Shown: one piece after another, positions 1 to 64,000 of the stretch
Position numbering within the stretch: the stretch's first letter is position 1
Layout: every line of letters starts with the position of its first letter
Origin: an uncultured Methylomirabilota bacterium
Lineage (GTDB): Bacteria > Methylomirabilota > Methylomirabilia > Methylomirabilales > 2-02-FULL-66-22
Reading direction: 5' to 3'
Assembly: GCA_963705305.1 (NCBI GenBank)
Contig: OY970067.1
Coordinates: 2,368,001-2,432,000 of the forward strand
Length of the DNA stretch: 64,000 nt
The notes under the pieces: model-generated
Told to the model about the DNA's origin: nothing
The model's input: the letters and a program-made list of their open reading frames with translations, nothing else
Database searches by the model: none
Position numbers and translations under genes: made by a program

Positions 1-59
1 CGGGCGTCCTGCGAGGTGATCGTCGATCGGACCCCGATCCTGGCAGAGGGAGGCCAAGC

Positions 60-470
60 ATGAAAGTCATCATTCTCGGCTGCGGGCGGATGGGCAGCCG
101 GGTTGCCGCCGACTTGGCCCGGGGGGGCCACCACGTCACAGTGATCGATCGGAACGCGGACGCGTTCCGTCGATTGGACCCGAACTTCGAGGGGGCCACC
201 GTGGTGGGGACCGGCATTGACGAAGATGTGCTCCGAGCCGCCGGCATCGCCCAGGCGGATGCCTTCGTTGCCACCAGTGACAAGGATTCCACCAACATCA
301 TGGCGGCCCAGGTGGCTCGAACCGTGTTCGGGGTGCCGAAGGTCCTCGTTCGGATATCCGATCCGAACCGGGTGGAGATCTACCGCCACCTCGGCCTCGA
401 GCCCATTGCAACGACCACCGTCGGGGCTCAACTGGTCAAGCAGGCCTTGATTACCGGACAGCAGGAGTAA
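60..470 (+). CDS. trkA: TrkA-family potassium uptake protein, short NAD-binding (RCK_N-only) subunit
   Basis: Rossmann GCGRMG motif, 'LRAAGIAQADAFVA', 'NIMAAQVA'; tandem with a full-length TrkA. Confidence 0.85.
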   Translation: MKVIILGCGRMGSRVAADLARGGHHVTVIDRNADAFRRLDPNFEGATVVGTGIDEDVLRAAGIAQADAFVATSDKDSTNIMAAQVARTVFGVPKVLVRISDPNRVEIYRHLGLEPIATTTVGAQLVKQALITGQQE

Positions 471-473
471 TCC

Positions 474-1145
474 ATGTACATCATCGTGGTCGGCGGGGGC
501 AAGGTCGGGTTCTATCTGGCCAAGAGCTTGCTGGCAGAGGGGCACGAGGTCGTGGTCGTCGAACGGGATCCCGGGAAGGTCGCCGTGCTTTCCCAGGCTC
601 TGGAGACCGTCGTGCTCCAGGGGGACGGCTCCGACACGGTGATTATGGAGCAAGCCGGCATGCAGCGCGCCGCGGTGGTCGTGGCGGTGACCGGAGAGGA
701 CGAGGACAACCTCGTGGTGTGCCAGGTGGCGAAGACGAAATATGCGGTCCCGCGGGCCATCGCACGGATTAACAACCCCAAGAATGAAGGAATCTTCAAG
801 AAGCTCGGGATCGATGCGACCGTCAGCAGCACGGACGCCATCCTGTGCCAACTCGAGGCCCAGATTCCGGCTCACTCACTGGTGCATCTCCTGAGGCTGC
901 GTGCGGCGGGCGCGTCCATCGTCGACGCCAAGCTCCCGCCGGACTCTCCGGCGATCGGGCTTCCCCTGCGAGATCTCGATCTGCCCAAAGATGCCACCAT
1001 TTCCCTGGTTGTCCGGGGCAACACCGCCGTGATCCCCCGTGGCGAGACGATCCTGCAGCCCGAGGATGATGTCATTGCCGTCGCCTCCGTGGACAGCGAG
1101 GAGGCCCTGCGAAAGCTTCTCATCGGACCCCGGCTACAGGATTAG
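474..1145 (+). CDS. trkA: TrkA-family potassium uptake protein (RCK_N + RCK_C)
   Basis: GGGKVG motif, 'VTGEDEDNLVVCQ', C-terminal 'IPRGETILQPEDDV' TrkA_C. Confidence 0.9.
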   Translation: MYIIVVGGGKVGFYLAKSLLAEGHEVVVVERDPGKVAVLSQALETVVLQGDGSDTVIMEQAGMQRAAVVVAVTGEDEDNLVVCQVAKTKYAVPRAIARINNPKNEGIFKKLGIDATVSSTDAILCQLEAQIPAHSLVHLLRLRAAGASIVDAKLPPDSPAIGLPLRDLDLPKDATISLVVRGNTAVIPRGETILQPEDDVIAVASVDSEEALRKLLIGPRLQD

Positions 1146-1323
1146 GCCCCGGTCCGGATGGGAAGCAGGCAGCAGAGGGGCGCGAGGATCTCCGCAGCCT
1201 CGAAAGTTCTCCGGGGGTGTGGCGCGGCAGACGGCCGGCGGAGGATGCGGAGTCCCGGAATTCGGGTCGGGGATGGGCCGACGGCGGAGACCAGAGGCAT
1301 AGGGGCGCGCGTTGCCGTGGCGG

Positions 1324-1992
1324 CTACTGCGCTACCAAGACTGTTCCCGCCGGTGTTATCCTGAGCACTTCCAGAGTCGGCACCGTCCAGGTGGCCTCCT
1401 CCAGACCCATCGCCCCCCGCCCGCGATTCACCGCCGCGACCGGCATCCCGGCTGCCCGGGCGGCGGCCACGCCGGCGGGGCTGTCCTCCAGAACCAGACA
1501 GGCGGCCGCCGGCAGGTCCAGGCGGCGGGCCGCTGCCAGGAACGGGTCGGGGGCCGGCTTGGCGCACCGGTAATCCTCGGCCGTGACCAGGGCATCGAAG
1601 CGGCGCGTCAAGCCGAGGCGGTTGAGGATGCGCTCCACTTCGGCGCGCCGCGACCCCGTGGCCACCGCCAGCCGGGTTCCGACCGGCAGCTGCCCAAGGA
1701 AGCGGAGGGCGTCCGGGAAGGCCGGCACCTCGTCGAGGCACGCTTCGTAGAGCGCGTTCCGTCGCAGCACGACCTGCCGGCCGTGGGCCTCGAAGCGGTC
1801 GCCCAGCAGATCGCGAAGCGCCGCCTCGTCGGTCCGGCCAAGCCAGGCCTGGATGAAGCGCCCCCAGGTGAGCGTCACCCCGACTTCGGCCAGCGCCTGC
1901 ACGCCCGCCCGGAAACGGACCGGCTCGCTGTCCACCAGCACGCCGTCGAAATCGAAGAGGACGGCCCGAATCGAGGCCTCGGGTACGCTCAC
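1324..1992 (-). CDS. HAD-superfamily phosphatase (beta-PGM/CbbY-like)
   Basis: 'LFDFDGVLVDSE' motif I, 'KPAPDPF', 'VLEDSPAG'; GTG start overlaps upstream stop (GTGA). Confidence 0.85.
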   Translation of the reverse strand: MSVPEASIRAVLFDFDGVLVDSEPVRFRAGVQALAEVGVTLTWGRFIQAWLGRTDEAALRDLLGDRFEAHGRQVVLRRNALYEACLDEVPAFPDALRFLGQLPVGTRLAVATGSRRAEVERILNRLGLTRRFDALVTAEDYRCAKPAPDPFLAAARRLDLPAAACLVLEDSPAGVAAARAAGMPVAAVNRGRGAMGLEEATWTVPTLEVLRITPAGTVLVAQ

Positions 1993-3113
1993 AAGTCCAC
2001 CCAACGTCGCTCCCGGGCGGCCAGGTCGACGGCGTCCACGACCCGCTGCGCTTCGGCGCCATCCCGGAAGGTGGGATAGTCCTGCGTCTCCCCACGGAGA
2101 GCTCTGAGAAAAGCCACCCCCTGGTCCAGCTTGTATCCCAGCAGGGGATCGTCCGCACGGGGATTCCGGGGGGAACCGGGATACTTGCGGAGGTCCAGCG
2201 GCACCTCGGCCCGGACCCACTGCTGGGTGCGCGTCATGGCCGGCCCCAAGCTGAACTGCAGCTCGAACGGCTGCGTCAGCTCGTAGACGGCCGCTCCGCC
2301 CGTTCCGTGGACCTCGATGGACTGGTAGTTCTGCCGGCCCCTCCCGCCGCGGCCGGCCACGGCCCGGTTGAAGTCGAAGGTTCCAATGGCCCCGTTCCGG
2401 AACTCCACGGTGAAGGCGCAGGCATCCTCGGCGTCCACCGGCACCATCCCGGTTCCGGTGGGGCTCGGGCGCTCGCGAACGTACAGCCGGCTCACGGCGC
2501 ACACGGCCGCGATATCCCCCAGCAGATACCGGGCGAAGTCGATCCCATGCGAGGCCATGTCCGCCAGGATCCCGGAGCCGCCGTGGGCGCGCTGGTTCCG
2601 CCAGGCGGCGGGCGCGGCCGGGTCCAGCATGAAATCGGTGAAGTAGGAGAGCCGCCAGTGGCGGATCTCGCCGAAGTGGCCTTCGCCGACCAGCCGCTTC
2701 AGGTACCGTAGGGCCGGGACGAACCGGAAGGTGAAGGCCACCATGTGGACGAGCCCCGTGCGCTCGACTGCCGCCAAGAGGTCGCGCGCCTCGGCAAAAT
2801 TCAGCCCCAAGGGCTTCTCGCACAGGATGTGCTTCCCCGCCGCGATGGCCGCCCCGGCCACGGCGGCCGTGAGGTCGCTGGGGGGGCAGACCACCACCGC
2901 GTCCACATCCGGATCGGCCAAGAGTGCCCGCCAGTTGGGGTGCACCCGGGGGATGTCCCACCGCTTGGCAAAGGTCCGGGCCGCGGCCTCCAGGCGGGAG
3001 GCGACGGCGAAGACGTCGCAGAGATCCGGGCAGAGCTTCAGTGAGGGCACGTGGACCATGTCGGCGATATGGCCGGTGCCGATCACGCCCACACGAATCT
3101 TAATCTGGCTCAT
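1989..3113 (-). CDS. Gfo/Idh/MocA family oxidoreductase
   Basis: 'VGVIGTGHIA', 'GKHILCEKP', 'GGSGILADMASH'. Confidence 0.9.
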   Translation of the reverse strand: MSQIKIRVGVIGTGHIADMVHVPSLKLCPDLCDVFAVASRLEAAARTFAKRWDIPRVHPNWRALLADPDVDAVVVCPPSDLTAAVAGAAIAAGKHILCEKPLGLNFAEARDLLAAVERTGLVHMVAFTFRFVPALRYLKRLVGEGHFGEIRHWRLSYFTDFMLDPAAPAAWRNQRAHGGSGILADMASHGIDFARYLLGDIAAVCAVSRLYVRERPSPTGTGMVPVDAEDACAFTVEFRNGAIGTFDFNRAVAGRGGRGRQNYQSIEVHGTGGAAVYELTQPFELQFSLGPAMTRTQQWVRAEVPLDLRKYPGSPRNPRADDPLLGYKLDQGVAFLRALRGETQDYPTFRDGAEAQRVVDAVDLAARERRWVDL

Positions 3114-3533
3114 GCGAATGCTCCTCTCCCGCCGGCACCCGGCGCGCGCGAGTGTTCTTGCGGCGACGGCAAGTCCGGGCGATCAGCTAGCCGCCTGCTT
3201 CATACCACAGCCCCGATCGGATGGCAAAGGCGGGTGAGTCCCCAGTGGCGCGGGCCGCCCCGCCTCGCTCGACACGGGGGAGCCGCGGGGTGGACAAGCG
3301 CGGGTTAATCGCGCACTATAGCAGCGGAGCTATCCACATCATCCGGCGTGGCGCATGCGGCGTCAGGGTGCAATCGGACCGGCTGAATCTTCGCTTCTTT
3401 TTCCATTTCGGTCGGGTGAGTTCTCTCGATGGCGGTTCGGTGCTCTGCAGGGGTGTGGTGCGTATTCGTCCGCCGGGGACGTCCCACCCGCGTTCTGTCG
3501 GCTCCTCCGCCCCTCCCTCGCGACTGATACCCC

Positions 3534-5159
3534 ATGGGCCAGACACATCCTCTTGCCTATCCGGGAAGTCCAACCGTGGTGCCTCCAGTGCCCGCTCCGG
3601 AGGCCGCGAGAGCGCGGCCAGACACCAATCGCTGGCTGATCGCCCTGACCATGACGATCGGTACCTTCATGGTCGTGATGGACATCAGCGTGGTCAACGT
3701 CGCGCTTCCGTATATGATCGGGAACTTCGGCCAGAGCCTCTCGTCCATCACCTGGGTGGCCACGAGTTACAGCATCGCCGAGATCATCATGCTGACCATG
3801 GCGGGGTGGTGGACGGCCTTGCTGGGACGGAAACGGCTCTACCTGGCCTCTTACGCGCTCTTCACGGCGGGGTCCATCCTGGCGGGGACCTCCCAGAGCT
3901 TCACCCAGATGCTGGTCTACCGCACCATCCAGGGCATGGGCGGCGGCAGCCTGATCCCGCTGTCCCTGGCCATCCTGCGGGAGACGTTCCCGCCGGCCGA
4001 GCAGGGGATAGCCATGGGGGTCTACAGCATGGGGGTGGTGGTGGCGCCCGCGCTGGGTCCGGTCGTGGGCGGATACCTCACGGATCGGTTCGGCTGGCCG
4101 TGGATCTTCTACATCAATGTTCCCTTCAGCATCCTCGGCATGTTCCTGGTCTCCGCCCTGATCCACGATCCCCCCTACCTGCGGCGCGGGGTCGGGCGGG
4201 TCGACTGGACGGGGATCGCCCTCCTGACAGTGGGGCTCACCGGGCTCCAGGTGGTGTTGGAGCGGGGCGAGCAGTACGGCTGGTTCGAGTCCCGCTGGAT
4301 CGTGGAGGCCAGCGTGGTCACCGGGTTGGCCCTGGTCCTCCTGGTGGTGTGGGAGTTCCTGGCGCGCTCCCCGGTGGTGGACCTCCGCCTCCTTCGCGAC
4401 ATCGCCCTGAGCGTGGGGTCCGCCATGGGGCTGATCTTCGGCGTGGCCCTCTACGGCACGACCTTCGTGCTGCCCGAGTTCACGCAGACCCTGCTGGGAT
4501 ACACGGCCTTCGATGCGGGGCTGGTTCTCCTGCCGCGCGCCCTGGTCATCTTCATCCTCAACCCCGTGGTGGGGTGGCTGTATAATCATGTGGACGCCCG
4601 CTGGCTCATCGTGTTCGGATCCGTGGTCGTCTTCGAGGGGTACCGCGAGCTGGCGCAGCTCTCCCTGGCGGCGGCCTTCTGGAACATGGTGCCCGCCATG
4701 GTCCTGCTGGGCACCGGGATGCCCTTTCTGTTCGTGCCCATGACCACGGTCTCCGTCTCCACGGTCTCCCGGGAGGATGTCACGTCCGCCTCCGCCCTGT
4801 ACACGCTGGCGCGGCGGGTCGGGGGAAACATCGGCTACGCCCTGGTGGCAACCCTGGTGGACAGCCGGTCGCAGTTCCATCGCGCGCGCCTGGGCGCCAA
4901 CATCAGCGCGCTGAACCCGACGTTCCGGCAGTTCGACTCCGGCCTGATCGCCATCCTCAAGGATCGCGGAGTGGGTGCCGCCCAGGCGCCCCAGAAGGCG
5001 CTGGGGCTGATCGACCAGCTGTTGAACCAACACGCCGCCATGCTGGCCTACAACAACGTCTCCTGGCTGTTCGGGATCATCTTCCTGGTCGCGATGCCGC
5101 TGGTCCTGTTGCTTCCGGGGCGAAGCCGGACGGCTCGCCGATCCCGGGCCGCCAATTGA
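3534..5159 (+). CDS. DHA2 family (EmrB/QacA) MFS efflux permease
   Basis: 'DISVVNVALP', 'WVATSY', 'LGPVVGGYLTD.FGWPWIFYINVP'; many hydrophobic segments. Confidence 0.9.
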   Translation: MGQTHPLAYPGSPTVVPPVPAPEAARARPDTNRWLIALTMTIGTFMVVMDISVVNVALPYMIGNFGQSLSSITWVATSYSIAEIIMLTMAGWWTALLGRKRLYLASYALFTAGSILAGTSQSFTQMLVYRTIQGMGGGSLIPLSLAILRETFPPAEQGIAMGVYSMGVVVAPALGPVVGGYLTDRFGWPWIFYINVPFSILGMFLVSALIHDPPYLRRGVGRVDWTGIALLTVGLTGLQVVLERGEQYGWFESRWIVEASVVTGLALVLLVVWEFLARSPVVDLRLLRDIALSVGSAMGLIFGVALYGTTFVLPEFTQTLLGYTAFDAGLVLLPRALVIFILNPVVGWLYNHVDARWLIVFGSVVVFEGYRELAQLSLAAAFWNMVPAMVLLGTGMPFLFVPMTTVSVSTVSREDVTSASALYTLARRVGGNIGYALVATLVDSRSQFHRARLGANISALNPTFRQFDSGLIAILKDRGVGAAQAPQKALGLIDQLLNQHAAMLAYNNVSWLFGIIFLVAMPLVLLLPGRSRTARRSRAAN

Positions 5160-5262
5160 ATCCGCAGAGCGCAGTGCAACCGCAGAGCACGCGAAGACCG
5201 CGGCGGTGAGAGTTCCGGGCTGAGCCTCACGGGGAGGGCGGCGGGAGGCAGGGGAGATTGCC

Positions 5263-6339
5263 ATGGCCATCGTGACGGTCGTGGGCGCCGGGATGATGGG
5301 CACCGCCATCGCCTATCCCCTGGCGGACAACGGCCACAGCGTGCGCCTGGTGGGCACGCACCTGGACGCCGAGATCATCCAGCACTGCCGGGACCAGGGA
5401 GTTCATCCGCGGCTCCGGCGAGCACTGCCGCCGGGAGTCCGCCCGTTCTTCATCGAGGAGCTGGCGGGGGCCCTGGACGGGGCCGAGATCATCGTCAGCG
5501 GGGTGAACTCCCTGGGGGTGCGCTGGATCGGACGGAGGCTGGCGCCGCATCTTCGTCCAGGGCAGGCAATCATCGCCGTCACCAAAGGCCTGGAGATCTC
5601 GGCCGAGGGAGAGCCGGCCATCCTTCCCGACGTCTTGGCCGGCGAGCTGCCGGAAAGCGTTCGGGCTGAGATCGGCCTGGCGGCGATCGGGGGGCCGTGC
5701 ATCGCGGGGGAGCTGGCGGCCCGCCGCGAAAGCTGCGTCGTCTTTGCCTCTCGTGACGGCCGGCTGGTCGAGGGGTTGGCGGCGGTGTTCCGCACTGCCT
5801 ACTACCATGTCTGGACCACCACCAACCTGGTGGGTCTGGAGTACTGCGCCGCGCTGAAGAACGCCTACGCGGTGGCCGTCGGCCTGGTGCTGGGGATGCT
5901 CGAGCGAGCCGGGGGGCCGGATCCCGCCGGAGCGCACATGCACAACCTGGCGGCCGCCGTCTTCGGCCAGGCCTGCACCGAGATCGCGCGGGTGCTGGAG
6001 GTGGTGGGAGCGCCGCGCCATCTCGCCTCTGGGCTGCCGGGGGCCGGGGATCTGTACGTCACCTGCCAGGGCGGCCGCACGGTGCGGTTCGGCAGCCTGC
6101 TCGGGATGGGCAAGAGCGTCCGCGAGGCTCGCGAGATCATGGCGGGCGCGACGCTGGAGGGGGCGGAGATCATTCGCGGCATGGCGCGCCTCCTTCCCCG
6201 CCTGGCGGAACAGGGCCGCCTCGGTCCGGACGAGCTCCCGTTGATGCTATTCCTCATCGACGTTCTGGTCCGCGGCCGCCCGCCGGAGCCTTGGCTGGAC
6301 CGTTTCTTCGGCGGGGCGGACATGGGGCATAGAGCATAG
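5263..6339 (+). CDS. gpsA: NAD(P)H-dependent glycerol-3-phosphate dehydrogenase family
   Basis: 'VVGAGMMGTAIA', 'VTKGLE', 'AALKNAYAVAVG', 'GAGDLYVTC'. Confidence 0.8.
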   Translation: MAIVTVVGAGMMGTAIAYPLADNGHSVRLVGTHLDAEIIQHCRDQGVHPRLRRALPPGVRPFFIEELAGALDGAEIIVSGVNSLGVRWIGRRLAPHLRPGQAIIAVTKGLEISAEGEPAILPDVLAGELPESVRAEIGLAAIGGPCIAGELAARRESCVVFASRDGRLVEGLAAVFRTAYYHVWTTTNLVGLEYCAALKNAYAVAVGLVLGMLERAGGPDPAGAHMHNLAAAVFGQACTEIARVLEVVGAPRHLASGLPGAGDLYVTCQGGRTVRFGSLLGMGKSVREAREIMAGATLEGAEIIRGMARLLPRLAEQGRLGPDELPLMLFLIDVLVRGRPPEPWLDRFFGGADMGHRA

Positions 6340-6400
6340 CGCATGGAGCGGGGCATTGGCCCCACCCTCTGGCCCTATGCCCCATGCCTTGGGCGCCATG
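6324..6400. repeat. intergenic heptamer tandem repeats forming an imperfect inverted repeat
   Basis: ggggcat-agagcat-agcgcat followed by complementary ctatgccc/catgcc units. Confidence 0.6.
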
Positions 6401-6448
6401 CCAGAACGGCACGTCCTGACCACACCACAGAAAGGCGGGTCGAGAGCC

Positions 6449-6961
6449 ATGACAAAGATGATCTACAGCGGCCGGGTGGTCACCCTGACTCTGGAGACGG
6501 TCCGCCTGCCCAACGGCGAGACGGTCGACCTGGAGATCGTCCACCACCCGGGGGCGGCCGCCATCGTGCCGATGAAGGACGAGCGGACGGTGCTGCTCAT
6601 CCGGCAGTACCGTCACGCCGCCGGCGGCTACATTCTGGAGATCCCCGCCGGGACGCTCCGGCCGGGGGAGGAGCCGGGAGCCTGCGCGGCCCGGGAGCTG
6701 GAGGAGGAGATCGGCTATCGCGCCACCCGGCTGGAGCACCTGGCCAGCTTCCTCACCACCCCGGGATTCTCGGACGAGGTCCTGCACGCCTACCGGGCGA
6801 CCGGCCTCACGGCCGGCCGGCAGCACCTCGATCGGGACGAGGTCCTGGAGATCGTGGAGATGCCGCTAGAGGAGGCCCTCCGGCGGATCGCCGACGGCAC
6901 CATCCGGGACGGCAAGAGCATCGTCGGCCTCCAGGCAGTGGCGCTGCGCGGGCGGACCTGA
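6449..6961 (+). CDS. NUDIX hydrolase (ADP-ribose pyrophosphatase-like)
   Basis: Nudix box 'GTLRPGEEPGACAARELEEEIG'; 'VHHPGAAAI', 'RQYRHA'. Confidence 0.9.
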   Translation: MTKMIYSGRVVTLTLETVRLPNGETVDLEIVHHPGAAAIVPMKDERTVLLIRQYRHAAGGYILEIPAGTLRPGEEPGACAARELEEEIGYRATRLEHLASFLTTPGFSDEVLHAYRATGLTAGRQHLDRDEVLEIVEMPLEEALRRIADGTIRDGKSIVGLQAVALRGRT

Positions 6962-7009
6962 CGGCCCCGCGATCCAGCCGGCCGTGGCCCGATGCGCGCG
7001 CGGCCGCTG

Positions 7010-7921
7010 TCAGCGGGAGGGCGCGCCGTTCAGTGCGGGGGCCGCGCCCGTCACCTGCCAGACCGACTCCAGAAATGCCCGCAGCGCGGGCGAATCATCG
7101 TGCTCCCGCCACATGGCGGCCAGGTCCGTCGTCGGCGCCTTCAGCGGCCGGTACACGACGCCCGTGCGCTGGAGGTTGCGAAGCGATGCCGGCACCAGCG
7201 ACACACCCATGCCGCCGGCCACCAGGCTGATGATGGTCTGCATCGCCCGGGCCTCCTGGACGACCTTCGGGGTGAACCCCGCGCTGGCGCACAGCCGGAT
7301 GATCTCGTCGTAGAATCCCGGACCCAGCCGCCGCGGCACCAGCACGAACGGCTCCCCGGCCATGGCCCCCAGTGGAATCTCCCGCCGACGGGCCAGTCGG
7401 TGCGTCTCGGGTACGGCCGCCATCAGCGGCTCCCGCCAGATCACCCGCACCGAGAGCCCACCGGCATCCGCCACCGGCGGGCGCACCAGCCCCACGTCCA
7501 GCTGATCCCTGCGCATGGCCTCGACCTGCTCCTCGCTGGTCATGTCCTGGAGCGTCAGCGACAGGTCCGGGAACCGCCTGCGCACCTCCTGGAGGATCTC
7601 GGGGAAGATGCCGTACGCCACGGAGCTGACGAACCCAACCGCCAGCTGCCCGATCTCGCCGCGAGCCGCCCGCTGGGCGGCGCGCACCGCGTGCTGCGAC
7701 TGATCGAGCACCTTGCGGGCCTCCGCCAGGAACGCGGTTCCGGCTGCGGTCAGCCCGACGCGCCGGTTCGTGCGGTGCAGCAGGGCGGCGCCGATCTCGG
7801 CCTCCAGCGCCTTGATCTGTTGGCTCAGCGGGGGCTGGGCGATCCCCAGGCGCTGGGCGGCGCGGCCGAAATGCAGCTCCTCGGCCACGGCGACGAAGTA
7901 TTTCAAGTGTCGAAGCTCCAT
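7010..7921 (-). CDS. LysR family transcriptional regulator
   Basis: 'MELRHLKYFVAVAEELHFGRAAQRLGIAQPPLSQQIKALE'; divergent from an MFS gene. Confidence 0.95.
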   Translation of the reverse strand: MELRHLKYFVAVAEELHFGRAAQRLGIAQPPLSQQIKALEAEIGAALLHRTNRRVGLTAAGTAFLAEARKVLDQSQHAVRAAQRAARGEIGQLAVGFVSSVAYGIFPEILQEVRRRFPDLSLTLQDMTSEEQVEAMRRDQLDVGLVRPPVADAGGLSVRVIWREPLMAAVPETHRLARRREIPLGAMAGEPFVLVPRRLGPGFYDEIIRLCASAGFTPKVVQEARAMQTIISLVAGGMGVSLVPASLRNLQRTGVVYRPLKAPTTDLAAMWREHDDSPALRAFLESVWQVTGAAPALNGAPSR

Positions 7922-8118
7922 GTGGAAAATGATATCCATTACGTCTCATTCATTCAAGAGAGATATATTGGACATCAGAGGAATGTGGCAGTAGTTTCAC
8001 ACGCACATGAGGCCGCCGCCCGGCGGGAGGCGGGCGGCGGGAGGCCGGTGTGCGCAGCCGAGTCGATCCCCTCTGGGCAAGAAGTGAAACAGCTCCCCAA
8101 GCAAGTGTCTCGGTGAGG

Positions 8119-9330
8119 ATGATCGAGGTGCCTGCCGTATCACAGTCGGTCGACTGGACCAAGCCGCCCCGCGCGGCATCCGCGCGCCGGAGCGGGCGCG
8201 AGGTGGCGCTGTTCCTCACGGGGTTCGGCACCTTCCTGACCCTCTACGCCCCCCAGCCCCTGCTCCCGCTGTTCCGGGAGCTCTTCCAGGCCTCCGAGCT
8301 GCTGGTGAGCCTCACCGTCACGGCATCTGTGATCGCCGTGGCGCTGGCCGCCCCGCTCGTCGGGCTGGCGGCGGATGCGGTGGGCCGCAAGCGGGTCATC
8401 GTGGCCTCCATGATCGGCCTCTCCATCCCGACCGTTCTGGCCGCCACGGCCGGCAGCCTCCCGGCGCTCATCCTGTGGCGATTTCTCCAGGGCCTCTTCG
8501 TGCCGGGCATCATCGCCGTCGCCATGGCGTATATCAGCGAGGAGTCGCCGGCCCACGTGGTGGCCGCGACCATGGCCACCTATGTCACCGGAACGGTGGT
8601 CGGGGGGTTTTCCGGCCGTTTCGCCAGCGGCTTGGTCGCCATGCACCGGGGGTGGCCGGCGGCCTTCGTCGTGCTGGGCGTGGCGGCCATGTTGGGGGGG
8701 CTGGCGACATGGTGGCTGCTGCCCCGCTCCACCAAGTTCATCCGGCAGCGCACCGCCTTCGCCTCCCTCCGGGCGTTCCGCGAGCACGTGCGGAACCCGC
8801 GGCTCCTCGCGACCTACGCGGTCGGGTTCAACGTCCTGTTCGTCCAGGTCGCCTCATTCACCTACGTCAATTTCTACCTGGCCGACAAGCCCTTCGGCCT
8901 CGGCCCCGGCGCGCTCTCCTCGATCTTCGCCGTGTATCTGATCGGCGCCGCCGTGACCCCGTCCGCCGGCCAGATCATCGACCGGGTGGGGTATCGCCGC
9001 GCCCTCGTGGGAGCGGTCTGCCTGGGCAGCGTGGGCATCCTCCTGACCCTCCTTCACGTCCTGGCGGCCGTGATCGCCGGGCTGGCCCTCTCCTGCACCG
9101 GAGTCTTCGCGTGCCAGGCTGCGGCCTCCAGCCACGTGGGGGAGGCGGCGGGTCACGCCCGCTCGTCCGCCGCCGGTCTGTACGTCTCCCTCTACTACCT
9201 CGGCGGCGGGGCCGGCTCCGTCATCCCGGGCCTGCTCTGGAGACAGGCCGGCTGGCCCGGCTGCGTCGGACTCATCCTGGCCGTGGAGGCCGTCACCGCC
9301 TGGATCGCCTATACGGCGTGGAAGGATTAG
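8119..9330 (+). CDS. MFS transporter (YnfM-like)
   Basis: 'LYAPQPLLP', 'ADAVGRKR', 'AMAYISEE', 'YYLGG'; start approximate. Confidence 0.85.
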   Translation: MIEVPAVSQSVDWTKPPRAASARRSGREVALFLTGFGTFLTLYAPQPLLPLFRELFQASELLVSLTVTASVIAVALAAPLVGLAADAVGRKRVIVASMIGLSIPTVLAATAGSLPALILWRFLQGLFVPGIIAVAMAYISEESPAHVVAATMATYVTGTVVGGFSGRFASGLVAMHRGWPAAFVVLGVAAMLGGLATWWLLPRSTKFIRQRTAFASLRAFREHVRNPRLLATYAVGFNVLFVQVASFTYVNFYLADKPFGLGPGALSSIFAVYLIGAAVTPSAGQIIDRVGYRRALVGAVCLGSVGILLTLLHVLAAVIAGLALSCTGVFACQAAASSHVGEAAGHARSSAAGLYVSLYYLGGGAGSVIPGLLWRQAGWPGCVGLILAVEAVTAWIAYTAWKD

Positions 9331-9364
9331 CGCGCCGGGGGGAATCCCTGGCTCTGGAAAAATG

Positions 9365-9399
9365 AAGCGCCGGTCGGAGTCCGACCGGCGCTTTCTTTC
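9365..9399. terminator. intrinsic, probably bidirectional terminator
   Basis: 13-bp perfect stem aagcgccggtcgg/ccgaccggcgctt with T-rich tail, between convergent genes. Confidence 0.8.
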
Positions 9400-9424
9400 A
9401 TCCTTGAACAGTCTGCCTGGATTG

Positions 9425-10879
9425 TCAGCGGCCTGTTCCGGGCCGTCGGCGGAAGGCCGGACGATTCTCGCCCCCCTGTTGGAAGCGGGCCGCGCCGGCC
9501 GGCCGCTCGGAGCGGTCCGTGATCTGGCGGAGCCAGGCGAGGCCTGCCCCTTGGCGGTCCGACCCGGCGCGGCGAGGTGCCGGCCTCCCCGACAATCCCG
9601 TGGCGACCCTCCGGTTGGCGGCGGGGCGTGCGGCGGTGTCTCCCGGGATGGAACGGGCCGGGCTCGCGGCGACGCGGAAGCGCGCCGCCCGGTTCCGGGC
9701 GCGCATGGCGGCGATGCGGTCGGCCAGGGGGATCTCCAGCCGCTCCGCAGGCCGGTGGGTGTAATCGAAATCGGCCACCTTCAGGCGCGGCAAGGGCTTC
9801 CCGATGTGCCGCTCGATGGCGCGCAGATTTCCCTCCTCGTCCGGCGAGACGAAGGTGTAGGCGTCCCCCGTCGCCTGGACCCGGGCCGTGCGCCCGACGC
9901 GGTGGATGTAGTCCTCCGGCAGGTGGGGGACATCGAAGTTGACCACCAGCGCCAGCGCCTCGACGTCTATGCCCCGGGCGGCGATGTCCGTGGCCACCAG
10001 GACGCGGAAGCGGCCGGTCTTGAATCCCGCCAGCGCCTCGGTCCGCTGCGTCTGGCTGCGGTTCCCGTGGATGCGGGCGCAGCAAACTCCCTGCCGCTCG
10101 AGGAAGTCGGCCAAGCGGTTGGCCCGGTGTTTGGTCCGGGTGAAGGCCAGGACACTCTTGGCCGGTCCCTGCTTGAGCAGCCTGAGCAGCAGGTGCGATT
10201 TCAGCTCGTGCGGCACCGGGTACACGCTATGGGTGATGCCGGCCGCCGGTGCGGATCTCCGCTCGACGTTCAAGGCCACGGGATTGTCCAGAAGATCGTC
10301 CGCCAGCTCCACGATGGGGGCCGGCAGGGTCGCCGAGAACAGGAGCGTGCGGCGCTTGGCAGGCAGATGCTTGAGCACGCGGCGGATATCCGGCAGGAAG
10401 CCCATGTCGAGCATGCGGTCCGCCTCGTCGAGGACGAGATACTCGATGCCGGACAGGCGCGCGTAGGGGTACTGGAAATGATCCAGCAGCCGTCCCGGCG
10501 TGGCGATGATGACATCGACGCCCTTGCGGAACGCCTGCTCCTGGGGCCCCATGGCCACCCCACCGTATACCGCCGCGCAGGTCAGGCGGGTGTGCCGCGC
10601 CAGGCTGCGGAGGTGGTCGGCGATCTGAGCGGCCAGCTCCCGCGTGGGGGCCACGATCAAAGCCCGGGTCACACCCCGCGGCTTCTCCAGCAGGTCGTGG
10701 AGGATGGGCAGGAGGAACGCAGCGGTCTTCCCGCTGCCGGTCACGGCGGTGGCCAGGACGTCCCGGCCCTGCATGAGGGGCGGGATGGCCGCCCGCTGGA
10801 TCGGCGTGGGCTCCTCGAACCCCATGCCCTGGACGGCCTTCAAGAGATCTGCATCGAGTCCGAATTCGGCAAACGACAT
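9425..10879 (-). CDS. DEAD-box ATP-dependent RNA helicase (RhlE-like)
   Basis: Q motif 'GFEEPTPIQ', 'TGSGKT', 'PTRELA', 'DEAD', 'SAT', 'HRVGRTAR'. Confidence 0.95.
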   Translation of the reverse strand: MSFAEFGLDADLLKAVQGMGFEEPTPIQRAAIPPLMQGRDVLATAVTGSGKTAAFLLPILHDLLEKPRGVTRALIVAPTRELAAQIADHLRSLARHTRLTCAAVYGGVAMGPQEQAFRKGVDVIIATPGRLLDHFQYPYARLSGIEYLVLDEADRMLDMGFLPDIRRVLKHLPAKRRTLLFSATLPAPIVELADDLLDNPVALNVERRSAPAAGITHSVYPVPHELKSHLLLRLLKQGPAKSVLAFTRTKHRANRLADFLERQGVCCARIHGNRSQTQRTEALAGFKTGRFRVLVATDIAARGIDVEALALVVNFDVPHLPEDYIHRVGRTARVQATGDAYTFVSPDEEGNLRAIERHIGKPLPRLKVADFDYTHRPAERLEIPLADRIAAMRARNRAARFRVAASPARSIPGDTAARPAANRRVATGLSGRPAPRRAGSDRQGAGLAWLRQITDRSERPAGAARFQQGGENRPAFRRRPGTGR

Positions 10880-11274
10880 GCGTTTTCCCTGTACTTTCCG
10901 CGGACACACGACATCCGCGCAGGGATCGAGTGTGACCGCTGTGGTTTCCGGCTGGATTGTGTGAGAGGGGATAACGGAGGAATCGCCGGAGAGGCCGCCG
11001 TTCAGGCTGTGAGACCTGCCCTATTCAGTCCGTCTTCCGCCGGGGCCTACATGGCTTCGGTCTGCGGGGGAAGAACATAACATCATACCACACTATCCGA
11101 TTCTGTCCAGGAAACTTTAGGAGCCGGATCGGGCGCAGCCGCTTGCGGCGTGCGCTCTCTGCCGCGCACGCCACCCGGCATCCCCTTGAATCCGGCGGTC
11201 CGCCCGCCCGACTGCTGCTATAATGGGCGGTACTGAATTTGTCGAGTGGCATCGAGCCCCGGGAGGAGTCGCGC

Positions 11275-12147
11275 ATGTCCAACGTCGTGGTCGTGAACGT
11301 CTTCGCGGCGGCCGAGGGGGGCGGCAACCCCACGCCGATCGTCCTGGACGCCGCGGGGTACGATGAGGCCGGCATGCTGGCGCTCGCCCGCCGGTACGGC
11401 CTGGAGAGCGCCTTCGTCCTCCCGCCGACCGATCCCGCCGAGGCCGACTTCCGGTTTCGCTTCTTCGTTCCCCGCCAGGAGATGAGCATGTGCGGCCACG
11501 CCACCGTGGGGACGCTCTGGCTGCTTTCGAAGGCCGGGCGACTCGGCGCAGCGCATGCCAGGGTCGAAACGAAGAGCGGCGTGGTGCGGGGCTTCGTGCG
11601 GGCCGCCGGGAAGCCCGGCGAGTACATCGAGATCACCCAGCCGGCGGGCCATCTCGAAGAGATCGGCGAGCCCGAGTCGAGACGGGCCATCCTCGATGTG
11701 CTCGGCCTCACCGAGGCGAAGGTGTCGCCGCTCCCGATCCTCAACGCCACCACCAGCCGGACCAAGACCCTCGTTCCGCTCACGGGCGTGGAGATCCTGG
11801 ATGGGCTCAAGCCTGACTTCGCGCGCATGGAGGGCCTCTGCGGGTCCCTCCAGTCCACCGGCCTCTACCCGTTCGCCGTCCGGTCGCTCGAGCAGCGCGT
11901 GTTCGAGGCCCGGCAGTTCCCCAGGGCCTCCGGGTTCCCGGAGGATGCGGCCACCGGCGTGGCGGCCACGGCCCTGGCCTTCGGCCTGGTCGCCTACGGA
12001 TTGATCCCGTGCGACGGCGAAGGAATCACCGTCCGGCAGGGGCGGGCAATGGGCCGTCCTTCGGAGATTTTCGTGCGCTTCGATCTGCCGCCCGGCGCCT
12101 CCCACCCCGTCGGCTGCTTCCTCGGCGGCCGGGCCATGCTGGCATGA
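11275..12147 (+). CDS. PhzF family isomerase/epimerase
   Basis: 'GGGNPTP', 'EMSMCGHATVG', 'EDAATGVA', 'QGRAMGRPS'. Confidence 0.9.
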   Translation: MSNVVVVNVFAAAEGGGNPTPIVLDAAGYDEAGMLALARRYGLESAFVLPPTDPAEADFRFRFFVPRQEMSMCGHATVGTLWLLSKAGRLGAAHARVETKSGVVRGFVRAAGKPGEYIEITQPAGHLEEIGEPESRRAILDVLGLTEAKVSPLPILNATTSRTKTLVPLTGVEILDGLKPDFARMEGLCGSLQSTGLYPFAVRSLEQRVFEARQFPRASGFPEDAATGVAATALAFGLVAYGLIPCDGEGITVRQGRAMGRPSEIFVRFDLPPGASHPVGCFLGGRAMLA

Positions 12148-12160
12148 GGGTCGCTCGGGC

Positions 12161-13720
12161 TCAGAGCGCCAGCTCGATCAGGAACGGCGCCCGGGCTTCC
12201 AGGGCGCGCCCAATCGCGGCGCACAACGCCCGGAACGTCGGGGTGCGCTCGCCCGTCACGCCGTAGCCGCGGGCCAGCGATACCCAATCGATCGGCGGGC
12301 CGTCGAGGCCGGTGAGTGCCGCGGCGTGGCCGGTGACGGCCACGCCGGCCCGGGTGAGCTCCGTGCGCACGACGCCGTACGTGCGGTTCGCCGCGACGCA
12401 CAGCACCACAGGAAGGCCTTCACGGGCCATGGTCCACAGCGCCTGCGCCGTGTAGAGGGCGGCCCCATCACCGGCCAGGGCCAGCACGGGCTGCCCCGGC
12501 TCTGCGAGCGCCGCCCCCAGGGCCGCGGGCGGCGCAAAGCCGATCGAGCCGCCGGACAGGCAGAGGGCGCGATGGCGCCTGCCTGCCGCCGCCGCGGCAA
12601 AGTATGGGTAGCCGAGCGTCCCGCCTTCCACGACCACCGCCGCGCCCTCGGGGATCCGGGGGATCAGGGCCGCCATCACACCGGCCGGGGTGAGGGGCGC
12701 GTCCGGCGGAGGTGCCGCCGGCGGATCCAGGCGCGCGTCGGGCGCCCCAGCGGCCCCCACCGCGTCCGCCAGCGCCTCCAGCGCTCCCGCGGCATCCTCC
12801 TCCGGCCGGGCCAGCGACAGCGTGGTCCCCGGCCTGGTGATGGTGCTGGGAACTCCGGCGTACCCGAAGAAGGTCACCGGCTCGACCGCGCCGGCGAGCA
12901 CGACCAGATCGTGGGCCGCGACGAGGGCGATGGCGGGCTCCGGGAAGTAGGGGAGGCGCGGGATGGAGGGCAGCCCGCCGCCCCGGTCGCTGGTGGAGGG
13001 AAACGTCTCGCTGACCAGGCGCGCGCCGCACCCGGCGGCCAGCCGCCGCGCCGCCCGCTGCCCGCGCGCCGCCAGAGCGTTCCCGCCGAGAAGGAGCAGC
13101 GGGGCGGTGCTGCGGTGCATCCGGTCTACCGCGATGCCGATGCGGGCTGGATCGGGCGGGGGCGCCGCCCGCAGGGACAGCGGCCCATCGCCTCCCGCCG
13201 GTGCCGGCGCCTGCTGCCAATCCATGGGGAAAATGACCGTCGCCACCTGGCCCGGCGGAACGCGCGCAACCGCAATGGCCTCGCGGATCCTGGCCGAGAC
13301 GGCCGAGGGGGAATCGATCGTTCCTACAAAGGCCGACACGGGCCGGGCCAGTGACGCGATGTCGCTGGTCAACGGGGCGTCGAAGGGGAGGTGCCAGGTG
13401 GCGTGCTCGCCGATCACGTTGACGACGGGGCTCCTGCCTCGCCGCGCATTGTGGAGGTTGGCAATCGCGTTCGCGAACCCCGGGCCGAGGTGGGTGAGGG
13501 TCATGGCCGGCTTGCCGGCCACCCGGCCGTACCCATCCGCGGCGCCGGAGCAGACCCCCTCGAAGAGGCACAGGATCGGTCGAATCGCTCGCTGCCGCTC
13601 GAACGCGGCCACCAGCGGCATCTCGGTCGTTCCGGGGTTGGCGAAACAGAGCTCGATGCCCGCGGCTGCGGCGGTCGCCAGGAGCGCGTCCGCTCCGGTC
13701 AAGCCCGATGGTTCCATCAT
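12161..13720 (-). CDS. thiamine-diphosphate enzyme (acetolactate synthase large subunit-like)
   Basis: 'CFANPGTTEMP', 'AADGYGR', 'HLGPG', TPP motif 'GDGAALY...NRTYG'. Confidence 0.85.
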   Translation of the reverse strand: MMEPSGLTGADALLATAAAAGIELCFANPGTTEMPLVAAFERQRAIRPILCLFEGVCSGAADGYGRVAGKPAMTLTHLGPGFANAIANLHNARRGRSPVVNVIGEHATWHLPFDAPLTSDIASLARPVSAFVGTIDSPSAVSARIREAIAVARVPPGQVATVIFPMDWQQAPAPAGGDGPLSLRAAPPPDPARIGIAVDRMHRSTAPLLLLGGNALAARGQRAARRLAAGCGARLVSETFPSTSDRGGGLPSIPRLPYFPEPAIALVAAHDLVVLAGAVEPVTFFGYAGVPSTITRPGTTLSLARPEEDAAGALEALADAVGAAGAPDARLDPPAAPPPDAPLTPAGVMAALIPRIPEGAAVVVEGGTLGYPYFAAAAAGRRHRALCLSGGSIGFAPPAALGAALAEPGQPVLALAGDGAALYTAQALWTMAREGLPVVLCVAANRTYGVVRTELTRAGVAVTGHAAALTGLDGPPIDWVSLARGYGVTGERTPTFRALCAAIGRALEARAPFLIELAL

Positions 13721-13767
13721 GGAAGCCCCCATATTCAGCCGAACGGACTCCATTCCGAACATATCTC

Positions 13768-13830
13768 ACCGCCAGGACGCCGAGGGAAAATTCGAATTTG
13801 AAAGGGGTGCCCTTGGCGTCATGGCGGTTG
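13768..13830. repeat. REP-like intergenic palindromic repeat
   Basis: accgccaggacgccgagg...cttggcgtcatggcggt inverted arms; the right arm recurs at ~38553-38570. Confidence 0.6.
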
Positions 13831-14246
13831 AACACTTCCTTCGGTTCAAGGTGCGCCCGCCGATGCGAGCGGGCCGGCGGGTCGAAGGCTAGCAGGGAGG
13901 GGGGGCCCGTCAAGACGGGCGCTGCCGCGCGGGCCGCTGCGTGGCGGGAAATTGCGGGCAGGACCGGATGACTCTCCCCGCAGCAAGCCCCGGCTGCCGG
14001 GCTGGAGATCAGGCAACCAATTCGGCGCCCACCCTGGCGCATCCGGGGACCGCCCGGCCTGTGCCTTGGGCGGGGACGCGATGGTCATGCAGTTGAACGG
14101 GGCCCGGACCCTGCGGGTGCTGGGCATCGATCCCCTGACGCCGGCCCACGAAGACAGAGGCTGGTTCCGACCCATCTCGTTGTGCTATAATTATAGGTGT
14201 TGATGCGCAGCTCGTAGAGGGCCGCGACTCCGCGCAGGAGAGATCC

Positions 14247-14552
14247 ATGATCCCAGAACCGCGGTCCGACATCCGGGTGAAAGTCCGCCCCAGTCGACCG
14301 GCGTCGGCGGCACTGGCGGGCGTCGGCCTGCTGTTCCTCCTGGTCGGCTATGCGCTCTTCGGAGCTGCGGAGGGGGAGGATTCGGCGCTCTACCTCCTGG
14401 TCCGGGCGCTCCGGCTGATCTGGCTGGCAGGCTGCCTGACAATCAGCGGCTTCGGCGTCTACTCCCTGGTGTGCAGCCGTCCCACGGCCATCCTCTCCAT
14501 GAAGATCAAGGACGGTCGCACACCCGACGGGCAAAACCCGTCCCCGCACTAG
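14247..14552 (+). CDS. small hypothetical membrane protein (2 TM)
   Basis: AGGAGAG RBS, upstream TGnTATAAT-like -10, two hydrophobic segments. Confidence 0.5.
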   Translation: MIPEPRSDIRVKVRPSRPASAALAGVGLLFLLVGYALFGAAEGEDSALYLLVRALRLIWLAGCLTISGFGVYSLVCSRPTAILSMKIKDGRTPDGQNPSPH

Positions 14553-14812
14553 TCTCCCGAGTTGGAAGTTCGGTGACAAATTCGCCGGCCTACCAGGCCA
14601 CCCCTGCGAGCACCGGACCTCGTCGAGAACCGGCCAGCCTTGCTCCGGCGGCGCCGCCCCGGCCGGGGCGCGTCGCGCCGCGGGGTGCCTGTTCATAGGC
14701 CATTCGGGGCCTGCGAGGCCGCGGCGACCGGACCCGGCTGGCCCGCGGGTCCGGCGCGCTCGGGGTGCCCTGGCAGGCCTTGGATTTGTTCATGGATTTC
14801 TGACCCGGGACA

Positions 14813-15634
14813 CTAGACCCCCTTCTCCTGGGCGGCCTCGAACGCCCGGACTCCCGCCTCGTAGGTCCGGGTGATCTCCTGCATCGATTGCAGACTCTCG
14901 CCGCGTGCGGCCAGAGCGTCGGCATGGGCCAAGCCGGAGGCGATGGCCGGATCGGCCCCCGGGGGCAGGGCCGTGGTCGTCAGGCCCGCCAGCAGCCGCC
15001 GCTCGGCGGCCCGGCTCAGGCCCAGGTACGGCAGCTGATCGTACCAGAGCAGCCGCTCCTCCAGGCTGGTGAAGCGATGCCGCTCGCCCGCCATGCCCGC
15101 GAGGCGGGCCCCCAACTCGCCCGCCCGCTCGAGAGCGGCGCTCCAGTTGAACCGCGTCGCGGGGAGCGGCTCCAGCGCGCGCATCTGCAGCACCTGGAAG
15201 AAGTGGTACAAGGGCCGCAGGCCGGAGACCAGACCGTTTCCGGTGCCGCCGGCGACCCCGATGCCGAAGGCCGGCAAGCCCGCCAGCGGGGCCGAACGGG
15301 CGTACACGCGGAACATCTTGAGGATGAAGTACTTGACCATCCCCGTCGCGTCCCACCAGTAGATCGGGCTGCCCAGGATCAGCGCGCCGCAGCCGAGCAG
15401 CTTGCCGCTCAGATACTCGAAAGCAGGATCCTCGTGCCGGCACCGCTGCGCGGTCATGCACTCCCACGGCAGGCAGTCCTTGCAGGCGTCCACCACGTGA
15501 TCGGCCATCTGGACCAGCTCGACATTGGCGCCGGCTCCTGCCGCACCCTCCAGCGCCGCCGTCATCATCTGAAAGGTCCGTCCCTCTCGATTCGGGCTGC
15601 CCACCAGCCCCAGGATGTGTCCCGCTTTCCTCAC
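14813..15634 (-). CDS. flavodoxin-like / NADPH-dependent FMN reductase family protein
   Basis: 'ILGLVGSPNREGRT', CxxC-xxxC-xxxxxC motif, 'LILGSPIYW'; GGAGG RBS before GTG. Confidence 0.8.
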   Translation of the reverse strand: MRKAGHILGLVGSPNREGRTFQMMTAALEGAAGAGANVELVQMADHVVDACKDCLPWECMTAQRCRHEDPAFEYLSGKLLGCGALILGSPIYWWDATGMVKYFILKMFRVYARSAPLAGLPAFGIGVAGGTGNGLVSGLRPLYHFFQVLQMRALEPLPATRFNWSAALERAGELGARLAGMAGERHRFTSLEERLLWYDQLPYLGLSRAAERRLLAGLTTTALPPGADPAIASGLAHADALAARGESLQSMQEITRTYEAGVRAFEAAQEKGV

Positions 15635-15747
15635 GTCTGATTTCCTCCCGTGTTGTTGCTCTCGGATTTCCTTCGTCCTCTCCCGCCTGTCCAGGGGCGC
15701 CCGGGGGAGCGGACTGCCTCCAATTGAGAGATTCCCCAGGGAATCCC

Positions 15748-16821
15748 CTAGCGAGCAGGCGGGGCCGCGGCGGCGTCCAGTTGCTGCTGGAGGCGACGCT
15801 GGTTCTCCCACTCCTTGCGCTTGGCTTCGAGGTACTCCGATTTATCCAGATCGTGCAGCTGGAGCGGATACCGCTCCATCAACTCGGAGGCCCGAGTAAT
15901 GCGGGCCTCGAACCGGAGCGAGTCCGGGACGGCCTGCGTATCCAGGAGCGCTTCGAAGGCGAGGTAGTAGCGCATGATGTTGCGTTCGACCATCCCGCGC
16001 AGTCCCTGGACGTATTGGGGGGGGCCGCCCGGGCCAGCGTCCGTCCGGGTGAAGCCGACCTTGTCCCGTCCCGCGGTGGCGAGATAGATGGCGGTGGCCA
16101 GCTTGCTGGCGGCGCTCTGCACGTAAGACGTGCGCAGGGCCAGCACGGTCCTTCCCCGGATGCCGGCGGCAACCAGCTCAAGCCGGTGGGCCGTGATCCC
16201 GTACAGGCCGTTGAGCGCGCTGAGGGTGACCGTGAGGATGCCCTCGTCCGTCCTGCGAACCGCGAATTGGTAGGGCTGGGCGAAGGCTTCCGCGGGGCTC
16301 TGGTAGACCTTTCGTCCCAAATACAGGGTGAGCCGCGATTCGTGCCCCTCCCCTTGGTAGGTGCACGCTTTCACGTTCACGTCCAGTGGGAGGAACTCAC
16401 ACCAGCTGAAGGGGGCGGCGAGAGCCCTCGCGACGACATCGAAAGGATGGTTGATGATGGCGTGCATCTTAGCGGTCAACTGATCGTTGTGCTCTTCCGA
16501 CTGGATTTGGATGGGGGCGCCGAAGCGGCTGCGCTGGGCCGGGTCGCGGAGCTCCTGGTACCACCGCTGAAGGCGCGCCACACTGCCTTCAGCGGGTCGG
16601 GCCGTCAGAGGAAGCAAGGCCAGGAGACATACCAGGAAAGCCGACCGGCCCCGAGGTCGCCGGGGCGGCTGCCGGCGACCGCGGCGCGATCGGGGCTCGC
16701 GTGGTGCGATATCCTCGGCGGCGAACCGCGCAGGCGCACGGCCCTTCTGTTCGGCGGCGGTCGGCCCCGAAAGTACCCCGACTCCCTGCGGACCGGCGGC
16801 TTGCCGGTGGCCCGGGATCAT
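15748..16821 (-). CDS. hypothetical exported protein (start uncertain)
   Basis: signal-like 'FLVCLLALLPLTARPA' followed by a globular, coding-like region ('NVKACT', 'GLRGMVERNIMRYYLA', 'RYPLQLH'). Confidence 0.65.
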   Translation of the reverse strand: MIPGHRQAAGPQGVGVLSGPTAAEQKGRAPARFAAEDIAPREPRSRRGRRQPPRRPRGRSAFLVCLLALLPLTARPAEGSVARLQRWYQELRDPAQRSRFGAPIQIQSEEHNDQLTAKMHAIINHPFDVVARALAAPFSWCEFLPLDVNVKACTYQGEGHESRLTLYLGRKVYQSPAEAFAQPYQFAVRRTDEGILTVTLSALNGLYGITAHRLELVAAGIRGRTVLALRTSYVQSAASKLATAIYLATAGRDKVGFTRTDAGPGGPPQYVQGLRGMVERNIMRYYLAFEALLDTQAVPDSLRFEARITRASELMERYPLQLHDLDKSEYLEAKRKEWENQRRLQQQLDAAAAPPAR

Positions 16822-17017
16822 GCAGGACAAAATACCCGCAGCCGGCATCGCGCCCCTCCGAGGCGGTCCCCGGATCTTGCTTCCCGCCGGATCAGACGCT
16901 ATCCCCCGCGAGCGGGGGAAGTCAAGCCAGAAAACCCGGCGCCGGCCCCGCCCGTGTCGAGGCGCGTGGGCGCCGGTGCGGGTCCCCTGCGCCCCCCTCC
17001 TCACCGGCAAACCGTTC

Positions 17018-17046
17018 TTGACAAGCCGCCAACTTAGGCGTACTTT
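17018..17046 (+). promoter_or_regulatory. sigma70-type promoter for the candidate ncRNA
   Basis: TTGACA-17 nt-TACTTT. Confidence 0.65.
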
Positions 17047-17051
17047 TCCGG

Positions 17052-17248
17052 TCCGAGTGGTCAGGCCCCCGGTGTGGAGGCGTGTCGGATGCCTCCCGCA
17101 ACGGGCTGGCCCGGCCATCAACTGCAGTCTCCGAATGTGCACGTCGGGGGGCGAGCGAATTCTCCCCCCATCGAAAATACAAGAGAGCGGGTCCGGTGGG
17201 CGTGTAACGCGGAGGCAGTGGTTGTCGGGGAAGCAGGCCGACCTCGGA
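17052..17248 (+). ncRNA. candidate ~197-nt rod-shaped structured RNA (6S RNA-like, or a cis-regulatory leader)
   Basis: 5' tccga..ggtc.ggcc pairs with 3' ggccgacctcgga; internal stems and an apical gggggg/cccccc hairpin; bracketed by a promoter and a terminator. Confidence 0.55.
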
Positions 17249-17249
17249 G

Positions 17250-17293
17250 CGCCCCTTTGTGCCATGACGATGGCCCATGGGGCGATTTTTTTT
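17250..17293 (+). terminator. intrinsic terminator
   Basis: cgcccc..gccat-gacg-atggc..ggggcg stem followed by a T8 run. Confidence 0.75.
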
Positions 17294-17480
17294 ATCTGCA
17301 GGCTGGAGGCCAAGCCCCCGGTGCATGGGTGGGCGCGGTCGGGGCTTCCGCGCTTGTGCGGGGCGGCCGTCGCGGGAGATGCGACCGGCCCGGTGGGTGC
17401 GGGGGCCTTGGTCGGCGCCGCCCGATGGCGAGGCGGGCGGGGCTGGCGGCAGGGTTGATGCGGTGAGCGAAGCGGAAGCG

Positions 17481-18662
17481 ATGGACGTGCAGGCTCTTCG
17501 ACAGCGGCTCCGGGAGCTCGAGGCGCAGGTCCAGGCGCAGGGGCGCGAGATCCGTGCCCTGGAGCGGATCGAGGGACTGCAGGATCGCCAGCGGGAACTG
17601 GAGGAGGAGATCCACACCCTGCGGGAGCGGGTAGGGGAGCTGCATACCTTCCTGAACCTGAGCCAGGCCCTGTCCGCCACGCTGAACCTGGACGAGCTCT
17701 TCCGGCTGGCCCTCCACCTCATCGGGCGGTCCCTGCACGTCAACGCATATTCGATGATGCTGCTGGACGAGCGACGGGAGCGCCTGGTGGTCCGGGCGGC
17801 GTTCGGCCTCCCCGAGGTCGAGGGCGAGCCGCCCACCCTTCGATTGGGAGAGGGGATCTCCGGACTGGTGGCCCAGACCGGCCAGGCGATGCTGGTGCCG
17901 GACATCCGCAAGGAGCCGCGCTGCCTGGAGCAGCGGTGGTTCCGGCTGCCCTACGGATCCTTCATCTGTGTGCCGCTGCGGATCAAGGGGACTCAGGTGG
18001 TAGGGGTCCTGAATGCCCAGAAGCCGGATCCTCACGGATTCACCGCAAGCGACCTGGACCTGTTTCAGTCCGTGGCCACCACCGTGGCAGTGGCCCTGGA
18101 GAACGCCCAGCTGTTCCAGCGGACGAAGGAGCTGTCCAGCCGCGACGCCCTCACGGGCCTGTTCAATCGACGCCATTTCCAGGAGACATTGGAAAAAGAG
18201 GTGCAGCGCTCGGCCCGCTACCAGCGCGCATTCTCCCTGCTGATGGTGGATCTGGACGACTTCAAGCAGTACAACGACACCCACGGCCATCTCCAGGGGG
18301 ACGAGGTGCTGAAGTCGCTGGCCGCCCTGCTCCAGCGCACGACGCGCCGGGCGGACATCGTGGCGCGCTTCGGCGGGGAGGAGTTCGTTGTCCTGCTGCC
18401 GGAAATCAACAAGGCGCGGGCGGCCGCGGTGGCGGAGAAGATCCGGGCCGCGGTGGCGGAGCATCCCTTCCCCGGCCGGGAGACCCAGCCGGACGGCCGG
18501 ATCACCGTGACGATCGGAGTGGCGAGCTGCCCGGCAGACGCCAGGGACGCCCTGGTGCTGGTCGATCTGGCGGACCGGGCCATGTACTTGGGCAAAGAAC
18601 AGGGGGGAGACCGCGTCGAGGCTTCACCCGAGCCTCCTCCAAACGGAATGGGCGATCCGTAA
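17481..18662 (+). CDS. coiled-coil/GAF/GGDEF diguanylate cyclase
   Basis: GAF 'LRLGEGISGLVA', 'DALTGLFNRR', RxxD I-site 'RRAD' five residues before 'GGEEF'. Confidence 0.95.
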   Translation: MDVQALRQRLRELEAQVQAQGREIRALERIEGLQDRQRELEEEIHTLRERVGELHTFLNLSQALSATLNLDELFRLALHLIGRSLHVNAYSMMLLDERRERLVVRAAFGLPEVEGEPPTLRLGEGISGLVAQTGQAMLVPDIRKEPRCLEQRWFRLPYGSFICVPLRIKGTQVVGVLNAQKPDPHGFTASDLDLFQSVATTVAVALENAQLFQRTKELSSRDALTGLFNRRHFQETLEKEVQRSARYQRAFSLLMVDLDDFKQYNDTHGHLQGDEVLKSLAALLQRTTRRADIVARFGGEEFVVLLPEINKARAAAVAEKIRAAVAEHPFPGRETQPDGRITVTIGVASCPADARDALVLVDLADRAMYLGKEQGGDRVEASPEPPPNGMGDP

Positions 18663-18752
18663 GCGCCCCGGACGGGCCATGGACGGCCCCGCCCAGTTCG
18701 ATTTACGATGGAACACTAGATTCCCGCCAACAGTCTCTCGCAAAGGAGGAGA

Positions 18753-19142
18753 ATGCCAGTGGAAGAGAAGTTGGTGTCCGAACGGCGGCTCGCGCCTCGA
18801 TACCCGGCCGAGCACGAGGCCGAAGGAACATCGCCGAATGGGGGGATCAAGTTCCGGGGGCTCCTCCACGATCTGTCGGCGACCGGATGTCAACTCCTCC
18901 TGGACACACGCCTCCCGCCGGGTGACACCATCGAGCTCCAGTGCGATATCGCCGGAATCGGCGTGTGGCTCCGCGGCGAGGTGGTCTGGAGCAGCCCGAC
19001 CGGTCAGGGGTTCAACCACGGCGTGGTTTTGACCGGGTTCGGCTCGCAGGGGGACTCCCTGTTTTATCGGCTGTATATTCGGCGCATCGCGTCGCGCCAG
19101 ACAGGCTCGCTCGCAAGTTTGGATCGTCCCCGCCCCAATTGA
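18753..19142 (+). CDS. PilZ-domain c-di-GMP receptor
   Basis: RxxxR 'RLAPR' and DxSxxG 'DLSATG'; AGGAGG RBS. Confidence 0.85.
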   Translation: MPVEEKLVSERRLAPRYPAEHEAEGTSPNGGIKFRGLLHDLSATGCQLLLDTRLPPGDTIELQCDIAGIGVWLRGEVVWSSPTGQGFNHGVVLTGFGSQGDSLFYRLYIRRIASRQTGSLASLDRPRPN

Positions 19143-19345
19143 TGGGGAGGGGACCGCGGCGGGACGTGGACCCCTGTCCTCTTCGAGCCGGCCGGGATCC
19201 CCGCCGTCGTCCCCTTTTCTCTCCGCACCCTCCGCACCGTCCGTAGAGCGGACGAGTGCCGGATGGACCGTCAACCCGCCCGGAAGATCCGATCCAGCCG
19301 CTCACGATCCGCCTCCGGCAGGTCCGGAGGCCGCCGGGAAACGCT

Positions 19346-19374
19346 TTGACATTCCATCCTACGCCTCCTAGACT
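19346..19374 (+). promoter_or_regulatory. sigma70-type promoter
   Basis: TTGACA-17 nt-TAGACT upstream of the AAA ATPase operon. Confidence 0.55.
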
Positions 19375-19466
19375 CGACCTGAAGCGGACCCCGGTCCGGC
19401 GGTTTCTGCGAGCGGCCCTCGAGCACCGGCGAGGGCTCTCGGTGTCTTTGGGGAGGGAAAAAGCGC

Positions 19467-20972
19467 ATGGTGAAGGGTAAATTGGAGCTGCGCCCGAAAA
19501 CGCTGGGAGAGCTCAGGCAGAGCGGATGGGGGCCGGGCCGGATGGCCGAACGCTCTGTTCGGGACGAGATGCGGGAGAACCTGCTCGGCAAGCTGGAGCG
19601 GGAAGAGTCCCTCTTTCCCGGGATCATCGGCTACGAGGATACGGTCGTCCCGCAGCTGGTCAACGCCGTCCTGTCGCGCCACCACATGGTCCTTCTGGGG
19701 CTGCGCGGGCAGGCCAAGAGCCGCATTCTGCGCAGCCTGGTGTCGCTGCTGGACGAGGACATCCCCGTGATCGCGGGCTGCGAGATCAACGACAACCCGT
19801 ACGTCCCGCTCTGCCGCGCCTGCCGGGAGCGAACGGCGGAGGAGGGAGATGGCACCCCCATCGCGTGGCTGCCCCGCGATCTCCGCTACGTGGAAAAGCT
19901 GGCCACCCCCGACGTCACCATCGCCGACATCATCGGCGACGTGGACCCCATCCGGGCCGCCCGGGGCGGCCTGGATCTCTCCAACGAGCTGACCATCCAC
20001 TACGGGCTGCTGCCCCGCGCCAACCGGGGGATCTTCGCCATCAACGAGCTGCCGGACCTGGCCGGGAAGATCCAGGTGGGCCTCTTCAACATCATGCAAG
20101 AGGGGGATGTCCAGATCAAAGGCTACCCCGTGCGATTGAAGTTGGACGTGGCTCTGGTGTTTTCGGCCAACCCCGAGGATTACACGGCGCGCGGGAAGAT
20201 CATCACGCCGCTGAAGGACCGCATCGGCTCCGAGATCCGGACCCACTATCCGGTCGACCTCGCCCAGGGGGTCGCCATCACGGCGCAGGAGGCCTGGATC
20301 CGGCGGCATCCCGACGGCCGGGCAGTCATCCCGGAGTTCATCCAGGAGGTGGTCGAGCAGGTGGCGTTCGCCGCGCGCGAGAGCAAGCATATCGACCGGC
20401 GCTCGGGCGTCAGCCAGCGCCTGCCCATCTCCTGTTTGGAGAACGTCGTGAGCAGCGCCGAGCGGCGCGCGGTGACGAACCGCGAGACCCGCATCGTCCC
20501 GCGGCCGTGCGACGTGTTCGCGGCCATGCCGTCCATCACGGGAAAGCTGGAGCTGGAGTACGAGGGGGAGATGAAGGGGGGCGAGGTCATCGCCAAGGCA
20601 TTGATCAAAGAGGCCATCGGCCGCGTGTTCGGCGCCCGGCTGGGCGGGGCCCCCGTCCGGGAGACGGTGGAGTGGTTCGACGCCGGCGGGGCGGTGAAGA
20701 TCGCGGACATGACCCCCGCCAAGGAGGCCCTGCGCTTCTTCGCGCAGGTCCCCGGCCTGGTGGAGATGACGGCGCTCCTGGGCGTTCCCGAGCGGGCCGA
20801 TCCCGCGCTCACGGTCTCGGCCTGCGAGTTCATCCTGGAAGGGCTGCACGTCCAGCAGAAGATCGACCGGACGGAGCAGCGGGGATTCGTCGGCACCCCC
20901 AAGGTGGAGCGGAAGCCGCAGGACGACATGCGAACCGGTCCCCCGGGGGGGCGGCGGAGGAGCTTCAACTAA
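19467..20972 (+). CDS. magnesium chelatase ChlI/MoxR-like AAA+ ATPase
   Basis: 'GLRGQAKS' Walker A variant, 'FAINELPDL', 'SANPEDYTARG'. Confidence 0.85.
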   Translation: MVKGKLELRPKTLGELRQSGWGPGRMAERSVRDEMRENLLGKLEREESLFPGIIGYEDTVVPQLVNAVLSRHHMVLLGLRGQAKSRILRSLVSLLDEDIPVIAGCEINDNPYVPLCRACRERTAEEGDGTPIAWLPRDLRYVEKLATPDVTIADIIGDVDPIRAARGGLDLSNELTIHYGLLPRANRGIFAINELPDLAGKIQVGLFNIMQEGDVQIKGYPVRLKLDVALVFSANPEDYTARGKIITPLKDRIGSEIRTHYPVDLAQGVAITAQEAWIRRHPDGRAVIPEFIQEVVEQVAFAARESKHIDRRSGVSQRLPISCLENVVSSAERRAVTNRETRIVPRPCDVFAAMPSITGKLELEYEGEMKGGEVIAKALIKEAIGRVFGARLGGAPVRETVEWFDAGGAVKIADMTPAKEALRFFAQVPGLVEMTALLGVPERADPALTVSACEFILEGLHVQQKIDRTEQRGFVGTPKVERKPQDDMRTGPPGGRRRSFN

Positions 20973-20976
20973 AGAG

Positions 20977-21016
20977 ACAGCTGTCAGCCATCAGCAGTCA
21001 GCTTTCAGCCGTCAGC
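20977..21016. repeat. heptamer tandem repeat (TCAGCnn x6)
   Basis: CAGC core recurs every 7 nt from 20977 to 21016. Confidence 0.75.
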
Positions 21017-21037
21017 GGAGAGCGGGGGCGGAGTCGG

Positions 21038-22309
21038 GTGCGGGTCACACGCTACAGCCAGTACACCGGTCGGTGGTGGGACGATCTGAGCCTGGAGGAT
21101 CTGCTGGGCGAGCTGGGCGATTTCCTCCTCCAGAGCGGCTTTCGCCAGCAGTTCCTGCAGGAGTACTTCGACTTCGACGAGGCGAACTCGGATCAGACCC
21201 TCCAGTCGCTGTACCAGGCCATCCTGCAGGCGCTGGCAGAGGGGGGACATATCCGCTCCGAGGACGTCCAGGACTGGCTGGACGGGGAGGAGGCCGAGTC
21301 CGCCAAGCAGCTCGACCAGATCCTGAAGGCGCTCGTGGAGCGGATGCTCCAGGAAGGATACATCAGCCTCCCCGGCCGGGAGGCCGGGCGGACACCGCAG
21401 GATCCGCAGGGATTCGTGGGGGGGTCGGGGACGGACACCGGCCAGGTGAAGTTCGAGTTGACCAACAAGGCCACCGACTTCCTGGGGTATCGCACCCTGC
21501 GCGATCTGCTCTCCTCCTTGGGCCGCAGCAGCGTCGGCCGCCACGACACCCACGAGCTGTCTACCGGCGTCGAGGCGTCCGAGGCCCCCAAGCGCTACGA
21601 GTTCGGAGACACCCTCAACCTGGACATTCCCGGCACGCTGCTGCATGCGATCCGGCGCGAGGGCCTGACGAGTCCGCTTCCCCTGGAATACGACGATCTC
21701 CTGGTGCACCAATCCGAGTACCAGAGCTCCTGCGCCACCGTGCTCATGCTGGACTGCAGCCACAGCATGATCCTGTACGGCGAGGACCGCTTCACGCCGG
21801 CGAAGCGCGTGGCCCTGGCCCTGGCCCATCTGATCCGCACCCAGTATCCGGGCGACACCCTCAACGTCGTGCTCTTCCACGACAGCGCCGAGGAGGTGCC
21901 GGTCGGCCGGCTGGCCCGGGTGATGGTGGGGCCGTACCATACCAACACCCAGGAGGGGCTGCGTCTGGCTCGCCGCATCCTGGGCCGGCAGCGGAAGGAC
22001 ATGCGGCAGATCATCATGATCACGGACGGCAAGCCTTCGGCCGTGACGCTGCCCGATGGGCGGATCTACAAGAACTCCATGGGGCTGGATCCGTGGATCC
22101 TGCAGCAGACCTTCGCGGAAGTGGCGAACTGCCGCCGCTCGGAAATCCTGATCAACACCTTCATGCTGGCCCGGGACTACGATCTGGTCGGGTTCGTGCA
22201 GCAGGTGACCGAGATGTGCCGCGGGAAGGCCTACTTCACCACCCCCATGACCCTGGGGCACTACCTCCTGATGGACTACATGAAGAAGAAGGTGCGGACC
22301 GTCCACTGA
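21038..22309 (+). CDS. VWA-domain protein, partner of the AAA ATPase
   Basis: MIDAS 'LDCSHSM', 'HTNTQEGL', 'ITDGKPS'. Confidence 0.85.
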
Positions 22310-22346
22310 CGGCAGGCTGCGCCCTCCTCGACAAGGCGATCTGCCC

Positions 22347-23807
22347 ATGACCACCGCAATCGGGCGTCCCGAGCAGTTCTTCCTGGAAAAGTTCGACCTG
22401 ACGTCGCAAACGCTGGAGCGCACCCTGGGGACGCTCCTCGGGAAGCGCATCGACGGCGCCGACCTCTTCTTCGAGTACCGGGCGGCGGAGGAGATCGGCC
22501 TGGAGGAGGGCATCGTCAAACAGGCGGCCCGGCACGTGAGCCAGGGAGTCGGCGTGCGCGCCATGGCGGAGGAGAAGACCGGCTACGCCTACTCGGACGA
22601 GATCACGGCGGCCCAGCTGCTGCTGGCGGCGGAGCGCGCGCGGTATATCGCCGCGGATTCGGCCCGGTCGGGACGGGTGGCCGTCCGCCAGGCCGGCGGC
22701 TCGCCCCATAACCTGTACCCCGTCCGGACTGCCCCCACGGACGTTCCCCTTCAGGCCAAGATCGACCTCCTGCACGCGGTCGACCGCGCCGCGCGGGCTT
22801 TCGATCCCCGGATCAAGAAAGTGATGGCCTCGATCTCCACCACCATGAAGCTGGTCCTGATGGTCGACTCCAACGGGCGGATCGTGGGGGATGCGAGGCC
22901 GCTGCACCGGCTGCAGATCACCTGCATCGCCGAGGGCGGCCGCGACGGCTCGAGGGCCCGCCAGGTCGGGAGCTTCGGCGGCGGCGGCCGCCAGGAGTAC
23001 GAAGCCCTGCTGGACGGGGAGCGCTTCATCCGGTTTGCACGCGAGGCGGCCCGGCAAGCCATCGTCAATCTGGACGCGGTGGAGGCGCCGGCCGGCACGA
23101 TGGATGTCGTCCTGGGGCCCGGCTGGCCCGGCATCCTGCTGCACGAGGCGGTGGGCCACGGGTTGGAGGGGGACTTCAACCGCAAGGGGACCTCGGCCTT
23201 CTCCGGGCGGCTGGGCCAGCGCGTGGCCTCCCCGCTCTGCACCGTGGTGGACGACGGCACCCTTCCCGGCCGCCGCGGGTCCTTGAACGTGGATGACGAG
23301 GGCACGCCGACCCAACGGACCGTCCTGATCGAGCGGGGCATCCTCCGGGGGTACCTGCAGGACCGCCTGAACGCCCGGCTCATGCGGGCGGCGTCGACGG
23401 GCAACGGCCGCCGGGAGAGTTACGCGCATCCCCCCTTGCCCCGCATGACCAATACCTTCATGCTGGCGGGGCCGCACGAGCCCGAGGAGATCATCCGCGC
23501 GGTCCCCCGCGGGCTCTATGCCGTCGCCTTCGGCGGCGGCCAAGTGGACATCACCAGCGGGAAGTTCGTCTTCTCCGCCAGCGAAGCGTATCTCATCGAA
23601 GAGGGCAGGGTCGGCCGTCCCGTCAGGGGGGCCACCCTCATCGGCGACGGTCCGGATGCGCTCACCCGGGTGGCGATGGTGGGAAACGATCTCCGCCTGG
23701 ACGAGGGAATCGGAACCTGCGGAAAGGACGGGCAGTCGGTGCCGGTCGGGGTCGGGCTGCCCACCATCCTGATCCGGGGGATGACGGTCGGGGGCACGCA
23801 GAGCTGA
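22347..23807 (+). CDS. tldD: metalloprotease TldD
   Basis: 'GWPGILLHEAVGHGLEGDFNRKG', 'PRMTNT', 'CGKDGQSVPVG'. Confidence 0.95.
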   Translation: MTTAIGRPEQFFLEKFDLTSQTLERTLGTLLGKRIDGADLFFEYRAAEEIGLEEGIVKQAARHVSQGVGVRAMAEEKTGYAYSDEITAAQLLLAAERARYIAADSARSGRVAVRQAGGSPHNLYPVRTAPTDVPLQAKIDLLHAVDRAARAFDPRIKKVMASISTTMKLVLMVDSNGRIVGDARPLHRLQITCIAEGGRDGSRARQVGSFGGGGRQEYEALLDGERFIRFAREAARQAIVNLDAVEAPAGTMDVVLGPGWPGILLHEAVGHGLEGDFNRKGTSAFSGRLGQRVASPLCTVVDDGTLPGRRGSLNVDDEGTPTQRTVLIERGILRGYLQDRLNARLMRAASTGNGRRESYAHPPLPRMTNTFMLAGPHEPEEIIRAVPRGLYAVAFGGGQVDITSGKFVFSASEAYLIEEGRVGRPVRGATLIGDGPDALTRVAMVGNDLRLDEGIGTCGKDGQSVPVGVGLPTILIRGMTVGGTQS

Positions 23808-23839
23808 CGGGCCGAGGGGCGGGGGAGCAGGGGCGATCC

Positions 23840-25185
23840 ATGGACTATCTGGAGCTGGCGCACAGGGTGGTGCGGGACGCCGTCGCAGGCGGGGCGGACG
23901 CGGCCGAGGCGATCCTGATGGAGGACGAGTCCTTTTCGGTCCAGGTCCGGATGCGCGGCGTGGACACGGTGAGGAGCGCCCGCGAGAAGCGCCTGGGGGT
24001 GCGCCTCGCGGTCGGGCAGCGCATGGCCAGCGCCTCGAACGTCGGACCTGGCGCGGGATACCCTGAAGCGCCTCGTGGAGGAGACGATCGGCGTGGCCCG
24101 GGCGACGGCCGAGGATCCCTGCGCGGGCCTGCCGGAGGCGGGGAGCTTTGCCGGCGAGCTTCCGGACCTGGCGCTCTGGGACGGCGCCGCCGCGGCCCTC
24201 CCTTTACCCGACCGGATCGGGATGGCCGAGCGGGCGGAGGCGGCGGCGCTGGACTTCGATCCGCGCATCAGCAACTCCGAGGGAGCCGAGTACAGCCACT
24301 CGGAACGTCCGCGTCATCCTGGCGAACAGCCGCGGGTTCGGGGGCGAGTACCGAACCTCGTCCGTGATGCTGTCGGTATCGCCGGTCGCGCGCCAGAACG
24401 GGCGGATGCAGCGGGATGGCTGGTACTCTGTGGGCAGGCGCCTGCAGGGGCTGGAGCCTCCCGAGGCCGTCGGGACGACCGCGGCCCGTCGGACGCTGCG
24501 GCGGCTGGGCGCGCGCAAGGTGCCGACTCAGCATGTGCCGGTGGTCTTCGACCCCGACATGGCGGCCAGCCTGCTGCGCAGCATATGCGCCGCCGTGTCG
24601 GGTCCCGCCCTCTACCGGGACGCGTCATTCCTGGCGGGGAAGCTAGGCCAGACCGTAGCGGCACCGAGCCTCACGGTCGTGGATGACGGCCGCATGGCCG
24701 GCGGCCTGGGATCCAAGCCGTTCGACGGCGAGGGCCAGGCCACGCGGCGCACGGTCGTGATCCAGGACGGGCGCCTCGCCAGCTATCTGTTGAACACGTA
24801 CACCGGACGGAAGCTGGGATTGGCCTCGACGGGCAACGCCCTTCGATCGCTCGGTCAGCAGCCCACCGTCGGGCCCACGAACTTCTACATCCCGCCAGGG
24901 CCCACCCCGCCCGAGGAGATCATCCGATCGGTGGATCAGGGGCTGTACCTGACCGAGATGATCGGCTTCGGCGTGAACCTGGTGACGGGCGACTACTCCC
25001 GGGGGGCGGCCGGCATCTGGATCGACGGCGGGGAGCTGGCCTATCCGGTGGAGGAGGTCACCATCGCCGGCAGGCTGCCCGAGATGCTCTGCGACATCGA
25101 GATGGTCGGCAGCGATCTCACCTGGCATGGCTCGGTCGCCGCGCCGACCCTGAAAATCGGAAGCATGACGGTCGCCGGCGTCTAA
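23840..25185 (+). CDS. pmbA: PmbA/TldE; two +1 frameshifts (~24038, ~24304), probably sequencing errors
   Basis: three frames join into PmbA ('ASTSDL', 'ILANSRGF', 'FDGEG', 'GVNLVTGDYSRGAAG'). Confidence 0.85.
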
Positions 25186-25196
25186 GGCGGCTCAGT

Positions 25197-25287
25197 CTGA
25201 AATGTAAAACTGACAATGCAAAACCGACAACCGGGCGCTCCCTCCAGTTGTCCGGTTTTCCATTGTCGGTGGTCGGTTTTCAATTGA
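25197..25287. repeat. heptamer-based imperfect inverted repeat
   Basis: aaaactg/acaatgc/aaaaccg/acaaccg followed by complementary units. Confidence 0.55.
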
Positions 25288-25298
25288 GGAGGTGTTCC

Positions 25299-25649
25299 AT
25301 GATTGTCGTGTCAAACCGCATCCCGGTGGCCAAAGGTCAGGAGGCGGCCTTCGAGCAGCGATTCCAGCATCGGGCCGGGCTGGTGGAGAACCACCCCGGC
25401 TTCATCCGCCTGGAGATCCTCCGGCCGAAGATGCTGCCCATGCACGGACAGGTCCTCGGCGGCTCCGACTACTACGTGGTCCTGACCACGTGGGAGGATG
25501 AAGAGGCCTTCCTCGCCTGGACCGAGAGCGAGGATTTCCGCCGCGCCCACGCCGATCGGCCGCCCAAGGAGATGTTTGCCGGCCCCAACGTCTTCGAGAT
25601 GCATGAGGTGATCCAATTCGCCGGCGCCCCGCGGGCCGCCCGAGGGTGA
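25299..25649 (+). CDS. antibiotic biosynthesis monooxygenase (IsdG/HmoA-like)
   Basis: 'NRIPVAKG..AFEQRF', 'PGFI', 'WTESEDFRRAH'; GAGGAGG RBS. Confidence 0.85.
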   Translation: MIVVSNRIPVAKGQEAAFEQRFQHRAGLVENHPGFIRLEILRPKMLPMHGQVLGGSDYYVVLTTWEDEEAFLAWTESEDFRRAHADRPPKEMFAGPNVFEMHEVIQFAGAPRAARG

Positions 25650-25777
25650 ACCCGGATCCCGTCGTTCGGTCGCCGACCGCCCCGCCTTGACAGCGGTTCG
25701 GCCTGCCTCTACTCTCAGGGTGTTCCCCTGCCCCGCTCGACCGAAGACGATCCCCCTGGCGGGAAAGGGATGTCCGG

Positions 25778-26605
25778 ATGCGCCTCCGCCGTGCTCCGAT
25801 CCGCCGCCGTGCGCCGCGTACCCAGACGACCATCCGCCGGCTGGCGTTCGCCGTGCTGGCCGGCCTGCTGGCCAGCGGGGCGGCCGCGCCGGCGTCCGCC
25901 CAGGAGCTCACCGTGTCCGCCGCCATCAGCCTGAAGGACGCCGTGGCGGAGATCGGGCGCGCGTTCGAGCAGGCCCATCCCGGCGTGGTCCTCCGCTACA
26001 ATTTCGCCTCCTCGGGGGCGCTCCAGAGCCAGATCGAGGCCGGCGCACCGGTGGATCTGTTCCTCTCCGCCGGCCAGGCGCAGATGGACGCCTTGGAGAA
26101 GCGGGGGCTGATCCTGCCCGCGACGCGCCGGGTTTTTGCGGAGAACGTCCTGGTCGCCATCGTGCCGGCGGGTTCACGCCTGATCCCGGCCGGGCCGCGC
26201 GATCTCACGCAAGCGGCCGTGGGGCGAATCGCCGTGGGCGATCCCCGGACGGTCCCGGCGGGGCAATATGCGGAGGAGTGCCTCAGGACGCTCGGCCTCT
26301 GGGATCGCCTGCGCCCCAAGCTCATCTTCGGTGAGAACGTCCGGCAGGTGTTGGAATACGTGGCGCGCGGCGAGGTGGAGGTCGGTTTCGTGTACGCGAC
26401 CGATCTGGCGGTCCGGAAGGACCAAGTGCGCGAGGCCTTCCGCCCCCCCCGGGACAGCTACCGGCCCGTCCAGTATCCCGGGGCCGTCATCTCCGGATCG
26501 AGGCACGCCGCCCTGGCCGAAGCCTTCCTCCGACTGCTCCTCGCGCCGGCGGGGCAGGCGATCCTGGTCCGCGACGGGTTTGGATCGCCGGGGGATATCC
26601 GGTGA
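25778..26605 (+). CDS. modA: molybdate ABC transporter substrate-binding protein
   Basis: 'AAISLKD', 'ASSGALQSQIEAGAPVDLFLSA', 'VPAGQYA', 'NVRQVL'. Confidence 0.95.
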   Translation: MRLRRAPIRRRAPRTQTTIRRLAFAVLAGLLASGAAAPASAQELTVSAAISLKDAVAEIGRAFEQAHPGVVLRYNFASSGALQSQIEAGAPVDLFLSAGQAQMDALEKRGLILPATRRVFAENVLVAIVPAGSRLIPAGPRDLTQAAVGRIAVGDPRTVPAGQYAEECLRTLGLWDRLRPKLIFGENVRQVLEYVARGEVEVGFVYATDLAVRKDQVREAFRPPRDSYRPVQYPGAVISGSRHAALAEAFLRLLLAPAGQAILVRDGFGSPGDIR

Positions 26606-27267
26606 GCCCCGAGAGCGTGAGCGCCCTGCTCCTCTCCGTCCGGGTGGCGGTGGTGGCCACGTGCCTGGACGCCCTGGTCGGCATCCCCCTGGCCTATCTC
26701 TTGGCGCGCCGGCGCTTTCCCGGGAAGTCGGTTGTGGACCTGGCGAGCACCCTGCCCCTCGTCCTGCCTCCCACCGTGACCGGCTATTACCTGATCGTCC
26801 TCCTGGGGCGGCGCGGCTGGCTGGGGGCGCCGCTCTACACCCTCACCGGGTGGAGCGTCACGTTCACGTGGTATGCCTGCGTGGTCGCCGCCGCCATCAT
26901 GGCCCTGCCGCTCCTCGTGCGCACCGCGCGGGCCGCCATCGAGTCGGTCGATCGGGATCTGGAGCGGGCGGCCCTCACCCTCGGCCGCTCGGAGCTCCGC
27001 ACGGCGCTGGAGGTGACGCTGCCCCTGGCGCGGCACGGGATCCTGGCCGGGATGGTCCTGGCGTTCGCCCGGGCCCTGGGGGAGTTCGGGGCGACCCTGA
27101 TGCTGGCGGGGAACATCCCCGGCAGGACCGCGACGGTCCCCCTGGCCATCTACACGGCCGTGGAAACCGGCGCGATGAGCGAGGCGCTGATCCTGGCGGG
27201 GGCGCTCACCGCGGTCTCCTGTATCGTGCTCTTCGCCGCCTCCCGCCTGGGGGCGCCGGCGCCATGA
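26602..27267 (+). CDS. modB: molybdate ABC transporter permease
   Basis: 'LPLVLPPTVTGY', 'FARALGEFGATLMLAGNIPG'. Confidence 0.95.
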   Translation: MSPESVSALLLSVRVAVVATCLDALVGIPLAYLLARRRFPGKSVVDLASTLPLVLPPTVTGYYLIVLLGRRGWLGAPLYTLTGWSVTFTWYACVVAAAIMALPLLVRTARAAIESVDRDLERAALTLGRSELRTALEVTLPLARHGILAGMVLAFARALGEFGATLMLAGNIPGRTATVPLAIYTAVETGAMSEALILAGALTAVSCIVLFAASRLGAPAP

Positions 27268-28391
27268 GCGTGCGCCTGGAGGTGAGCCTGCAGACCCGCC
27301 GGGCCGGCTTCAGCCTGGACGTGGCCTGGACGGCCGGCGACGGCACGGCGGTCCTGTTCGGTCCGTCCGGCTCGGGGAAGACGACGACCCTCCAGTGCCT
27401 GGCGGGGCTGTTCCGTCCGGACGCGGGGCGGATCCTGCTGGACGGCCGGGTGCTGTTCGACGCTCAGGCCGGCATCCATGTGCCGCCGCAGGACCGGCGC
27501 CTGGGCTACGTGTTCCAGGGCTACGCCCTGTTTCCGCACCTGAGCGTCGAGGGCAACGTGGGATTCGGCCTGCGGGATCTTCCGGCGGCCGAGAGGGCGA
27601 GGCGGGTGGCCGACGTCCTCCAGCGACTCGGCCTCACGGGGCTGGAGCGGCAGCGGCCCCACGAGCTGTCGGGAGGGCAGCGGCAGCGCGTGGCGCTGGG
27701 CCGGGCCCTGGCGATCGAGCCCGCGCTCCTGCTCCTCGACGAGCCGCTCTCGGCCCTGGACCTGCCCCTGCGGCGGCTGCTGCGGGAAGAGCTCCGGATG
27801 ATCCTGGCCGAATGGAAGGTACCGGCCGTCCTGGTCACCCACGACCTGGCCGAGGCCTACCAGCTGGGGGACCGCGTGATCGTGTACGAGGCGGGGCGCG
27901 TCCGGCAGTCGGCGCCCCGGGGCGAGCTGCTCTCGAGGCCGGCCTCGGAGGCGGTGGCCCGCATCCTCGGGTTTCGCAACCTGCTGCGGGGCGTCGTGTG
28001 CGAGGCGGATCCCGAGCGGCTCCGCGTGGAATGGCGGGGGCAGGTGCTGGAGATGCAGAACCTCCCCGAGGTTCCCTACCTGCCGCCGGCCGGGAGCCCC
28101 CTCGTGTTCTTTGTCCGGCCGGAAGATCCGCGGCTCATCCGGAAGGATGGGCCCCCTCCGGACCCCATCCACCACGGCAACATCCTCTCGGGGACGGTCG
28201 TTCGGGAGCTGGACCTGGGGGTGACCCGCACGCTGTTCTTCCGTCTGGATGCCCCGGGGCCTCCCGCCCAGGGCGATTTCGACCTGGAGGTGGAGATCCC
28301 TCGCTTTGTCCACCAGCTGCTGACGATCGAGCGGGACCGCTGCTGGCAGGTGTCCATCCATCGGGGATCGATTCACGCGTTGCCGGCCTGA
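27264..28391 (+). CDS. modC: molybdate ABC transporter ATPase
   Basis: 'GPSGSGKTT', 'LSGGQRQRVALGRA', 'LLDEP'; ATGA overlap with modB. Confidence 0.9.
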   Translation: MSVRLEVSLQTRRAGFSLDVAWTAGDGTAVLFGPSGSGKTTTLQCLAGLFRPDAGRILLDGRVLFDAQAGIHVPPQDRRLGYVFQGYALFPHLSVEGNVGFGLRDLPAAERARRVADVLQRLGLTGLERQRPHELSGGQRQRVALGRALAIEPALLLLDEPLSALDLPLRRLLREELRMILAEWKVPAVLVTHDLAEAYQLGDRVIVYEAGRVRQSAPRGELLSRPASEAVARILGFRNLLRGVVCEADPERLRVEWRGQVLEMQNLPEVPYLPPAGSPLVFFVRPEDPRLIRKDGPPPDPIHHGNILSGTVVRELDLGVTRTLFFRLDAPGPPAQGDFDLEVEIPRFVHQLLTIERDRCWQVSIHRGSIHALPA

Positions 28392-28514
28392 GGCGGTGAC
28401 CCCCCCGGGACGCGGCGGACGCGAGGCTGCGGGGAAACCGGTGCCTGCTCGGACTGCCGGCGACCGGCGGCGGATCGGGGAGGCCCGGTCCGGGACCGCC
28501 AGAAGGAGGGGGCC

Positions 28515-29153
28515 ATGGGCATGCCGTTGCCGCGATTGACGCCCGACAGCCTGCGGGATGCCATCCTTGAGATGTGCGAGCAGGCCGAGAAGATGCTGCG
28601 CCTGGCCCGGGACGGCTTCCAGCGCGGCTCGGGTTCGACCCTGGAGGGGGTGGCTCCCCTCTCCCGGACGCTGCATCTGCGCGAGAAACGGCTGACGGAG
28701 CACGTCGCCATGCAGATGCGGGAATACCCCGGGTCGCTGGGGGCGGCCGAGGGACTGGCCTTCCTGCCAGCCGCACTGGAGCGCATCGCCGATTCGGTCG
28801 AGGCCCTGGCCGAGCGCACGGACCGCATCCATCGCGAGGGGATCTCGGTCAGCGAGCGCGGCCTCGCCGAGGTGCGGGAGCTCTTTAGCCGGGGGCTGGA
28901 CCTGCTGGCGGCCATTGCCGAGGTCGTGCGCTCGGGGGATCAAGGCCGGGCCGCGGCGGTGCGCGAGGCGGGGGAGGGATTCCAGGCCCTATGCGACGAG
29001 GTGGCCTCGAGCCACCAGGACCGCCTGCTGCGGGGGATCTGCGCCCCCAGATCCTCGTCCATCTTCCTGGCGATGCTGGATAATTTCCGGGAAATCGAGC
29101 GCTACATCCGCCGGATGAGCGTCGACCTGGGAAAGGCGCTGCGACCGATGTGA
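28515..29153 (+). CDS. PhoU-domain helical protein
   Basis: 'LERIADS', 'HQDRLLRGIC..SSIFLAMLDNFREI', resembling the PhoU repeats of Na/Pi cotransporters. Confidence 0.65.
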   Translation: MGMPLPRLTPDSLRDAILEMCEQAEKMLRLARDGFQRGSGSTLEGVAPLSRTLHLREKRLTEHVAMQMREYPGSLGAAEGLAFLPAALERIADSVEALAERTDRIHREGISVSERGLAEVRELFSRGLDLLAAIAEVVRSGDQGRAAAVREAGEGFQALCDEVASSHQDRLLRGICAPRSSSIFLAMLDNFREIERYIRRMSVDLGKALRPM

Positions 29154-29511
29154 CCGCCGGCCCCTCGGCCGGCGGGTGGGCTGTGGCCGGATCCCGGTGG
29201 GGCGTCCCGCTTCCGCTTGACGCCTTTCTCCTGATTCCTGCCATCCTTTGCGACCTTGGCGTCTTTGCGTTCGTTCCTGCCTTGCCGTACGCACTTGTTC
29301 TTTCGCCCCAGCTCCCGCTCGACTCTGCTCGCGGCCCTAAGCCTGTCGAAGGGCTCTGCGCCCGAGCGCAGCGGTGCTCCCCTGCGATTCTTTCCTCACG
29401 CCAAGATCGCCAAAAAGACTCACTATACATGATCCTGAAGGCCGTTGGCCGAACCGTGATGGGGCACATCTTTGGGTTTGCGGTCGAACTGCAATGGTCG
29501 GGTTCCGGCCC

Positions 29512-30747
29512 TTAGCTGCCGTCAGTCCGGATGGACAGGTAGGCCAGCATACAGAGGGGGCCGAGCAGCACGCCCAGTCCGAGCAGGCCGAAGGCGGGCC
29601 CCCACTGCCACGCCGAGGCGGCTGCGGCGGCCCGGCCGGCGGGCCGCAGGAAGTCCAGCAGGAATCCGAATGCCGTGGGCGAGACCGCCGCAGCCAGAAA
29701 GCCGAGACAGGACTGGAGGGCGAGGGTGGCGCCCAGCCGGGAGGGATCGGCGGCCTCCGTGACTCCCGTCGAGAGAGCGCCGGAATCCGCGCTGACGAAG
29801 GTGCCGTACAGGAGAGCCAGCGTCAGGATGATCCCCAGCGGCGCATCGAAGAACCAGCCGATGGTCAGCGAGCAGGCGGCACTGGAGACCTGCGTGGCGA
29901 TGATGACCCGGGGGCGGCTCCAGCGATCCGACGCCCAGCCGCCGAAGATGTTCGACGCGGCGCCCAGGAGCAGGATGCCCGAGATCCAGGCGGCCGCCAG
30001 GCTGCTGGCCTCCACCAGGCCGGAGCCGTTCCGGACCAGCCGAGCCGCCAGATAGGGGGTCAGCCACGCCCGCATGCCGAAGAGCTCCCAGTTGTGCGCG
30101 CAATAGCCGGCGATCATCCAGAGCGCCTTCCGGTTCCTGATCACCTCTGGATCCAACACCCCGACGCGTTGCGGCCGGGGGCGGGACGAGGCCTGGATGA
30201 CCAGGAGCCCCAGCGCGGCAGCCAGCAGGGGCCCCGCCGCCGTGAGGCCCATGGCCGCCCGCCAGCCGGCCTGACGCGTCAGATATCCGGTGAGGAAGAG
30301 GGAGGCTGCGGATCCCAGCCCGAAGGCGCTGGCGTAGCAGGCGATGGCGAAGCCCCGGTGGGAAGAGTCGAATCGCTCGGCCACCAGCCGCATCCCCGGG
30401 ACGTAGGTTCCGGCCAGCCCGATGCCGGCCAGGGCCCGCAGCAGGGCGGCGCTGGCAAACCCCCGGGCGAAAAAGGGAAAGGCCGCCCCCGCCGCGGCCG
30501 CCCACAGGGCGGAGCCCAGATAGATGGCGCGCGTGTCGATCCGGTCGGTGAGGCTGGCCAGGACCAGCACCGCCAGCAGGTAGCACGCCTGATAGGCGGA
30601 GAAGATCAGCCCCGCCTGCGCGTTGGCCATCCCCCATTCGGTCTGGAGGATGGGCAGGACGGCCGTGTAGTTCAGGAAGAGGAGCATCGTGGCCATCTCG
30701 CAAAGGCAGATGGCCCCGAGCCAGAACACATCCGGGCGTCGCATCAA
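29512..30747 (-). CDS. MFS transporter
   Basis: 'LTDRIDTR', 'GLAGTYVPGM', 'HNWELF', 'ADSGALS'. Confidence 0.85.
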   Translation of the reverse strand: MMRRPDVFWLGAICLCEMATMLLFLNYTAVLPILQTEWGMANAQAGLIFSAYQACYLLAVLVLASLTDRIDTRAIYLGSALWAAAAGAAFPFFARGFASAALLRALAGIGLAGTYVPGMRLVAERFDSSHRGFAIACYASAFGLGSAASLFLTGYLTRQAGWRAAMGLTAAGPLLAAALGLLVIQASSRPRPQRVGVLDPEVIRNRKALWMIAGYCAHNWELFGMRAWLTPYLAARLVRNGSGLVEASSLAAAWISGILLLGAASNIFGGWASDRWSRPRVIIATQVSSAACSLTIGWFFDAPLGIILTLALLYGTFVSADSGALSTGVTEAADPSRLGATLALQSCLGFLAAAVSPTAFGFLLDFLRPAGRAAAAASAWQWGPAFGLLGLGVLLGPLCMLAYLSIRTDGS

Positions 30748-30962
30748 TGATCTCGCTTCTGGCTCCGCCGCGGGGATCCGGGGGGGTGGTCAGCCGGAGC
30801 GGAAATGCCGGCCGGCGGCAAGACGCTAGCGCGTCTCCTTCCCCGGTGTCAAGAGGCGGGCGCGCCGGCCGGACCGACGCCGGGGAGAGGTCGGGCGCCG
30901 AGGCCAGGGTCCGGCGGCGGCTCGGCCCGATCCCCGGGACCGGCCGGCCATGGCGATTGTGC

Positions 30963-30992
30963 TTGACACGGAGGGGCGAATCCCCGTAGAAT
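30963..30992 (+). promoter_or_regulatory. sigma70-type promoter of rpsU
   Basis: TTGACA-18 nt-TAGAAT. Confidence 0.6.
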
Positions 30993-31118
30993 CGTTATGC
31001 TTCTGGTTCAGACGGTTCCGTGTTAGTTTTCCCGCGCCGCGAGGACCCAAGCCTTGCGGCGTTTCTTTTTGGACGGCACGGGGGCCTAACGCGGTTGGCA
31101 GTCGGGAGAGGTGGACGC

Positions 31119-31400
31119 ATGGGGTTCCATGAGGGAGTGCCGGGGGACGCCGTTCCCTCCGGCGAGAGGGAGCGGACGCGCCATCGTCCTCTGGAGGTGT
31201 CCGTCGGAGAGCGGGGCGTGGAGGGGGCCATCCGCACCTTGAAGCGCCTGGTCCTCCGGGACGGGATTCTCCAGGAGCTGAAGCGACGGGCCCATTACGA
31301 AAAGCCTGGCGATCGCCGCCGGCGCAAGAAGCGGGAGTCTGTGAGACGCCTTCGCAAGCAGCGCGTGCGGGCCCTCGCCCGCGGTGAGCGCTTCGACTAG
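31119..31400 (+). CDS. rpsU: 30S ribosomal protein S21 with an N-terminal extension
   Basis: 'AIRTLKR..GILQELKRRAHYEKPGDRRRRKK'. Confidence 0.85.
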   Translation: MGFHEGVPGDAVPSGERERTRHRPLEVSVGERGVEGAIRTLKRLVLRDGILQELKRRAHYEKPGDRRRRKKRESVRRLRKQRVRALARGERFD

Positions 31401-32569
31401 TCTAGTGTGTCATAAATACGGTGACTTATAGTACGTACTCTGGTATGCTCCTCGGTGAGGAGGAGCAAGCCATGCGTGTGGCGGTGCCGATTGTGCTGAG
31501 CCCGCAGGAACGCACCATCTTGGAACGCTGGGCACGGGGGCGGCGCACCCCCGCGCGCCTCGTGCGCCGGGCGCAGATCGTCCTGCGCGCGGCGGCGGGG
31601 CAGCGGAACGACGAGGTCGCCCGGGCCCTGGACACGGATCGCGAGTGTGTGGGTCGGTGGCGGACTCGCTTCGCCCAGCAGCGGCTGGCCGGGATCGAGC
31701 GGGATGCCCCGCGCCCCGGCCGGACGCCCGCCATCGCCCCGGCGGTCCTGCAGCGCATCGTCACCCTGACGACAACCAGCGCGCCGCCCGCCGCCACCCA
31801 CTGGAGCACGCGGACCCTGGCGGCCGCGGTCGGCGTGAGCCCGAAGACCGTGCACCGGGTCTGGCAGGCCCACGGCCTGAAGCCGCATCGGGTCCGCCCG
31901 TTCAAGGTGAGCCGCGACCGGCGGTTCCTCGAGAAGCTGACCGATGTGGTGGGGCTGTACCTGAATCCCCCTGAGCACGCGTTGGTGCTGTGCGCCGACG
32001 AGAAGAGCCAGATCCAAGCGCTCGACCGCACCCAACCCGGCCTCCCGCTGAAGAAGGGCCGGTGCGGCACCCTGACCCACGACTACAAGCGGAACGGCAC
32101 GACCACGCTCTTCGCCGCCCTGGGGCTCGTGACGGGCCAGCTCATCGGCACGTGCCTGCCCAAGCATCGGCACCAGGAGTGGCTCCGGTTCCTCCGGCTG
32201 ATCGACGCGCAGACCCCGCCCGACCTGGACCTCCACCTGATCGTGGACAACTACGCCACCCATAAACACCCTGCGGTCCAGCGCTGGCTCGCCCGCCACC
32301 CACGCTTCCACATGCACTTCATTCCGACCAGCAGCTCGTGGTTGAATCTCATCGAGCGGTGGTTCCGGGAGCTCACGACCAAGCGGCTCCGCCGGGGCGT
32401 CTTCAAGAGCGTCGCCGACCTCATCGCCGCCATTGAGGCCTTCATCGCACACCACAACCGCCACCCCCGGTCGTTCACCTGGACGGCCAAGGTGGAGGAC
32501 ATCCTGGCGAAAGTCGAGCGGGCTCGAGCAGTGCTGCATAAGATGGCATCTGTGTGACACGGTAGACTA
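31398..32569 (+). mobile_element. complete IS630-family insertion sequence
   Basis: imperfect TIRs TCTAGTGTGTCATA / TGTGACACGGTAGA, each flanked by CTAG (31397-31400, 32567-32570). Confidence 0.9.
31472..32557 (+). CDS. IS630 transposase
   Basis: '[14 protein letters not shown]', 'DYKRNGT', 'IVDNYATHK', '[11 protein letters not shown]'. Confidence 0.95.
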
Positions 32570-32692
32570 GGACCGGGGCAAGCGCGCCTCGGACCGGGGG
32601 CGGGGGGAGCGGCCGCCGACCGGAGCTGGCAGGGACGGTCTTCCGCTCGCCAGAGGACATCGCCGGGTGGCCGGCAAAGGGGGTTCGGGACC

Positions 32693-33004
32693 ATGGGGAC
32701 GAGGCTGTACGTTGGGAATCTGCCGTTTAGCACCGACGAGGCGCAGCTCCGCGAACTGTTCCAGGAAGGCGGGCGCCAAGTCACCGAAGTCAAGATCATC
32801 ACCGATCGGGACACCGGTCGGCCTCGGGGCTTCGCCTTCGTGGAGATGGCCAACCAGGCGGACGCCGACGGGGCGGTGAACGCGCTGAACGGCCGGGAGT
32901 TCGGCGGTCGGGCGCTGACGGTGAACGAGGCGCGCGAGCAGGCTCCGCGCCGGGGCGGCGGCGGCGGCGGATTCGGCGGCGGCCGCGGTCGTCGGGAGTT
33001 CTGA
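32693..33004 (+). CDS. RRM RNA-binding protein with Gly-rich tail
   Basis: RNP2 'LYVGNL', RNP1 'RGFAFVEM'. Confidence 0.95.
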   Translation: MGTRLYVGNLPFSTDEAQLRELFQEGGRQVTEVKIITDRDTGRPRGFAFVEMANQADADGAVNALNGREFGGRALTVNEAREQAPRRGGGGGGFGGGRGRREF

Positions 33005-33093
33005 GCAGCCGGGAGAATTCGCACCATCGCTGTCAGGCCGTCCGGCTCTCACCCCCTGCCTCTGCGATCGCGTCGTCTTGAGGGGGAGGGGCC

Positions 33094-33609
33094 ATGGCGT
33101 GCGTGTTTTGCGAGATCCGGGACGGCAGGCTGCCGTGCGTTCCGGTGGCCGGGAACGACTGTGCGTTCGGGATCATGGACATCAACCCGCTGGCCGAGGG
33201 GCACGTCCTGATCCTGGGCAGAGTTCATGCCCGGACCCTCTTCGACATCCCGGAGGGGGATCTGGCGGACACGGCGTGACTGGCCCAGCGGGCGGCCCTC
33301 GCCATCCGGAGCGCGCTCCAGCCGGACGGTCTGACCGTGGTGCAGGCCAATGACGCGGTGGCCCTCCAGACCATCCCACACTCTCACATCCATCGGATTC
33401 CCCGTTGGGTTGGAGACGGCAGGGGTGGGGGCTGGGACCGGGTTCCGGGCCACGCGGTGGCCCTCCAGACCATCCCACACTCTCACATCCATCGGATTCC
33501 CCGTTGGGTTGGAGACGGCAGGGGCTTCGACTGGGACCGGGTTCCGGGCGATGCCGACCGGCTTCACCTCGTGGCGGAACGGATCCGGGCAGCCCTCGGC
33601 CGGACTTGA
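33094..33609 (+). pseudogene. HIT-family hydrolase with an in-frame TGA and an internal 99-bp duplication
   Basis: 'CVFC', 'DINPLAEGHVLI', TGA at 33277-33279; HxHxH-type 'HSHIH' present twice. Confidence 0.75.
33353..33549 (+). repeat. 99-bp tandem duplication
   Basis: near-identical copies start at 33353 and 33452. Confidence 0.9.
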
Positions 33610-33659
33610 CACGAGTCCGGGATCGGGCTAGGGTAGCCCGGCGGCCGCGGGGGAAACCT

Positions 33660-34523
33660 ATGGCGTGGTTCAAGAAAGAGCCCCTCGTCAGCTCCAAGGA
33701 AGGCCGGGCCCGGATGCCCGAAGGGCTCTGGATCAAGTGCGACGAGTGTAAGGAGATCATCTACAAACAGGAGCTGGAGCGGAACGCCAACGTCTGTCCG
33801 CGCTGCCAGCATCACTTCCGCCTCGGCGCCTGGGCCCGGGTCGAATTGCTGGCGGATCCCGGGAGCTTCCAGGAGCAGGACGCCGCTCTCCATTCGGTCG
33901 ACCCCCTCGGCTTCAAGGATCAAAAGAGCTATCCTGATCGCATCAAGGCCGCCCAGAAGGCCACCGGGATGCTGGAGGCCATCGTGGCGGGGCTGGCCAC
34001 GCTGGGCGGGCATCCGGTGAGCCTCTGCGCCCTGGAGTTCGGCTTCCTGGGGGGCAGTATGGGATCGGTCGTCGGGGAGAAGATCACGCGGGCGATCGAG
34101 CGGGCCCTGGAGCGGCGGATCCCATTTATCGCCGTCTCCTGCTCCGGCGGGGCGCGCATGCAGGAGAGCGCCCTCTCCCTCATGCAGATGGCCAAGACCA
34201 GCGCGGCCCTGGGCCGCCTGGCGCAGGCCGGACTGCCGTACATCTCGGTCCTGACGGATCCCACCACGGGCGGCGTGACGGCGAGCTACGCCATGCTGGG
34301 CGACGTGCTGATCGCCGAGCCCAGGGCCCTCATCGGGTTCGCCGGACCGCGGGTCATCCAGGACACCATCCGGCAAGAGCTTCCGCCGGGTTTTCAGCGC
34401 GCGGAGTTCCTGCTGGAGCATGGCTTCGTGGACATGATCGTGGAGCGCAGGAATATGCGAACGGTGCTGATCCAGCTCCTCGATTTCTTTGCCGGAACGC
34501 CGGCCCAGCCGGCGGACCGGTAG
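33660..34523 (+). CDS. accD: acetyl-CoA carboxylase carboxyltransferase beta subunit
   Basis: 'GLWIKC..C', '[11 protein letters not shown]', 'SGGARMQE', 'PTTGGVTAS'. Confidence 0.97.
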
Positions 34524-34601
34524 GGCCCTCCGCCTCGACCGCCCGCAGATGATGCCGCCCTCCGGCTTCCGGGGACCCCGCCAGCATCCAGGACCACGCG
34601 C

Positions 34602-35924
34602 GTGACCTACGCCGAGGCAACCCGTTACCTGTTCGGCCTGCGACGCTTTGGATGGCGCCCGGGGCTCGGGACCATCCGGCGCCTGATGGAGCTCTTGGGC
34701 GATCCCCAGGCCGGCCTCCCCTGCGTCCACGTCGGCGGGACCAACGGCAAGGGCTCCACGTCGGCCATGCTGAGCGCGATTCTCCAGGCCGGCGGGTACC
34801 GGACCGGCCTGTACACCTCGCCCCACCTGCTGAGCTTCACGGAACGGATCCGGGTGAACGGGGAGCCCATCGGGGAGGCGGAGGTGGCCCGGCTGACGAC
34901 CGAGATCACCGCGCTGTGCAGCGCGCATTTCGCGGCGGAGACCGTTCCCCCCCTCCCGCCGAGCAGCTGCCCCATCCGACGTTCTTCGAGTTGACCACGG
35001 CCATGGCGTTCCAGCACTTCGCCCGGCGCGGCGTGGAGGCGGCGGTGATCGAGGTGGGCCTGGGGGGCCGGCTGGACGCCACCAATGTCATCAGGCCGCG
35101 CGCCGTGGTCATCACCAACGTGTCCCTGGAGCACGAAGAGTACCTGGGCCGGACGCTGCCCGAGATTGCGGCCGAGAAGGCGGGCATCATCAAGCCCGGC
35201 GTTCCCGTGTTCACCGGGGCGGGCGGGGACGCCCTGGGGGTGATCCGGCAGGCGGCCGCGCGCGTCGGGGCGCCGCTGACCGAGATCGCCCTGCGCTGCC
35301 GCTGGACCGTTCGGGAGTCCGGGCTCGCCGGCCAGACTTTCGACCTGTGGAGCCCCAACCGGCAGTATGCGGCCCTCCACATCCCCCTGGCCGGCCGCCA
35401 CCAGATCGAGAACGCGGCCGCCGCCGTCGTCGTCGCCGAAGCCCTGGAGGTCCAGGGCTTCCGGCTGGACGAAGCGGCGATTCGCCGCGGCCTCTCCGAG
35501 ACCCGCTGGCCCGGCCGGATTCAAGTCATTCCCGGTCGTCCGCGAATCCTCCTGGACGGCGCCCACAATCCGGCCGGGGTCCAGGCCCTGGCGGGTTTCC
35601 TGGCGGAGCAGCGGGCCGGCCTCCATCGCCTCATCCTGGTCTTCGGCGTCCTGCGGGACAAGGACTGGAGGGCCATGCTGGCGCTCCTGACGCCCTTGGC
35701 GGACCAGGTCATCCTGACCCAGCCGCCGGCAGAGCGGGGGGCCGATCCCCGCGCGCTGGTGACCGCCGATCCGTCACTGGCCAGGGCAACCGTGGCCGCG
35801 GATCCTGCCGAGGGGCTGGCCGCGGCCCGGGCCGCGGCGGGCCCCGAGGACACCATCCTGGTTACGGGGTCCCTCTACACGGTCGGGGCCGCGTTGCGGG
35901 CGCTCGAACGTCGCAGTCGCCTAA
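34602..35924 (+). CDS. folC: folylpolyglutamate/dihydrofolate synthase; frameshifts at a C-run (~34950) and at ~35907
   Basis: 'HVGGTNGKGST', 'TSPHL..FTERI', 'EVGLGGRLDATN', 'DGAHN', 'GSLY'. Confidence 0.9.
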
Positions 35925-36058
35925 TCCCCGCCGCCGGCCGGCCCCTCCCAGACCGGGAAACTCCTTTTGTCCCCCCGGGCGGTATGGTAACATCCAACGG
36001 CACGCCGGGCGGAACATGGCATGTCCGGCCCGGCTCGTGCCGGCAGCAGGAGGAGCGC

Positions 36059-37489
36059 ATGGCTCCGCGACAGACCGCACCGCACCCCACGAATTTCCGC
36101 GACCTCTGCGCCGTCGTGATGGCGGCCGGGCAGGGCACCCGGATGCGCTCCGACCTCGTCAAGGTGCTCCATCCTCTGGGAGGTCTGCCCATGGTCGGCC
36201 ATGTCCTGGACCTCCTGCGCCGGAAAGGGGTCAAGCGGACGCTGGTCGTGATCGGCCATCAGGCCGAGCGGGTCCGGCAGGCCCTGGCCCCGCTGGCCGA
36301 CGGGATCGAGTTCGTCCTCCAGGCGGACCAGCGGGGGACCGCGCACGCCGTCCTCCAGACGGAGGCGGCCCTGCGGGGGTTCGAGGGAGATGTCCTGGTC
36401 CTCAACGGGGACGTGCCGCTCTTGACCGATGCTCTGCTGGATCGGCTGGTGGCCACCCACCGCCAGAGCCGGGCTCGGGCCACGATCGTGACCACCCGGC
36501 TGAAGGATCCGCAGGGATACGGGCGGGTGCTGCGGGACCGACGGAGGGCCTTCCGCGCCATCGTGGAGGAGGCCGAGGCCACGGCGGCCCAGCGGCGCGT
36601 GGCGGAGATCAACGCAGGAATCTACTGCTTCCGGGGGCCGCAGCTGTTCGCCGCCCTGCAGCGCGTCAAGCCCTCCGCCGTGAAGGGCGAGCTGTACTTG
36701 CCCGAGGTGCTGCCGATCCTCCGTCGGGGCGACGGACGGATCGCCACGGTCCTGGCGGAGGATCCCCGGGAGGCGCTGGGCATCAACACGCGGGCCGAGC
36801 TGGCGGAGGCTATCGACGTGCTGCGCCGGCGCGTCGTCGAGCGCCTCATGTGCGAGGGGGTGACCTGCCTGGATCCGGCCACCACCTACGTATCGGTCTT
36901 GGCCGCCGTGGGGCAGGACACGACCCTGTACCCGCATGTGCAGATCGAGGGCCGCACGACGATCGGCCGGGGCTGCGTCGTCCACGCCGGCAGCCGCATC
37001 CGCGACTCCTGGCTGGGCGACCGCGTGGCGGTGCTGGATGGCTGCATCGTCCTGGACAGCGAGGTGGCCGACGACTGCGTCCTGGGGCCGTACGCCCATC
37101 TGCGCCCCCAGAGCCGGGTGCGCAAGAAGGCCAAGGTGGGCAACTTCGTCGAGGTCAAGAAGTCGGTGATCGGGGAAGGATCGAAGGTCCCGCACCTGAC
37201 CTACGTGGGGGATGCCACCGTCGGCGAGCGGGTTAACATCGGGGCCGGGACGATCACCTGCAACTACGACGGCTTTGCCAAGCACCAGACCGTCATCGAG
37301 GACGGCGCCTTCATCGGCAGCAATGCCAGTCTGGTGGCCCCGGTCAGGATCGGCCGGGGGGCCATCGTCGCCGCCGGCTCCACGATCACCCAGGAGGTGG
37401 GGCCGGACGACCTGGCCCTGGGGCGGGCCCAGCAGGTGAACAAGCCGGGCCGGGCGGCGGAGTGGCGAAAGCAGCGGGGCCGGGGCTGA
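36059..37489 (+). CDS. glmU: bifunctional GlmU
   Basis: 'AAGQGTRMRS..KVLH', hexapeptide repeats, 'GNFVEVK', 'TCNYDG'; AGGAGGAG RBS. Confidence 0.97.
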   Translation: MAPRQTAPHPTNFRDLCAVVMAAGQGTRMRSDLVKVLHPLGGLPMVGHVLDLLRRKGVKRTLVVIGHQAERVRQALAPLADGIEFVLQADQRGTAHAVLQTEAALRGFEGDVLVLNGDVPLLTDALLDRLVATHRQSRARATIVTTRLKDPQGYGRVLRDRRRAFRAIVEEAEATAAQRRVAEINAGIYCFRGPQLFAALQRVKPSAVKGELYLPEVLPILRRGDGRIATVLAEDPREALGINTRAELAEAIDVLRRRVVERLMCEGVTCLDPATTYVSVLAAVGQDTTLYPHVQIEGRTTIGRGCVVHAGSRIRDSWLGDRVAVLDGCIVLDSEVADDCVLGPYAHLRPQSRVRKKAKVGNFVEVKKSVIGEGSKVPHLTYVGDATVGERVNIGAGTITCNYDGFAKHQTVIEDGAFIGSNASLVAPVRIGRGAIVAAGSTITQEVGPDDLALGRAQQVNKPGRAAEWRKQRGRG

Positions 37490-37518
37490 ACGGGACGTCG
37501 GGTGGATCCTTCGGAAAC

Positions 37519-38523
37519 ATGCCCAGGATCGTGACCCTGGGGGGACGATCGGGCCCCTCGCTGGTCGTGCAGGGGTTTCAAGACTCCGGGTGGTCGGTGA
37601 CCGCCCTGGTGGCCACGACCGATTCCGGCAGCAGCACCGGGGTCATCCGCGAGCAGTTCGGCATCCCGGCCCCGGGAGATATCCGGAGCGTCCTGGCCGG
37701 TGCGGCGGCCCCCTCCCCAGATCTCCGGCCGCTGGCGGACCTGTTTGAGTACCGCTTCCGTCCCGCCCGGGACAGCAGCCTCCGCAACATGGCACTGGGG
37801 AATCTCATCCTCGCGGCTCTGACCGAGGTGTGCGGGGGTTTCGAGGCGGCCGTCGAGGCGGCGGCCCGGATGCTGGGATGCTGGGTCCGGGTGCTGCCGG
37901 TTCCCTCGACGCCCACCATCCTGTCGGCCCGGCTGGCGGACGGCTCGACGGTGCGGGGAGAGGCCCACGTCCGGGCCACAGGCAAGCCGCCGATCGCCGA
38001 GGTGTTCTTGGAGCCGCGGGAGGTGCGGGTGGCGGAGGCTTGCCTCCGGGCCCTCGCGGAGGCGGACCTGGTGGTCTTCGGGCCGGGCGGGCTGTACTGC
38101 AGCGTGCTGCCCAGCCTCTTGCCGGCCCCCGTGCGGGAAGCCATCCGGGACACCCGGGCCAAGACGGCCTACATCTGCAACACCACGACGCAGCCCGGCC
38201 AGACGGACGGCTTCGACCCGGTCGCCCACGTGCGGGAGATCCTGCGGTACCTGGGCGCAGGCCATCTGGATTACGCACTGCTGAACATCCAGATTCCTCC
38301 AGAGGATATGGTGGCGACGTACCGGGCGGAGGAGGTGCACTTCATGGGCGTCTCGCCCGAGGACATCGAGCGGGTCCGGGCGCTGGGCCCCGTTCCGGTC
38401 GTGGGGAACTTTGTGGAGGAGGGCTGGCAGGGCAGGCGGACGCTCCACAAGCTGGACACGATCCGCCACGACCCGAAGAAGGTGGCCGCCGCCCTGCAGG
38501 GGCTGGTGACCGGCAAGAGCTAA
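37519..38523 (+). CDS. yvcK: YvcK/GlmR (UPF0052, CofD-like) protein
   Basis: '[11 protein letters not shown]', 'PAPGDIR', 'LGNLILAAL', 'GPGGLY', 'TQPGQTDG'. Confidence 0.8.
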
Positions 38524-38588
38524 CGCTATTCAATTTCGAAATTCGAATTTCTCTTGGCGTCATGGCGGTTCAGGGGGAGGGGAATCCC

Positions 38589-39599
38589 ATGCGATATCGC
38601 AGATTTGGGGGGATCGACCTGGAGGCCTCGGAGGTGGGCTTCGGGGTCTGGACGGTCGGGACGCCCATGTGGGGAATCACGGACGAGGCGATGGGGATCC
38701 GGCTGTTGCAGCGGGCCCTCGACCTGGGGATCACCTTCTACGATACGGCCGACGTCTACGGCGACGGCCTGGGCGAGACCCTCTTGGCCAGGGCCTTTCA
38801 GGGGCGGCGCGACCTGGTCGTCTACTCGACCAAGTTCGGATATGATTTCACCACGCATCCCGGCGTGCAGCCGGGGCAGCGCGAGCGGCCGCAGGATTGG
38901 AGCCCGGCCTACCTGCGCCGGGCCTGCGAGGCCAGTCTCCGTCGCCTCCAGACGGATCGGGTCGACCTGTACCAGCTGCATAACCCGCGAATCGATACCC
39001 TGCGGCGGGATGACCTGTTCGAAGAGCTGGACCGGCTGAAGGGTGAGGGGAAGGTCGGCCACTACGGCGCGACGCTGGGTCCGGCCATCGACCTGCGCCA
39101 GGCCGAGGAAGGCCGCGTATGTGTGGCAGAGCGGCGGATGACCACGCAGATCATCTACAACATGCTGGAGCAGCAGATCGGGCGGCCGCTGGTCCCCCTG
39201 GCCAAGCAGCATGGCGTCGGCCTGATGGTGCGCGTGCCCCACTCCTCGGGCCTGCTGGAGGGGCGCTATTCGCGGGAGACGACCTTCGGCAAGGACGACC
39301 ACCGTTTCTTCCGGGTGAACACGGACGAGCGCAAGCGGGCCTGGCTGGATCAGGGCCTCCGGAAGGTGGCGAGGCTGGAATTCCTCACCCGCGGCACGGG
39401 GCGGACGATGGCCCAGGCGGCCATCCGCTGGATTCTGGCCGAGCCGTGCTTTGCCTGCGTTTTGCCCAACATCTACAGCGAGGAGCAGCTGGTCGAATTT
39501 GCCGGGGCCTCCGATGTTCCGGACCTTACCTCGGACGAGCTGGGGCAGGTGGCCGACCTGTACGAGCGGGACTTCGACCTGGCGGAGCAAAGGGCATAG
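38589..39599 (+). CDS. aldo/keto reductase
   Basis: '[11 protein letters not shown]', '[17 protein letters not shown]'. Confidence 0.9.
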
Positions 39600-39653
39600 G
39601 GCAAAGAGCCAAGGGCAAGGAGCCAAGGGCAAAGAGCCAAGGGCAAAGAGCAG
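39591..39653. repeat. heptamer tandem repeat (agggcaa/agagcca, about 9 units)
   Basis: 7-nt periodicity between the AKR gene and glmS. Confidence 0.8.
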
Positions 39654-39707
39654 AGGGGCCTCTGCGCCACGCCCTTCGCGCCATGCCTCACAGACAAGGG
39701 GTGCGTG

Positions 39708-41544
<1,837 letters not shown>

Positions 41545-41570
41545 CGGGACAGCGCCGCCGCCGGCATCCG

Positions 41571-41940
41571 TGAACAGTGGGTTAACGACCAGATCATGAG
41601 CAAAAGTCCGTGAGGAAAATGGGTGACACTCCGACACCGAGGTTCCCAGGAGGAACCGAAAGGAGTGTGACCCATGGAGAGGATCGGCAAGGCAGGAGGG
41701 AAACGGAAGCAGAGCCGGGGGCCGCGGAAGGCAACGCGGCGGGCTGGTGGGGCGCACCCCCACGTCCACCCGTTCGAGGTCCGGCGCAAAGCGGTGCAGC
41801 TCTGCCTGGAGGAAGGCTTCCCCGTCGACCAGGGGGCCCGTGAACTCGGAGTCGGCTTTAGTACGCTAGGGGCGTGGGTGCGCAGGTATCGCGCCCAGGG
41901 GGAAGCGGGCCTGCAGGCGAAGCCGACCGGGCGGGGAACG
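41571..41940 (+). mobile_element. truncated transposase N-terminal HTH remnant with a probable element end
   Basis: 'FEVRRKAVQLCLEEG..ARELGVGFSTLGAWVRRYRAQGEAGL'; sequence character changes at TG 41571. Confidence 0.65.
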
Positions 41941-41949
41941 GGCGCCGCG

Positions 41950-42867
41950 GGCGCGCGCGCTCGATCCGGGCCGCGGCCTTGTGCCGGCTGGCCGCAATGA
42001 ACCGGGCCGATCGGTGCTGCACGTCGGCGCGCGACCGGTGCGTGACCCGGGCTCAGACCTTCGCCTGCCAGCGGCCGTTGCAGTTCTCGATGGCGGCCTG
42101 GAACCCCGTCTCCCGCGGCGGGACGAAGACGGGGATCACCCCGAGGCTCAGGCAGAGGCGGGGGACTTGACCGAGCGTGTCCGGGTGCACCTGGGCCCCC
42201 TGGAAGCCGGGGTTGTTATCGAACTGCGCGTAGGTCGGCAGCCCAACGTCCCGCCAGTGCGCGACGAGGGCCTCCACCGTGCCGGCGGCGGTGATCGCCG
42301 CCCGGGGCCACGCCGCCCCCAGCCCCCCGTGCAGCGAGAGCCCCGTGAGGGCCTCGACGGCTACCCCGCCCTGGATCACGAGCCCCTCGATGGTGTCGAA
42401 GGCGTCCAGCTCGGCCTGCGCGGCTGCGAGGTCAGGCAGGGATCCCAGCCCGGTGGGGGCGCCGGATGCCGCCGGCGGTGCCGGCCATCGAGCGCCCCCC
42501 GGCGGGCCAGGATCCGGCCGAGGGTGCGCACCGAGGGCACCGCGGGGCCCCCACGCTCCCGCAAGGCCGCCTGGATGGCGGGCGCACCGAACTCGCCGAG
42601 GTCGCTGGCCTGCTGGAGCTCGACGCGCAGCCGGAGGACGACGTCCTCCAGCGCCCGGGGGACCCGATTCCCCGGCGTCCGCGGGCCGCGGGGGCGATCC
42701 GTCCAGGCCACGCGGGCCAACCGAGCGGTCCCGGCGCGCCGCGTCCAGAAGAGGACCGTGGATGGGGCGACTTGAAATTCCCGCGCGACTTCTCGAAGCG
42801 GGGTCCCGCGCCGCACCCCTGCCACCATTTGCCGACGACGCTTCTCAGTGTTGGTTTTTTTGATCAT
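41950..42867 (-). pseudogene. degenerate DDE transposase (IS481/rve-like)
   Basis: HTH 'LREVAREFQVAPSTV', core 'QFDN', 'FQAAIENCNGRWQ'; frameshifts and an internal stop. Confidence 0.7.
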
Positions 42868-42914
42868 GGCAGTCTCCCTAGCCAGTGGCTGACCGCCATG
42901 CTACTCACATCGCT

Positions 42915-42962
42915 ACTGTTCGACAATTGCTGGCACTCAACTGTTCGATATTTGCCGCCACT
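42915..42962. repeat. two 23-bp imperfect direct repeats, probably transposase-binding sites
   Basis: actgttcgacaattgctggcact / actgttcgatatttgccgccact upstream of the transposase. Confidence 0.6.
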
Positions 42963-43218
42963 TGGCCCATTATATGTCAAATGTTTCCATCGACACCACC
43001 ACGGAGTCCTGGCGACCCACCGGAGAAATCCTTGCAGCTCATGCCAAAGTGGCCCGGCGCTCCAGACCTGGCAGGATCACGCCGTGGACGGCTTGCAGGC
43101 CATGACGTTCTGCTTAGCGGAGCGTGGCGAGGCGGACGGGGGAGGATGTGAGAGGTATTGCAGCGGACTGTGTCAGTCAAGACGAAAGAATGGGGAGCCG
43201 GGTTGGGGCAGCGGTCGA

Positions 43219-43533
43219 TTAGGCGGCGGCCACATCCACGGTCAGCTTCAAACCTGCTTCATCCACCAATTCCTGAAGGGCCAGCCGGACGAACTGGGGC
43301 TCCGAGCGGCCCAGGATCCTGGCGAAGCGGGCCGCGCGCTCGGGGCTGACCACCTTCCGCCCCTTCTCGATGTCGCATAGGTGGGAGGCGGAGATCCGGA
43401 GCTTCCTCGCAAACTCGGCCTGGGACATCTCCTCTCCGAGGCGAATGGACTCCAGCAGTCCCCCCAACGTCAGGGGGCGGCCCGCGGCATTCTCCAGAAA
43501 CTTCATCGTGTCGCTCTTCGGCCTAGTACGCAT
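43219..43533 (-). CDS. XRE/HTH antitoxin (HigA-like)
   Basis: 'SQAEFARKLRISASHLCDIEKGR'; overlaps the upstream toxin. Confidence 0.85.
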   Translation of the reverse strand: MRTRPKSDTMKFLENAAGRPLTLGGLLESIRLGEEMSQAEFARKLRISASHLCDIEKGRKVVSPERAARFARILGRSEPQFVRLALQELVDEAGLKLTVDVAAA

Positions 43534-43804
43534 GTTTCGAGATCTCCTCGATCAATAGGAAGCGGGCGGCGCGTTCGCCCTCCACGGTGTAGATGGCCCG
43601 ATACGAACGGCTCAGCCGGATGGATCGTTGGCCCTGGCGATCTCCGTGCAGCGGCTCGTCGTGGTACCCGGGAACCTTCCTTGCCTCTTCAAGCCCGCGG
43701 GTCTCAACGTCGTCCACCCAAGCTGCCAAGTTCTCCACGATGTGGCGAGGGGTCTTCTTGAGCTGCTTCCGGACCAGGCCGCTCAGTTCCACACGTCTTA
43801 TCAT
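43523..43804 (-). CDS. RelE/HigB-like mRNA interferase toxin
   Basis: 'YHDEPLHGDRQGQRSIRLSRSYRAIY'. Confidence 0.85.
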   Translation of the reverse strand: MIRRVELSGLVRKQLKKTPRHIVENLAAWVDDVETRGLEEARKVPGYHDEPLHGDRQGQRSIRLSRSYRAIYTVEGERAARFLLIEEISKHAY

Positions 43805-43812
43805 GGGGATTG

Positions 43813-43841
43813 AGAATACACCTATCAGGTGAAGTCGTCAA
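43813..43841 (-). promoter_or_regulatory. TA promoter with a palindromic operator
   Basis: TTGACG-17 nt-TATTCT; CACCT-n3-AGGTG in the spacer; ATG 8 nt after the -10. Confidence 0.65.
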
Positions 43842-44059
43842 CCATACTTATTGCCGAGCTTGGCGACCCGAGAAGACAATAGGGGACGTTGTGGCCTAAT
43901 TGTCCTGCTTCGTGGCGGAGCGCAAACGCGGTAACCGTGCCCGCCTGGCAGGGCGGGCCGAAGGGGAAATCACCGATGACGCCCGGCTGGCGATGCGGCT
44001 GGCGCAGGAGAGCCTCGGAGGGGCAGGTGACGCCTCCCCTGGATTGGTGGAGGCCGCGC

Positions 44060-44087
44060 TTGACTGTATACCGGGATTCGGTATACT
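44060..44087 (+). promoter_or_regulatory. higBA promoter with a palindromic operator
   Basis: TTGACT-16 nt-TATACT; GTATACCG-n5-CGGTATAC; ATG 7 nt after the -10. Confidence 0.65.
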
Positions 44088-44094
44088 GCGGGCG

Positions 44095-44373
44095 ATGATC
44101 AAGTCCTTCGGCGACAAACGAACCGAGCGGCTCTTCCGGGATGCTGTCGTGCCGGAGTTCCAGGGGGTCGCGCGACGGGCGAAACGCAAGCTCGAGGCGC
44201 TGCACGCCGCGTCACGTTTGCAGGACCTTCGGGTGCCGCCTTCGAACCAGCTGGAGAAGCTGCGTGGGGATCTGCACGAATATCATTCGATCCGGATCAA
44301 TGATCAGTGGCGGGTCATCTTCAAATGGATTGACAACAACGGCCACGACGTTGCGATTTGCGACTATCACTGA
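44095..44373 (+). CDS. higB: HigB toxin
   Basis: 'MIKSF.DK', 'LRVPPSNQLEKLRG', 'SIRINDQWRVIF', ends in 'DYH'. Confidence 0.92.
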   Translation: MIKSFGDKRTERLFRDAVVPEFQGVARRAKRKLEALHAASRLQDLRVPPSNQLEKLRGDLHEYHSIRINDQWRVIFKWIDNNGHDVAICDYH

Positions 44374-44383
44374 GGAGCGGAGA

Positions 44384-44686
44384 ATGACACGGGTAGAGTT
44401 CGCCCCCGTCACACCGGGGGAGATGCTGAAGGAGGAGTTCCTGGCCGAGTACGGGCTGTCCCAGAACCAGCTGGCGAAAGCCATCGGGATCTCGCCGAAT
44501 CGCATCGCCGAGATCGTGAATAATCGACGCCGCATCACAGCGGACACGGCGCTTCGTCTCGGGCTCTATTTTGGTAACAGTCCGGAGTTCTGGATGAACC
44601 TCCAGGCCCACTATGACCTCAAGGTGGCGAAGCAGAACCTCCGCCCAGAGGATGCCAAGCGGATCAAGGCCCGCCGGGCTGCATAG
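44384..44686 (+). CDS. higA: HigA antitoxin
   Basis: 'PGEMLKEEFL', 'RRITADTALRL', 'FWMNLQAHYDL'. Confidence 0.92.
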   Translation: MTRVEFAPVTPGEMLKEEFLAEYGLSQNQLAKAIGISPNRIAEIVNNRRRITADTALRLGLYFGNSPEFWMNLQAHYDLKVAKQNLRPEDAKRIKARRAA

Positions 44687-44824
44687 GCGATTTGGCCGGC
44701 TTCCGATGGCAGAGCCCCGTTTACCAGCGTCCCTTTTGTCCGCTCCCGCGCGCGACGGGCAAGGCGACGAATCCCCGCATGCCTGATCGCGGAGACGGAG
44801 CGGGTCGAATCGCCGCTCTTCTTC

Positions 44825-45871
44825 CTACGCCATCTCCACCAGGACCTTGATCGTATTGTCGCCGCGGGCGTGCGCTGTGCCGAAGGCGTCGGCGGCCTTC
44901 TCGAGCGGGAACCGGTCGGTGACGAACCGCGCCAGCCGCTCGCGTCGCCGGACGGATACGTCGATGCCCAGCGGGAACAGATTGGCGTACCGGAAGAGGG
45001 TCTCGATCCGCACCCCCGAGCGTACAATGGCCGTGTAGTCGATGGCCATGGTCGGCTCGTCGATGAAGCCCACCGCGACATAGGTGGCGCCTTTCGCGGC
45101 CGCCCTGAACGCCACCGTGATTGCCGGAGGCGCGCCGGTTGCTTCCATGATCACATCGGGGCCGCCGCCCGTCACACGCTTGAGCTCCTGAGCAACGTCG
45201 GTTCCGCGGGCATTGATGACCTGCGCGCCCAGCTCCTTTGCGAGGGCGAGGCGCTTCTCCATCACATCGATGACCCAGATATGTTCGGCCCCGTGGGACA
45301 GCGCCGCCTCCAGGCACACCAGCCCGATCATCCCCGCGCCGAAAATGGCGACCAAACTGTCCGGGCCAACCCGCCCGTGAGCCGCCGCCTGCAGCCCGAC
45401 CACCATCGGCTCCACCGTCGCGCCGGCCGAAAAGTCAAGCGCATCCGGCATCGGATACACCCACTGCGCCGGCGCGACCACATATTCCGCCATGCAACCA
45501 TGGTTCGGAGGCACACCCACGAATCGCACCGAGCCACAGAGGTTGTACCGGCCACTACGGCACATCTTGCAATGGCCGCACGCGAATCCGGGCTCCAGGA
45601 CAACGTGCTGCCCCGCCTGCAGGGTGGTCACGCCGCTCCCCACGGCAGCGATCTCTCCGCTCATTTCATGACCGGGCACGTGCGGATCTTGAAGCACGAT
45701 GGGCCCGAGACGGCCGGTGTCGTACAGGTGCATGTCCGATCCGCAGATCCCGGCTGCGCGGACGCGGATCAGGACCTCGCCGGGTCCGGCCGTCGGCCGC
45801 GGCAGCTCGCAGATCTCGATCTGCTCGGGCCTCACCAGCATCGCCGCTTTCATCGAGGCATTCGAGGGCAT
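44825..45871 (-). CDS. Zn-dependent polyol (sorbitol/iditol-type) dehydrogenase
   Basis: 'GICGSD', 'GHE', CxxCxxC-x7-C motif, 'GAGMIG'. Confidence 0.9.
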   Translation of the reverse strand: MPSNASMKAAMLVRPEQIEICELPRPTAGPGEVLIRVRAAGICGSDMHLYDTGRLGPIVLQDPHVPGHEMSGEIAAVGSGVTTLQAGQHVVLEPGFACGHCKMCRSGRYNLCGSVRFVGVPPNHGCMAEYVVAPAQWVYPMPDALDFSAGATVEPMVVGLQAAAHGRVGPDSLVAIFGAGMIGLVCLEAALSHGAEHIWVIDVMEKRLALAKELGAQVINARGTDVAQELKRVTGGGPDVIMEATGAPPAITVAFRAAAKGATYVAVGFIDEPTMAIDYTAIVRSGVRIETLFRYANLFPLGIDVSVRRRERLARFVTDRFPLEKAADAFGTAHARGDNTIKVLVEMA

Positions 45872-46130
45872 GCTCTTCCTCCTGGGCGTCATGATGCCTT
45901 GTGAATTTCCGCTACAGCATATCGTACTTGTCGCGCAGGGCCTGCCAGCCCGCAACCTGGTTGACCGCATTGTATATCAGGGGACGTGGCAACATTAATT
46001 ACTTTGTTTGACGCCGGACAGTTTGTCTGGGGGCGGTGCGCGAACACGTGGAGTGTGCCTGGCTGACTGGGGCAAAACGAATCCCCTCGCGCGGCGACGG
46101 TCTCCTTGACCGGGGCCAGCTCTTTCTCGA

Positions 46131-47732
46131 GGCGATCCATGAATAGGGGACCCGGCCGTTTCTGCGGTGTCAAGGCGGATCCCTCCTCTGGATGCCGACG
46201 CATCCGGCGTGGTGTCCTGCCTGCCTCCCCCGGGACCGCTCCCGGGTGATCTCTCCCGCCCCAGCGTAGTCGTGGCATCCGGCCTGCTCGCTGCCTGAGC
46301 GGCCCACCCGGCCGTGTCCGAGCTGCGGAGAGCGGGAGCGGCGCGCCAGGGTCCCCCGGCGGTCCCGGGGGGGCCGCCACGTTGCAGGAATCGCGCTGCC
46401 AGCTCCCCGGGGAAACCAGGATCTGCTACCCCTCAGCGGGCCGCCCGGCAGAGCCCGCCGGTCCGCCGCGGGTCGTAGGGGGTCCCGCGCCGCCACACGC
46501 CCCAGACGATCCGGAGGAGCTTCGCCGCCAGCTCCACGGTGGCCGTGAAGCCGGCGGCGCGGTCGCCCTGGCGCTTCGCCTGCAGCACCGCGAGCCGGGC
46601 CCGGCCGCTCGCCGTCCGCGTGACCCCCCGCGCCGCCTGGGACCAGGGCCCAGCGGAGGAGGCCGCGCCCGCCCTTCGAGATCCGCATCTGTCCCGCGTA
46701 CCGCCCGGACTGGACCTGGCAGATGTCGAGGCCGGCGAGCTTCCGGAGCTGGGAGAACTGCGTGAACCAGGCGATGTCGCCGATCTCGGCGAGGAGGGTC
46801 GCGGCCACCGTGGGCCCGACCCCCGGGATGGTCCGGAGGCCGGAAGCCGCTCGGCGACCGGCGTGCACGCCGCCTCGAGCGCGGCGATCCGGGCCTGCAC
46901 GGCCTCGACCTGGGCCCCGAGGTCGGCACAGGCGGTGGCGAGGCCGAGCGGGAGGCGGCCTTTCGCGACCGCCGGGCGGCCCGGGGCCACCCGCTCCCAG
47001 GCCTGGAGGACCATCGGGAGCTCGACCTGCAGGCGATTCGGGAGCGGGGCTCCCGCCGGGGCCAGACTGGGGCGGAGGGTGGTGCGCCAGCGCGCCTTGC
47101 AGGCGGCGAGCTCACTCCGGGCCCGGCGGAGGCACTTCACCAGGGGGCGCAACTCGGCGAGCGGGCCGGCGGGCCGCGAGTAGAAGAGCACCTTCCCCTG
47201 CTCCAGGAGATCGGCGCAGTTCGCGGCGTCCTTCCGGTCGGACTTGTCCCAGGTCCCGTCCTGGGTCCGGCGGTTCCAGTAGGCCACGCTGCTGGAGAGC
47301 AGCAGGACATCCGCCCCGTGCTGCTCCAGGAAGCTCGCCACCGCCTGGTGGTAGGTCCCGGTGGGCTCCAGGCCGCACCCGACCCCCCGGTCCCCGGTGC
47401 TCCGCTGCGCCGACTGGATCCGGGCCCAGAGCGTGGCGAAGCCCCGGGGGGTGTTCGGGATGGTGAGCGTCGGGACCACCACCCGCGTGTGCGCGTGCCG
47501 GAGGTGCCCCACGTGGGCGGCTTGGGCGACGTCGATCCCGACGAGGAGCCGCGATCGATCCGTCCACAGGGTAGCCTTGAGCGCCCGGAAGCGCTTGACA
47601 CGGGTGGCATTGTCACGGAGGGTAGCCATGGGGTTCTTCCTCCTCTGTGCGGGGCGAGTGGATGGCTCTCTGCACACCCCTACCAATAGCGAGGAAGGAC
47701 CCCTTTTTGAAGCTGCCTTTTTCATGAGAAAG
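46131..47732 (-). mobile_element. IS110-family element, IS1111 subgroup
   Basis: sub-terminal IRs ATGAAAAAGG / ATGAATAGGG; outward TTGACA near the right end; long downstream non-coding end; boundaries approximate. Confidence 0.75.
46433..47629 (-). pseudogene. IS110 DEDD recombinase, frameshifted
   Basis: 'VGIDVA', 'LEPTG', 'KSDRKDA', 'IPGVG', 'QSG...ISKGGR..LR' spread over two frames. Confidence 0.85.
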
Positions 47733-48177
47733 GGGTCACACTCAGGGAGTCTGGCCTGCGCTGGCTCATTCATGCAGGTAATACTACGTTGCGACTTTAT
47801 TGACATTATTAGATGCCGGGGCATAGAGAAGGGACGATGCCCCTTCGTGTTCCGCGCTCCCACAGACTCCGAGCGGGGATGCGGGCAGGGCCTGCAACAC
47901 GCCGAGGTCGGGGTGGGCGGCGAATTGAAGACGGCGAGGGCGATGAGGCGCGCGCCCTGGGCGCTGGGGCGGGGCTCGAGGCAGGGATGAGCCAGGGTCA
48001 ATTCATAGCTGCGCCGCGTCCCTGATGATACGTTCCGGAGGACTATGGAAGCCCGCGAGACGCCAGGAGTGTCAGGATGCAACGTCTCCTAGGCGACGAA
48101 TGAGGTGACGGCAACGAAGGAGGTAGCGGGAGGATCCACGGGCGGGACCCGGCCCGCCCGTGGGAGTGCGTAGCGCC

Positions 48178-49929
48178 CTAGGTCCGTGCTGCGGCTGGCC
48201 GCAGGGCGCGCGCCCTGCCAAACGCCCGCAGGGCGTCGTACGCCAGGAACAGCGCGAGGATCACCAGCGTGATGCCGATGGCCGCGGCGATCAGGTTCCC
48301 GAAGACGAACGGCGCCTTCAGGTTCGGTGCGAAGGCGGCCTGGAACGAGATCACCGCCGTCACCACCAACGCGGCAATCGTCGTGACATACAGGAATAGA
48401 GCCGGCCAGAGCGTCCACTGGTACGACTTGCCGGTCTGGGCTAGCCAGATGCTGACCAACATCAGCGACAAGCTGGCCAAGAGCTGGTTCGATCCGCCAA
48501 ACAGAATCCAGAGCCGGGACCAGAATCCGGTCCAGAAGAGTACCAGTGTGAGCGCGAGGCCGACGATCGAGCCGAAGTGGACGTTCTTGAAGGCGGGGAC
48601 CGCATCACCGACCAACTCCCCGCCGGCGATGCGCAGGAAGCGCAGGTTCAACTGCATCACCGTCAGTGCCATGATCACCAGGAATGCCGCACCGAATGCG
48701 CCCCCGAAGGCCTTGGGGATGCCGAGCACGTTCAGGTACTCAGCCATCCCGCCGGCAAACACCGCGCCCGGGCCGCCTCCCTTGGTGAGCTTGTCCATGT
48801 ACCCGGCGAAGCCGCCGAACGCCGTCACCGCGAACAGGACGGACACGATGGCCAGCACCGATTCCATGAACATCGCGCCGGCACCGACCGGGAGGGCGTC
48901 CGTCTCCTTCTCGAGCTGGCGCGCGGTCCCGGAACTGGATACCAGGCTGTGCCATCCGGACACCGCACCGCAGGCGACCGTCACGAACAAGATCGGCCAG
49001 AGCGGCGTGTCGAATCCCGGGGCGATAATCCCCTTGGCGGTGAACCCGGTAAACGCGGGGAAGTCCCCGAAGCTGGGCATGCGGAGGAAGATCCCGATAA
49101 CGGACCCCAGGATGCCCAAGAAGACGAGCCAGAATGCGATATAGTTCACCGGCTGGGCGAACCGCCAAATCGGGAGGACAGATCCGAGATAGCAGAATCC
49201 CAGGGCGACGATGCCCCAGAAAAATACGGACCACTTCATCGGCCCATACGGCGTGGCATACAAGACGAAGGAGTCCTTGCCGCCGTTGATCGCATCCACG
49301 ATCGCCCGGAAGGGCCCCGTGGTCCCGAGCCAGACCCCGATGATTCCGATTGCCACGCAGACCACCGTCGTCAGCAACAAGTCCTTCCGCCACTTGTACG
49401 TCATCTGGCCGGCCAGCATACCGGCCAGCGTCAGGATGATGAACCCGAGCGGCACGTTCGGGTTCGAGAAGATGCCCGCCACAATGGCCGAGAACGCGCC
49501 CAGGATCAGCAAGAGGTAGAAGTAAAGGAACGACAGGAGAATCGCCCGCGCCCGCGGCGAGATGAGCTTGTAGCTCAGGCCGCCCATCGTCAGCCCATCG
49601 TTGCGCATGGCCAGGACGGCCGCCGTGTAATCCTGGACCCAGCCGAGAAAGGTGACGCCCAGGACGAGCCAGATCAACGCCGGGGCGTAGCCCCACTGCA
49701 CGGCAACGATCGGACCGACGATCGGCCCCAATGCCGCGATGGACTTGAACTGGTATCCGAACAGGACGCTCGAGCTGGCTGGCATGAAATCGACGCCATC
49801 ATTGTACAGCTTGGCGGGTGTCGCCTTCGCGGGATCCGCGCCGATCACCGAGCGGTCGATGCCGCCCGAGTAGTACTTGTACCCGAGCCAATAAGCCACG
49901 ATCGCGACGAGAACGACGATGCCTCCCAT
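48178..49929 (-). CDS. cstA: carbon starvation CstA-family transporter
   Basis: 'TPA....DGVDF', 'SIAALGPIVGP', 'FVTVACGAVSGWH', 'LFGGSNQLLA'. Confidence 0.9.
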   Translation of the reverse strand: MGGIVVLVAIVAYWLGYKYYSGGIDRSVIGADPAKATPAKLYNDGVDFMPASSSVLFGYQFKSIAALGPIVGPIVAVQWGYAPALIWLVLGVTFLGWVQDYTAAVLAMRNDGLTMGGLSYKLISPRARAILLSFLYFYLLLILGAFSAIVAGIFSNPNVPLGFIILTLAGMLAGQMTYKWRKDLLLTTVVCVAIGIIGVWLGTTGPFRAIVDAINGGKDSFVLYATPYGPMKWSVFFWGIVALGFCYLGSVLPIWRFAQPVNYIAFWLVFLGILGSVIGIFLRMPSFGDFPAFTGFTAKGIIAPGFDTPLWPILFVTVACGAVSGWHSLVSSSGTARQLEKETDALPVGAGAMFMESVLAIVSVLFAVTAFGGFAGYMDKLTKGGGPGAVFAGGMAEYLNVLGIPKAFGGAFGAAFLVIMALTVMQLNLRFLRIAGGELVGDAVPAFKNVHFGSIVGLALTLVLFWTGFWSRLWILFGGSNQLLASLSLMLVSIWLAQTGKSYQWTLWPALFLYVTTIAALVVTAVISFQAAFAPNLKAPFVFGNLIAAAIGITLVILALFLAYDALRAFGRARALRPAAART

Positions 49930-50610
49930 ACCGGCCTCCTTCCCCGACTGTTGAAAAGGGCGGACGGGACACCGCAACGCACCCTGACGATTCGGCTATC
50001 CGGGCCTCACCTCCCTTCGCGTTCACGGTTACTGCGTTCCGAAGAGGATGGAACCGCCACGCGGTTCGGTGCGCCACGTGTGCGATTTCGAGAGCTATGT
50101 ATCGAGGCTCAAGTCGACAGGCTAGCCGGTGTGGGCCGGGGCCTTACCGGCTAGGATCATGCGGAGTGTGGCAGTTAACGAAACCCATAGAGCCTACCGC
50201 CGCCGTTCGCAGAAGTCAAGCCTCATGTTCGTTAGAAATATTCGTTAGAAAGGGACGTAGGCTCTAAAACAACGTGCTGAATTCCACCCTGCTCAAGGAC
50301 GTGGATCGTGCCTCGCTGGTATTGAATTCCTGCCGATACGAGGCCATAATTTCCTCAGGCAATCGGGACGAAGTAAGAAGGGTACCGGACGCCTTGTGAG
50401 CTGTAAGCGGTTGATTTTCATGAACTGAGATTGCTATTCTTTGCACGGGAGCAACCAGGCAGGTAGGGGTGCGGGCGTCGAGGAAGCGTTTCCGTGCCTC
50501 CGCACATTCAAGTACTTGGAGCCTAAAAATATCCAGTACCCTTTTTGTGACGAAGAGCCACTGGACCGAGCGGAGCGAGGCGCACCGAGCGAAGGCACGG
50601 GAGGTCTCCG

Positions 50611-51447
50611 GTGAGTGTCGATTACTCGCGCGAGAACGTGATGACCCTGGATCCCACGACGTTGAAAGCCATGATCACAGAGCGGGGGCATCACACGGTC
50701 GAAATTCAGCTGTATGAGGCGCTGGCCAAAGGGGGCGCGCTCGGGCCGACCGTCGGAAACGTCGTGCGGGAGCTGCTCGCAGTGTGGAGGGAGCGCGGAC
50801 TCCCCTCGGACAGCGGGGATCTGGCCTGGGTCCGTCGCCTCCTCGCCATGGCGGAAGCCGTCCAGAAGGGCGGGACGCTGGATTTGGCAGAGTTTGCCGG
50901 CACGCCGCTGGATGCGCGGGACCGGCAGGTTGTCGAGCGGCTGCTCTTCGAGCGGCGTTCGGTGCGCTACTGGACCGAGGAGGAGGTGCCCGATTGGATG
51001 ATCGACGAGATCATGCGGGCGGGCCTCTGGGCGGCCCATGGATGCAACCTCAACTCCCTGCGCTTTCTCGTGGTCCGGGAACGGAACGAGCCCGGCCTGT
51101 TTCGCGGCTCCGATATCCCCGGGGGCCCCGTGCACATCGTCGCCTGCCAGGACCGGCGCGTGTACTCGATCCAGCCGGGGTATGTGCAATACCCGGACAT
51201 GCTGGAGAAGAACCGCCTGCTGGACTGCGGGGCGGCGATGGAGAACATGGTGCTCATGGCCCACGCCCTGGGGCTGGGGGGCTGTTGGCTGACGTTCCGG
51301 AACGAGATGCTTGCCCGCATCCGGGAGCGATTCCACCTCCCCGCCCACATCGAGATCGTCACCTATGTCGACGTGGGCTTTCCCAAGCAAACGCCGATGC
51401 CCCCCGGCCGCATTGCCGTCCAGGATGCCGTCCTCGTCAGGCGGTAA
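50611..51447 (+). CDS. nitroreductase-family protein with an N-terminal extension
   Basis: 'RRSVRYW', 'DCGAAMENMVLMAHALGLGGCW'. Confidence 0.85.
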   Translation: MSVDYSRENVMTLDPTTLKAMITERGHHTVEIQLYEALAKGGALGPTVGNVVRELLAVWRERGLPSDSGDLAWVRRLLAMAEAVQKGGTLDLAEFAGTPLDARDRQVVERLLFERRSVRYWTEEEVPDWMIDEIMRAGLWAAHGCNLNSLRFLVVRERNEPGLFRGSDIPGGPVHIVACQDRRVYSIQPGYVQYPDMLEKNRLLDCGAAMENMVLMAHALGLGGCWLTFRNEMLARIRERFHLPAHIEIVTYVDVGFPKQTPMPPGRIAVQDAVLVRR

Positions 51448-51589
51448 CGGTGGCCGCCCGCCTGGGACAGGTGACGTAGAATACGGGACGTTGCGACATT
51501 ATTGACTTTATGCCACCGGGCCTGCCCGTAAGGGGCCTGGAAGCCTAACTCCGGGCCTCCGCCCCCTGCCCGGCACGCCAGGCGCTTCC

Positions 51590-51880
51590 AGCCAACTAGG
51601 TGATCCCGCCATTCGTCCCGGCGATCGGTCCTGACCGGGTCCCCCCCTTCCGGGCGTGAAGGCCGGGGCGATCACTTGACAGGCGATACCGGGGGCGCTA
51701 GGTTGCCGGTAAAGATCGGGGCCGGGGCCCTCCTCGCAGCAGGCCACCACCGGCCCGTCGGGATGCAAGGTCGCCAAAAGCGGCGAATCCGGCGGGACTC
51801 GGTCGGGATCGAACGGGATGACGGCCCGGACGATGTTCTCCTCTCCGACCGGGAGACGGATTCGCCAGGATCCGACCAAA
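51590..51880 (-). mobile_element. IS110 transposase N-terminal remnant
   Basis: 'ACCEEGP..DLYRQ...GIACQVIAP' plus a shifted 'DRVRTDRRD', matching IS110 DEDD motifs. Confidence 0.65.
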
Positions 51881-51909
51881 CCGTTTCACCCTTGGTTCGA
51901 ACGGGCAAC

Positions 51910-53163
51910 ATGCATACTTCTGCGGTGGAGACCCATCACGCGCTCCTGCGGATGCTTCTGTTTGAACCGCAGAAGGCAAGGGGCTTTCTGTTCGAGCATA
52001 ACGCCGAGACGGCGCCGTCCGTGCCCGTTCCCGACTGGTCCCGTCTTGGCGAAATGGCGGAACAGGAGGGGGTTTCCGCAGTTCTGTTCCATAACATCAA
52101 GAAGCATAACCTGCAACATCTCGTCCCGCCGGAATGCTACAGGGACTTGTCCAACCAGTTCCATGTCAACCTGAAGCGCAACCTGCTGGTCATCGGCGCA
52201 TTGCGGCAGGTGCTGGCATCCTTTCAGGAGGCCGGCATTCACTGCATCATCCTGAAGGGCATCGCCCTTGCAGAGCGCGTGTACCCGAATATTGCCATGC
52301 GGGGGATGTCAAACGTCGATATCCTGGTCAGGAAAGCGGATCTCTTCAACGCCGACGAACGTCTGTGCTCCTTAGGATACACTTCGCAAGACAGTACCGC
52401 GACACAGGCGATCCTTAACCCCGCCGGGTATCTCGCCAGCCTGGAATACCGCAAACATGAACCGGCCCCCTTAAGCCTTCACGTTCACTGGCATCCAGTC
52501 AATACGTCGATCCCGGCGGCCATCTTCGCCGAGCGTATCGATATCGACCGGCTCTTGGAACGCGCCACGGCGAGCGTCGTGGCCGACAGCCAGGCCTGGA
52601 TTCTGAGCCCGGAGCATCTGATCATCTACCTTTGCGAACACGCCCTGAGGATCGGCCATTCCTTTGACCGCCTGATTCTCGTCTGCGATATCTTTTACGC
52701 CATAAAGGCCTTTGAAGATACCATCGACTGGGACTTTCTTGTCGAGGAGAGCCGTCGCTTCAACCTCTCCCGGTTCGTGTATCACGGGCTGACCATCGTG
52801 AAATATCATACCTCGTTGAATATCCCGGAAGCGTGCATGGCAAAACTGCGACCGCCCGATATCTCATGGGGGGAAAGGTATTTTCTCACACTCCAGTTCA
52901 ACAACCGGCGAATCAGGGGGAGCAGTTACTTCATCTACCTGACGATGCACAGGGGCTTTTTCGCCAAGATCGCATTCATCGCCCGGACCGTCTTTCCGCC
53001 GGTCCGGATCCTCCGGCAGCGACAGTACCGGAAAGACGTTGCATTCTCAAAATCACTGTATCTCCAGCGAGCCAGGGAGATCATTTCGCACATTTTCCTG
53101 TGGTCCTTTAGCAGGGCGAGCGCTGCTCACGGCAAGAGAAAGATGACGAAGGCCCTTCAGTGA
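51910..53163 (+). CDS. nucleotidyltransferase family protein (NTP_transf_5-like, RiPP-associated)
   Basis: 'ILKGIALA..VYP..AMRGMSNVDILV', 'HVHW', 'HLIIYLCEH', 'DIF'. Confidence 0.8.
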   Translation: MHTSAVETHHALLRMLLFEPQKARGFLFEHNAETAPSVPVPDWSRLGEMAEQEGVSAVLFHNIKKHNLQHLVPPECYRDLSNQFHVNLKRNLLVIGALRQVLASFQEAGIHCIILKGIALAERVYPNIAMRGMSNVDILVRKADLFNADERLCSLGYTSQDSTATQAILNPAGYLASLEYRKHEPAPLSLHVHWHPVNTSIPAAIFAERIDIDRLLERATASVVADSQAWILSPEHLIIYLCEHALRIGHSFDRLILVCDIFYAIKAFEDTIDWDFLVEESRRFNLSRFVYHGLTIVKYHTSLNIPEACMAKLRPPDISWGERYFLTLQFNNRRIRGSSYFIYLTMHRGFFAKIAFIARTVFPPVRILRQRQYRKDVAFSKSLYLQRAREIISHIFLWSFSRASAAHGKRKMTKALQ

Positions 53164-54794
53164 CAACCAAGAAAGAACCATCCGGGCTGAATCGAGGGGA
53201 CTGCGGGACTGCTCTGCAGACGGAAGAAGCCACCTTCTTCGAGGAGTGGCTGGCCGCAGGCCAGCCCCCGGAGCAGCTCTCGATCAGCGCCGTCTGCAAC
53301 GCCCGCTGCCTCTTCTGCTCGAACCGGATGAATCCTTTCCCGGTCACGCAAAATGTGTTTCGGGACATTGAAGACGTCAAGCTGCAGCTCTCGTTGAGCT
53401 CCGCCAACCATCAGGGCGATATTCACATGAGCGATTCCCTGCCGGGGCGGATTTCGGAAGGGGAGGCCTTTCTGCACCCCCGGTTTTTTGACATTCTCAC
53501 CCTCGTCCGGGAAAAATTCCTGGCCAATTGCCTGCACTTCACGACCAACGCTTCCCTGCTCGACGAGCGTTTCGTGCAAAAACTCGAACCCTTCCGTCCG
53601 GTCGAAATCAACATTTCCCTGCACTCCACGCAGCCGAAGCTGTGGACCCGGATTTTCCAATCTTCGGAGAGACGAGCCCGGACTGCCTTGAACTCTTTTG
53701 ATCTTCTGAAGAAGCATCACATCGACTTTACGGGAACCATCGTCCCTTTGCCCCGAATTTGCGGGTGGAACGACCTCGAAAACACCTTTGCTTTCCTGGT
53801 GGGCGCGGGGGCCAAATCCATCATTCTGTGGTGGCCTGGGTTCTCGGAAAAAACGCCTGCCGGGTTAAAAAGGGAAATCGAATGCCCCTGGGATGAATTC
53901 GGGGATTTCGTGAAGCACATGCAGGAAAAGTTTCCACGATTTCCGGTGATCCCGCAGCCGAACCCGCTGGAGCCCCGGAGGTTGCCGATCAAGCGGATCA
54001 TGAATTTTACGCTTCAGGGAAACCTGAAGACCTTCGGGGGGGCTTTTCGGCACGTGCTGTGGCTCGTTTCCGAGGCAGCCTATCCGGAAATGTCCAAACT
54101 GGTGGCGGAATTTGCGCAGGATGTCCCCAATGAACACCATGTCTTCCCGGTAAGAAACAGATCTTATGGCGGCAACATCCAGGTCAGCGGGCTGCTGATG
54201 GTCTCAGACTTTCTGGCTGCGGGAACGGAGGCACTGCAGAGGTGGCCAGCCGTCGATCTCGTGCTTGTTCCCAAAATGGCGTTTGACGCCTTCTTTCGCG
54301 ATCTGCAGAAGACGCCTGCCTACAAGATTCCGGAAGGGCTGGGAAGAACTACGTGGTTGGTCTTTGAGAAGGGCTCGTTCCTTTCTCTCAAGGGTCGCGG
54401 GTTCGTCACGCCGGAGAATGATCCCCAAAAGACCCTTGAGAAGTTGCTGAAGGTCATTGACGAATCGATACAGGCGGACAAGCTTGATGTCCTTTCGGCG
54501 ATGGTTGCCGCCTTTCCGATTCCGACCTCGGAAGGCATTCTGAAAGAAGGGGAATTCGGGGACTTTTTGAAGGGGATCAAGAAGGGCCAGTCTCCGACCG
54601 GAGCGTTCGAGAAGCGCGTATTTGAAAAGCTTGACGACCATCGCGTTGTTTGCATGGAAGAGCGGCCGACCGCAGATCCGTCCGAAGCGTCTGCTCGCTG
54701 GGTATTTTTCAGGAGAATAGGAAAGGACTGGAAGCTGGAAATGATTTTCTTTTCGCGCATTTCTGTTGACAGTGGATCAGATGGTTCGCTATGA
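53160..54794 (+). CDS. radical SAM protein with a DUF512-like domain
   Basis: 'CNARCLFC', 'INISLHST', 'NRSYGGNIQVSGLL..DF'; GTGA overlap with the upstream gene. Confidence 0.8.
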   Translation: MTTKKEPSGLNRGDCGTALQTEEATFFEEWLAAGQPPEQLSISAVCNARCLFCSNRMNPFPVTQNVFRDIEDVKLQLSLSSANHQGDIHMSDSLPGRISEGEAFLHPRFFDILTLVREKFLANCLHFTTNASLLDERFVQKLEPFRPVEINISLHSTQPKLWTRIFQSSERRARTALNSFDLLKKHHIDFTGTIVPLPRICGWNDLENTFAFLVGAGAKSIILWWPGFSEKTPAGLKREIECPWDEFGDFVKHMQEKFPRFPVIPQPNPLEPRRLPIKRIMNFTLQGNLKTFGGAFRHVLWLVSEAAYPEMSKLVAEFAQDVPNEHHVFPVRNRSYGGNIQVSGLLMVSDFLAAGTEALQRWPAVDLVLVPKMAFDAFFRDLQKTPAYKIPEGLGRTTWLVFEKGSFLSLKGRGFVTPENDPQKTLEKLLKVIDESIQADKLDVLSAMVAAFPIPTSEGILKEGEFGDFLKGIKKGQSPTGAFEKRVFEKLDDHRVVCMEERPTADPSEASARWVFFRRIGKDWKLEMIFFSRISVDSGSDGSL

Positions 54795-54854
54795 AGGGTG
54801 TATCTTTATTGAACCTATTGAAAAGGATGCCGTAAGCGCAATAGGGGGAGGAAC

Positions 54855-55049
54855 ATGAAAGACGACAGGAAAGAGTGGGTCCCGCCCCAATTGATCGTCC
54901 TGGGCAGGGGAACGCCGGAGGAGAATGTCCTGGGCGGCTGCAAGACCTCAACGCTGACGGGTTCCGGCGCCACGAAGACCAGCTGCAAGAAAAAAACGGG
55001 TTCTACTTGCGCCTCAACCCGGTGCAGCACCATTTCCAAAACGTCTTAG
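54855..55049 (+). CDS. putative RiPP precursor peptide (64 aa)
   Basis: GGGGAGGA RBS; leader WxxPxL..PEENVLGG; 36-aa Cys/Thr/Ser/Lys-rich core. Confidence 0.85.
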   Translation: MKDDRKEWVPPQLIVLGRGTPEENVLGGCKTSTLTGSGATKTSCKKKTGSTCASTRCSTISKTS

Positions 55050-55059
55050 GTTTTCGTTC

Positions 55060-57033
55060 TTGGATAGACAAGCGAACCTCAGTAAAAGCGCGAGACGCAT
55101 CCCACGGCTGCCCCTCGAAGGCAACATCGATCTGACCTACCGGTGTAACTGCAACTGCCGCCACTGCTGGCTGTGGCTGCCGGCAAACGACAAAGTCGAG
55201 AAACGGGAGCTTTCATTCGACGACATCGATAGAATTGTGGGTGAAGCCCGGGCGATGGGCTGCCGCAGGTGGCTGATTTCCGGCGGCGAACCCATGCTGC
55301 GTCCCGACTTCGTCGATATTTTCGATATGATCACGCGCCGCTCGCTTTCCTATTCGCTGAATACGAACGGCACGCTGATCACGCCGACCATCGCCCGCCT
55401 GCTGCGAAGAAAAGGCGCGAAGATGGTCGCTCTCTACGGGGCGACCGCGGAAATCCACGATCACATTACGCGGACCCCCGGATCCTTTGCGGCGGTCCTG
55501 CGGGGTTTTGCCTACCTCCGGGAGGCCAGGGCGGGTTTCATCGTCCAGCTCATCCCCATGCGCGACAATTATCATGAGTTCGACGCCATGATGCGGCTCG
55601 CCCGCTCCCTGAGCCCCGTGTACCGCGTGGGCGCACCGTGGCTGTACCTTTCCGCCTGCCGCAGCGCCGTCCGCAACCGCGAAATTTCACGGCAGAGGTT
55701 GGACCCGGCGGATACGATCCGCGTCGAACCGCCCGATGCCGTCGATGACGATGGGCCGATGACCCAGATCGAGGGGGACGGCAAGCCGCCGTCCCGCCTT
55801 CAGCCCGGCGCAGACGGCCGGCTTTTCGAGGCCTGCATCGAAGGATGCCGGGATTTCCACATCGATCCCTACGGCGGTATGACCTTCTGCCCCTTCATCA
55901 AAGACCCTGCGCTGCGCTACAATCTGCGGAAGGGAAGTTTTCGGGAGGCATGGGATGCGTTCATCCCTTCGCTTGCCGAGAAGGTACACGCCGATCCGGA
56001 GTATGAGGAAAACTGCGGCCGCTGCGAAAAACGCGTGGATTGCCGCTGGTGCCCCGCCTATGCCTACCTGGAAGAAGGCCGATACTCGGCGAAGGTCCCG
56101 TACCTGTGCGCTCTTGCGGATGGAACGCGATCTTACAAGGAAAACTGGCTGCGGCATCACCGCCGGTATTTCCGAATTGCCGGCGTAACGATCCGGGTGG
56201 ATTCCGATCTTCCGTTCACGGAAAAGACCTTTGACCCGAAGTTCAAGAAGTTCGAAGCGGAGGGCCCGTCGGAAGATACGATTTCCTTGCGCCATCATTT
56301 TTCGGTCCCGAAATTTGACCGGGACGACACGGGCCAGGAGATGTACCGCCGGGCGCCCTGGGCGATCTACCGCAAGGGCCGATCCTGGATCTATCTGGGC
56401 ATCGGGCCCGGGCGGCGCGATCGATCTATCCACTGCGCGGCCGCATTTAATGAGGGGCATACGCGGGGGCGGATCTACAACCACGGCGAAGCCCGTTTTC
56501 GCCATGGGAACCTGCACGCCCTGACGCTGTTCCCCTCCGATCAGATCCTGCTGGCGCGGGCGCTTGCCGACCGCCAGGCCTGCTTTGTCCACGCCGCGGG
56601 GGTGGACATCGGCGGGAAGGGGCTCCTGCTGGTGGGGCATTCCGGAGCCGGGAAAACCACGGCGGCGAGAATGCTGCGGACGCATGGGGAAGTGCTCTGC
56701 GACGACCGGATCGTCGTGCGCCGCTGGCCGGAGGGGCTCCGCATCCACGGGACCTGGAGCCACGGCGAGCTGCCGGACGTGTCCGCCGGCTCCGCCCCGC
56801 TTTCCGCCATCCTGTTCCTCGAAAAGGCGGATGGAAACCGCCTCGTGCCGGTGACGAGGACCATCGAGATCGCGCGGCTTCTTGCCCAGCATGTGGTGAG
56901 GCCTCTGGTGACGGCCGACTGGTGGGAAAAGATCCTGGCCCTGGTAGACACCGTGGCGCGGGAGGCTCCGGCATACCGACTCGAGTTCGACAAGAGCGGC
57001 CGGATGATTGAGGATGTCGCGAAAATACTGTGA
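55060..57033 (+). CDS. radical SAM/SPASM enzyme fused to an HPr-kinase-like P-loop domain
   Basis: 'CNCNCRHC', 'GGEP', SPASM 'CGRC....DCRWCP'; C-terminal 'HAAGV..GHSGAGKTT..LCDD'; start uncertain. Confidence 0.85.
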   Translation: MDRQANLSKSARRIPRLPLEGNIDLTYRCNCNCRHCWLWLPANDKVEKRELSFDDIDRIVGEARAMGCRRWLISGGEPMLRPDFVDIFDMITRRSLSYSLNTNGTLITPTIARLLRRKGAKMVALYGATAEIHDHITRTPGSFAAVLRGFAYLREARAGFIVQLIPMRDNYHEFDAMMRLARSLSPVYRVGAPWLYLSACRSAVRNREISRQRLDPADTIRVEPPDAVDDDGPMTQIEGDGKPPSRLQPGADGRLFEACIEGCRDFHIDPYGGMTFCPFIKDPALRYNLRKGSFREAWDAFIPSLAEKVHADPEYEENCGRCEKRVDCRWCPAYAYLEEGRYSAKVPYLCALADGTRSYKENWLRHHRRYFRIAGVTIRVDSDLPFTEKTFDPKFKKFEAEGPSEDTISLRHHFSVPKFDRDDTGQEMYRRAPWAIYRKGRSWIYLGIGPGRRDRSIHCAAAFNEGHTRGRIYNHGEARFRHGNLHALTLFPSDQILLARALADRQACFVHAAGVDIGGKGLLLVGHSGAGKTTAARMLRTHGEVLCDDRIVVRRWPEGLRIHGTWSHGELPDVSAGSAPLSAILFLEKADGNRLVPVTRTIEIARLLAQHVVRPLVTADWWEKILALVDTVAREAPAYRLEFDKSGRMIEDVAKIL

Positions 57034-57060
57034 AACGTCCCCGCCGATCGGGATCACGGC

Positions 57061-58245
57061 ATGACGGAACGCACGTATGTTGATAAGAGGAATATCGGTC
57101 ATGCCCCCCACTGGGGAGGAGAGGGGCCTCCCGCGGTTCATCTCGACATCGAGCTAACGGAGCGCTGCAACAACACCTGCATCCACTGCTGCATCAACAA
57201 ACCGGCTGGGGACAAGCGGAGCCTGGCCCGCGAGCTTGAGACCTCCGCCTGGAAGGACATCCTCCGCCAGGCCGCCGAGCTGGGGGTGATGACGGTCCGT
57301 TTCACCGGCGGCGAGCCGCTGCTCCGGCAGGATTTTTCCGACCTGTACCTGTTTGCGCGCCGCCTCGGGCTGAAGGTGATGCTGTTCACCAACGCCCGGC
57401 TCATCGGGCCGCACATCGCCGCACTGCTGGCCGATGTTCCCCCCCTCGAAGATATCGAGATTTCCGTATACGGCATGAGCAGGGAGTCCTATGAAGCCGT
57501 CACGGGCGTTGACGGTTCTTACGCCGAGTTCCGCAATGGCGTGCAGTGTCTGCTCGACAGAAAGATCCCTTTCGCTGTAAAAGGAGCGCTGCTGCCGCCC
57601 AATAAACATGAAATGGCGGAATTCGCTGCCTGGGCGGCCGCCAACACTCGGATGGATATCCCTCCCACGTACGCCATGTTCTTTGACCTGCGGGGGCGGC
57701 GGGATTCCGCCGCCAAAGACAGCAGGATCAGGCGCCTGCGCGTCTCTCCCGAAGAGGGCCTGCAGATCCTCACCCGGCATCCGGACCGGTACCTGAAGGA
57801 GATGTCCGAATTCTTTGAAAGGTATTCATCGCCTCCCGGTGACCGGCTGTTCACCTGTGGAATCGGACCGGGTTGCGTGGATGCCTACGGTGTTTTCCAG
57901 CCCTGCCTGTCGCTCCGACACCCCGATTTGACTTCTGATTTAAAAAGAGGCGCCCTGAAAGAAGCCCTGGCGTCCGGAGTCACCCGCCTTCGAGAAATGA
58001 AGGCCACGAATCCGCTTTATCTCAAACGATGCGCACGCTGTTTCCTGAGGGGCTTCTGTGAGCAATGCCCGGCCAAGTCATGGTCTGAACACGGCACGCT
58101 GGACAGGCCGGTCGAATACTGCTGCCGGGTGGCCCATGCGCAGGCCCGGTTTCTGGGGCTCGTCATGGAGAAAGAACGGGCATGGGAGGTCCGCGACAGC
58201 GCAGAAAGAATACAGAACCTCAGAAGGAGAGTGGCGGCGACATGA
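57061..58245 (+). CDS. radical SAM/SPASM enzyme
   Basis: 'CNNTCIHC', 'GGEP', 'CARC....FCEQCP...YCC'. Confidence 0.9.
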   Translation: MTERTYVDKRNIGHAPHWGGEGPPAVHLDIELTERCNNTCIHCCINKPAGDKRSLARELETSAWKDILRQAAELGVMTVRFTGGEPLLRQDFSDLYLFARRLGLKVMLFTNARLIGPHIAALLADVPPLEDIEISVYGMSRESYEAVTGVDGSYAEFRNGVQCLLDRKIPFAVKGALLPPNKHEMAEFAAWAAANTRMDIPPTYAMFFDLRGRRDSAAKDSRIRRLRVSPEEGLQILTRHPDRYLKEMSEFFERYSSPPGDRLFTCGIGPGCVDAYGVFQPCLSLRHPDLTSDLKRGALKEALASGVTRLREMKATNPLYLKRCARCFLRGFCEQCPAKSWSEHGTLDRPVEYCCRVAHAQARFLGLVMEKERAWEVRDSAERIQNLRRRVAAT

Positions 58246-58550
58246 AGAAGATACGGATGGACATGGTTTTTTCCCACTCCAGCGATGTGGTGTCGAGGGA
58301 AATTGACGGCGCTTTGATTATCGTCCCCCTCACATCCGGCGTGGGCGATATGGAAGACGACCTGTTTTCCATGAATGAATCCGGTACGGAAATCTGGAGC
58401 ATGCTGGACGGCAAAAAGACCTTGCAAGAGATCGTCGAGGCCCTGGCTCGGCAATACCATGCCGAGCCGGGAGAGATCGAACGGGACGTCGCTGGAATCG
58501 TCGAGGAATTGCTCAAAAGGAGAATGCTTGTCGAAGCGACCGCCGCGTGA
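58242..58550 (+). CDS. PqqD-family RiPP recognition element
   Basis: 'SREIDG..IIVP', 'MNESGTEIWSMLDG..TLQEIVEAL..QY', 'DV..IVEEL'. Confidence 0.9.
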   Translation: MKKIRMDMVFSHSSDVVSREIDGALIIVPLTSGVGDMEDDLFSMNESGTEIWSMLDGKKTLQEIVEALARQYHAEPGEIERDVAGIVEELLKRRMLVEATAA

Positions 58551-59058
58551 ATACCTGCATCCCGCGATGCGGAAAGTCGGCCTGCCCCTTTCCGGAGAGG
58601 CCCTGATTGCGCTCATGCAGACTGTGCATGGGAAAGGATTCCCCTTCCGATTCAGCGCCGGCGGATACAGCATGACGCCCTTCATCAGGGATGGCGACGT
58701 GATCACCGTCTCTTCCCTGGCTTCGCATGCGCCGCGTCGGGGGGACGTCGTGGCGTTCGTCCACCCGGAAACACAACGGCTTTGCCTGCACCGGGTGCTG
58801 TCCGTCCATGGAGACAGCTTCTTCATCCAGGGCGACAATATGCCTGAAAGACCGGACGGTGTGATTCCGCGAGAGGCGATTCTCGGGCGGGTCACGGGTA
58901 TCGAGCGCGCCGGCAGGAGAGTCAGACTGGGGCTCGGCCCCGAACGCCTGCTGGTCGCCATTCTGAGCCGATGCGGAGGCATGGCCCTGACCCGGCGGTA
59001 TGCCGGCTGGCTCCATGCCTATTTCAGCAGGAGCCACGGATCGTGCGAAAAGCGTTAG
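58528..59058 (+). CDS. S24/S26-family peptidase (probable leader peptidase)
   Basis: 'GYSMTPFIRDGD', 'GDVVAF', 'LHRV', 'QGDN'; start approximate. Confidence 0.8.
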   Translation: MSKRPPREYLHPAMRKVGLPLSGEALIALMQTVHGKGFPFRFSAGGYSMTPFIRDGDVITVSSLASHAPRRGDVVAFVHPETQRLCLHRVLSVHGDSFFIQGDNMPERPDGVIPREAILGRVTGIERAGRRVRLGLGPERLLVAILSRCGGMALTRRYAGWLHAYFSRSHGSCEKR

Positions 59059-60188
59059 TATCCTATACGAGCCTGCCCGATTTTGCGCTCTGGGATGCAC
59101 TCGGGGACAGGCGGATTCCGCTGTCCTTCGATCTCGAGGTGACCGCCCGCTGCAACAACAATTGCCGTCATTGCTACATCAACCTCCCGCCGGACGATAG
59201 CGCGGCTCTGCGTGATGAACTGACGCTGGAGGAAATCAGCCGCATTGCGGACCAGGCTGTCTCCCTCGGGTCCCTCTGGTGCCTGATAACGGGCGGCGAA
59301 CCTCTTCTCCGAGCAGATTTTCCTGATCTGTACCGGCTGCTGAAGAGCAAGGGCCTGTTGGTTTCCCTTTTTACCAATGCCTGCCTGGTCACGGAGAAGC
59401 ACATACAACTGTTCAGGAGCTATCCCCCGCGGGATATCGAGGTCACCGTGTATGGCGCCACGGGCGAGACGTATGAACGGGTGACCCGTAGTTCCGGCTC
59501 CTATGCGGCGTTCCGCCGCGGCCTGACCCTGCTGCTCGAGGGGGGGGTCAAGGTGAATCTGAAGACCATGGTGCTGCGTTCCAATAAGCATGAACTGCCG
59601 GCTATCGCCCGTTTCTGCCGAGAAAGAACGAAAGGCCCTTTTCGCTTCGATCCCATGCTGCACCTGCGGTTTGACGGAAACGAGCGAAGAAACGATGAAA
59701 TACGCGCAGAGAGGCTGACGGCCGAGGAGATCATCGGGATTGAACAGGCGGATCCGGAGCGGTTGGCGGCCATGGAAAAGAGATGCGGCATGCTGGAGAC
59801 AGCCGCCGCCGAGGCAGGACCGGATTATCGTCTTTTTCAGTGCCAGGCGGGAGGAGAGAGTTTCGCCGTGAGCTGCAACGGTCTCTTCCGTCTCTGCTCG
59901 TCTCTGTGGCAGCCTGACTGTCTCTACGATCTGTGCCAGGGCACGCTGGCCGAAGCCTGGTTCGATTTCACCCCGCGGATACGCGCAATCACCTCGGACA
60001 ACACTGAATATCTCGAGACCTGCCGCCTGTGTCCCCTCATGAATCTGTGCCAATGGTGCCCCGCCCATGCCCATCTGGAGTGCGGCCGCATGGATGAACG
60101 GTGTGGATACTTCTGCCGCGTGACACAGGCACGGGCGGAAGCGTTCGGGAAGCGGGAAAAGGCGGCATCCACATCCGAAGAAAGATGA
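59043..60188 (+). CDS. radical SAM/SPASM enzyme
   Basis: 'CNNNCRHC', 'GGEP', 'CRLC....LCQWCP...YFC'. Confidence 0.9.
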   Translation: MRKALVSYTSLPDFALWDALGDRRIPLSFDLEVTARCNNNCRHCYINLPPDDSAALRDELTLEEISRIADQAVSLGSLWCLITGGEPLLRADFPDLYRLLKSKGLLVSLFTNACLVTEKHIQLFRSYPPRDIEVTVYGATGETYERVTRSSGSYAAFRRGLTLLLEGGVKVNLKTMVLRSNKHELPAIARFCRERTKGPFRFDPMLHLRFDGNERRNDEIRAERLTAEEIIGIEQADPERLAAMEKRCGMLETAAAEAGPDYRLFQCQAGGESFAVSCNGLFRLCSSLWQPDCLYDLCQGTLAEAWFDFTPRIRAITSDNTEYLETCRLCPLMNLCQWCPAHAHLECGRMDERCGYFCRVTQARAEAFGKREKAASTSEER

Positions 60189-60208
60189 AGGGCTTATCCT
60201 GCTCCCAG

Positions 60209-60385
60209 TGAAGTCGACGCCACCCTGACGCTCTGGGGGGATCCCTGGCGCGGAGGTGGCTACGGTCGACAACAGTCCCGAGCCCGTGGAACGCTGGATT
60301 GCCAAGGGCCGAGCGGCGCTCGTGCTCGCCATCCCGAAGGGGGAGACGACAATCGCGGAGGCCGCCCGCCGGCACGGCCTCAGGG
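60209..60385 (+). mobile_element. IS3-family OrfA (DUF1153-like) remnant
   Basis: '[30 protein letters not shown]', truncated; preceded by a TG-starting end. Confidence 0.65.
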
Positions 60386-63013
60386 CCGGTCGAGGCGGCC
60401 GACCTGGACAGGCACGCGCGGAAGATCGCCGTCATGGGGGAGGGGCAGGAAATCGGGGCCCCACACCGCCAGCTCCAGCTCGTACCGCCCGGGGGCGGGA
60501 GGCGCGGGGATCACCCAGGCCACGGGAACGGCTTGGCCGGGAAACACGTCGTCCGGGAGGGGGACAAGGTCGGTCGAGACGGGGCGCCCCGCCAGGAGCC
60601 AGCGCGTCCGCAGGATGAAGCATCCGAAGTAGGACCGGGGCGTGGCCAGCCACAGGGCGCTCCGGCCCGCTCCCCAGATCGGCCACTCCGCCCCCAGCTC
60701 GGGCAGGTCCGCCGAGGCATACCAGAGGGCGAGATCGTGAAGCGTGGCGAGCCGTCGGAACGGCATCGCGTCGGCGGTGCCGCGGGCGGTGGGCCGCCAC
60801 GGGACGGCTCCGACATTTCGGACCAGCGCCGACGCCTGGATCGGCTGGCTGACGCCGACCGCCAGCTCCGGGGGCCCGAGCCAGGTCAGCGCCGCGCGGG
60901 GCTCTCCGCTCGAGGACGCTTCCGGGGAGACGAGGACGGGCCGGACCAGGCGGAAGACGTCTCCCCCTATCTCCAGACGGTAACTCCCCGGGGACCGGGG
61001 GGTTTCCAGGGGGAGGGCGGTCAGGTACTGACCCCCCGCCGGCAGGAGCGTCGGGAGGTAGGTCGCGACACGCTCCTCGACCCGGGGGCCGCCGTCCGCT
61101 GGAATCCAGGTCACCCGGACCGGTCGGATCCCGAGGGGGCCGGGGTTGACCCACGGGGCTCCGGATCGTTCCAGGAGGAGGAGCCGGAGCCGGAGCGGGC
61201 GCCCGGCGGGAAGGCCCGCAGGCAGCGATGCCTCCGCATCCAGGCCGGCTGCCCGCCGCGAGGCGGGCGGGATGCGATACAGCTGGATGTCCGGCAAGGC
61301 AAGGATCCGCTCCAAACCCGGGATCGGCGGCGCGCCCTGGCGCCAGGCGGCGCGCGCCGCCTCGGGCAGCGCATCCAGGTGCACCGCCAGTGTCCGAACG
61401 CCCAGGGCGCCCAGCGCCTCCACGACGCGGGGGGACAGCCCTTCGCCGTTCACCAGGGCGGCGATCTCGTAGTAGGAGCCGGGCCGGAATCCGGAATAGC
61501 CGTTGACCAAGGGCGCCCAGTCGCGCGTACTCTGCAGCGCGTAGGTGGCCTCGGTCAGCGGGTCGTAGATGGAAAAGGGGATCTCCAGGACGGCGCCCTC
61601 CGCGGCTCGCTCGCGCAGGATTCGGGTGACCGCAGCGTCGCCGAGGGACACGGGCCGGAGGGGGACGGGGACATGGAGGGCCTCCAGCGTCATGGCCGCC
61701 AGGGCGAGGCCTCCCAGGATGGCGCCGGGCTGCGGCAGCGCCGGCCGTCGCTCCCGCAGGAAGTCGGCGAGGCGGGCGAGACCGGCGGCCGCGAAGAGGG
61801 CCAGGGGGACGAGGGCGAGGAGCGCGAAGCGGGCGGGGACGCGAATGCCGCCGAGCCCCGGCAGGCCAAGGAACAGACCGAGATAGGGGAGCGGCCACTG
61901 GGCCGGGGCGTCGCCCCAGATCAGGATGGGGCCGAGCGCCAGGACCAGGGCCGTCGCGCCCACCAGGGCCAGCGCAGGCGCTGCGGCGGGCCAGGCCGCC
62001 CCCCCGCGCGTGGCGACCCGCCGCCGGGACGCCAGCCCCCAGGCGGCCAGGCCCCAGGGCAGGAGGCCGAAGAAGAGGGCGCTCTCCCAGGGAGCATCCC
62101 GGCGCCGGAACTTGGCCGTGGCGGCCCCGTAGAGCCAGTTGGCCTGGTCGGCGGCAAGAAAGCTGGCCGGCTCGGCGCTGTAGCGCACGAGGTCGCCGAG
62201 GCCACGCTGATAGCCCCACTGGGCTTGCGAGTGGGCATAGGGGAGCGCCACGGGGAGAAAGAGGAGGGCCCCGACGAGCAGGGCGACGGCGAGGTGCGAC
62301 AGGGCCTGCAGGCGAGGCCATCGCCCCCGCTCCTGCCAGGTGCGCACCGCCAGGTAGGGGACGAGGAGAAGCCCTGCCATGATGCCCAGGTAGGCAGAGC
62401 TGAGGAACTGGCACCAGAGCAGACCGCTGGCGGCCACAGCTAGGGTCCACCGCGGCCGCCGGAGCCACGCCTCCACGGCCAGGAAGACCAGGGGAGTCCA
62501 CCAGGCGGACGACAGCTGCAGGTGAACCAGGTGCGGGAAGCGGGGGAGCGCGAACGCGTACACGAACCCCGCCACCAGGGCGGGCCCCCGGCGTCCGAGG
62601 AGGGCCCAGGCCAGCCAGGCCATGCAGAGTCCATTGAGGACGAAGGCGCCCAGCAGGGTCAGATTGCAGGCGAGGATGGGATTCCCCGTCAGAAAGTAGA
62701 GCGGGGCGAAGAGCGGCTGGTCGCCCAGCAGGCTGTCCGAGAAGGCCAGCGCATCGCGGGCCGGGTAGAATATGTTGGCCTGAAAGAGCCGCAGGGGGGC
62801 ATGAGCTAGTGCATGGGCCCCCCAGCTCAGGATGTAGGCGGTGAGAGGGGGGTCGGAGGCGCTGGCGAGGTTTTCGTGGGTGATGAGGTGATCAGTGAGA
62901 TGCGCCGCCAGCGGCCAGGTCAGGCCCACGGCGGTGATCGCGTAGAGGGCGAGAGCGCCAAGGAACAGGCGGGCTGTCGGGCGGCCTGCGGGCGAAGGCC
63001 CGGGCTGAGACAT
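60380..63013 (-). CDS. multi-TM membrane protein, GT-C/YfhO-like glycosyltransferase
   Basis: 'LTWPLA', 'DP....YILSW', 'ANIFYP', 'IRVPARF', 'LVNGYSG'; C-terminal extracytoplasmic domains. Confidence 0.7.
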   Translation of the reverse strand: MSQPGPSPAGRPTARLFLGALALYAITAVGLTWPLAAHLTDHLITHENLASASDPPLTAYILSWGAHALAHAPLRLFQANIFYPARDALAFSDSLLGDQPLFAPLYFLTGNPILACNLTLLGAFVLNGLCMAWLAWALLGRRGPALVAGFVYAFALPRFPHLVHLQLSSAWWTPLVFLAVEAWLRRPRWTLAVAASGLLWCQFLSSAYLGIMAGLLLVPYLAVRTWQERGRWPRLQALSHLAVALLVGALLFLPVALPYAHSQAQWGYQRGLGDLVRYSAEPASFLAADQANWLYGAATAKFRRRDAPWESALFFGLLPWGLAAWGLASRRRVATRGGAAWPAAAPALALVGATALVLALGPILIWGDAPAQWPLPYLGLFLGLPGLGGIRVPARFALLALVPLALFAAAGLARLADFLRERRPALPQPGAILGGLALAAMTLEALHVPVPLRPVSLGDAAVTRILRERAAEGAVLEIPFSIYDPLTEATYALQSTRDWAPLVNGYSGFRPGSYYEIAALVNGEGLSPRVVEALGALGVRTLAVHLDALPEAARAAWRQGAPPIPGLERILALPDIQLYRIPPASRRAAGLDAEASLPAGLPAGRPLRLRLLLLERSGAPWVNPGPLGIRPVRVTWIPADGGPRVEERVATYLPTLLPAGGQYLTALPLETPRSPGSYRLEIGGDVFRLVRPVLVSPEASSSGEPRAALTWLGPPELAVGVSQPIQASALVRNVGAVPWRPTARGTADAMPFRRLATLHDLALWYASADLPELGAEWPIWGAGRSALWLATPRSYFGCFILRTRWLLAGRPVSTDLVPLPDDVFPGQAVPVAWVIPAPPAPGRYELELAVWGPDFLPLPHDGDLPRVPVQVGRLDRP

Positions 63014-63198
63014 GCTCAGGCGTTCCCGCACGGCATCAGCCCGGACATGTCACGTACACCGCGGAGGCGCCAAAGGCGCGGAGACAACGACAGCCTCCTC
63101 GAGCTTGCGGAGGGGGGCCTTGCATCCTCGTGTTCCGTGCTCCCCCATCCGGGGACGGGCAAACGCACGGGATCGCGCCGGCGCGATTCCCACAGCTT

Positions 63199-63360
63199 TA
63201 TCCCTTTCTGGTGAAAGAGGCCGCTTCCCCACGTGGTGCTTCCTCGATATTGGTGAGGGCGTGCAGCAAGCCAGCTGCTCACCCAGCCTGGACGACGAAG
63301 AACCCAGCCGCAACGATGCGGGACAATACCGCACGTGTCAAGCAGTTCCGAAGCCCGGAG
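63199..63360 (+). mobile_element. decayed left end of an element related to the IS110 at 46-47.7 kb
   Basis: aligns by eye with the reverse complement of ~47590-47735; encodes 'ATMRDNTARVKQFR' versus 'ATLRDNATRVKRFR'. Confidence 0.7.
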
Positions 63361-63549
63361 GCGGGCTTGTGGATGGGGTAGAGATCAGGTCGATTTGGGG
63401 ACGCAGCAGGTCTTGTCAGTGTATTGTGTGTGGGGAGGGTCGCCCGGGAGGACAATGAGGCTGAATTGTCCTGGTCTTGTCGGCCGTCGCCGTCAGAAAC
63501 ACGGAAGCCCCCTGACCCCGGGGGCCAGGAGGCAGTCAGCGTCGTGTCC

Positions 63550-64000
63550 TCAACGGGATGTGGGAGACGGCGACGGACTCGTGGGCGGCGCGGTCGTGGG
63601 TGGGACGACGGTCAGCCAGCCGGAGGGGCATTTCTTGACATAGGGGTAGTAGGCGCGGGAATCCGGGCAGTAGTACCAGTAGATGGGGGGCGGCGCGGGC
63701 TCTTGCTGGAAGTACACGGGTGGAGGCGGCGGAGACGCCACCGGCGGTGCGTAGTAGGGGGAGGCGTAGTCCGGGTACGCGGGTCCCCACCACCACGGAG
63801 CTCCCCACCAGATGTCGGGCCCGATCACGACGCCGCCGTCGCCGCCACCATGCCCATGAAAAACTCTCCCCCCATGCCGGCCGCCCCACGCATGGCGGGC
63901 ACCCCCATGCCCGTGAAAGTTCTCACCCCGCCTCGCGAGCGCCGGCGATGACGCGCCGAACAGGAGGGCTGTCATCAGCAGGACCGCAGGAATGATCTTC
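63550..64000 (-). CDS. Pro/Gly/His-rich secreted hypothetical protein (5' end may lie outside the window)
   Basis: signal-like N-terminus, 'WWGAPWWWGP', conserved-looking 'YWYYCPDSRAYYPYVKKCPSGW'. Confidence 0.7.
   Translation of the reverse strand, partial: KIIPAVLLMTALLFGASSPALARRGENFHGHGGARHAWGGRHGGRVFHGHGGGDGGVVIGPDIWWGAPWWWGPAYPDYASPYYAPPVASPPPPPVYFQQEPAPPPIYWYYCPDSRAYYPYVKKCPSGWLTVVPPTTAPPTSPSPSPTSR

Follow-up and report, generated by a model that had tools for sequence, protein, structure and literature searches.

What does a run of eight tightly packed, co-directional genes on the forward strand of an uncultured Methylomirabilota bacterium (contig OY970067.1) make, and to which of the known peptide-tailoring systems does it belong? 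The genes occupy positions 51910–60188 of the window – the whole 64,000-nt stretch of DNA that was analysed – and follow one another at intervals of −4, 60, 10, 27, −4, 16 and −16 nt (Table 1); ORF calls and Pfam matches bear out both the content and the order given by an earlier, sequence-only reading. We put at roughly 80% the probability that the cluster is a RiPP biosynthesis locus in which a toolkit of the LPP/paeninodin type has been merged with four radical-SAM enzymes, acting in the steps proposed below. Its product is very probably a small peptide that is cross-linked and bears methyl and phosphate groups. We infer this chemistry from what was directly observed: the genes present, the folds and catalytic motifs of their products, and the conservation, synteny and mobility of the cluster.

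Table 1. Features of the eight-gene module, in window coordinates
Feature	Position	Strand	Evidence
PF14907 (NTP_transf_5) nucleotidyltransferase, LppN/PsmN-type tailoring enzyme	51910..53163	+	Pfam, 170 bits
Radical SAM + DUF512 enzyme, class-2 cobalamin-dependent type, Mmp10-like	53160..54794	+	Pfam, AF2 fold
64-aa precursor peptide	54855..55049	+	RBS, 134 homologues, invariant columns
Radical SAM/SPASM domain of the kinase fusion protein	55060..56136	+	Radical_SAM, 72.9 bits
ScmC-like / HprK-PEPCK-fold kinase domain, C-terminal part of the fusion protein	56137..57033	+	NCBIfam, motifs, fold
Second radical SAM/SPASM enzyme	57061..58245	+	Radical_SAM, 66.8 bits
Discrete PqqD-family RRE, 102 aa	58242..58550	+	PqqD, 62.5 bits (Pfam)
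S26 leader peptidase, soluble and SpI-like (archaeal/ER-type, Ser/His; probable start)	58567..59058	+	Pfam S26/S24, motifs
Third radical SAM/SPASM enzyme (probable start; longest ORF from 58971)	59043..60188	+	Radical_SAM, 72.5 bits
Limits of the transferable module	51896..60194		blastn against congeneric genome G013, metagenome contigs, GC

The cluster is real and horizontally mobile. Its blastn alignment with a congeneric genome (G013, locus L016) is confined to the module limits of Table 1, at 85–86.5% identity and with the flanks unaligned, while contigs from two metagenome runs (X2 and X12) match from 51899 to 60189 and diverge beyond. The gene arrangement is not a product of chance, because the same genes recur in the same order in independent contigs and because nucleotide homology to G013 begins and ends at those limits. 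Flanks differ between genomes, and the module itself is a discrete 8.3-kb segment of low GC (0.591, against 0.661 for the genome). About 4 kb upstream there is an IS110 transposase gene. None of the eight reading frames is interrupted and the catalytic motifs are intact, with the starts of the PqqD protein, the peptidase and the third SPASM enzyme refined from orthologue ORFs. The longest ORF of the peptidase, from 58375, would overlap the PqqD gene, and translation probably begins at 58567 to give 163 aa; the third SPASM enzyme probably starts at the GTG at 59043, four orthologues having their start 16 nt ahead of the peptidase stop.

Precursor, fusion protein, second and third SPASM enzymes, RRE and peptidase occur together in all seven sufficiently long loci from metagenome-assembled genomes (MAGs; L001–L007) and also in G013, and the full set of eight stands in the window's order in four loci (L004, L005, L006 and L016). 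The syntenic set is found in Desulfobacterota-labelled MAGs and in the one congeneric genome, with a patchy distribution: within the genus 2 of 21 genomes carry it, and within one order 10 of 201. A conserved precursor that travels with its enzymes sustains the earlier assignment to the RiPPs. The same reading had found no lasso cyclase, lanthipeptide dehydratase, YcaO protein or exporter, and this holds for the eight genes (Pfam) and, for exporters, also for the flanks examined; relatives are better equipped, L005 and L006 having an ABC exporter (MsbA-like or ABC) directly downstream.

The precursor gene is preceded by the ribosome-binding site GGGGGAGG, 5 nt 5' of its ATG. Its leader carries W8xxP11xL13xxxG17, followed by RGTPEENVL, and its core, which is cationic and rich in Ser and Thr, has Cys at positions 29, 44, 52 and 57 and ends in Ser64. 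A homology search returned 134 homologues, among which the Cys29–Lys30 junction is invariant; family statistics refer to 120 listed of these 134. Exactly four Cys are present in 115 of the 120, a C-terminal Ser in 116 and a C-terminal Thr–Ser in 104, while in the core Asp is almost absent (0.2%) and Glu does not occur. In a first subgroup the whole precursor is unusually conserved, most matches being 59–83% identical over nearly their full length. A second, divergent subgroup includes 17 leader-bearing ORFs with hypervariable cores, present in up to 11 copies per locus; all 17 retain the Cys–Lys junction and 15 end in Ser. The residue preceding the invariant Cys–Lys varies in the wider family, and the boundary of the 36-aa core named in the sequence-only reading, placed after a Gly–Gly, is provisional.

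Recognition and removal of the leader would fall to the products of two adjacent genes, separated by 16 nt. The RRE, 68–85% identical across seven orthologues, matches the lasso RRE TbiB1 (E 1.2e-6) and PqqD structures in profile searches. A predicted RRE–precursor complex scored an ipSAE of 0.44 (best control 0.00), graded as weak support: of 157 solved complexes, 116 reach the mark it passes (18 of them at 0.60 or less), as do 2 of 215 mismatches, both at 0.60 or less. Contacts agreed to at least 92% between model runs and partner pLDDT was at least 48, although the pass may reflect prior exposure of the predictor, lasso RRE–leader complexes having already been solved. In the 163-aa peptidase no membrane segment is seen. 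It scores barely above the Pfam cut-offs for Peptidase_S26 (25.3 bits) and S24 (24.2 bits), and its best NCBIfam match, sigpep_I_arch, stays below the cut-off (42 bits against 51.85). SM.P, HRV and QGD are invariant in all eight peptidases compared (orthologue ORFs of 176–227 aa), with N as the next residue in seven; the Ser/His/Asp triad to which the three motifs correspond was the target of mutagenesis in LppS (S29, H68, D93; PMC13381572).

The fusion protein's C-terminal portion has ScmC as its best NCBIfam match (E 2.8e-11, 43.3 bits), followed by HprK_rel_B and HPr kinase. It bears the P-loop GHSGAGKT at aa 526, with CDDR following at aa 547, and its AF2 model (pLDDT 95.7) retrieves PEPCK (E 1e-6) and the HPr kinases/phosphorylases 1kkl and 1jb1 (E 2e-5) in Foldseek; Hpr_kinase_C itself is sub-threshold, at 24.5–26 bits against a Pfam cut-off of 33.3. 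In the transferase, codon 134 (52312–52314) reads AAC, placing Asn at the first Asp of the DxD metal motif, a position held by Asp in all nine other aligned homologues. Each of four metagenome runs has G at 52312 (GAC, Asp), among them X1, which samples a near-identical population (identity reaches ≥99% in 15 of its 16 pieces), and Asn134 may for that reason be a mutation private to this genome or an error of the assembly.

Such a combination of parts has precedents. The LPP ('linear polyphosphorylated peptide') toolkit of Bacillota, LppA/K/B/S/D/N, was described in 2026 (Popov et al., Nat Commun, PMC13381572), with experimental tests of LppK, LppS together with LppB, and LppN; its supplement assigns lppN and pbaN to PF14907. 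Both systems have a discrete PqqD-type RRE beside an SpI-like Ser/His peptidase of archaeal type, an HprK-like kinase (here a fused domain with intact P-loop and DD) and a PF14907 transferase, and the motif [Y/W]xxPx[L/V] is common to their leaders. Polysaccharide genes lie near both: LPP genes sit in capsule loci, whereas Wza/Wzz-type genes adjoin the present cluster in four Desulfobacterota loci. The sequence-only reading had already recognised a kinase fusion, a nucleotidyltransferase, an RRE and an S26 peptidase, all of them present, but had missed that they make up a toolkit with characterised members, LppK/LppN/LppB/LppS and PsmK/PsmN (PMC13381572, PMC6993621). The two systems also differ. 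No MsbA-like exporter belongs to the core set here, the kinase shares one polypeptide with a radical-SAM enzyme and the hosts lie outside Bacillota; the leader (WxxPQLIVLGRGTPEENVL..CK) departs from the LPP consensus YxxPxVLxHQxIxFETxxS; and LPP cores are linear and phosphorylated at Ser3, in contrast to four invariant Cys and a C-terminal Ser. Four radical-SAM enzymes here stand against none in LPP, whose main text never uses the word 'radical'; in a supplement, Radical_SAM is 1 of 834 column headers. An LPP-type toolkit is joined here to a radical-SAM step that LPP lacks.

The second precedent is found among lasso peptides. In the paeninodin (PadeK) and pseudomycoidin (PsmK/PsmN) systems, an HprK-family kinase – PsmK, for instance – places a phosphate on the C-terminal Ser, to which a PF14907-type transferase makes an addition, PsmN attaching a hexose (PMC6993621); there, too, a WxxPxL leader is read by a PqqD RRE. 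Pfam finds neither the Asn-synthetase-like cyclase (C) nor the transglutaminase-like B2 protease of lasso clusters among the eight proteins. Here a serine peptidase, in place of the B2 cysteine protease, would remove the leader, and maturation would be carried out by radical-SAM enzymes.

CX3CX2C is retained in all four radical-SAM enzymes. In the DUF512 enzyme (motif at aa 46–53) both domains exceed their Pfam cut-offs, Radical_SAM at 40 bits and DUF512 at 32 (cut-off 25), and the radical-SAM domain is followed by a C-terminal DUF512 fold, the class-2 architecture. Its AF2 model (pLDDT 78.6) has Mmp10 (7qbt/7qbs; E 2e-11, about 415 columns) as the top folds and also matches the DUF512 proteins 9cg1 and 9cg2, a resemblance suggesting that it is probably a cobalamin-dependent peptide C-methyltransferase. 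Mmp10 methylates a carbon of peptide-bound Arg. Identity to Mmp10/DUF512 proteins (7QBS, 9CG1, 9CG2) is only 15–19%, the present enzyme is extended at its C-terminus by a further domain of about 120 aa, and, unlike them, it lies in a RiPP cluster beside a candidate peptide substrate. The cobalamin is bound by DUF512 (PMC11659888), and according to PMC13331322 it is not known what DUF512 proteins besides Mmp10 catalyse; no other DUF512 enzyme has a known substrate. The Mmp10-like assignment points to methylation rather than to cross-linking, which the sequence-only reading had offered as an example of what up to four radical-SAM enzymes might do.

The other three score 67–73 bits for Radical_SAM, and although they fall short of the threshold for SPASM in Pfam (E 0.016), their best alignments are to NCBIfam radical SAM/SPASM models and each has 7–8 C-terminal Cys, including Cx2Cx5Cx2C. 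CX3CX2C begins at residue 29–37, leaving no fused N-terminal RRE. In the fusion protein (motif at aa 29–36, further Cys at 259, 263, 277, 319, 322, 328, 331 and 350; no N-terminal RRE domain), residues 24–329 align to the MftC model; the second enzyme has StsB (84 bits) and ScmE (83.6 bits) as best NCBIfam matches, both far under the cut-off, and residues 50–376 of the third align to ScmE at 66 bits against 400. SPASM enzymes and Cys-rich precursors are shared with sactipeptide and ranthipeptide systems (StsB, AlbA, SkfB, SCIFF-type), and the genetic prerequisites for thioethers – SPASM-type Cys patterns and four invariant Cys – are present, which makes such links a prediction. The models of StsB, AlbA and SkfB give 44–84 bits against cut-offs of 300–850, however, and the cluster encodes three paralogues where those systems have one enzyme. 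To our knowledge, a single sacti- or ranthipeptide maturase installs all links.

We therefore propose a pathway, hypothetical in each of its steps, in which the discrete PqqD RRE would bind the WxxPxL leader and the three RRE-less SPASM enzymes would most likely join the four Cys by thioethers to carbons of other residues, while the Mmp10-like, class-2 cobalamin-dependent enzyme would most likely C-methylate the peptide. The HprK-fold kinase would phosphorylate a Ser – by analogy with paeninodin and pseudomycoidin the C-terminal one is the likeliest site, or alternatively, by analogy with LPP Ser3, where the LPP kinase acts in place of the C-terminal Ser (PMC13381572), a Ser/Thr just past the Cys–Lys junction – and the PF14907 transferase would decorate the phosphate. 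The soluble SpI-like peptidase, assisted by the RRE, would remove the leader. As three separate SPASM enzymes for four Cys are unusual, some of them may do other chemistry, such as epimerisation or C–C links.

Might the cluster instead be a plain SynChlorMet (Scm) cassette with extra genes? It has at least two PqqE-like SPASM enzymes, a PqqD homologue matched by ScmD and an ScmC-like P-loop protein; ScmC heads the NCBIfam matches of the kinase-like domain, and ScmE and ScmF are among the top matches of all three SPASM enzymes. The resemblance noted in the sequence-only reading is thus genuine, but membership was rejected: ScmC (TIGR04249) reaches 43.3 bits against a curated cut-off of 125, ScmE 66–84 and ScmF 72–90 against 400, and ScmD 29.9 against 100, failures that argue for a place outside the clades of the Scm models. 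A genome-wide ScmC search gave 40.8 bits for the fusion and no other match in the genome. With the ScmC-like part fused and a cobalamin enzyme – the fourth radical-SAM gene – a peptidase and a transferase added, this reading is highly improbable, and membership would not explain function, since a literature search found no paper on SynChlorMet. As with PQQ or mycofactocin, the peptide could also serve as the scaffold on which a small redox cofactor or metabolite is built, with only a few residues, such as the C-terminal Thr–Ser, modified and then excised. Mycofactocin gene logic does parallel the combination of PqqD protein, SPASM radical-SAM enzyme, peptidase and sugar/nucleotide transferase; the MftC and PqqE models are among the NCBIfam matches, and both the unusual conservation of the first precursor subgroup and the prevalence of Thr–Ser would suit a scaffold. 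We nevertheless regard it as very unlikely: the multicopy, hypervariable cores of the second subgroup fit diversified peptides, four invariant Cys across the core suggest that all of it is structured, and the downstream exporters and the patchy, mobile distribution speak against it.

It is likewise unlikely that the copy carried here is a passenger in decay, no longer able to yield the complete product, although Asn134, the missing exporter, the foreign composition and the neighbouring transposase would suit such a fate. The host adds a further point in its favour: CobS and CobD/CbiB were not found in its 98.9%-complete genome, so that the cobalamin enzyme would rely on imported corrinoid. Against decay stand eight open frames with intact motifs, Asp at codon 134 in the near-identical population of X1 and a host that uses B12, with eight B12-binding proteins encoded.

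As to biological role, an improbable extension of the preferred RiPP reading is that the product, instead of acting as a free antimicrobial, is a cationic peptide stapled by the radical-SAM enzymes, to whose C-terminal phospho-Ser the PF14907 enzyme adds a sugar, so that the peptide primes an exported polysaccharide or becomes covalently attached to it. On this reading the DUF512 enzyme would also be the first of the class-2 cobalamin radical-SAM enzymes to act on a RiPP. If true, a peptide–polysaccharide linkage would explain why the kinase/transferase/RRE/SpI toolkit recurs in polysaccharide export loci.

The cluster is best described as a phospho-tailoring toolkit of the kind found in the linear polyphosphorylated peptide (LPP) clusters of Bacillota, combined with three SPASM radical-SAM enzymes and one cobalamin-dependent radical-SAM enzyme resembling Mmp10, the class-2 enzyme that methylates a carbon of peptide-bound Arg. 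ORF calls and Pfam searches bear out the eight co-directional ORFs at 51910-60188 that the sequence-only reading had picked out, and its interpretation of them as a RiPP pathway is supported. Their assignment to SynChlorMet – the NCBIfam cassette of ScmC, ScmD, ScmE and ScmF – is rejected: the NCBIfam matches of all eight proteins are sub-threshold, and residues 360-657 of the fusion (a radical SAM/SPASM enzyme joined to an ScmC-like kinase domain) match ScmC best at 43 bits against a cut-off of 125, followed by HprK_rel_B and HPr kinase.

ORFs of orthologous loci indicate shorter versions of the PqqD, peptidase and last radical-SAM genes; with the refined starts, successive genes are spaced by -4, 60, 10, 27, -4, 16 and -16 nt, and a strong ribosome-binding site precedes the precursor gene. 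Scans for promoters (1 found vs 2.3 expected) and terminators (12 found vs 8.9 expected) performed at chance.

Features of the module, its surroundings and its relatives (window positions unless a locus is named)
Feature	Position	Strand	Remarks
Transferase	first gene of module	+	Pfam NTP_transf_5, 170 bits
DUF512 enzyme	second gene	+	Pfam Radical_SAM and DUF512
64-aa precursor ORF	third gene	+	no Pfam family
Fusion	fourth gene	+	Pfam Radical_SAM and sub-threshold Hpr_kinase_C
Second SPASM enzyme	fifth gene	+	Pfam Radical_SAM
RRE	sixth gene, start 58242	+	Pfam PqqD; start from orthologue ORFs
Peptidase	seventh gene, start ~58567	+	Pfam Peptidase_S26/S24; start from orthologue ORFs
Third SPASM enzyme	eighth gene, start GTG 59043	+	Pfam Radical_SAM; start from orthologue ORFs
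Transposase ORF	46433-48082	-	IS110 family (DEDD)
Membrane protein, 883 aa	60380-63031	-	multi-pass
Insertions in relatives	L016:4372-4578 and 7577-7735; runs X2, X8 and X12 at window 53094 and 55050		window without both
HD_5/Wza-like neighbours	L001:2795-8230; L004:1-1943; L005:17246-19801; L006:17392-19967		two upstream, two downstream after ABC exporter
Precursor gene array	L022:11018-18653		metagenome contig

The toolkit of LPP and paeninodin is contained in the cluster, which differs from those systems in its leader, its four Cys, its four radical-SAM enzymes, its kinase fusion and its host phylum. According to the available text of Popov et al. 2026 (PMC13381572) – from which radical SAM is absent – LPP clusters often lie within capsular polysaccharide loci, LppK polyphosphorylates core Ser3, LppS (catalytic S29, H68 and D93) requires LppB to cut after Thr-1, and LppN was inactive in a heterologous host. 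PsmK phosphorylates a C-terminal Ser, and PsmN adds a hexose to the phosphate, as stated in the available text of Zyubko et al. 2019 (PMC6993621). A literature search that left out most subscription journals found no published account of SynChlorMet, no published RiPP system combining radical SAM with HPr kinase/HprK (with or without nucleotidyltransferase), none joining radical SAM and HPr kinase to PqqD and, in work on SPASM enzymes, RiPPs and kinases, no description of the architecture seen here. So far reported from Bacillota alone, the phospho-tailoring toolkit of LPP and paeninodin would also be represented by relatives in further phyla, recruited there to radical-SAM chemistry.

The precursor is genuine and defines a family of its own: a search of 5.8 billion proteins returned 134 homologues of 35-112 aa, and W8, P11, L13, I14, L16, R18, G19, P21, E22, E23, N24, V25, L26, C29, K30, C44 and C57 are invariant among 41 aligned homologues. 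From Cys29 onward, exactly four Cys are found in 115 of the 120 listed homologues, where their spacing is usually 15, then 8-10, then 5; 116 of these sequences end in Ser and 104 in Thr-Ser. Their cores are rich in Lys (17%), Ser (16%), Thr (15%) and Cys (11%), with 0.2% Asp and no Glu. In LPP the cut lies 16 residues past the leader's aromatic position; by analogy, the leader here could be cut after Glu23, inside the invariant RGTPEENVL. Gly28 and Lys30 are the other candidate residues for a cut on their C-terminal side.

All four radical-SAM proteins retain an intact CX3CX2C motif. The three PqqE-like enzymes carry 7-8 additional C-terminal Cys, including Cx2Cx5Cx2C, although the Pfam SPASM model matches a single tested segment, at E 0.016 at best. 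None of the three has an N-terminal RRE domain, and the discrete RRE is presumably common to them. By profile, this RRE matches PqqD, the lasso RRE TbiB1 (E 1.2e-6) and a pair of PqqD-family entries from 2026. Complex prediction with the precursor, at a score of 0.44 where the best control reached 0.00, hints at binding, though solved lasso RRE-leader complexes may have informed the prediction. As for the fourth enzyme, its AlphaFold model (pLDDT 78.6) best matches Mmp10 and two solved DUF512 proteins over ~415 columns. Wang et al. 2024 (PMC11659888, available text) identified DUF512 as a domain that binds cobalamin; the available text of a December 2025 review (PMC13331322) states that these proteins make MeCbl and also cleave AdoMet, and treats the reactions of this class of ~6000 sequences as unknown and still an open question. 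The 64-aa peptide encoded next door is an obvious candidate substrate. The cluster's own genome (98.9%-complete, single contig) encodes 8 B12-binding-domain proteins over cut-off; CobS and CobD/CbiB were not found in it, and corrinoid auxotrophy of the host is probable.

The kinase domain of the fusion, modelled by AlphaFold at pLDDT 95.7, matches PEPCK and HprK/P and has the P-loop GHSGAGKT with a subsequent Asp-Asp; its union with a radical-SAM enzyme points to a coupling of phosphorylation with cross-linking, so far undescribed. When the fusion protein was the query of an exhaustive search without profiles, ~20 full-length fused representatives (39-53% identity) came up, together with many stand-alone proteins, ~300 aa long, that match fusion residues 365-655. 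The peptidase motifs SM.P, HRV and QGD are conserved in all eight sequences compared; its best NCBIfam match is archaeal-type signal peptidase I, and its profile matched SEC11A in the PDB no better than at E 0.15. For the fusion, the DUF512 enzyme and the transferase, a PDB sequence search found no close structure.

In the transferase, codon 52312-52314 is AAC and encodes Asn134, at the position where 9/9 homologues have the first Asp of a DxD motif. At 52312, G is read in all four of the metagenome runs compared (giving GAC, Asp), and a 259-nt piece from the near-identical population of run X1 is unlike the window at that base only. Asn134 may be an inactivating mutation private to this copy, or else an error of assembly. 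Along with the missing CobS and CobD/CbiB, and the absence of any exporter from the module, this residue speaks against a fully working copy here.

A scan with the leader pattern across one genome per species (185,579 species) yielded nine loci, eight of them in MAGs labelled Desulfonema, Desulfobacteraceae, Thermodesulfobacteriota or ‘delta proteobacterium’; a precursor match occurred in 10 of the 201 sampled genomes of the order of one such MAG. The six-gene set from precursor to last radical-SAM gene is present in all seven loci of sufficient length (L001-L007; 51-85% identity by tblastn), and the remaining one of the eight, L008, stops past the second radical-SAM gene. The complete eight-gene set recurs in the window's order in L004, L005 and L006 (tblastn), and L002 has the transferase at the opposite end; the DUF512 gene was not found in L003 (10 kb upstream) or L008 (1.7 kb upstream). 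In L009, from a MAG labelled Actinomycetes, the copy is fragmented and frameshifted.

A second subgroup (L019-L023 and L038, from a metagenome scan) encodes a fusion 54-60% identical to the window's, both other SPASM enzymes, PqqD and the peptidase, without a DUF512 gene. Each locus holds several precursors, with 11 tblastn matches in L022. Leaders follow KKxWxKPELVVLVRxxPEExxLxxCK and precede hypervariable cores that are often acidic or aromatic; Cys-Lys is kept in 17 of 17 ORFs, 15 of which have Ser as their last residue. The residue preceding Cys29 varies in this subgroup, which speaks against a cut ahead of Cys29 that is set simply by a small residue. In L022, the ~11 precursor genes stand in tandem and interspersed between enzyme genes, with a common leader and hypervariable Cys-containing cores.

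A small cassette – one SPASM enzyme, PqqD and a separate ScmC-like protein, at times with the peptidase and transferase – is found in remoter loci (L027, L031, L035 and L040 among others) and in several congeneric genomes. Examples are L013, L015 and L017 – from G022, of the same order, and the congeneric G004 and G011 – with a transferase in L017; a leader-regex search of these three cassettes for a look-alike precursor found nothing convincing.

An HD_5 protein and a Wza-like Poly_export/SLBB gene adjoin the cluster in L001, L004, L005 and L006, on either side and in either orientation, with a Wzz/GNVR/AAA_31 protein additionally in L001. This polysaccharide-export neighbourhood is a lead only; the four MAGs may be related. 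An ABC exporter lies directly downstream of the cluster in L005 and L006.

Among 20 other genomes of the genus, only G013 has an orthologous fusion gene, in a locus (L016) with all eight genes in the window's order at 73-89% protein identity. Nucleotide homology with G013 is limited to 51896-60194, with unrelated housekeeping genes as flanks, and peat metagenome contigs (runs X2 and X12) match 51899-60189 and diverge beyond. Module GC is 59.1% against 66.1% for the genome, a value as low or lower in only 162 of 5638 equal-size windows, and GC3 is 0.68-0.77 in module genes against 0.82-0.88 in neighbouring genes. The upstream nitroreductase and the downstream 883-aa membrane protein were considered as module members and rejected, having native GC3 (0.86-0.88) and being absent from the G013 locus; the latter lies in native high-GC DNA directly downstream, convergent with the module, and has no Pfam match at E 0.001. 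Because named homologues of the flanking CstA come from NC10/Methylomirabilota (~81% identity), whereas the cluster's relatives are Desulfobacterota-labelled, cross-phylum transfer of the cluster is likely, judged from this one marker. No direct or inverted repeats bracketing the module were found, the repeats detected reflecting paralogy among the three SPASM genes, and there is no tRNA within the window. With its small size (8.3 kb), its mobility and its good sampling (134 precursors), the family lends itself to heterologous expression tests.

The IS110-family transposase ORF lies in a stretch of ~75% GC, ~4 kb upstream of the module, and is absent from the G013 locus. In relatives, 85-185 nt are inserted at each of two fixed sites within the module, one close to where the transferase gene ends and one separating the precursor gene from the fusion gene.

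Follow-up and report, generated by a model that had tools for sequence, protein, structure and literature searches.

The open reading frame at 55060-57033 on the forward strand of a 64,000-nucleotide stretch of DNA from an uncultured Methylomirabilota bacterium (the whole stretch is called the window here) raises the question of what a radical SAM/SPASM peptide maturase and a kinase-like domain do in a single polypeptide, and whether both act on the small peptide encoded directly upstream. The frame has a TTG start, contains no internal stop and encodes 657 residues. Residues 1-367 (55060..56160) are assigned to the radical SAM/SPASM maturase, and residues 368-657 (56161..57033, 290 residues) to a ScmC-family P-loop kinase-like domain of HprK/PEPCK fold.

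Domain organisation of the fusion protein

A profile search detected Radical_SAM (PF04055) in the N-terminal domain at 72.9 bits against a cut-off of 29.5, and all three cysteines of its CX3CX2C motif (C29/C33/C36) were invariant in 26 fused homologues. The SPASM seven-cysteine motif has the form C-x9-15-G-x4-C ... C-x2-C-x5-C-x2/3-C ... C. SPASM-type cysteines were located at C259, C277 (within G-x4-C277), C319-x2-C322-x5-C328-x2-C331 and C350, in columns that are invariant or at least 90% conserved among the same 26 fused homologues. The SPASM model was not among the matches of a Pfam scan of the fusion protein; SPASM families such as the mycofactocin maturase (residues 24-329) spanned the region with scores under their thresholds, and the top NCBIfam matches of the domain were radical SAM/SPASM families throughout, every one of them sub-threshold. 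The domain is 31% identical to the product of the next radical SAM/SPASM gene.

For the C-terminal domain, the top NCBIfam matches were ScmC (E 2.6e-11), HprK_rel_B (3e-8) and HPr(Ser) kinase (2.8e-7). The ScmC score (TIGR04249) of 43.4 is far under the cut-off of 125, and Pfam Hpr_kinase_C also stayed under its gathering score of 33.3, reaching 24.5 bits with the whole protein and 26.1 with the domain alone. PF27840.1 (ScmC) is precomputed on an identical protein and, together with PF04055, on all of the best 120 homologues listed, and the nearest Atlas clusters of the domain are ScmC (score 0.98). Scans of the protein and of the domain against a local Pfam set gave no PF27840 match.

The AF2 model of the C-terminal domain forms one folded unit (pLDDT 96.4, pTM 0.92). 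The PEPCK core matches the whole 290-residue domain, with its beta-rich N-terminal half (Z 13.2, 236 residues aligned, rmsd 4.8), and the P-loop half (model residues 138-290) superposes on HprK/P 1kkl_C (Z 11.1, 119 residues aligned, rmsd 2.8), Foldseek returning E values of 2.6e-5 to 1.5e-4 for HprK/P entries. What separates the domain from both enzymes is an identity of 11-23%, a neighbourhood that holds no HPr or carbon-catabolite genes and a presumed substrate that is a ribosomal peptide. The matches listed by a PDB sequence search were HprK/P only, with no structure of a lasso-peptide or RiPP kinase among them.

Motifs located by script were HAAGV (511-515), GHSGAGKTT (526-534) and LCDDR (546-550), and in an alignment with HprK/P 1jb1 His511, Walker A 526-534 and D548-D549-R550 fell in register with the catalytic His, GxSGxGK and DDR. 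Conservation was scored in 63 mostly standalone homologues and in 26 fused ones. In these two sets, respectively, the catalytic His is kept in 61/63 and 25/26, the P-loop Lys in 62/63 and 25/26, the first Asp in 53/63 (with 5 further Glu) and 25/26, the second Asp in 56/63 (with 6 further Glu) and 21/26, and the motif Arg in 60/63 and 22/26. The full set of catalytic motifs is intact in 75 of 82 locus-encoded domains. Profile, modelled fold and catalytic motifs all identify residues 368-657 as a P-loop kinase domain of HprK-like type. The first-pass annotation had described the protein as a radical SAM/SPASM enzyme fused to an HPr-kinase-like domain of about 290 residues, and the continuous frame, motifs, profiles and PEPCK/HprK fold all agree with that description.

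The precursor peptide and its C-terminal serine

A precursor peptide of 64 residues is encoded at 54855..55049 (+), directly before the fusion gene, as identified from its open reading frame, its homologue alignment and a Shine-Dalgarno sequence, GGGGGAGG, eight bases 5' of the ATG. Its leader carries two motifs, W8-V-P-P11-Q-L13 (WxxPxL) and P22-E-E-N-V-L27 (PEExVL), and its core begins at about C29-K30, contains four cysteines and terminates in ISKTS, so that the final residue is Ser64. An alignment of 56 precursor homologues shows no variation at W8, P11, E23, C29, C44 and C57, and conservation of at least 90% at L13, L26 and K30.

The first-pass annotation had drawn attention to the terminal Ser, and this ending proved to be a property of the family. 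It is found in 73 of 77 distinct related precursors (the others end in 2 Thr, 1 Cys and 1 Asp), a set gathered by similarity to the window's own precursor and of which about 30 form one close clade and are non-independent. As background, Ser ends 11.5% of all stop-to-stop frames of 40-120 residues in the same loci. Counting by alignment gave 53/56 and, in the genome-only set counted by eye, 45/48. Four cysteines are present in 53/77 distinct precursors, and at any one internal position past the first core Cys, Ser or Thr occurs in at most 19/56. The C-terminal Ser thus stands out from sequence conservation, and from analogy with the peptide kinases described below, as the probable phosphorylation site. 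The single Asp-ended precursor comes from a Methanoregula locus (L007), where Walker A is degenerate (GHPEADKTP). As an observation on this one locus, an Asp-ended precursor beside a dead P-loop hints that negative charge at the C-terminus is the functional end point.

Genes of the operon and their conservation

Read from its sequence, the locus is an eight-gene RiPP operon that combines a putative phospho-tailoring and processing set with a radical SAM set. The first comprises a discrete PqqD protein, the HprK-like kinase, a signal-peptidase-I-like candidate leader peptidase and a PF14907 nucleotidyltransferase; the second comprises three paralogous radical SAM/SPASM enzymes, one of them the fusion, and a DUF512-type radical SAM enzyme.

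The nucleotidyltransferase gene (NTP_transf_5; 51910..53163, +) was identified by its match to PF14907 (E 1.3e-49, 169.5 bits), bearing out the mention of such an enzyme in the first-pass annotation. Its start is a Met within the frame that opens at 51676, picked to fit the 407-412-residue orthologues of two related loci, L083 and L087. In the close clade it is the leading gene of the operon. Its stop codon overlaps the start of the next gene (53160..54794, +), which encodes the fourth radical SAM enzyme of the operon. This protein has a DUF512-like C-terminal part (Radical_SAM 40 bits, cut-off 29.5; DUF512 32, cut-off 25) and a CX3CX2C motif within CNARCLFC. Its orthologues in close-clade metagenome loci score 786-1138 bits, and it is mainly a close-clade gene, found in 7/23 loci with flanks. 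The order nucleotidyltransferase, DUF512-type radical SAM, precursor and fusion is kept in L083, L086, L087, L090 and L092.

Downstream of the fusion lies a second radical SAM/SPASM maturase gene (57061..58245, +; Radical_SAM 66.8 bits, with sub-threshold matches of StsB/ScmE/PqqE type), whose stop overlaps the start of a gene for a PqqD-family RiPP recognition element (58242..58550, +). The latter matches PqqD at 63.2 bits against a cut-off of 23.4, the lasso, GeoRSP, ScmD and HPr-rel-A PqqD models all being sub-threshold. It is followed by a soluble S26/S24 signal-peptidase-I-like protease (58567..59058, +; Peptidase_S26 25.3 bits, cut-off 22.9; S24 24.2, cut-off 23.3), a candidate leader peptidase whose start was taken as the Met after the PqqD stop and which matches the archaeal-type signal peptidase I model TIGR02228 at E 8.4e-11 and 42 bits, under the cut-off of 51.85. 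A third radical SAM/SPASM maturase (Radical_SAM 72.5 bits), 37% identical to the second, completes the operon at 58971..60188 (+), coordinates that describe the maximal frame, the real start possibly lying slightly downstream.

Among 23 related loci with enough flanking sequence, the second maturase, PqqD and the third maturase were present in 23/23 each, the S26 protease in 21/23, the precursor in 20/23 and the nucleotidyltransferase in 12/23 (single-sequence query), indicating that the nucleotidyltransferase is non-obligatory. A nitroreductase gene at 50611-51447 was considered as a cluster member and rejected, being found in 0/23 of these loci. No exporter gene lies between 50611 and 60188; in the relative L087 an MsbA-like ABC exporter gene sits directly 3' of the last radical SAM gene. 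An Asn-synthetase-like macrolactam cyclase and a B2 transglutaminase-like protease were absent from the Pfam and NCBIfam matches of eleven open reading frames, and no lyase, phosphatase or other candidate for a follow-up step was among the conserved genes. With regard to expression, no RNA data set was among the sequencing runs listed, and no run contained half or more of the sampled words.

Comparison with known systems

The closest named relative is the SynChlorMet (SCM) cassette, and the closest characterised relatives are the LPP pathway and the tailoring enzymes of the lasso peptides paeninodin and pseudomycoidin. The SCM cassette consists of ScmC (TIGR04249/PF27840), ScmD (TIGR04248, a PqqD relative) and the radical SAM/SPASM proteins ScmE (TIGR04250) and ScmF (TIGR04251), and the window has the same context, with a PqqD relative and two radical SAM/SPASM genes (57061-60188) beside the ScmC domain. 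All four cut-offs are nevertheless missed (ScmC 43.4/125, ScmD 30.5/100, ScmE 83.6/400, ScmF 90/400), and TIGR04249, matched by 58/63 relatives, gives a best E value of only 1.1e-13. These scores argue for a sister clade rather than an equivalog. Here, unlike in the SCM cassette, ScmC is fused to a third radical SAM/SPASM domain, and the operon has additional genes for the S26 peptidase, the PF14907 protein and the DUF512 radical SAM enzyme. We know of no product of the SCM cassette, and the name SynChlorMet was absent from the literature searched, whose coverage ends short of subscription journals and bioRxiv supplements.

The LPP pathway of Bacillota (LppA/K/B/S/D/N; Popov et al., Nat Commun 2026, PMC13381572) is described as one in which LppK polyphosphorylates Ser of the leader-bearing precursor at core Ser3, and in which the SpI-like peptidase LppS depends on the RRE LppB and is a poor protease on peptide that carries no phosphate. 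The four components of this set, namely an HprK-like kinase, a discrete RRE, a SpI-like peptidase and an NTP transferase, all have counterparts in the window operon, and the window precursor, through W8-V-P-P11-Q-L13, matches the LPP leader motif [Y/W]xxPx[L/V/I/F/A] (PMC13381572). The differences are that LPP clusters are without a radical SAM enzyme (none of the terms radical, SPASM and rSAM appears in the paper's main text), that the kinase is a separate protein and that the cores are long and variable rather than four-Cys cores with a terminal Ser. The LPP family is described as restricted to Bacillota (PMC13381572), whereas the window's family is spread over many phyla and archaea, and the MsbA-like exporter of LPP clusters is missing from the window operon and present in L087.

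In the lasso systems, PMC6993621 describes PsmK as phosphorylating the C-terminal Ser of pseudomycoidin, the D158A/D159A mutant being dead, and PsmN as adding a hexose onto the phosphate; this corresponds to the precedent for terminal phosphorylation and further decoration on which the first-pass annotation had drawn. Paeninodin and pseudomycoidin tailoring (PadeK, PsmK, PsmN) resembles the window in its C-terminal Ser kinase with an essential DD metal site, in an 'uncharacterised nucleotidyltransferase' that acts on the phosphate, and in a WxxP-type leader motif with a PqqD-like RRE (PMC6993621, PMC13381572). It differs in that the window is without a lasso cyclase or B2 protease, the scaffold presumably being built by radical SAM/SPASM enzymes and the kinase being fused. 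The likeness of PadeK, PsmK and LppK to the window domain is taken from published descriptions.

With sactipeptide and ranthipeptide maturases and with PqqE/PqqD, the operon shares CX3CX2C and the seven-Cys SPASM arrangement, Cys-containing leader peptides and PqqD-type recognition; it differs from all of these in having three paralogues in one operon, one with a kinase domain. StsB, AlbA, SkfB and PqqE models were among the sub-threshold matches of its radical SAM/SPASM proteins, and the best curated radical SAM model was of AhbD type at 118.9/500 bits, so that the chemistry cannot be assigned from these scores.

The kinase-like protein belongs to the core of a very large radical SAM/PqqD cassette family, in which it bears the name ScmC (PF27840). 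The first-pass annotation had viewed the locus as a lasso tailoring module grafted onto a radical SAM RiPP. The kinase, nucleotidyltransferase and RRE are indeed present, but a one-off graft is the wrong picture, and the idea is only partly right because the link of ScmC with radical SAM and PqqD proteins is an old, named and core association. Among characterised systems LPP, not a lasso cluster, comes closest. To our knowledge, lasso peptides and the linear LPPs of Bacillota are the only substrates on which HprK-like peptide kinases have been demonstrated. Here the set of kinase, recognition protein, signal-peptidase-like protease and nucleotidyltransferase is joined to radical SAM genes, with the kinase physically fused. 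We found no report of HprK, radical SAM and a precursor peptide together in the literature searched (again excluding subscription journals and bioRxiv supplements). Where HPr kinase occurs there together with radical SAM and RiPP terms, it is mentioned for lasso clusters only, and HPr kinase with SPASM or PqqD was not found among the literature matches listed. In two surveys of radical SAM RiPPs (PMC10288494, PMC10114670) the terms kinase and phosphoryl have 0 occurrences.

Proposed pathway and alternatives

How the leader might engage the kinase-like domain was modelled by predicting the complex of the C-terminal domain and the precursor with ATP and Mg present. The complex scored 0.65 and the best of 3 controls 0.01; of the solved complexes 116 of 157 attain the score mark, as do 2 of 215 mismatched pairs, counts that custom alignments and ligands make rough. 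Runs shared at least 39% of contacts, and the precursor had a pLDDT of at least 38, its own fold being uncertain. The predicted interface joins precursor residues 20 and 22-28 to domain residues 62-69, 125-132, His144, 160-161 and 243-249, with the leader motif PEENVLG docked in the cleft beside His144 and the P-loop; Ser64 was not confidently placed, which we weigh neither in favour of Ser64 as the site nor against it.

From sequence and analogy we infer that a Ser is phosphorylated, which one it is, in what order the reactions run and which cross-links form, and propose the following course. PqqD would bind WxxPxL of the 64-residue precursor, and the kinase domain would dock on the second leader motif, PEExVL, as modelled. 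With ATP, it would then phosphorylate a Ser of the still leader-bearing peptide, most likely Ser64, and the nucleotidyltransferase may extend the phosphate. The radical SAM/SPASM enzymes, each lacking a built-in recognition domain, would cross-link the core at the four conserved cysteines, thioether bridges being the likeliest outcome, and the S26 peptidase would cut off the leader between PEExVL and C29-K30. Through the fusion, phosphorylation is probably coupled to radical chemistry while a single substrate stays docked. We put the probability of the whole proposal, that is, a two-domain enzyme in an eight-gene operon with Ser64 phosphorylation and the cross-linking course above, at roughly 60%. 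A more far-reaching version, which we offer tentatively, is that the kinase domain doubles as the recruitment module of the radical SAM enzyme, that docking of PEExVL times both reactions and that the phosphate or sugar-phosphate stays on the thioether-bridged product. A cross-linked phosphopeptide, should this be the product, would represent a new RiPP class from anaerobic bacteria and methanogenic archaea, and a function would be assigned to the long-standing SynChlorMet cassette. Since the precursors, recognition motifs and likely phospho-acceptor are now explicit, this chemistry is directly testable.

The kinase could instead target an internal Ser or Thr near the leader-core junction (T31, S32 or T33), with the C-terminal Ser serving another enzyme. 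LppK hits core Ser3 in LPP, the only characterised pathway with the same SpI-like peptidase (PMC13381572), the close clade retains C-K-T-S/T, and the model places residues 20-28 in the cleft by His144 and the P-loop, which would bring residues 29-33 closest to the active site. However, none of positions +1 to +7 past the first core Cys exceeds the 19/56 noted above; even when any Ser/Thr at +2 to +5 is accepted, only 34/56 precursors have one, against 53/56 for the terminal Ser. We therefore regard an internal site as unlikely.

Another possibility is that the ScmC domain acts chiefly as a scaffold that binds ATP and the leader, recruiting the substrate for the fused radical SAM enzyme or timing its arrival, and leaves no phosphate on the peptide. 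The sole confident contacts of the model are indeed with the conserved leader motif PEENVLG, and the three radical SAM/SPASM proteins are without an N-terminal recognition domain, as their CX3CX2C motifs begin at residues 29, 36 and 60. The two domains are also joined without a flexible linker (pTM 0.81), and the ScmC domain is part of the core cassette rather than an accessory. By contrast, a scaffold has no need of the HprK catalytic set of His, Walker A Lys, DD and Arg, which is kept in about 90% or more, and the conserved C-terminal Ser would be left unexplained; related HprK-like RiPP enzymes are moreover proven kinases (PMC6993621, PMC13381572). A purely scaffolding role is thus rather improbable.

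Phosphorylation at Ser64, the reading that we prefer, might also be transient, activating Ser for elimination or other C-terminal chemistry or gating leader cleavage, in which case the mature product would be phosphate-free. That the nucleotidyltransferase is limited to about half of the well-flanked loci means that a phosphate-extending step is not universal, which would suit such a role. The conserved genes, however, offer no lyase, phosphatase or other candidate to follow it up, and the Asp-ended precursor with its degenerate P-loop in L007, a single case, fits a lasting negative charge better. A transient phosphate is accordingly a very doubtful alternative to one retained on the product.

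Continuity, distribution and descent of the fusion

The host genome is a single 5.65-Mb contig in which the fusion gene has a copy number of 1. The domain junction at about 56160 is bridged without gaps by near-identical contigs from two other runs (1 and 0 differing letters), and a 5142-nucleotide contig of a relative about 90% identical spans 55403-57100 with 0 gaps. In the full-length model, helix 347-367 leads directly to strand 368-373, the first of the kinase-like domain, and no linker of low confidence separates the two. The fusion is present in one open frame in 34/72 genome loci and 26/51 metagenome loci. Recurrence of the fusion and continuity of its frame, which the first-pass annotation had suggested checking, are thereby confirmed, the latter at contig level. 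Within the genus there is a single close orthologue (G013, 83% identical), and a frameshift near residue 250 interrupts it in the radical SAM domain. An assembly or gene-calling artefact that merges two separate genes, for which this frameshifted orthologue and the commonness of standalone ScmC might speak, can be dismissed on the sequence data, as the shift lies away from the junction, independent contigs cross the junction with no linker or stop there, and one frame recurs in the independent loci just given and in 119 further listed protein clusters. The fusion is a genuine two-domain enzyme, a radical SAM/SPASM maturase with a ScmC-family kinase-like domain.

The best 120 homologues listed, one being the window's own, are 573-703 residues long, with 86-100% query coverage and 57-85% identity. 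Record titles of the loci include Omnitrophota, Chloroflexota, Acidobacteriota, Desulfobacteraceae, Methanoregula and Methanocella. The fusion thus occurs in bacteria and in methanogenic archaea. The domain family as a whole has 5135 representative clusters at E <= 1e-3, thousands of members from many bacterial phyla and methanogens whose product is unreported in the literature searched. Standalone ScmC proteins of about 300 residues make up 87 of the best 150 representatives, although truncation or a frameshift may explain some of the metagenome entries counted as standalone. A quick tree of the domain, which excludes 36 of the 150 representatives because their domains are partial and in which 53 of 112 inner branches are open, shows fused and unfused forms intermingled; its starred branches force at least 8 changes between the fused and unfused states, and parsimony gives 21.

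A composite transposon was also considered as the setting of the cluster and rejected, no long direct or inverted repeat flanking it within 45500-64000. An IS110-type transposase gene lies at 46433-48082.

The fused frame and its recurrence

A single open reading frame starting at TTG (55060-57033, + strand; 657 aa, no internal stop) encodes a radical SAM (rSAM)/SPASM enzyme that continues into a domain of the ScmC type (residues 368-657), an HprK/PEPCK-fold P-loop family. Scripted motif location placed CX3CX2C at C29/C33/C36, SPASM-type cysteines at C259, C277, C319, C322, C328, C331 and C350 and, on the kinase side, HAAGV at 511-515, Walker A GHSGAGKTT at 526-534 and LCDDR at 546-550. Together with reading of the ORF, this showed that the first-pass annotation was correct in every particular of its description, namely the coordinates of the fusion, its motifs and a precursor ending in Ser. 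In a full-length AF2 model (pLDDT 88.8, pTM 0.81), strand 368-373 follows directly on helix 347-367, and no linker of low confidence separates the two. The domain has one copy in the genome, on the single 5.65-Mb contig that contains the window.

A survey of recurrence had been proposed along with that description, and the fusion does recur: a single open frame spans both halves in 34/72 genome loci (one-genome-per-species contigs) and in 26 of the 51 metagenome loci, with record titles naming Omnitrophota, Chloroflexota, Acidobacteriota, Aminicenantes, Desulfobacteraceae, Methanoregula and a cultured Methanocella. When the whole protein served as query of a word-indexed search, 1808 of 8000 candidates scored E <= 1e-3; of these 1808, the 120 best, with the window's own protein counted among them, are 573-703 aa long, show 57-85% identity at 86-100% query coverage and all carry PF04055 and PF27840 in the precomputed Pfam column. 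The continuity of the frame, likewise proposed for checking, was followed on contigs, and the domain junction is bridged by near-identical contigs from two runs; a 5142-nt contig from a relative about 90% identical covers 55403-57100 free of gaps. A word search of public runs found none containing half of the words of the stretch. We put the probability of a real fused rSAM/SPASM-ScmC enzyme within a RiPP operon at about 0.97, and an artefactual fusion, with the junction bridged in this way, is a negligible prospect.

The sole close orthologue in the genus (L074, G013:C10:171348-175217; 83% identical) has a frameshift at positions about 1138-1154, near residue 250, within the rSAM part and away from the domain junction, and L074 holds a pseudogene unless the MAG was misassembled at this point. 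This frameshift falls in an insert that is variable and modelled with low confidence (model residues 230-248). In seven further relatives (six from the genus, one from another family of the same order) and in contigs G011:C55 and G018:C39, there is nothing closer than a match of 30-35% identity; these matches lie in open frames as long as a standalone gene (296-355 aa), apart from that of genome G014, whose open frame has 711 aa.

Family, fold and catalytic residues of the C-terminal domain

With the domain alone as query, the best NCBIfam matches were ScmC/SynChlorMet (E 2.6e-11), HprK-related kinase B (3e-8) and HPr(Ser) kinase (2.8e-7), all under their curated cut-offs, and the Pfam Hpr_kinase_C match is under the gathering score. 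The identical database protein carries the newer Pfam model PF27840, which the protein atlas names ScmC, and in that atlas the domain groups with ScmC clusters (score 0.98). A domain model built from 63 homologues (pLDDT 96.4) superposes through its P-loop half on HprK/P (Z 11.1, rmsd 2.8, 119 residues) and as a whole on the PEPCK core (Z 13.2, rmsd 4.8, 236 residues), and a phmmer alignment puts the His, GxSGxGK and DDR in register with L. casei HprK/P. When conservation was counted in 63 homologues, most of them standalone, and in 26 fused ones, the catalytic His was kept in 61/63 and 25/26 and the Walker Lys in 62/63 and 25/26, respectively; in the mostly standalone set the two Asp were found in 53 (plus 5 Glu) and 56 (plus 6 Glu) of 63, and the Arg in 60. 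The catalytic residues are under selection in both sets. The full motif set is intact in 75 of 82 locus-encoded domains, and as judged from sequence the domain is an active-looking kinase and no relic.

Operon organization and fused versus free ScmC domains

Pfam and NCBIfam scans place the fusion in an operon encoded throughout on the + strand, with some stop and start codons overlapping. A PF14907 nucleotidyltransferase (51910-53163) and a DUF512-type rSAM (53160-54794) are followed by the 64-aa precursor (54855-55049), which has a strong Shine-Dalgarno sequence and lies directly upstream of the fusion. Downstream are a second rSAM/SPASM gene, rSAM2 (57061-58245), PqqD (58242-58550), an S26/S24 signal-peptidase-like protease (58567-59058) and a third rSAM/SPASM gene, rSAM3 (58971-60188). 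The three SPASM enzymes, with identities of 31% and 37%, are paralogues that all lack an N-terminal recognition domain, and none of the operon's rSAM enzymes attains a curated NCBIfam rSAM family cut-off. A family of 56-nt direct repeats (55121-55176, 57143-57198 and 59128-59183; 64-75% identity) amounts to no more than the stretch that codes for CX3CX2C in each of these paralogous genes, and a second repeat pair (56041-56081 and 60048-60088) corresponds to the SPASM C-x2-C-P-A segment.

Among the 23 related loci whose flanks reach 4 kb or more upstream and 6 kb or more downstream, rSAM2, PqqD and rSAM3 are present in all, the peptidase in 21, a detectable precursor in 20, the nucleotidyltransferase in 12 and the DUF512 rSAM in 7; the close clade (72-86% identity) keeps the window's order from nucleotidyltransferase through rSAM3. 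Just upstream of the operon lie a CstA-type carbon-starvation/pyruvate transporter (48178-49977, - strand) and a nitroreductase-family gene (50611-51447, + strand). Because none of the 23 related loci has a nitroreductase beside the operon, the latter is probably not a member.

The family reaches 5135 clusters at E <= 1e-3 to the domain, and of the best 150 representatives, 87 are standalone, 19 carry the complete fusion, 8 have a partial N-terminal extension and in 36 the domain itself is partial. Twelve genome-set loci have the ScmC domain without an rSAM domain in the same open frame; in 11 of them (L051 excepted) there are just two other rSAM/SPASM genes and no separate gene of the fused type, and there the N-terminal rSAM is missing, not split off. 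In a quick tree of 115 domains, in which many branches are open, fused and free states are interleaved and the starred branches force at least 8 changes; we claim from it only that the fused state does not appear to form one clean clade.

A second, more distant cassette type (L035, L037, L039, L041, L043, L045, L046, L055, L056, L057 and L067) runs in order from PqqD through one rSAM/SPASM and a standalone ScmC-like gene, which matches the window's domain at 39-84 bits, to an S26-like peptidase; PF14907 is sometimes fused to this peptidase or follows it. No precursors were detected there with the window precursor as query.

Precursors and the C-terminal Ser

The precursor ends in ISKTS. A phmmer search with it gave 81 small ORFs in the loci, 78 of which carry [WYF]xxPx[LIVMS] and 77 of these are distinct. 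The last residue of the 77, a set collected by similarity to one query in which about 30 are near-copies from the close clade, is Ser in 73, Thr in 2, Cys in 1 and Asp in 1, against a background of 11.5% ending in Ser among all stop-to-stop ORFs of 40-120 aa in these loci. A genome-only precursor list agrees (48 ORFs, 45 with Ser at the end). Four Cys are present in 53/77 and Lys directly follows the first Cys in 63/77; in an alignment of 56 precursors, W8, P11, E23, C29, C44 and C57 are invariant, with near-complete conservation of L13, L26 and K30. Given four conserved Cys and the SPASM type, our guess is that the core cross-links are thioethers.

That the domain phosphorylates the precursor is likely, and the idea of a phosphorylating kinase domain put forward in the first-pass annotation is reasonable and now better founded. 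We somewhat favour the C-terminal Ser64 as the site, together with a course in which PqqD would bind the leader, the kinase domain would dock on PEExVL and phosphorylate Ser64, the rSAM enzymes would then cross-link the core and the S26 protease would cleave the leader. The alternative of an internal Ser/Thr near the leader-core junction has its model in the linear polyphosphorylated peptide (LPP) pathway, where LppK is described as polyphosphorylating core Ser3 while the leader is still attached (Popov et al. 2026, PMC13381572); in the 56 aligned precursors, a Ser/Thr occurs in at most 19 at each position from +1 to +7 past the first core Cys and Ser is the last residue in 53, and we consider this alternative unlikely.

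Asp is the last residue of the detected precursor (APTD) in one locus only, L007 from a Methanoregula MAG (7965-9941 and 12325-12540), whose fused ScmC domain has a degenerate Walker A (GHPEADKTP) and retains DDR. In this single case a genetically encoded charge may take the place of phosphorylation.

Predicted docking of the precursor

The complex of domain and precursor was predicted with both chains as alignments and with ATP and Mg included. The score of 0.65 (runs of 0.65, 0.66 and 0.63; best of three controls 0.01) passes the tool's mark, which is attained by 116/157 solved complexes and 2/215 mismatched pairs, counts that are rough here because custom alignments and small molecules were used. 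Contact agreement between runs was at least 39% and partner pLDDT at least 38. The confident interface holds the conserved PEENVLG of the precursor (residues 20 and 22-28) in a cleft formed by residues 62-69, 125-132, His144, 160-161 of the P-loop and 243-249 (domain numbering, starting at residue 368 of the fusion). The model therefore supports, as a prediction, binding of the second leader motif by the kinase domain, and its placement of Ser64 is not reliable. A docking/ATPase scaffold leaving no lasting phosphate would share this interface and is somewhat less probable than an internal site; phosphorylation that is only transient is the least probable of these alternatives to lasting phosphorylation of Ser64.

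Comparison with known systems

The lasso precedent invoked at first pass, a C-terminal Ser kinase with decoration by a nucleotidyltransferase, is borne out by pseudomycoidin as described in PMC6993621: the HprK-family enzyme PsmK places one to three phosphates onto the C-terminal Ser, its D158A/D159A variant is a dead kinase, and the uncharacterised nucleotidyltransferase PsmN adds a hexose onto the phosphate. The LPP leader carries [Y/W]xxP, LppS depends on the RRE and cleaves unphosphorylated peptide poorly, and LPPs and paeninodins are called restricted to Bacillota in that account (PMC13381572), the main text of which makes no mention of radical SAM. Every core LPP function but the exporter is present in the window's operon, which has four radical SAM enzymes on top. 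In an 83%-identical relative (L087:15177-17066), an MsbA-like ABC exporter (ABC_membrane and ABC_tran) directly past rSAM3 begins within the end of that gene; the exporter is absent at the corresponding place in the window, where a convergent gene (60380-63031, - strand) encodes an 883-aa membrane protein that matches no Pfam family.

The window's system combines an LPP/lasso-type set of phospho-tailoring genes with radical SAM chemistry, and belongs to the catalogued ScmC/SCM-like family. The SynChlorMet (SCM) cassette is the nearest by name, although the window misses all four curated cut-offs by far. No publication on SCM or on an HprK/rSAM RiPP was found in the literature searched, the coverage of which stops short of subscription journals and bioRxiv supplements.

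Possible mobility of the operon

No flanking repeats were found around the operon in the window. The operon's first gene, which starts at 51910, is preceded at a distance of about 3.8 kb by an IS110-family transposase (46433-48082, - strand; DEDD_Tnp_IS110, 60 bits), and across 45000-64000 the G+C content is 54-65% in the operon and 65-76% in its flanks. The same operon in the related locus L083 is flanked by an rve integrase and by an IS110 transposase, the latter apparently inside a second PF14907 gene. The IS110 neighbours, the G+C contrast and the flanks of L083 suggest horizontal mobility of the operon.
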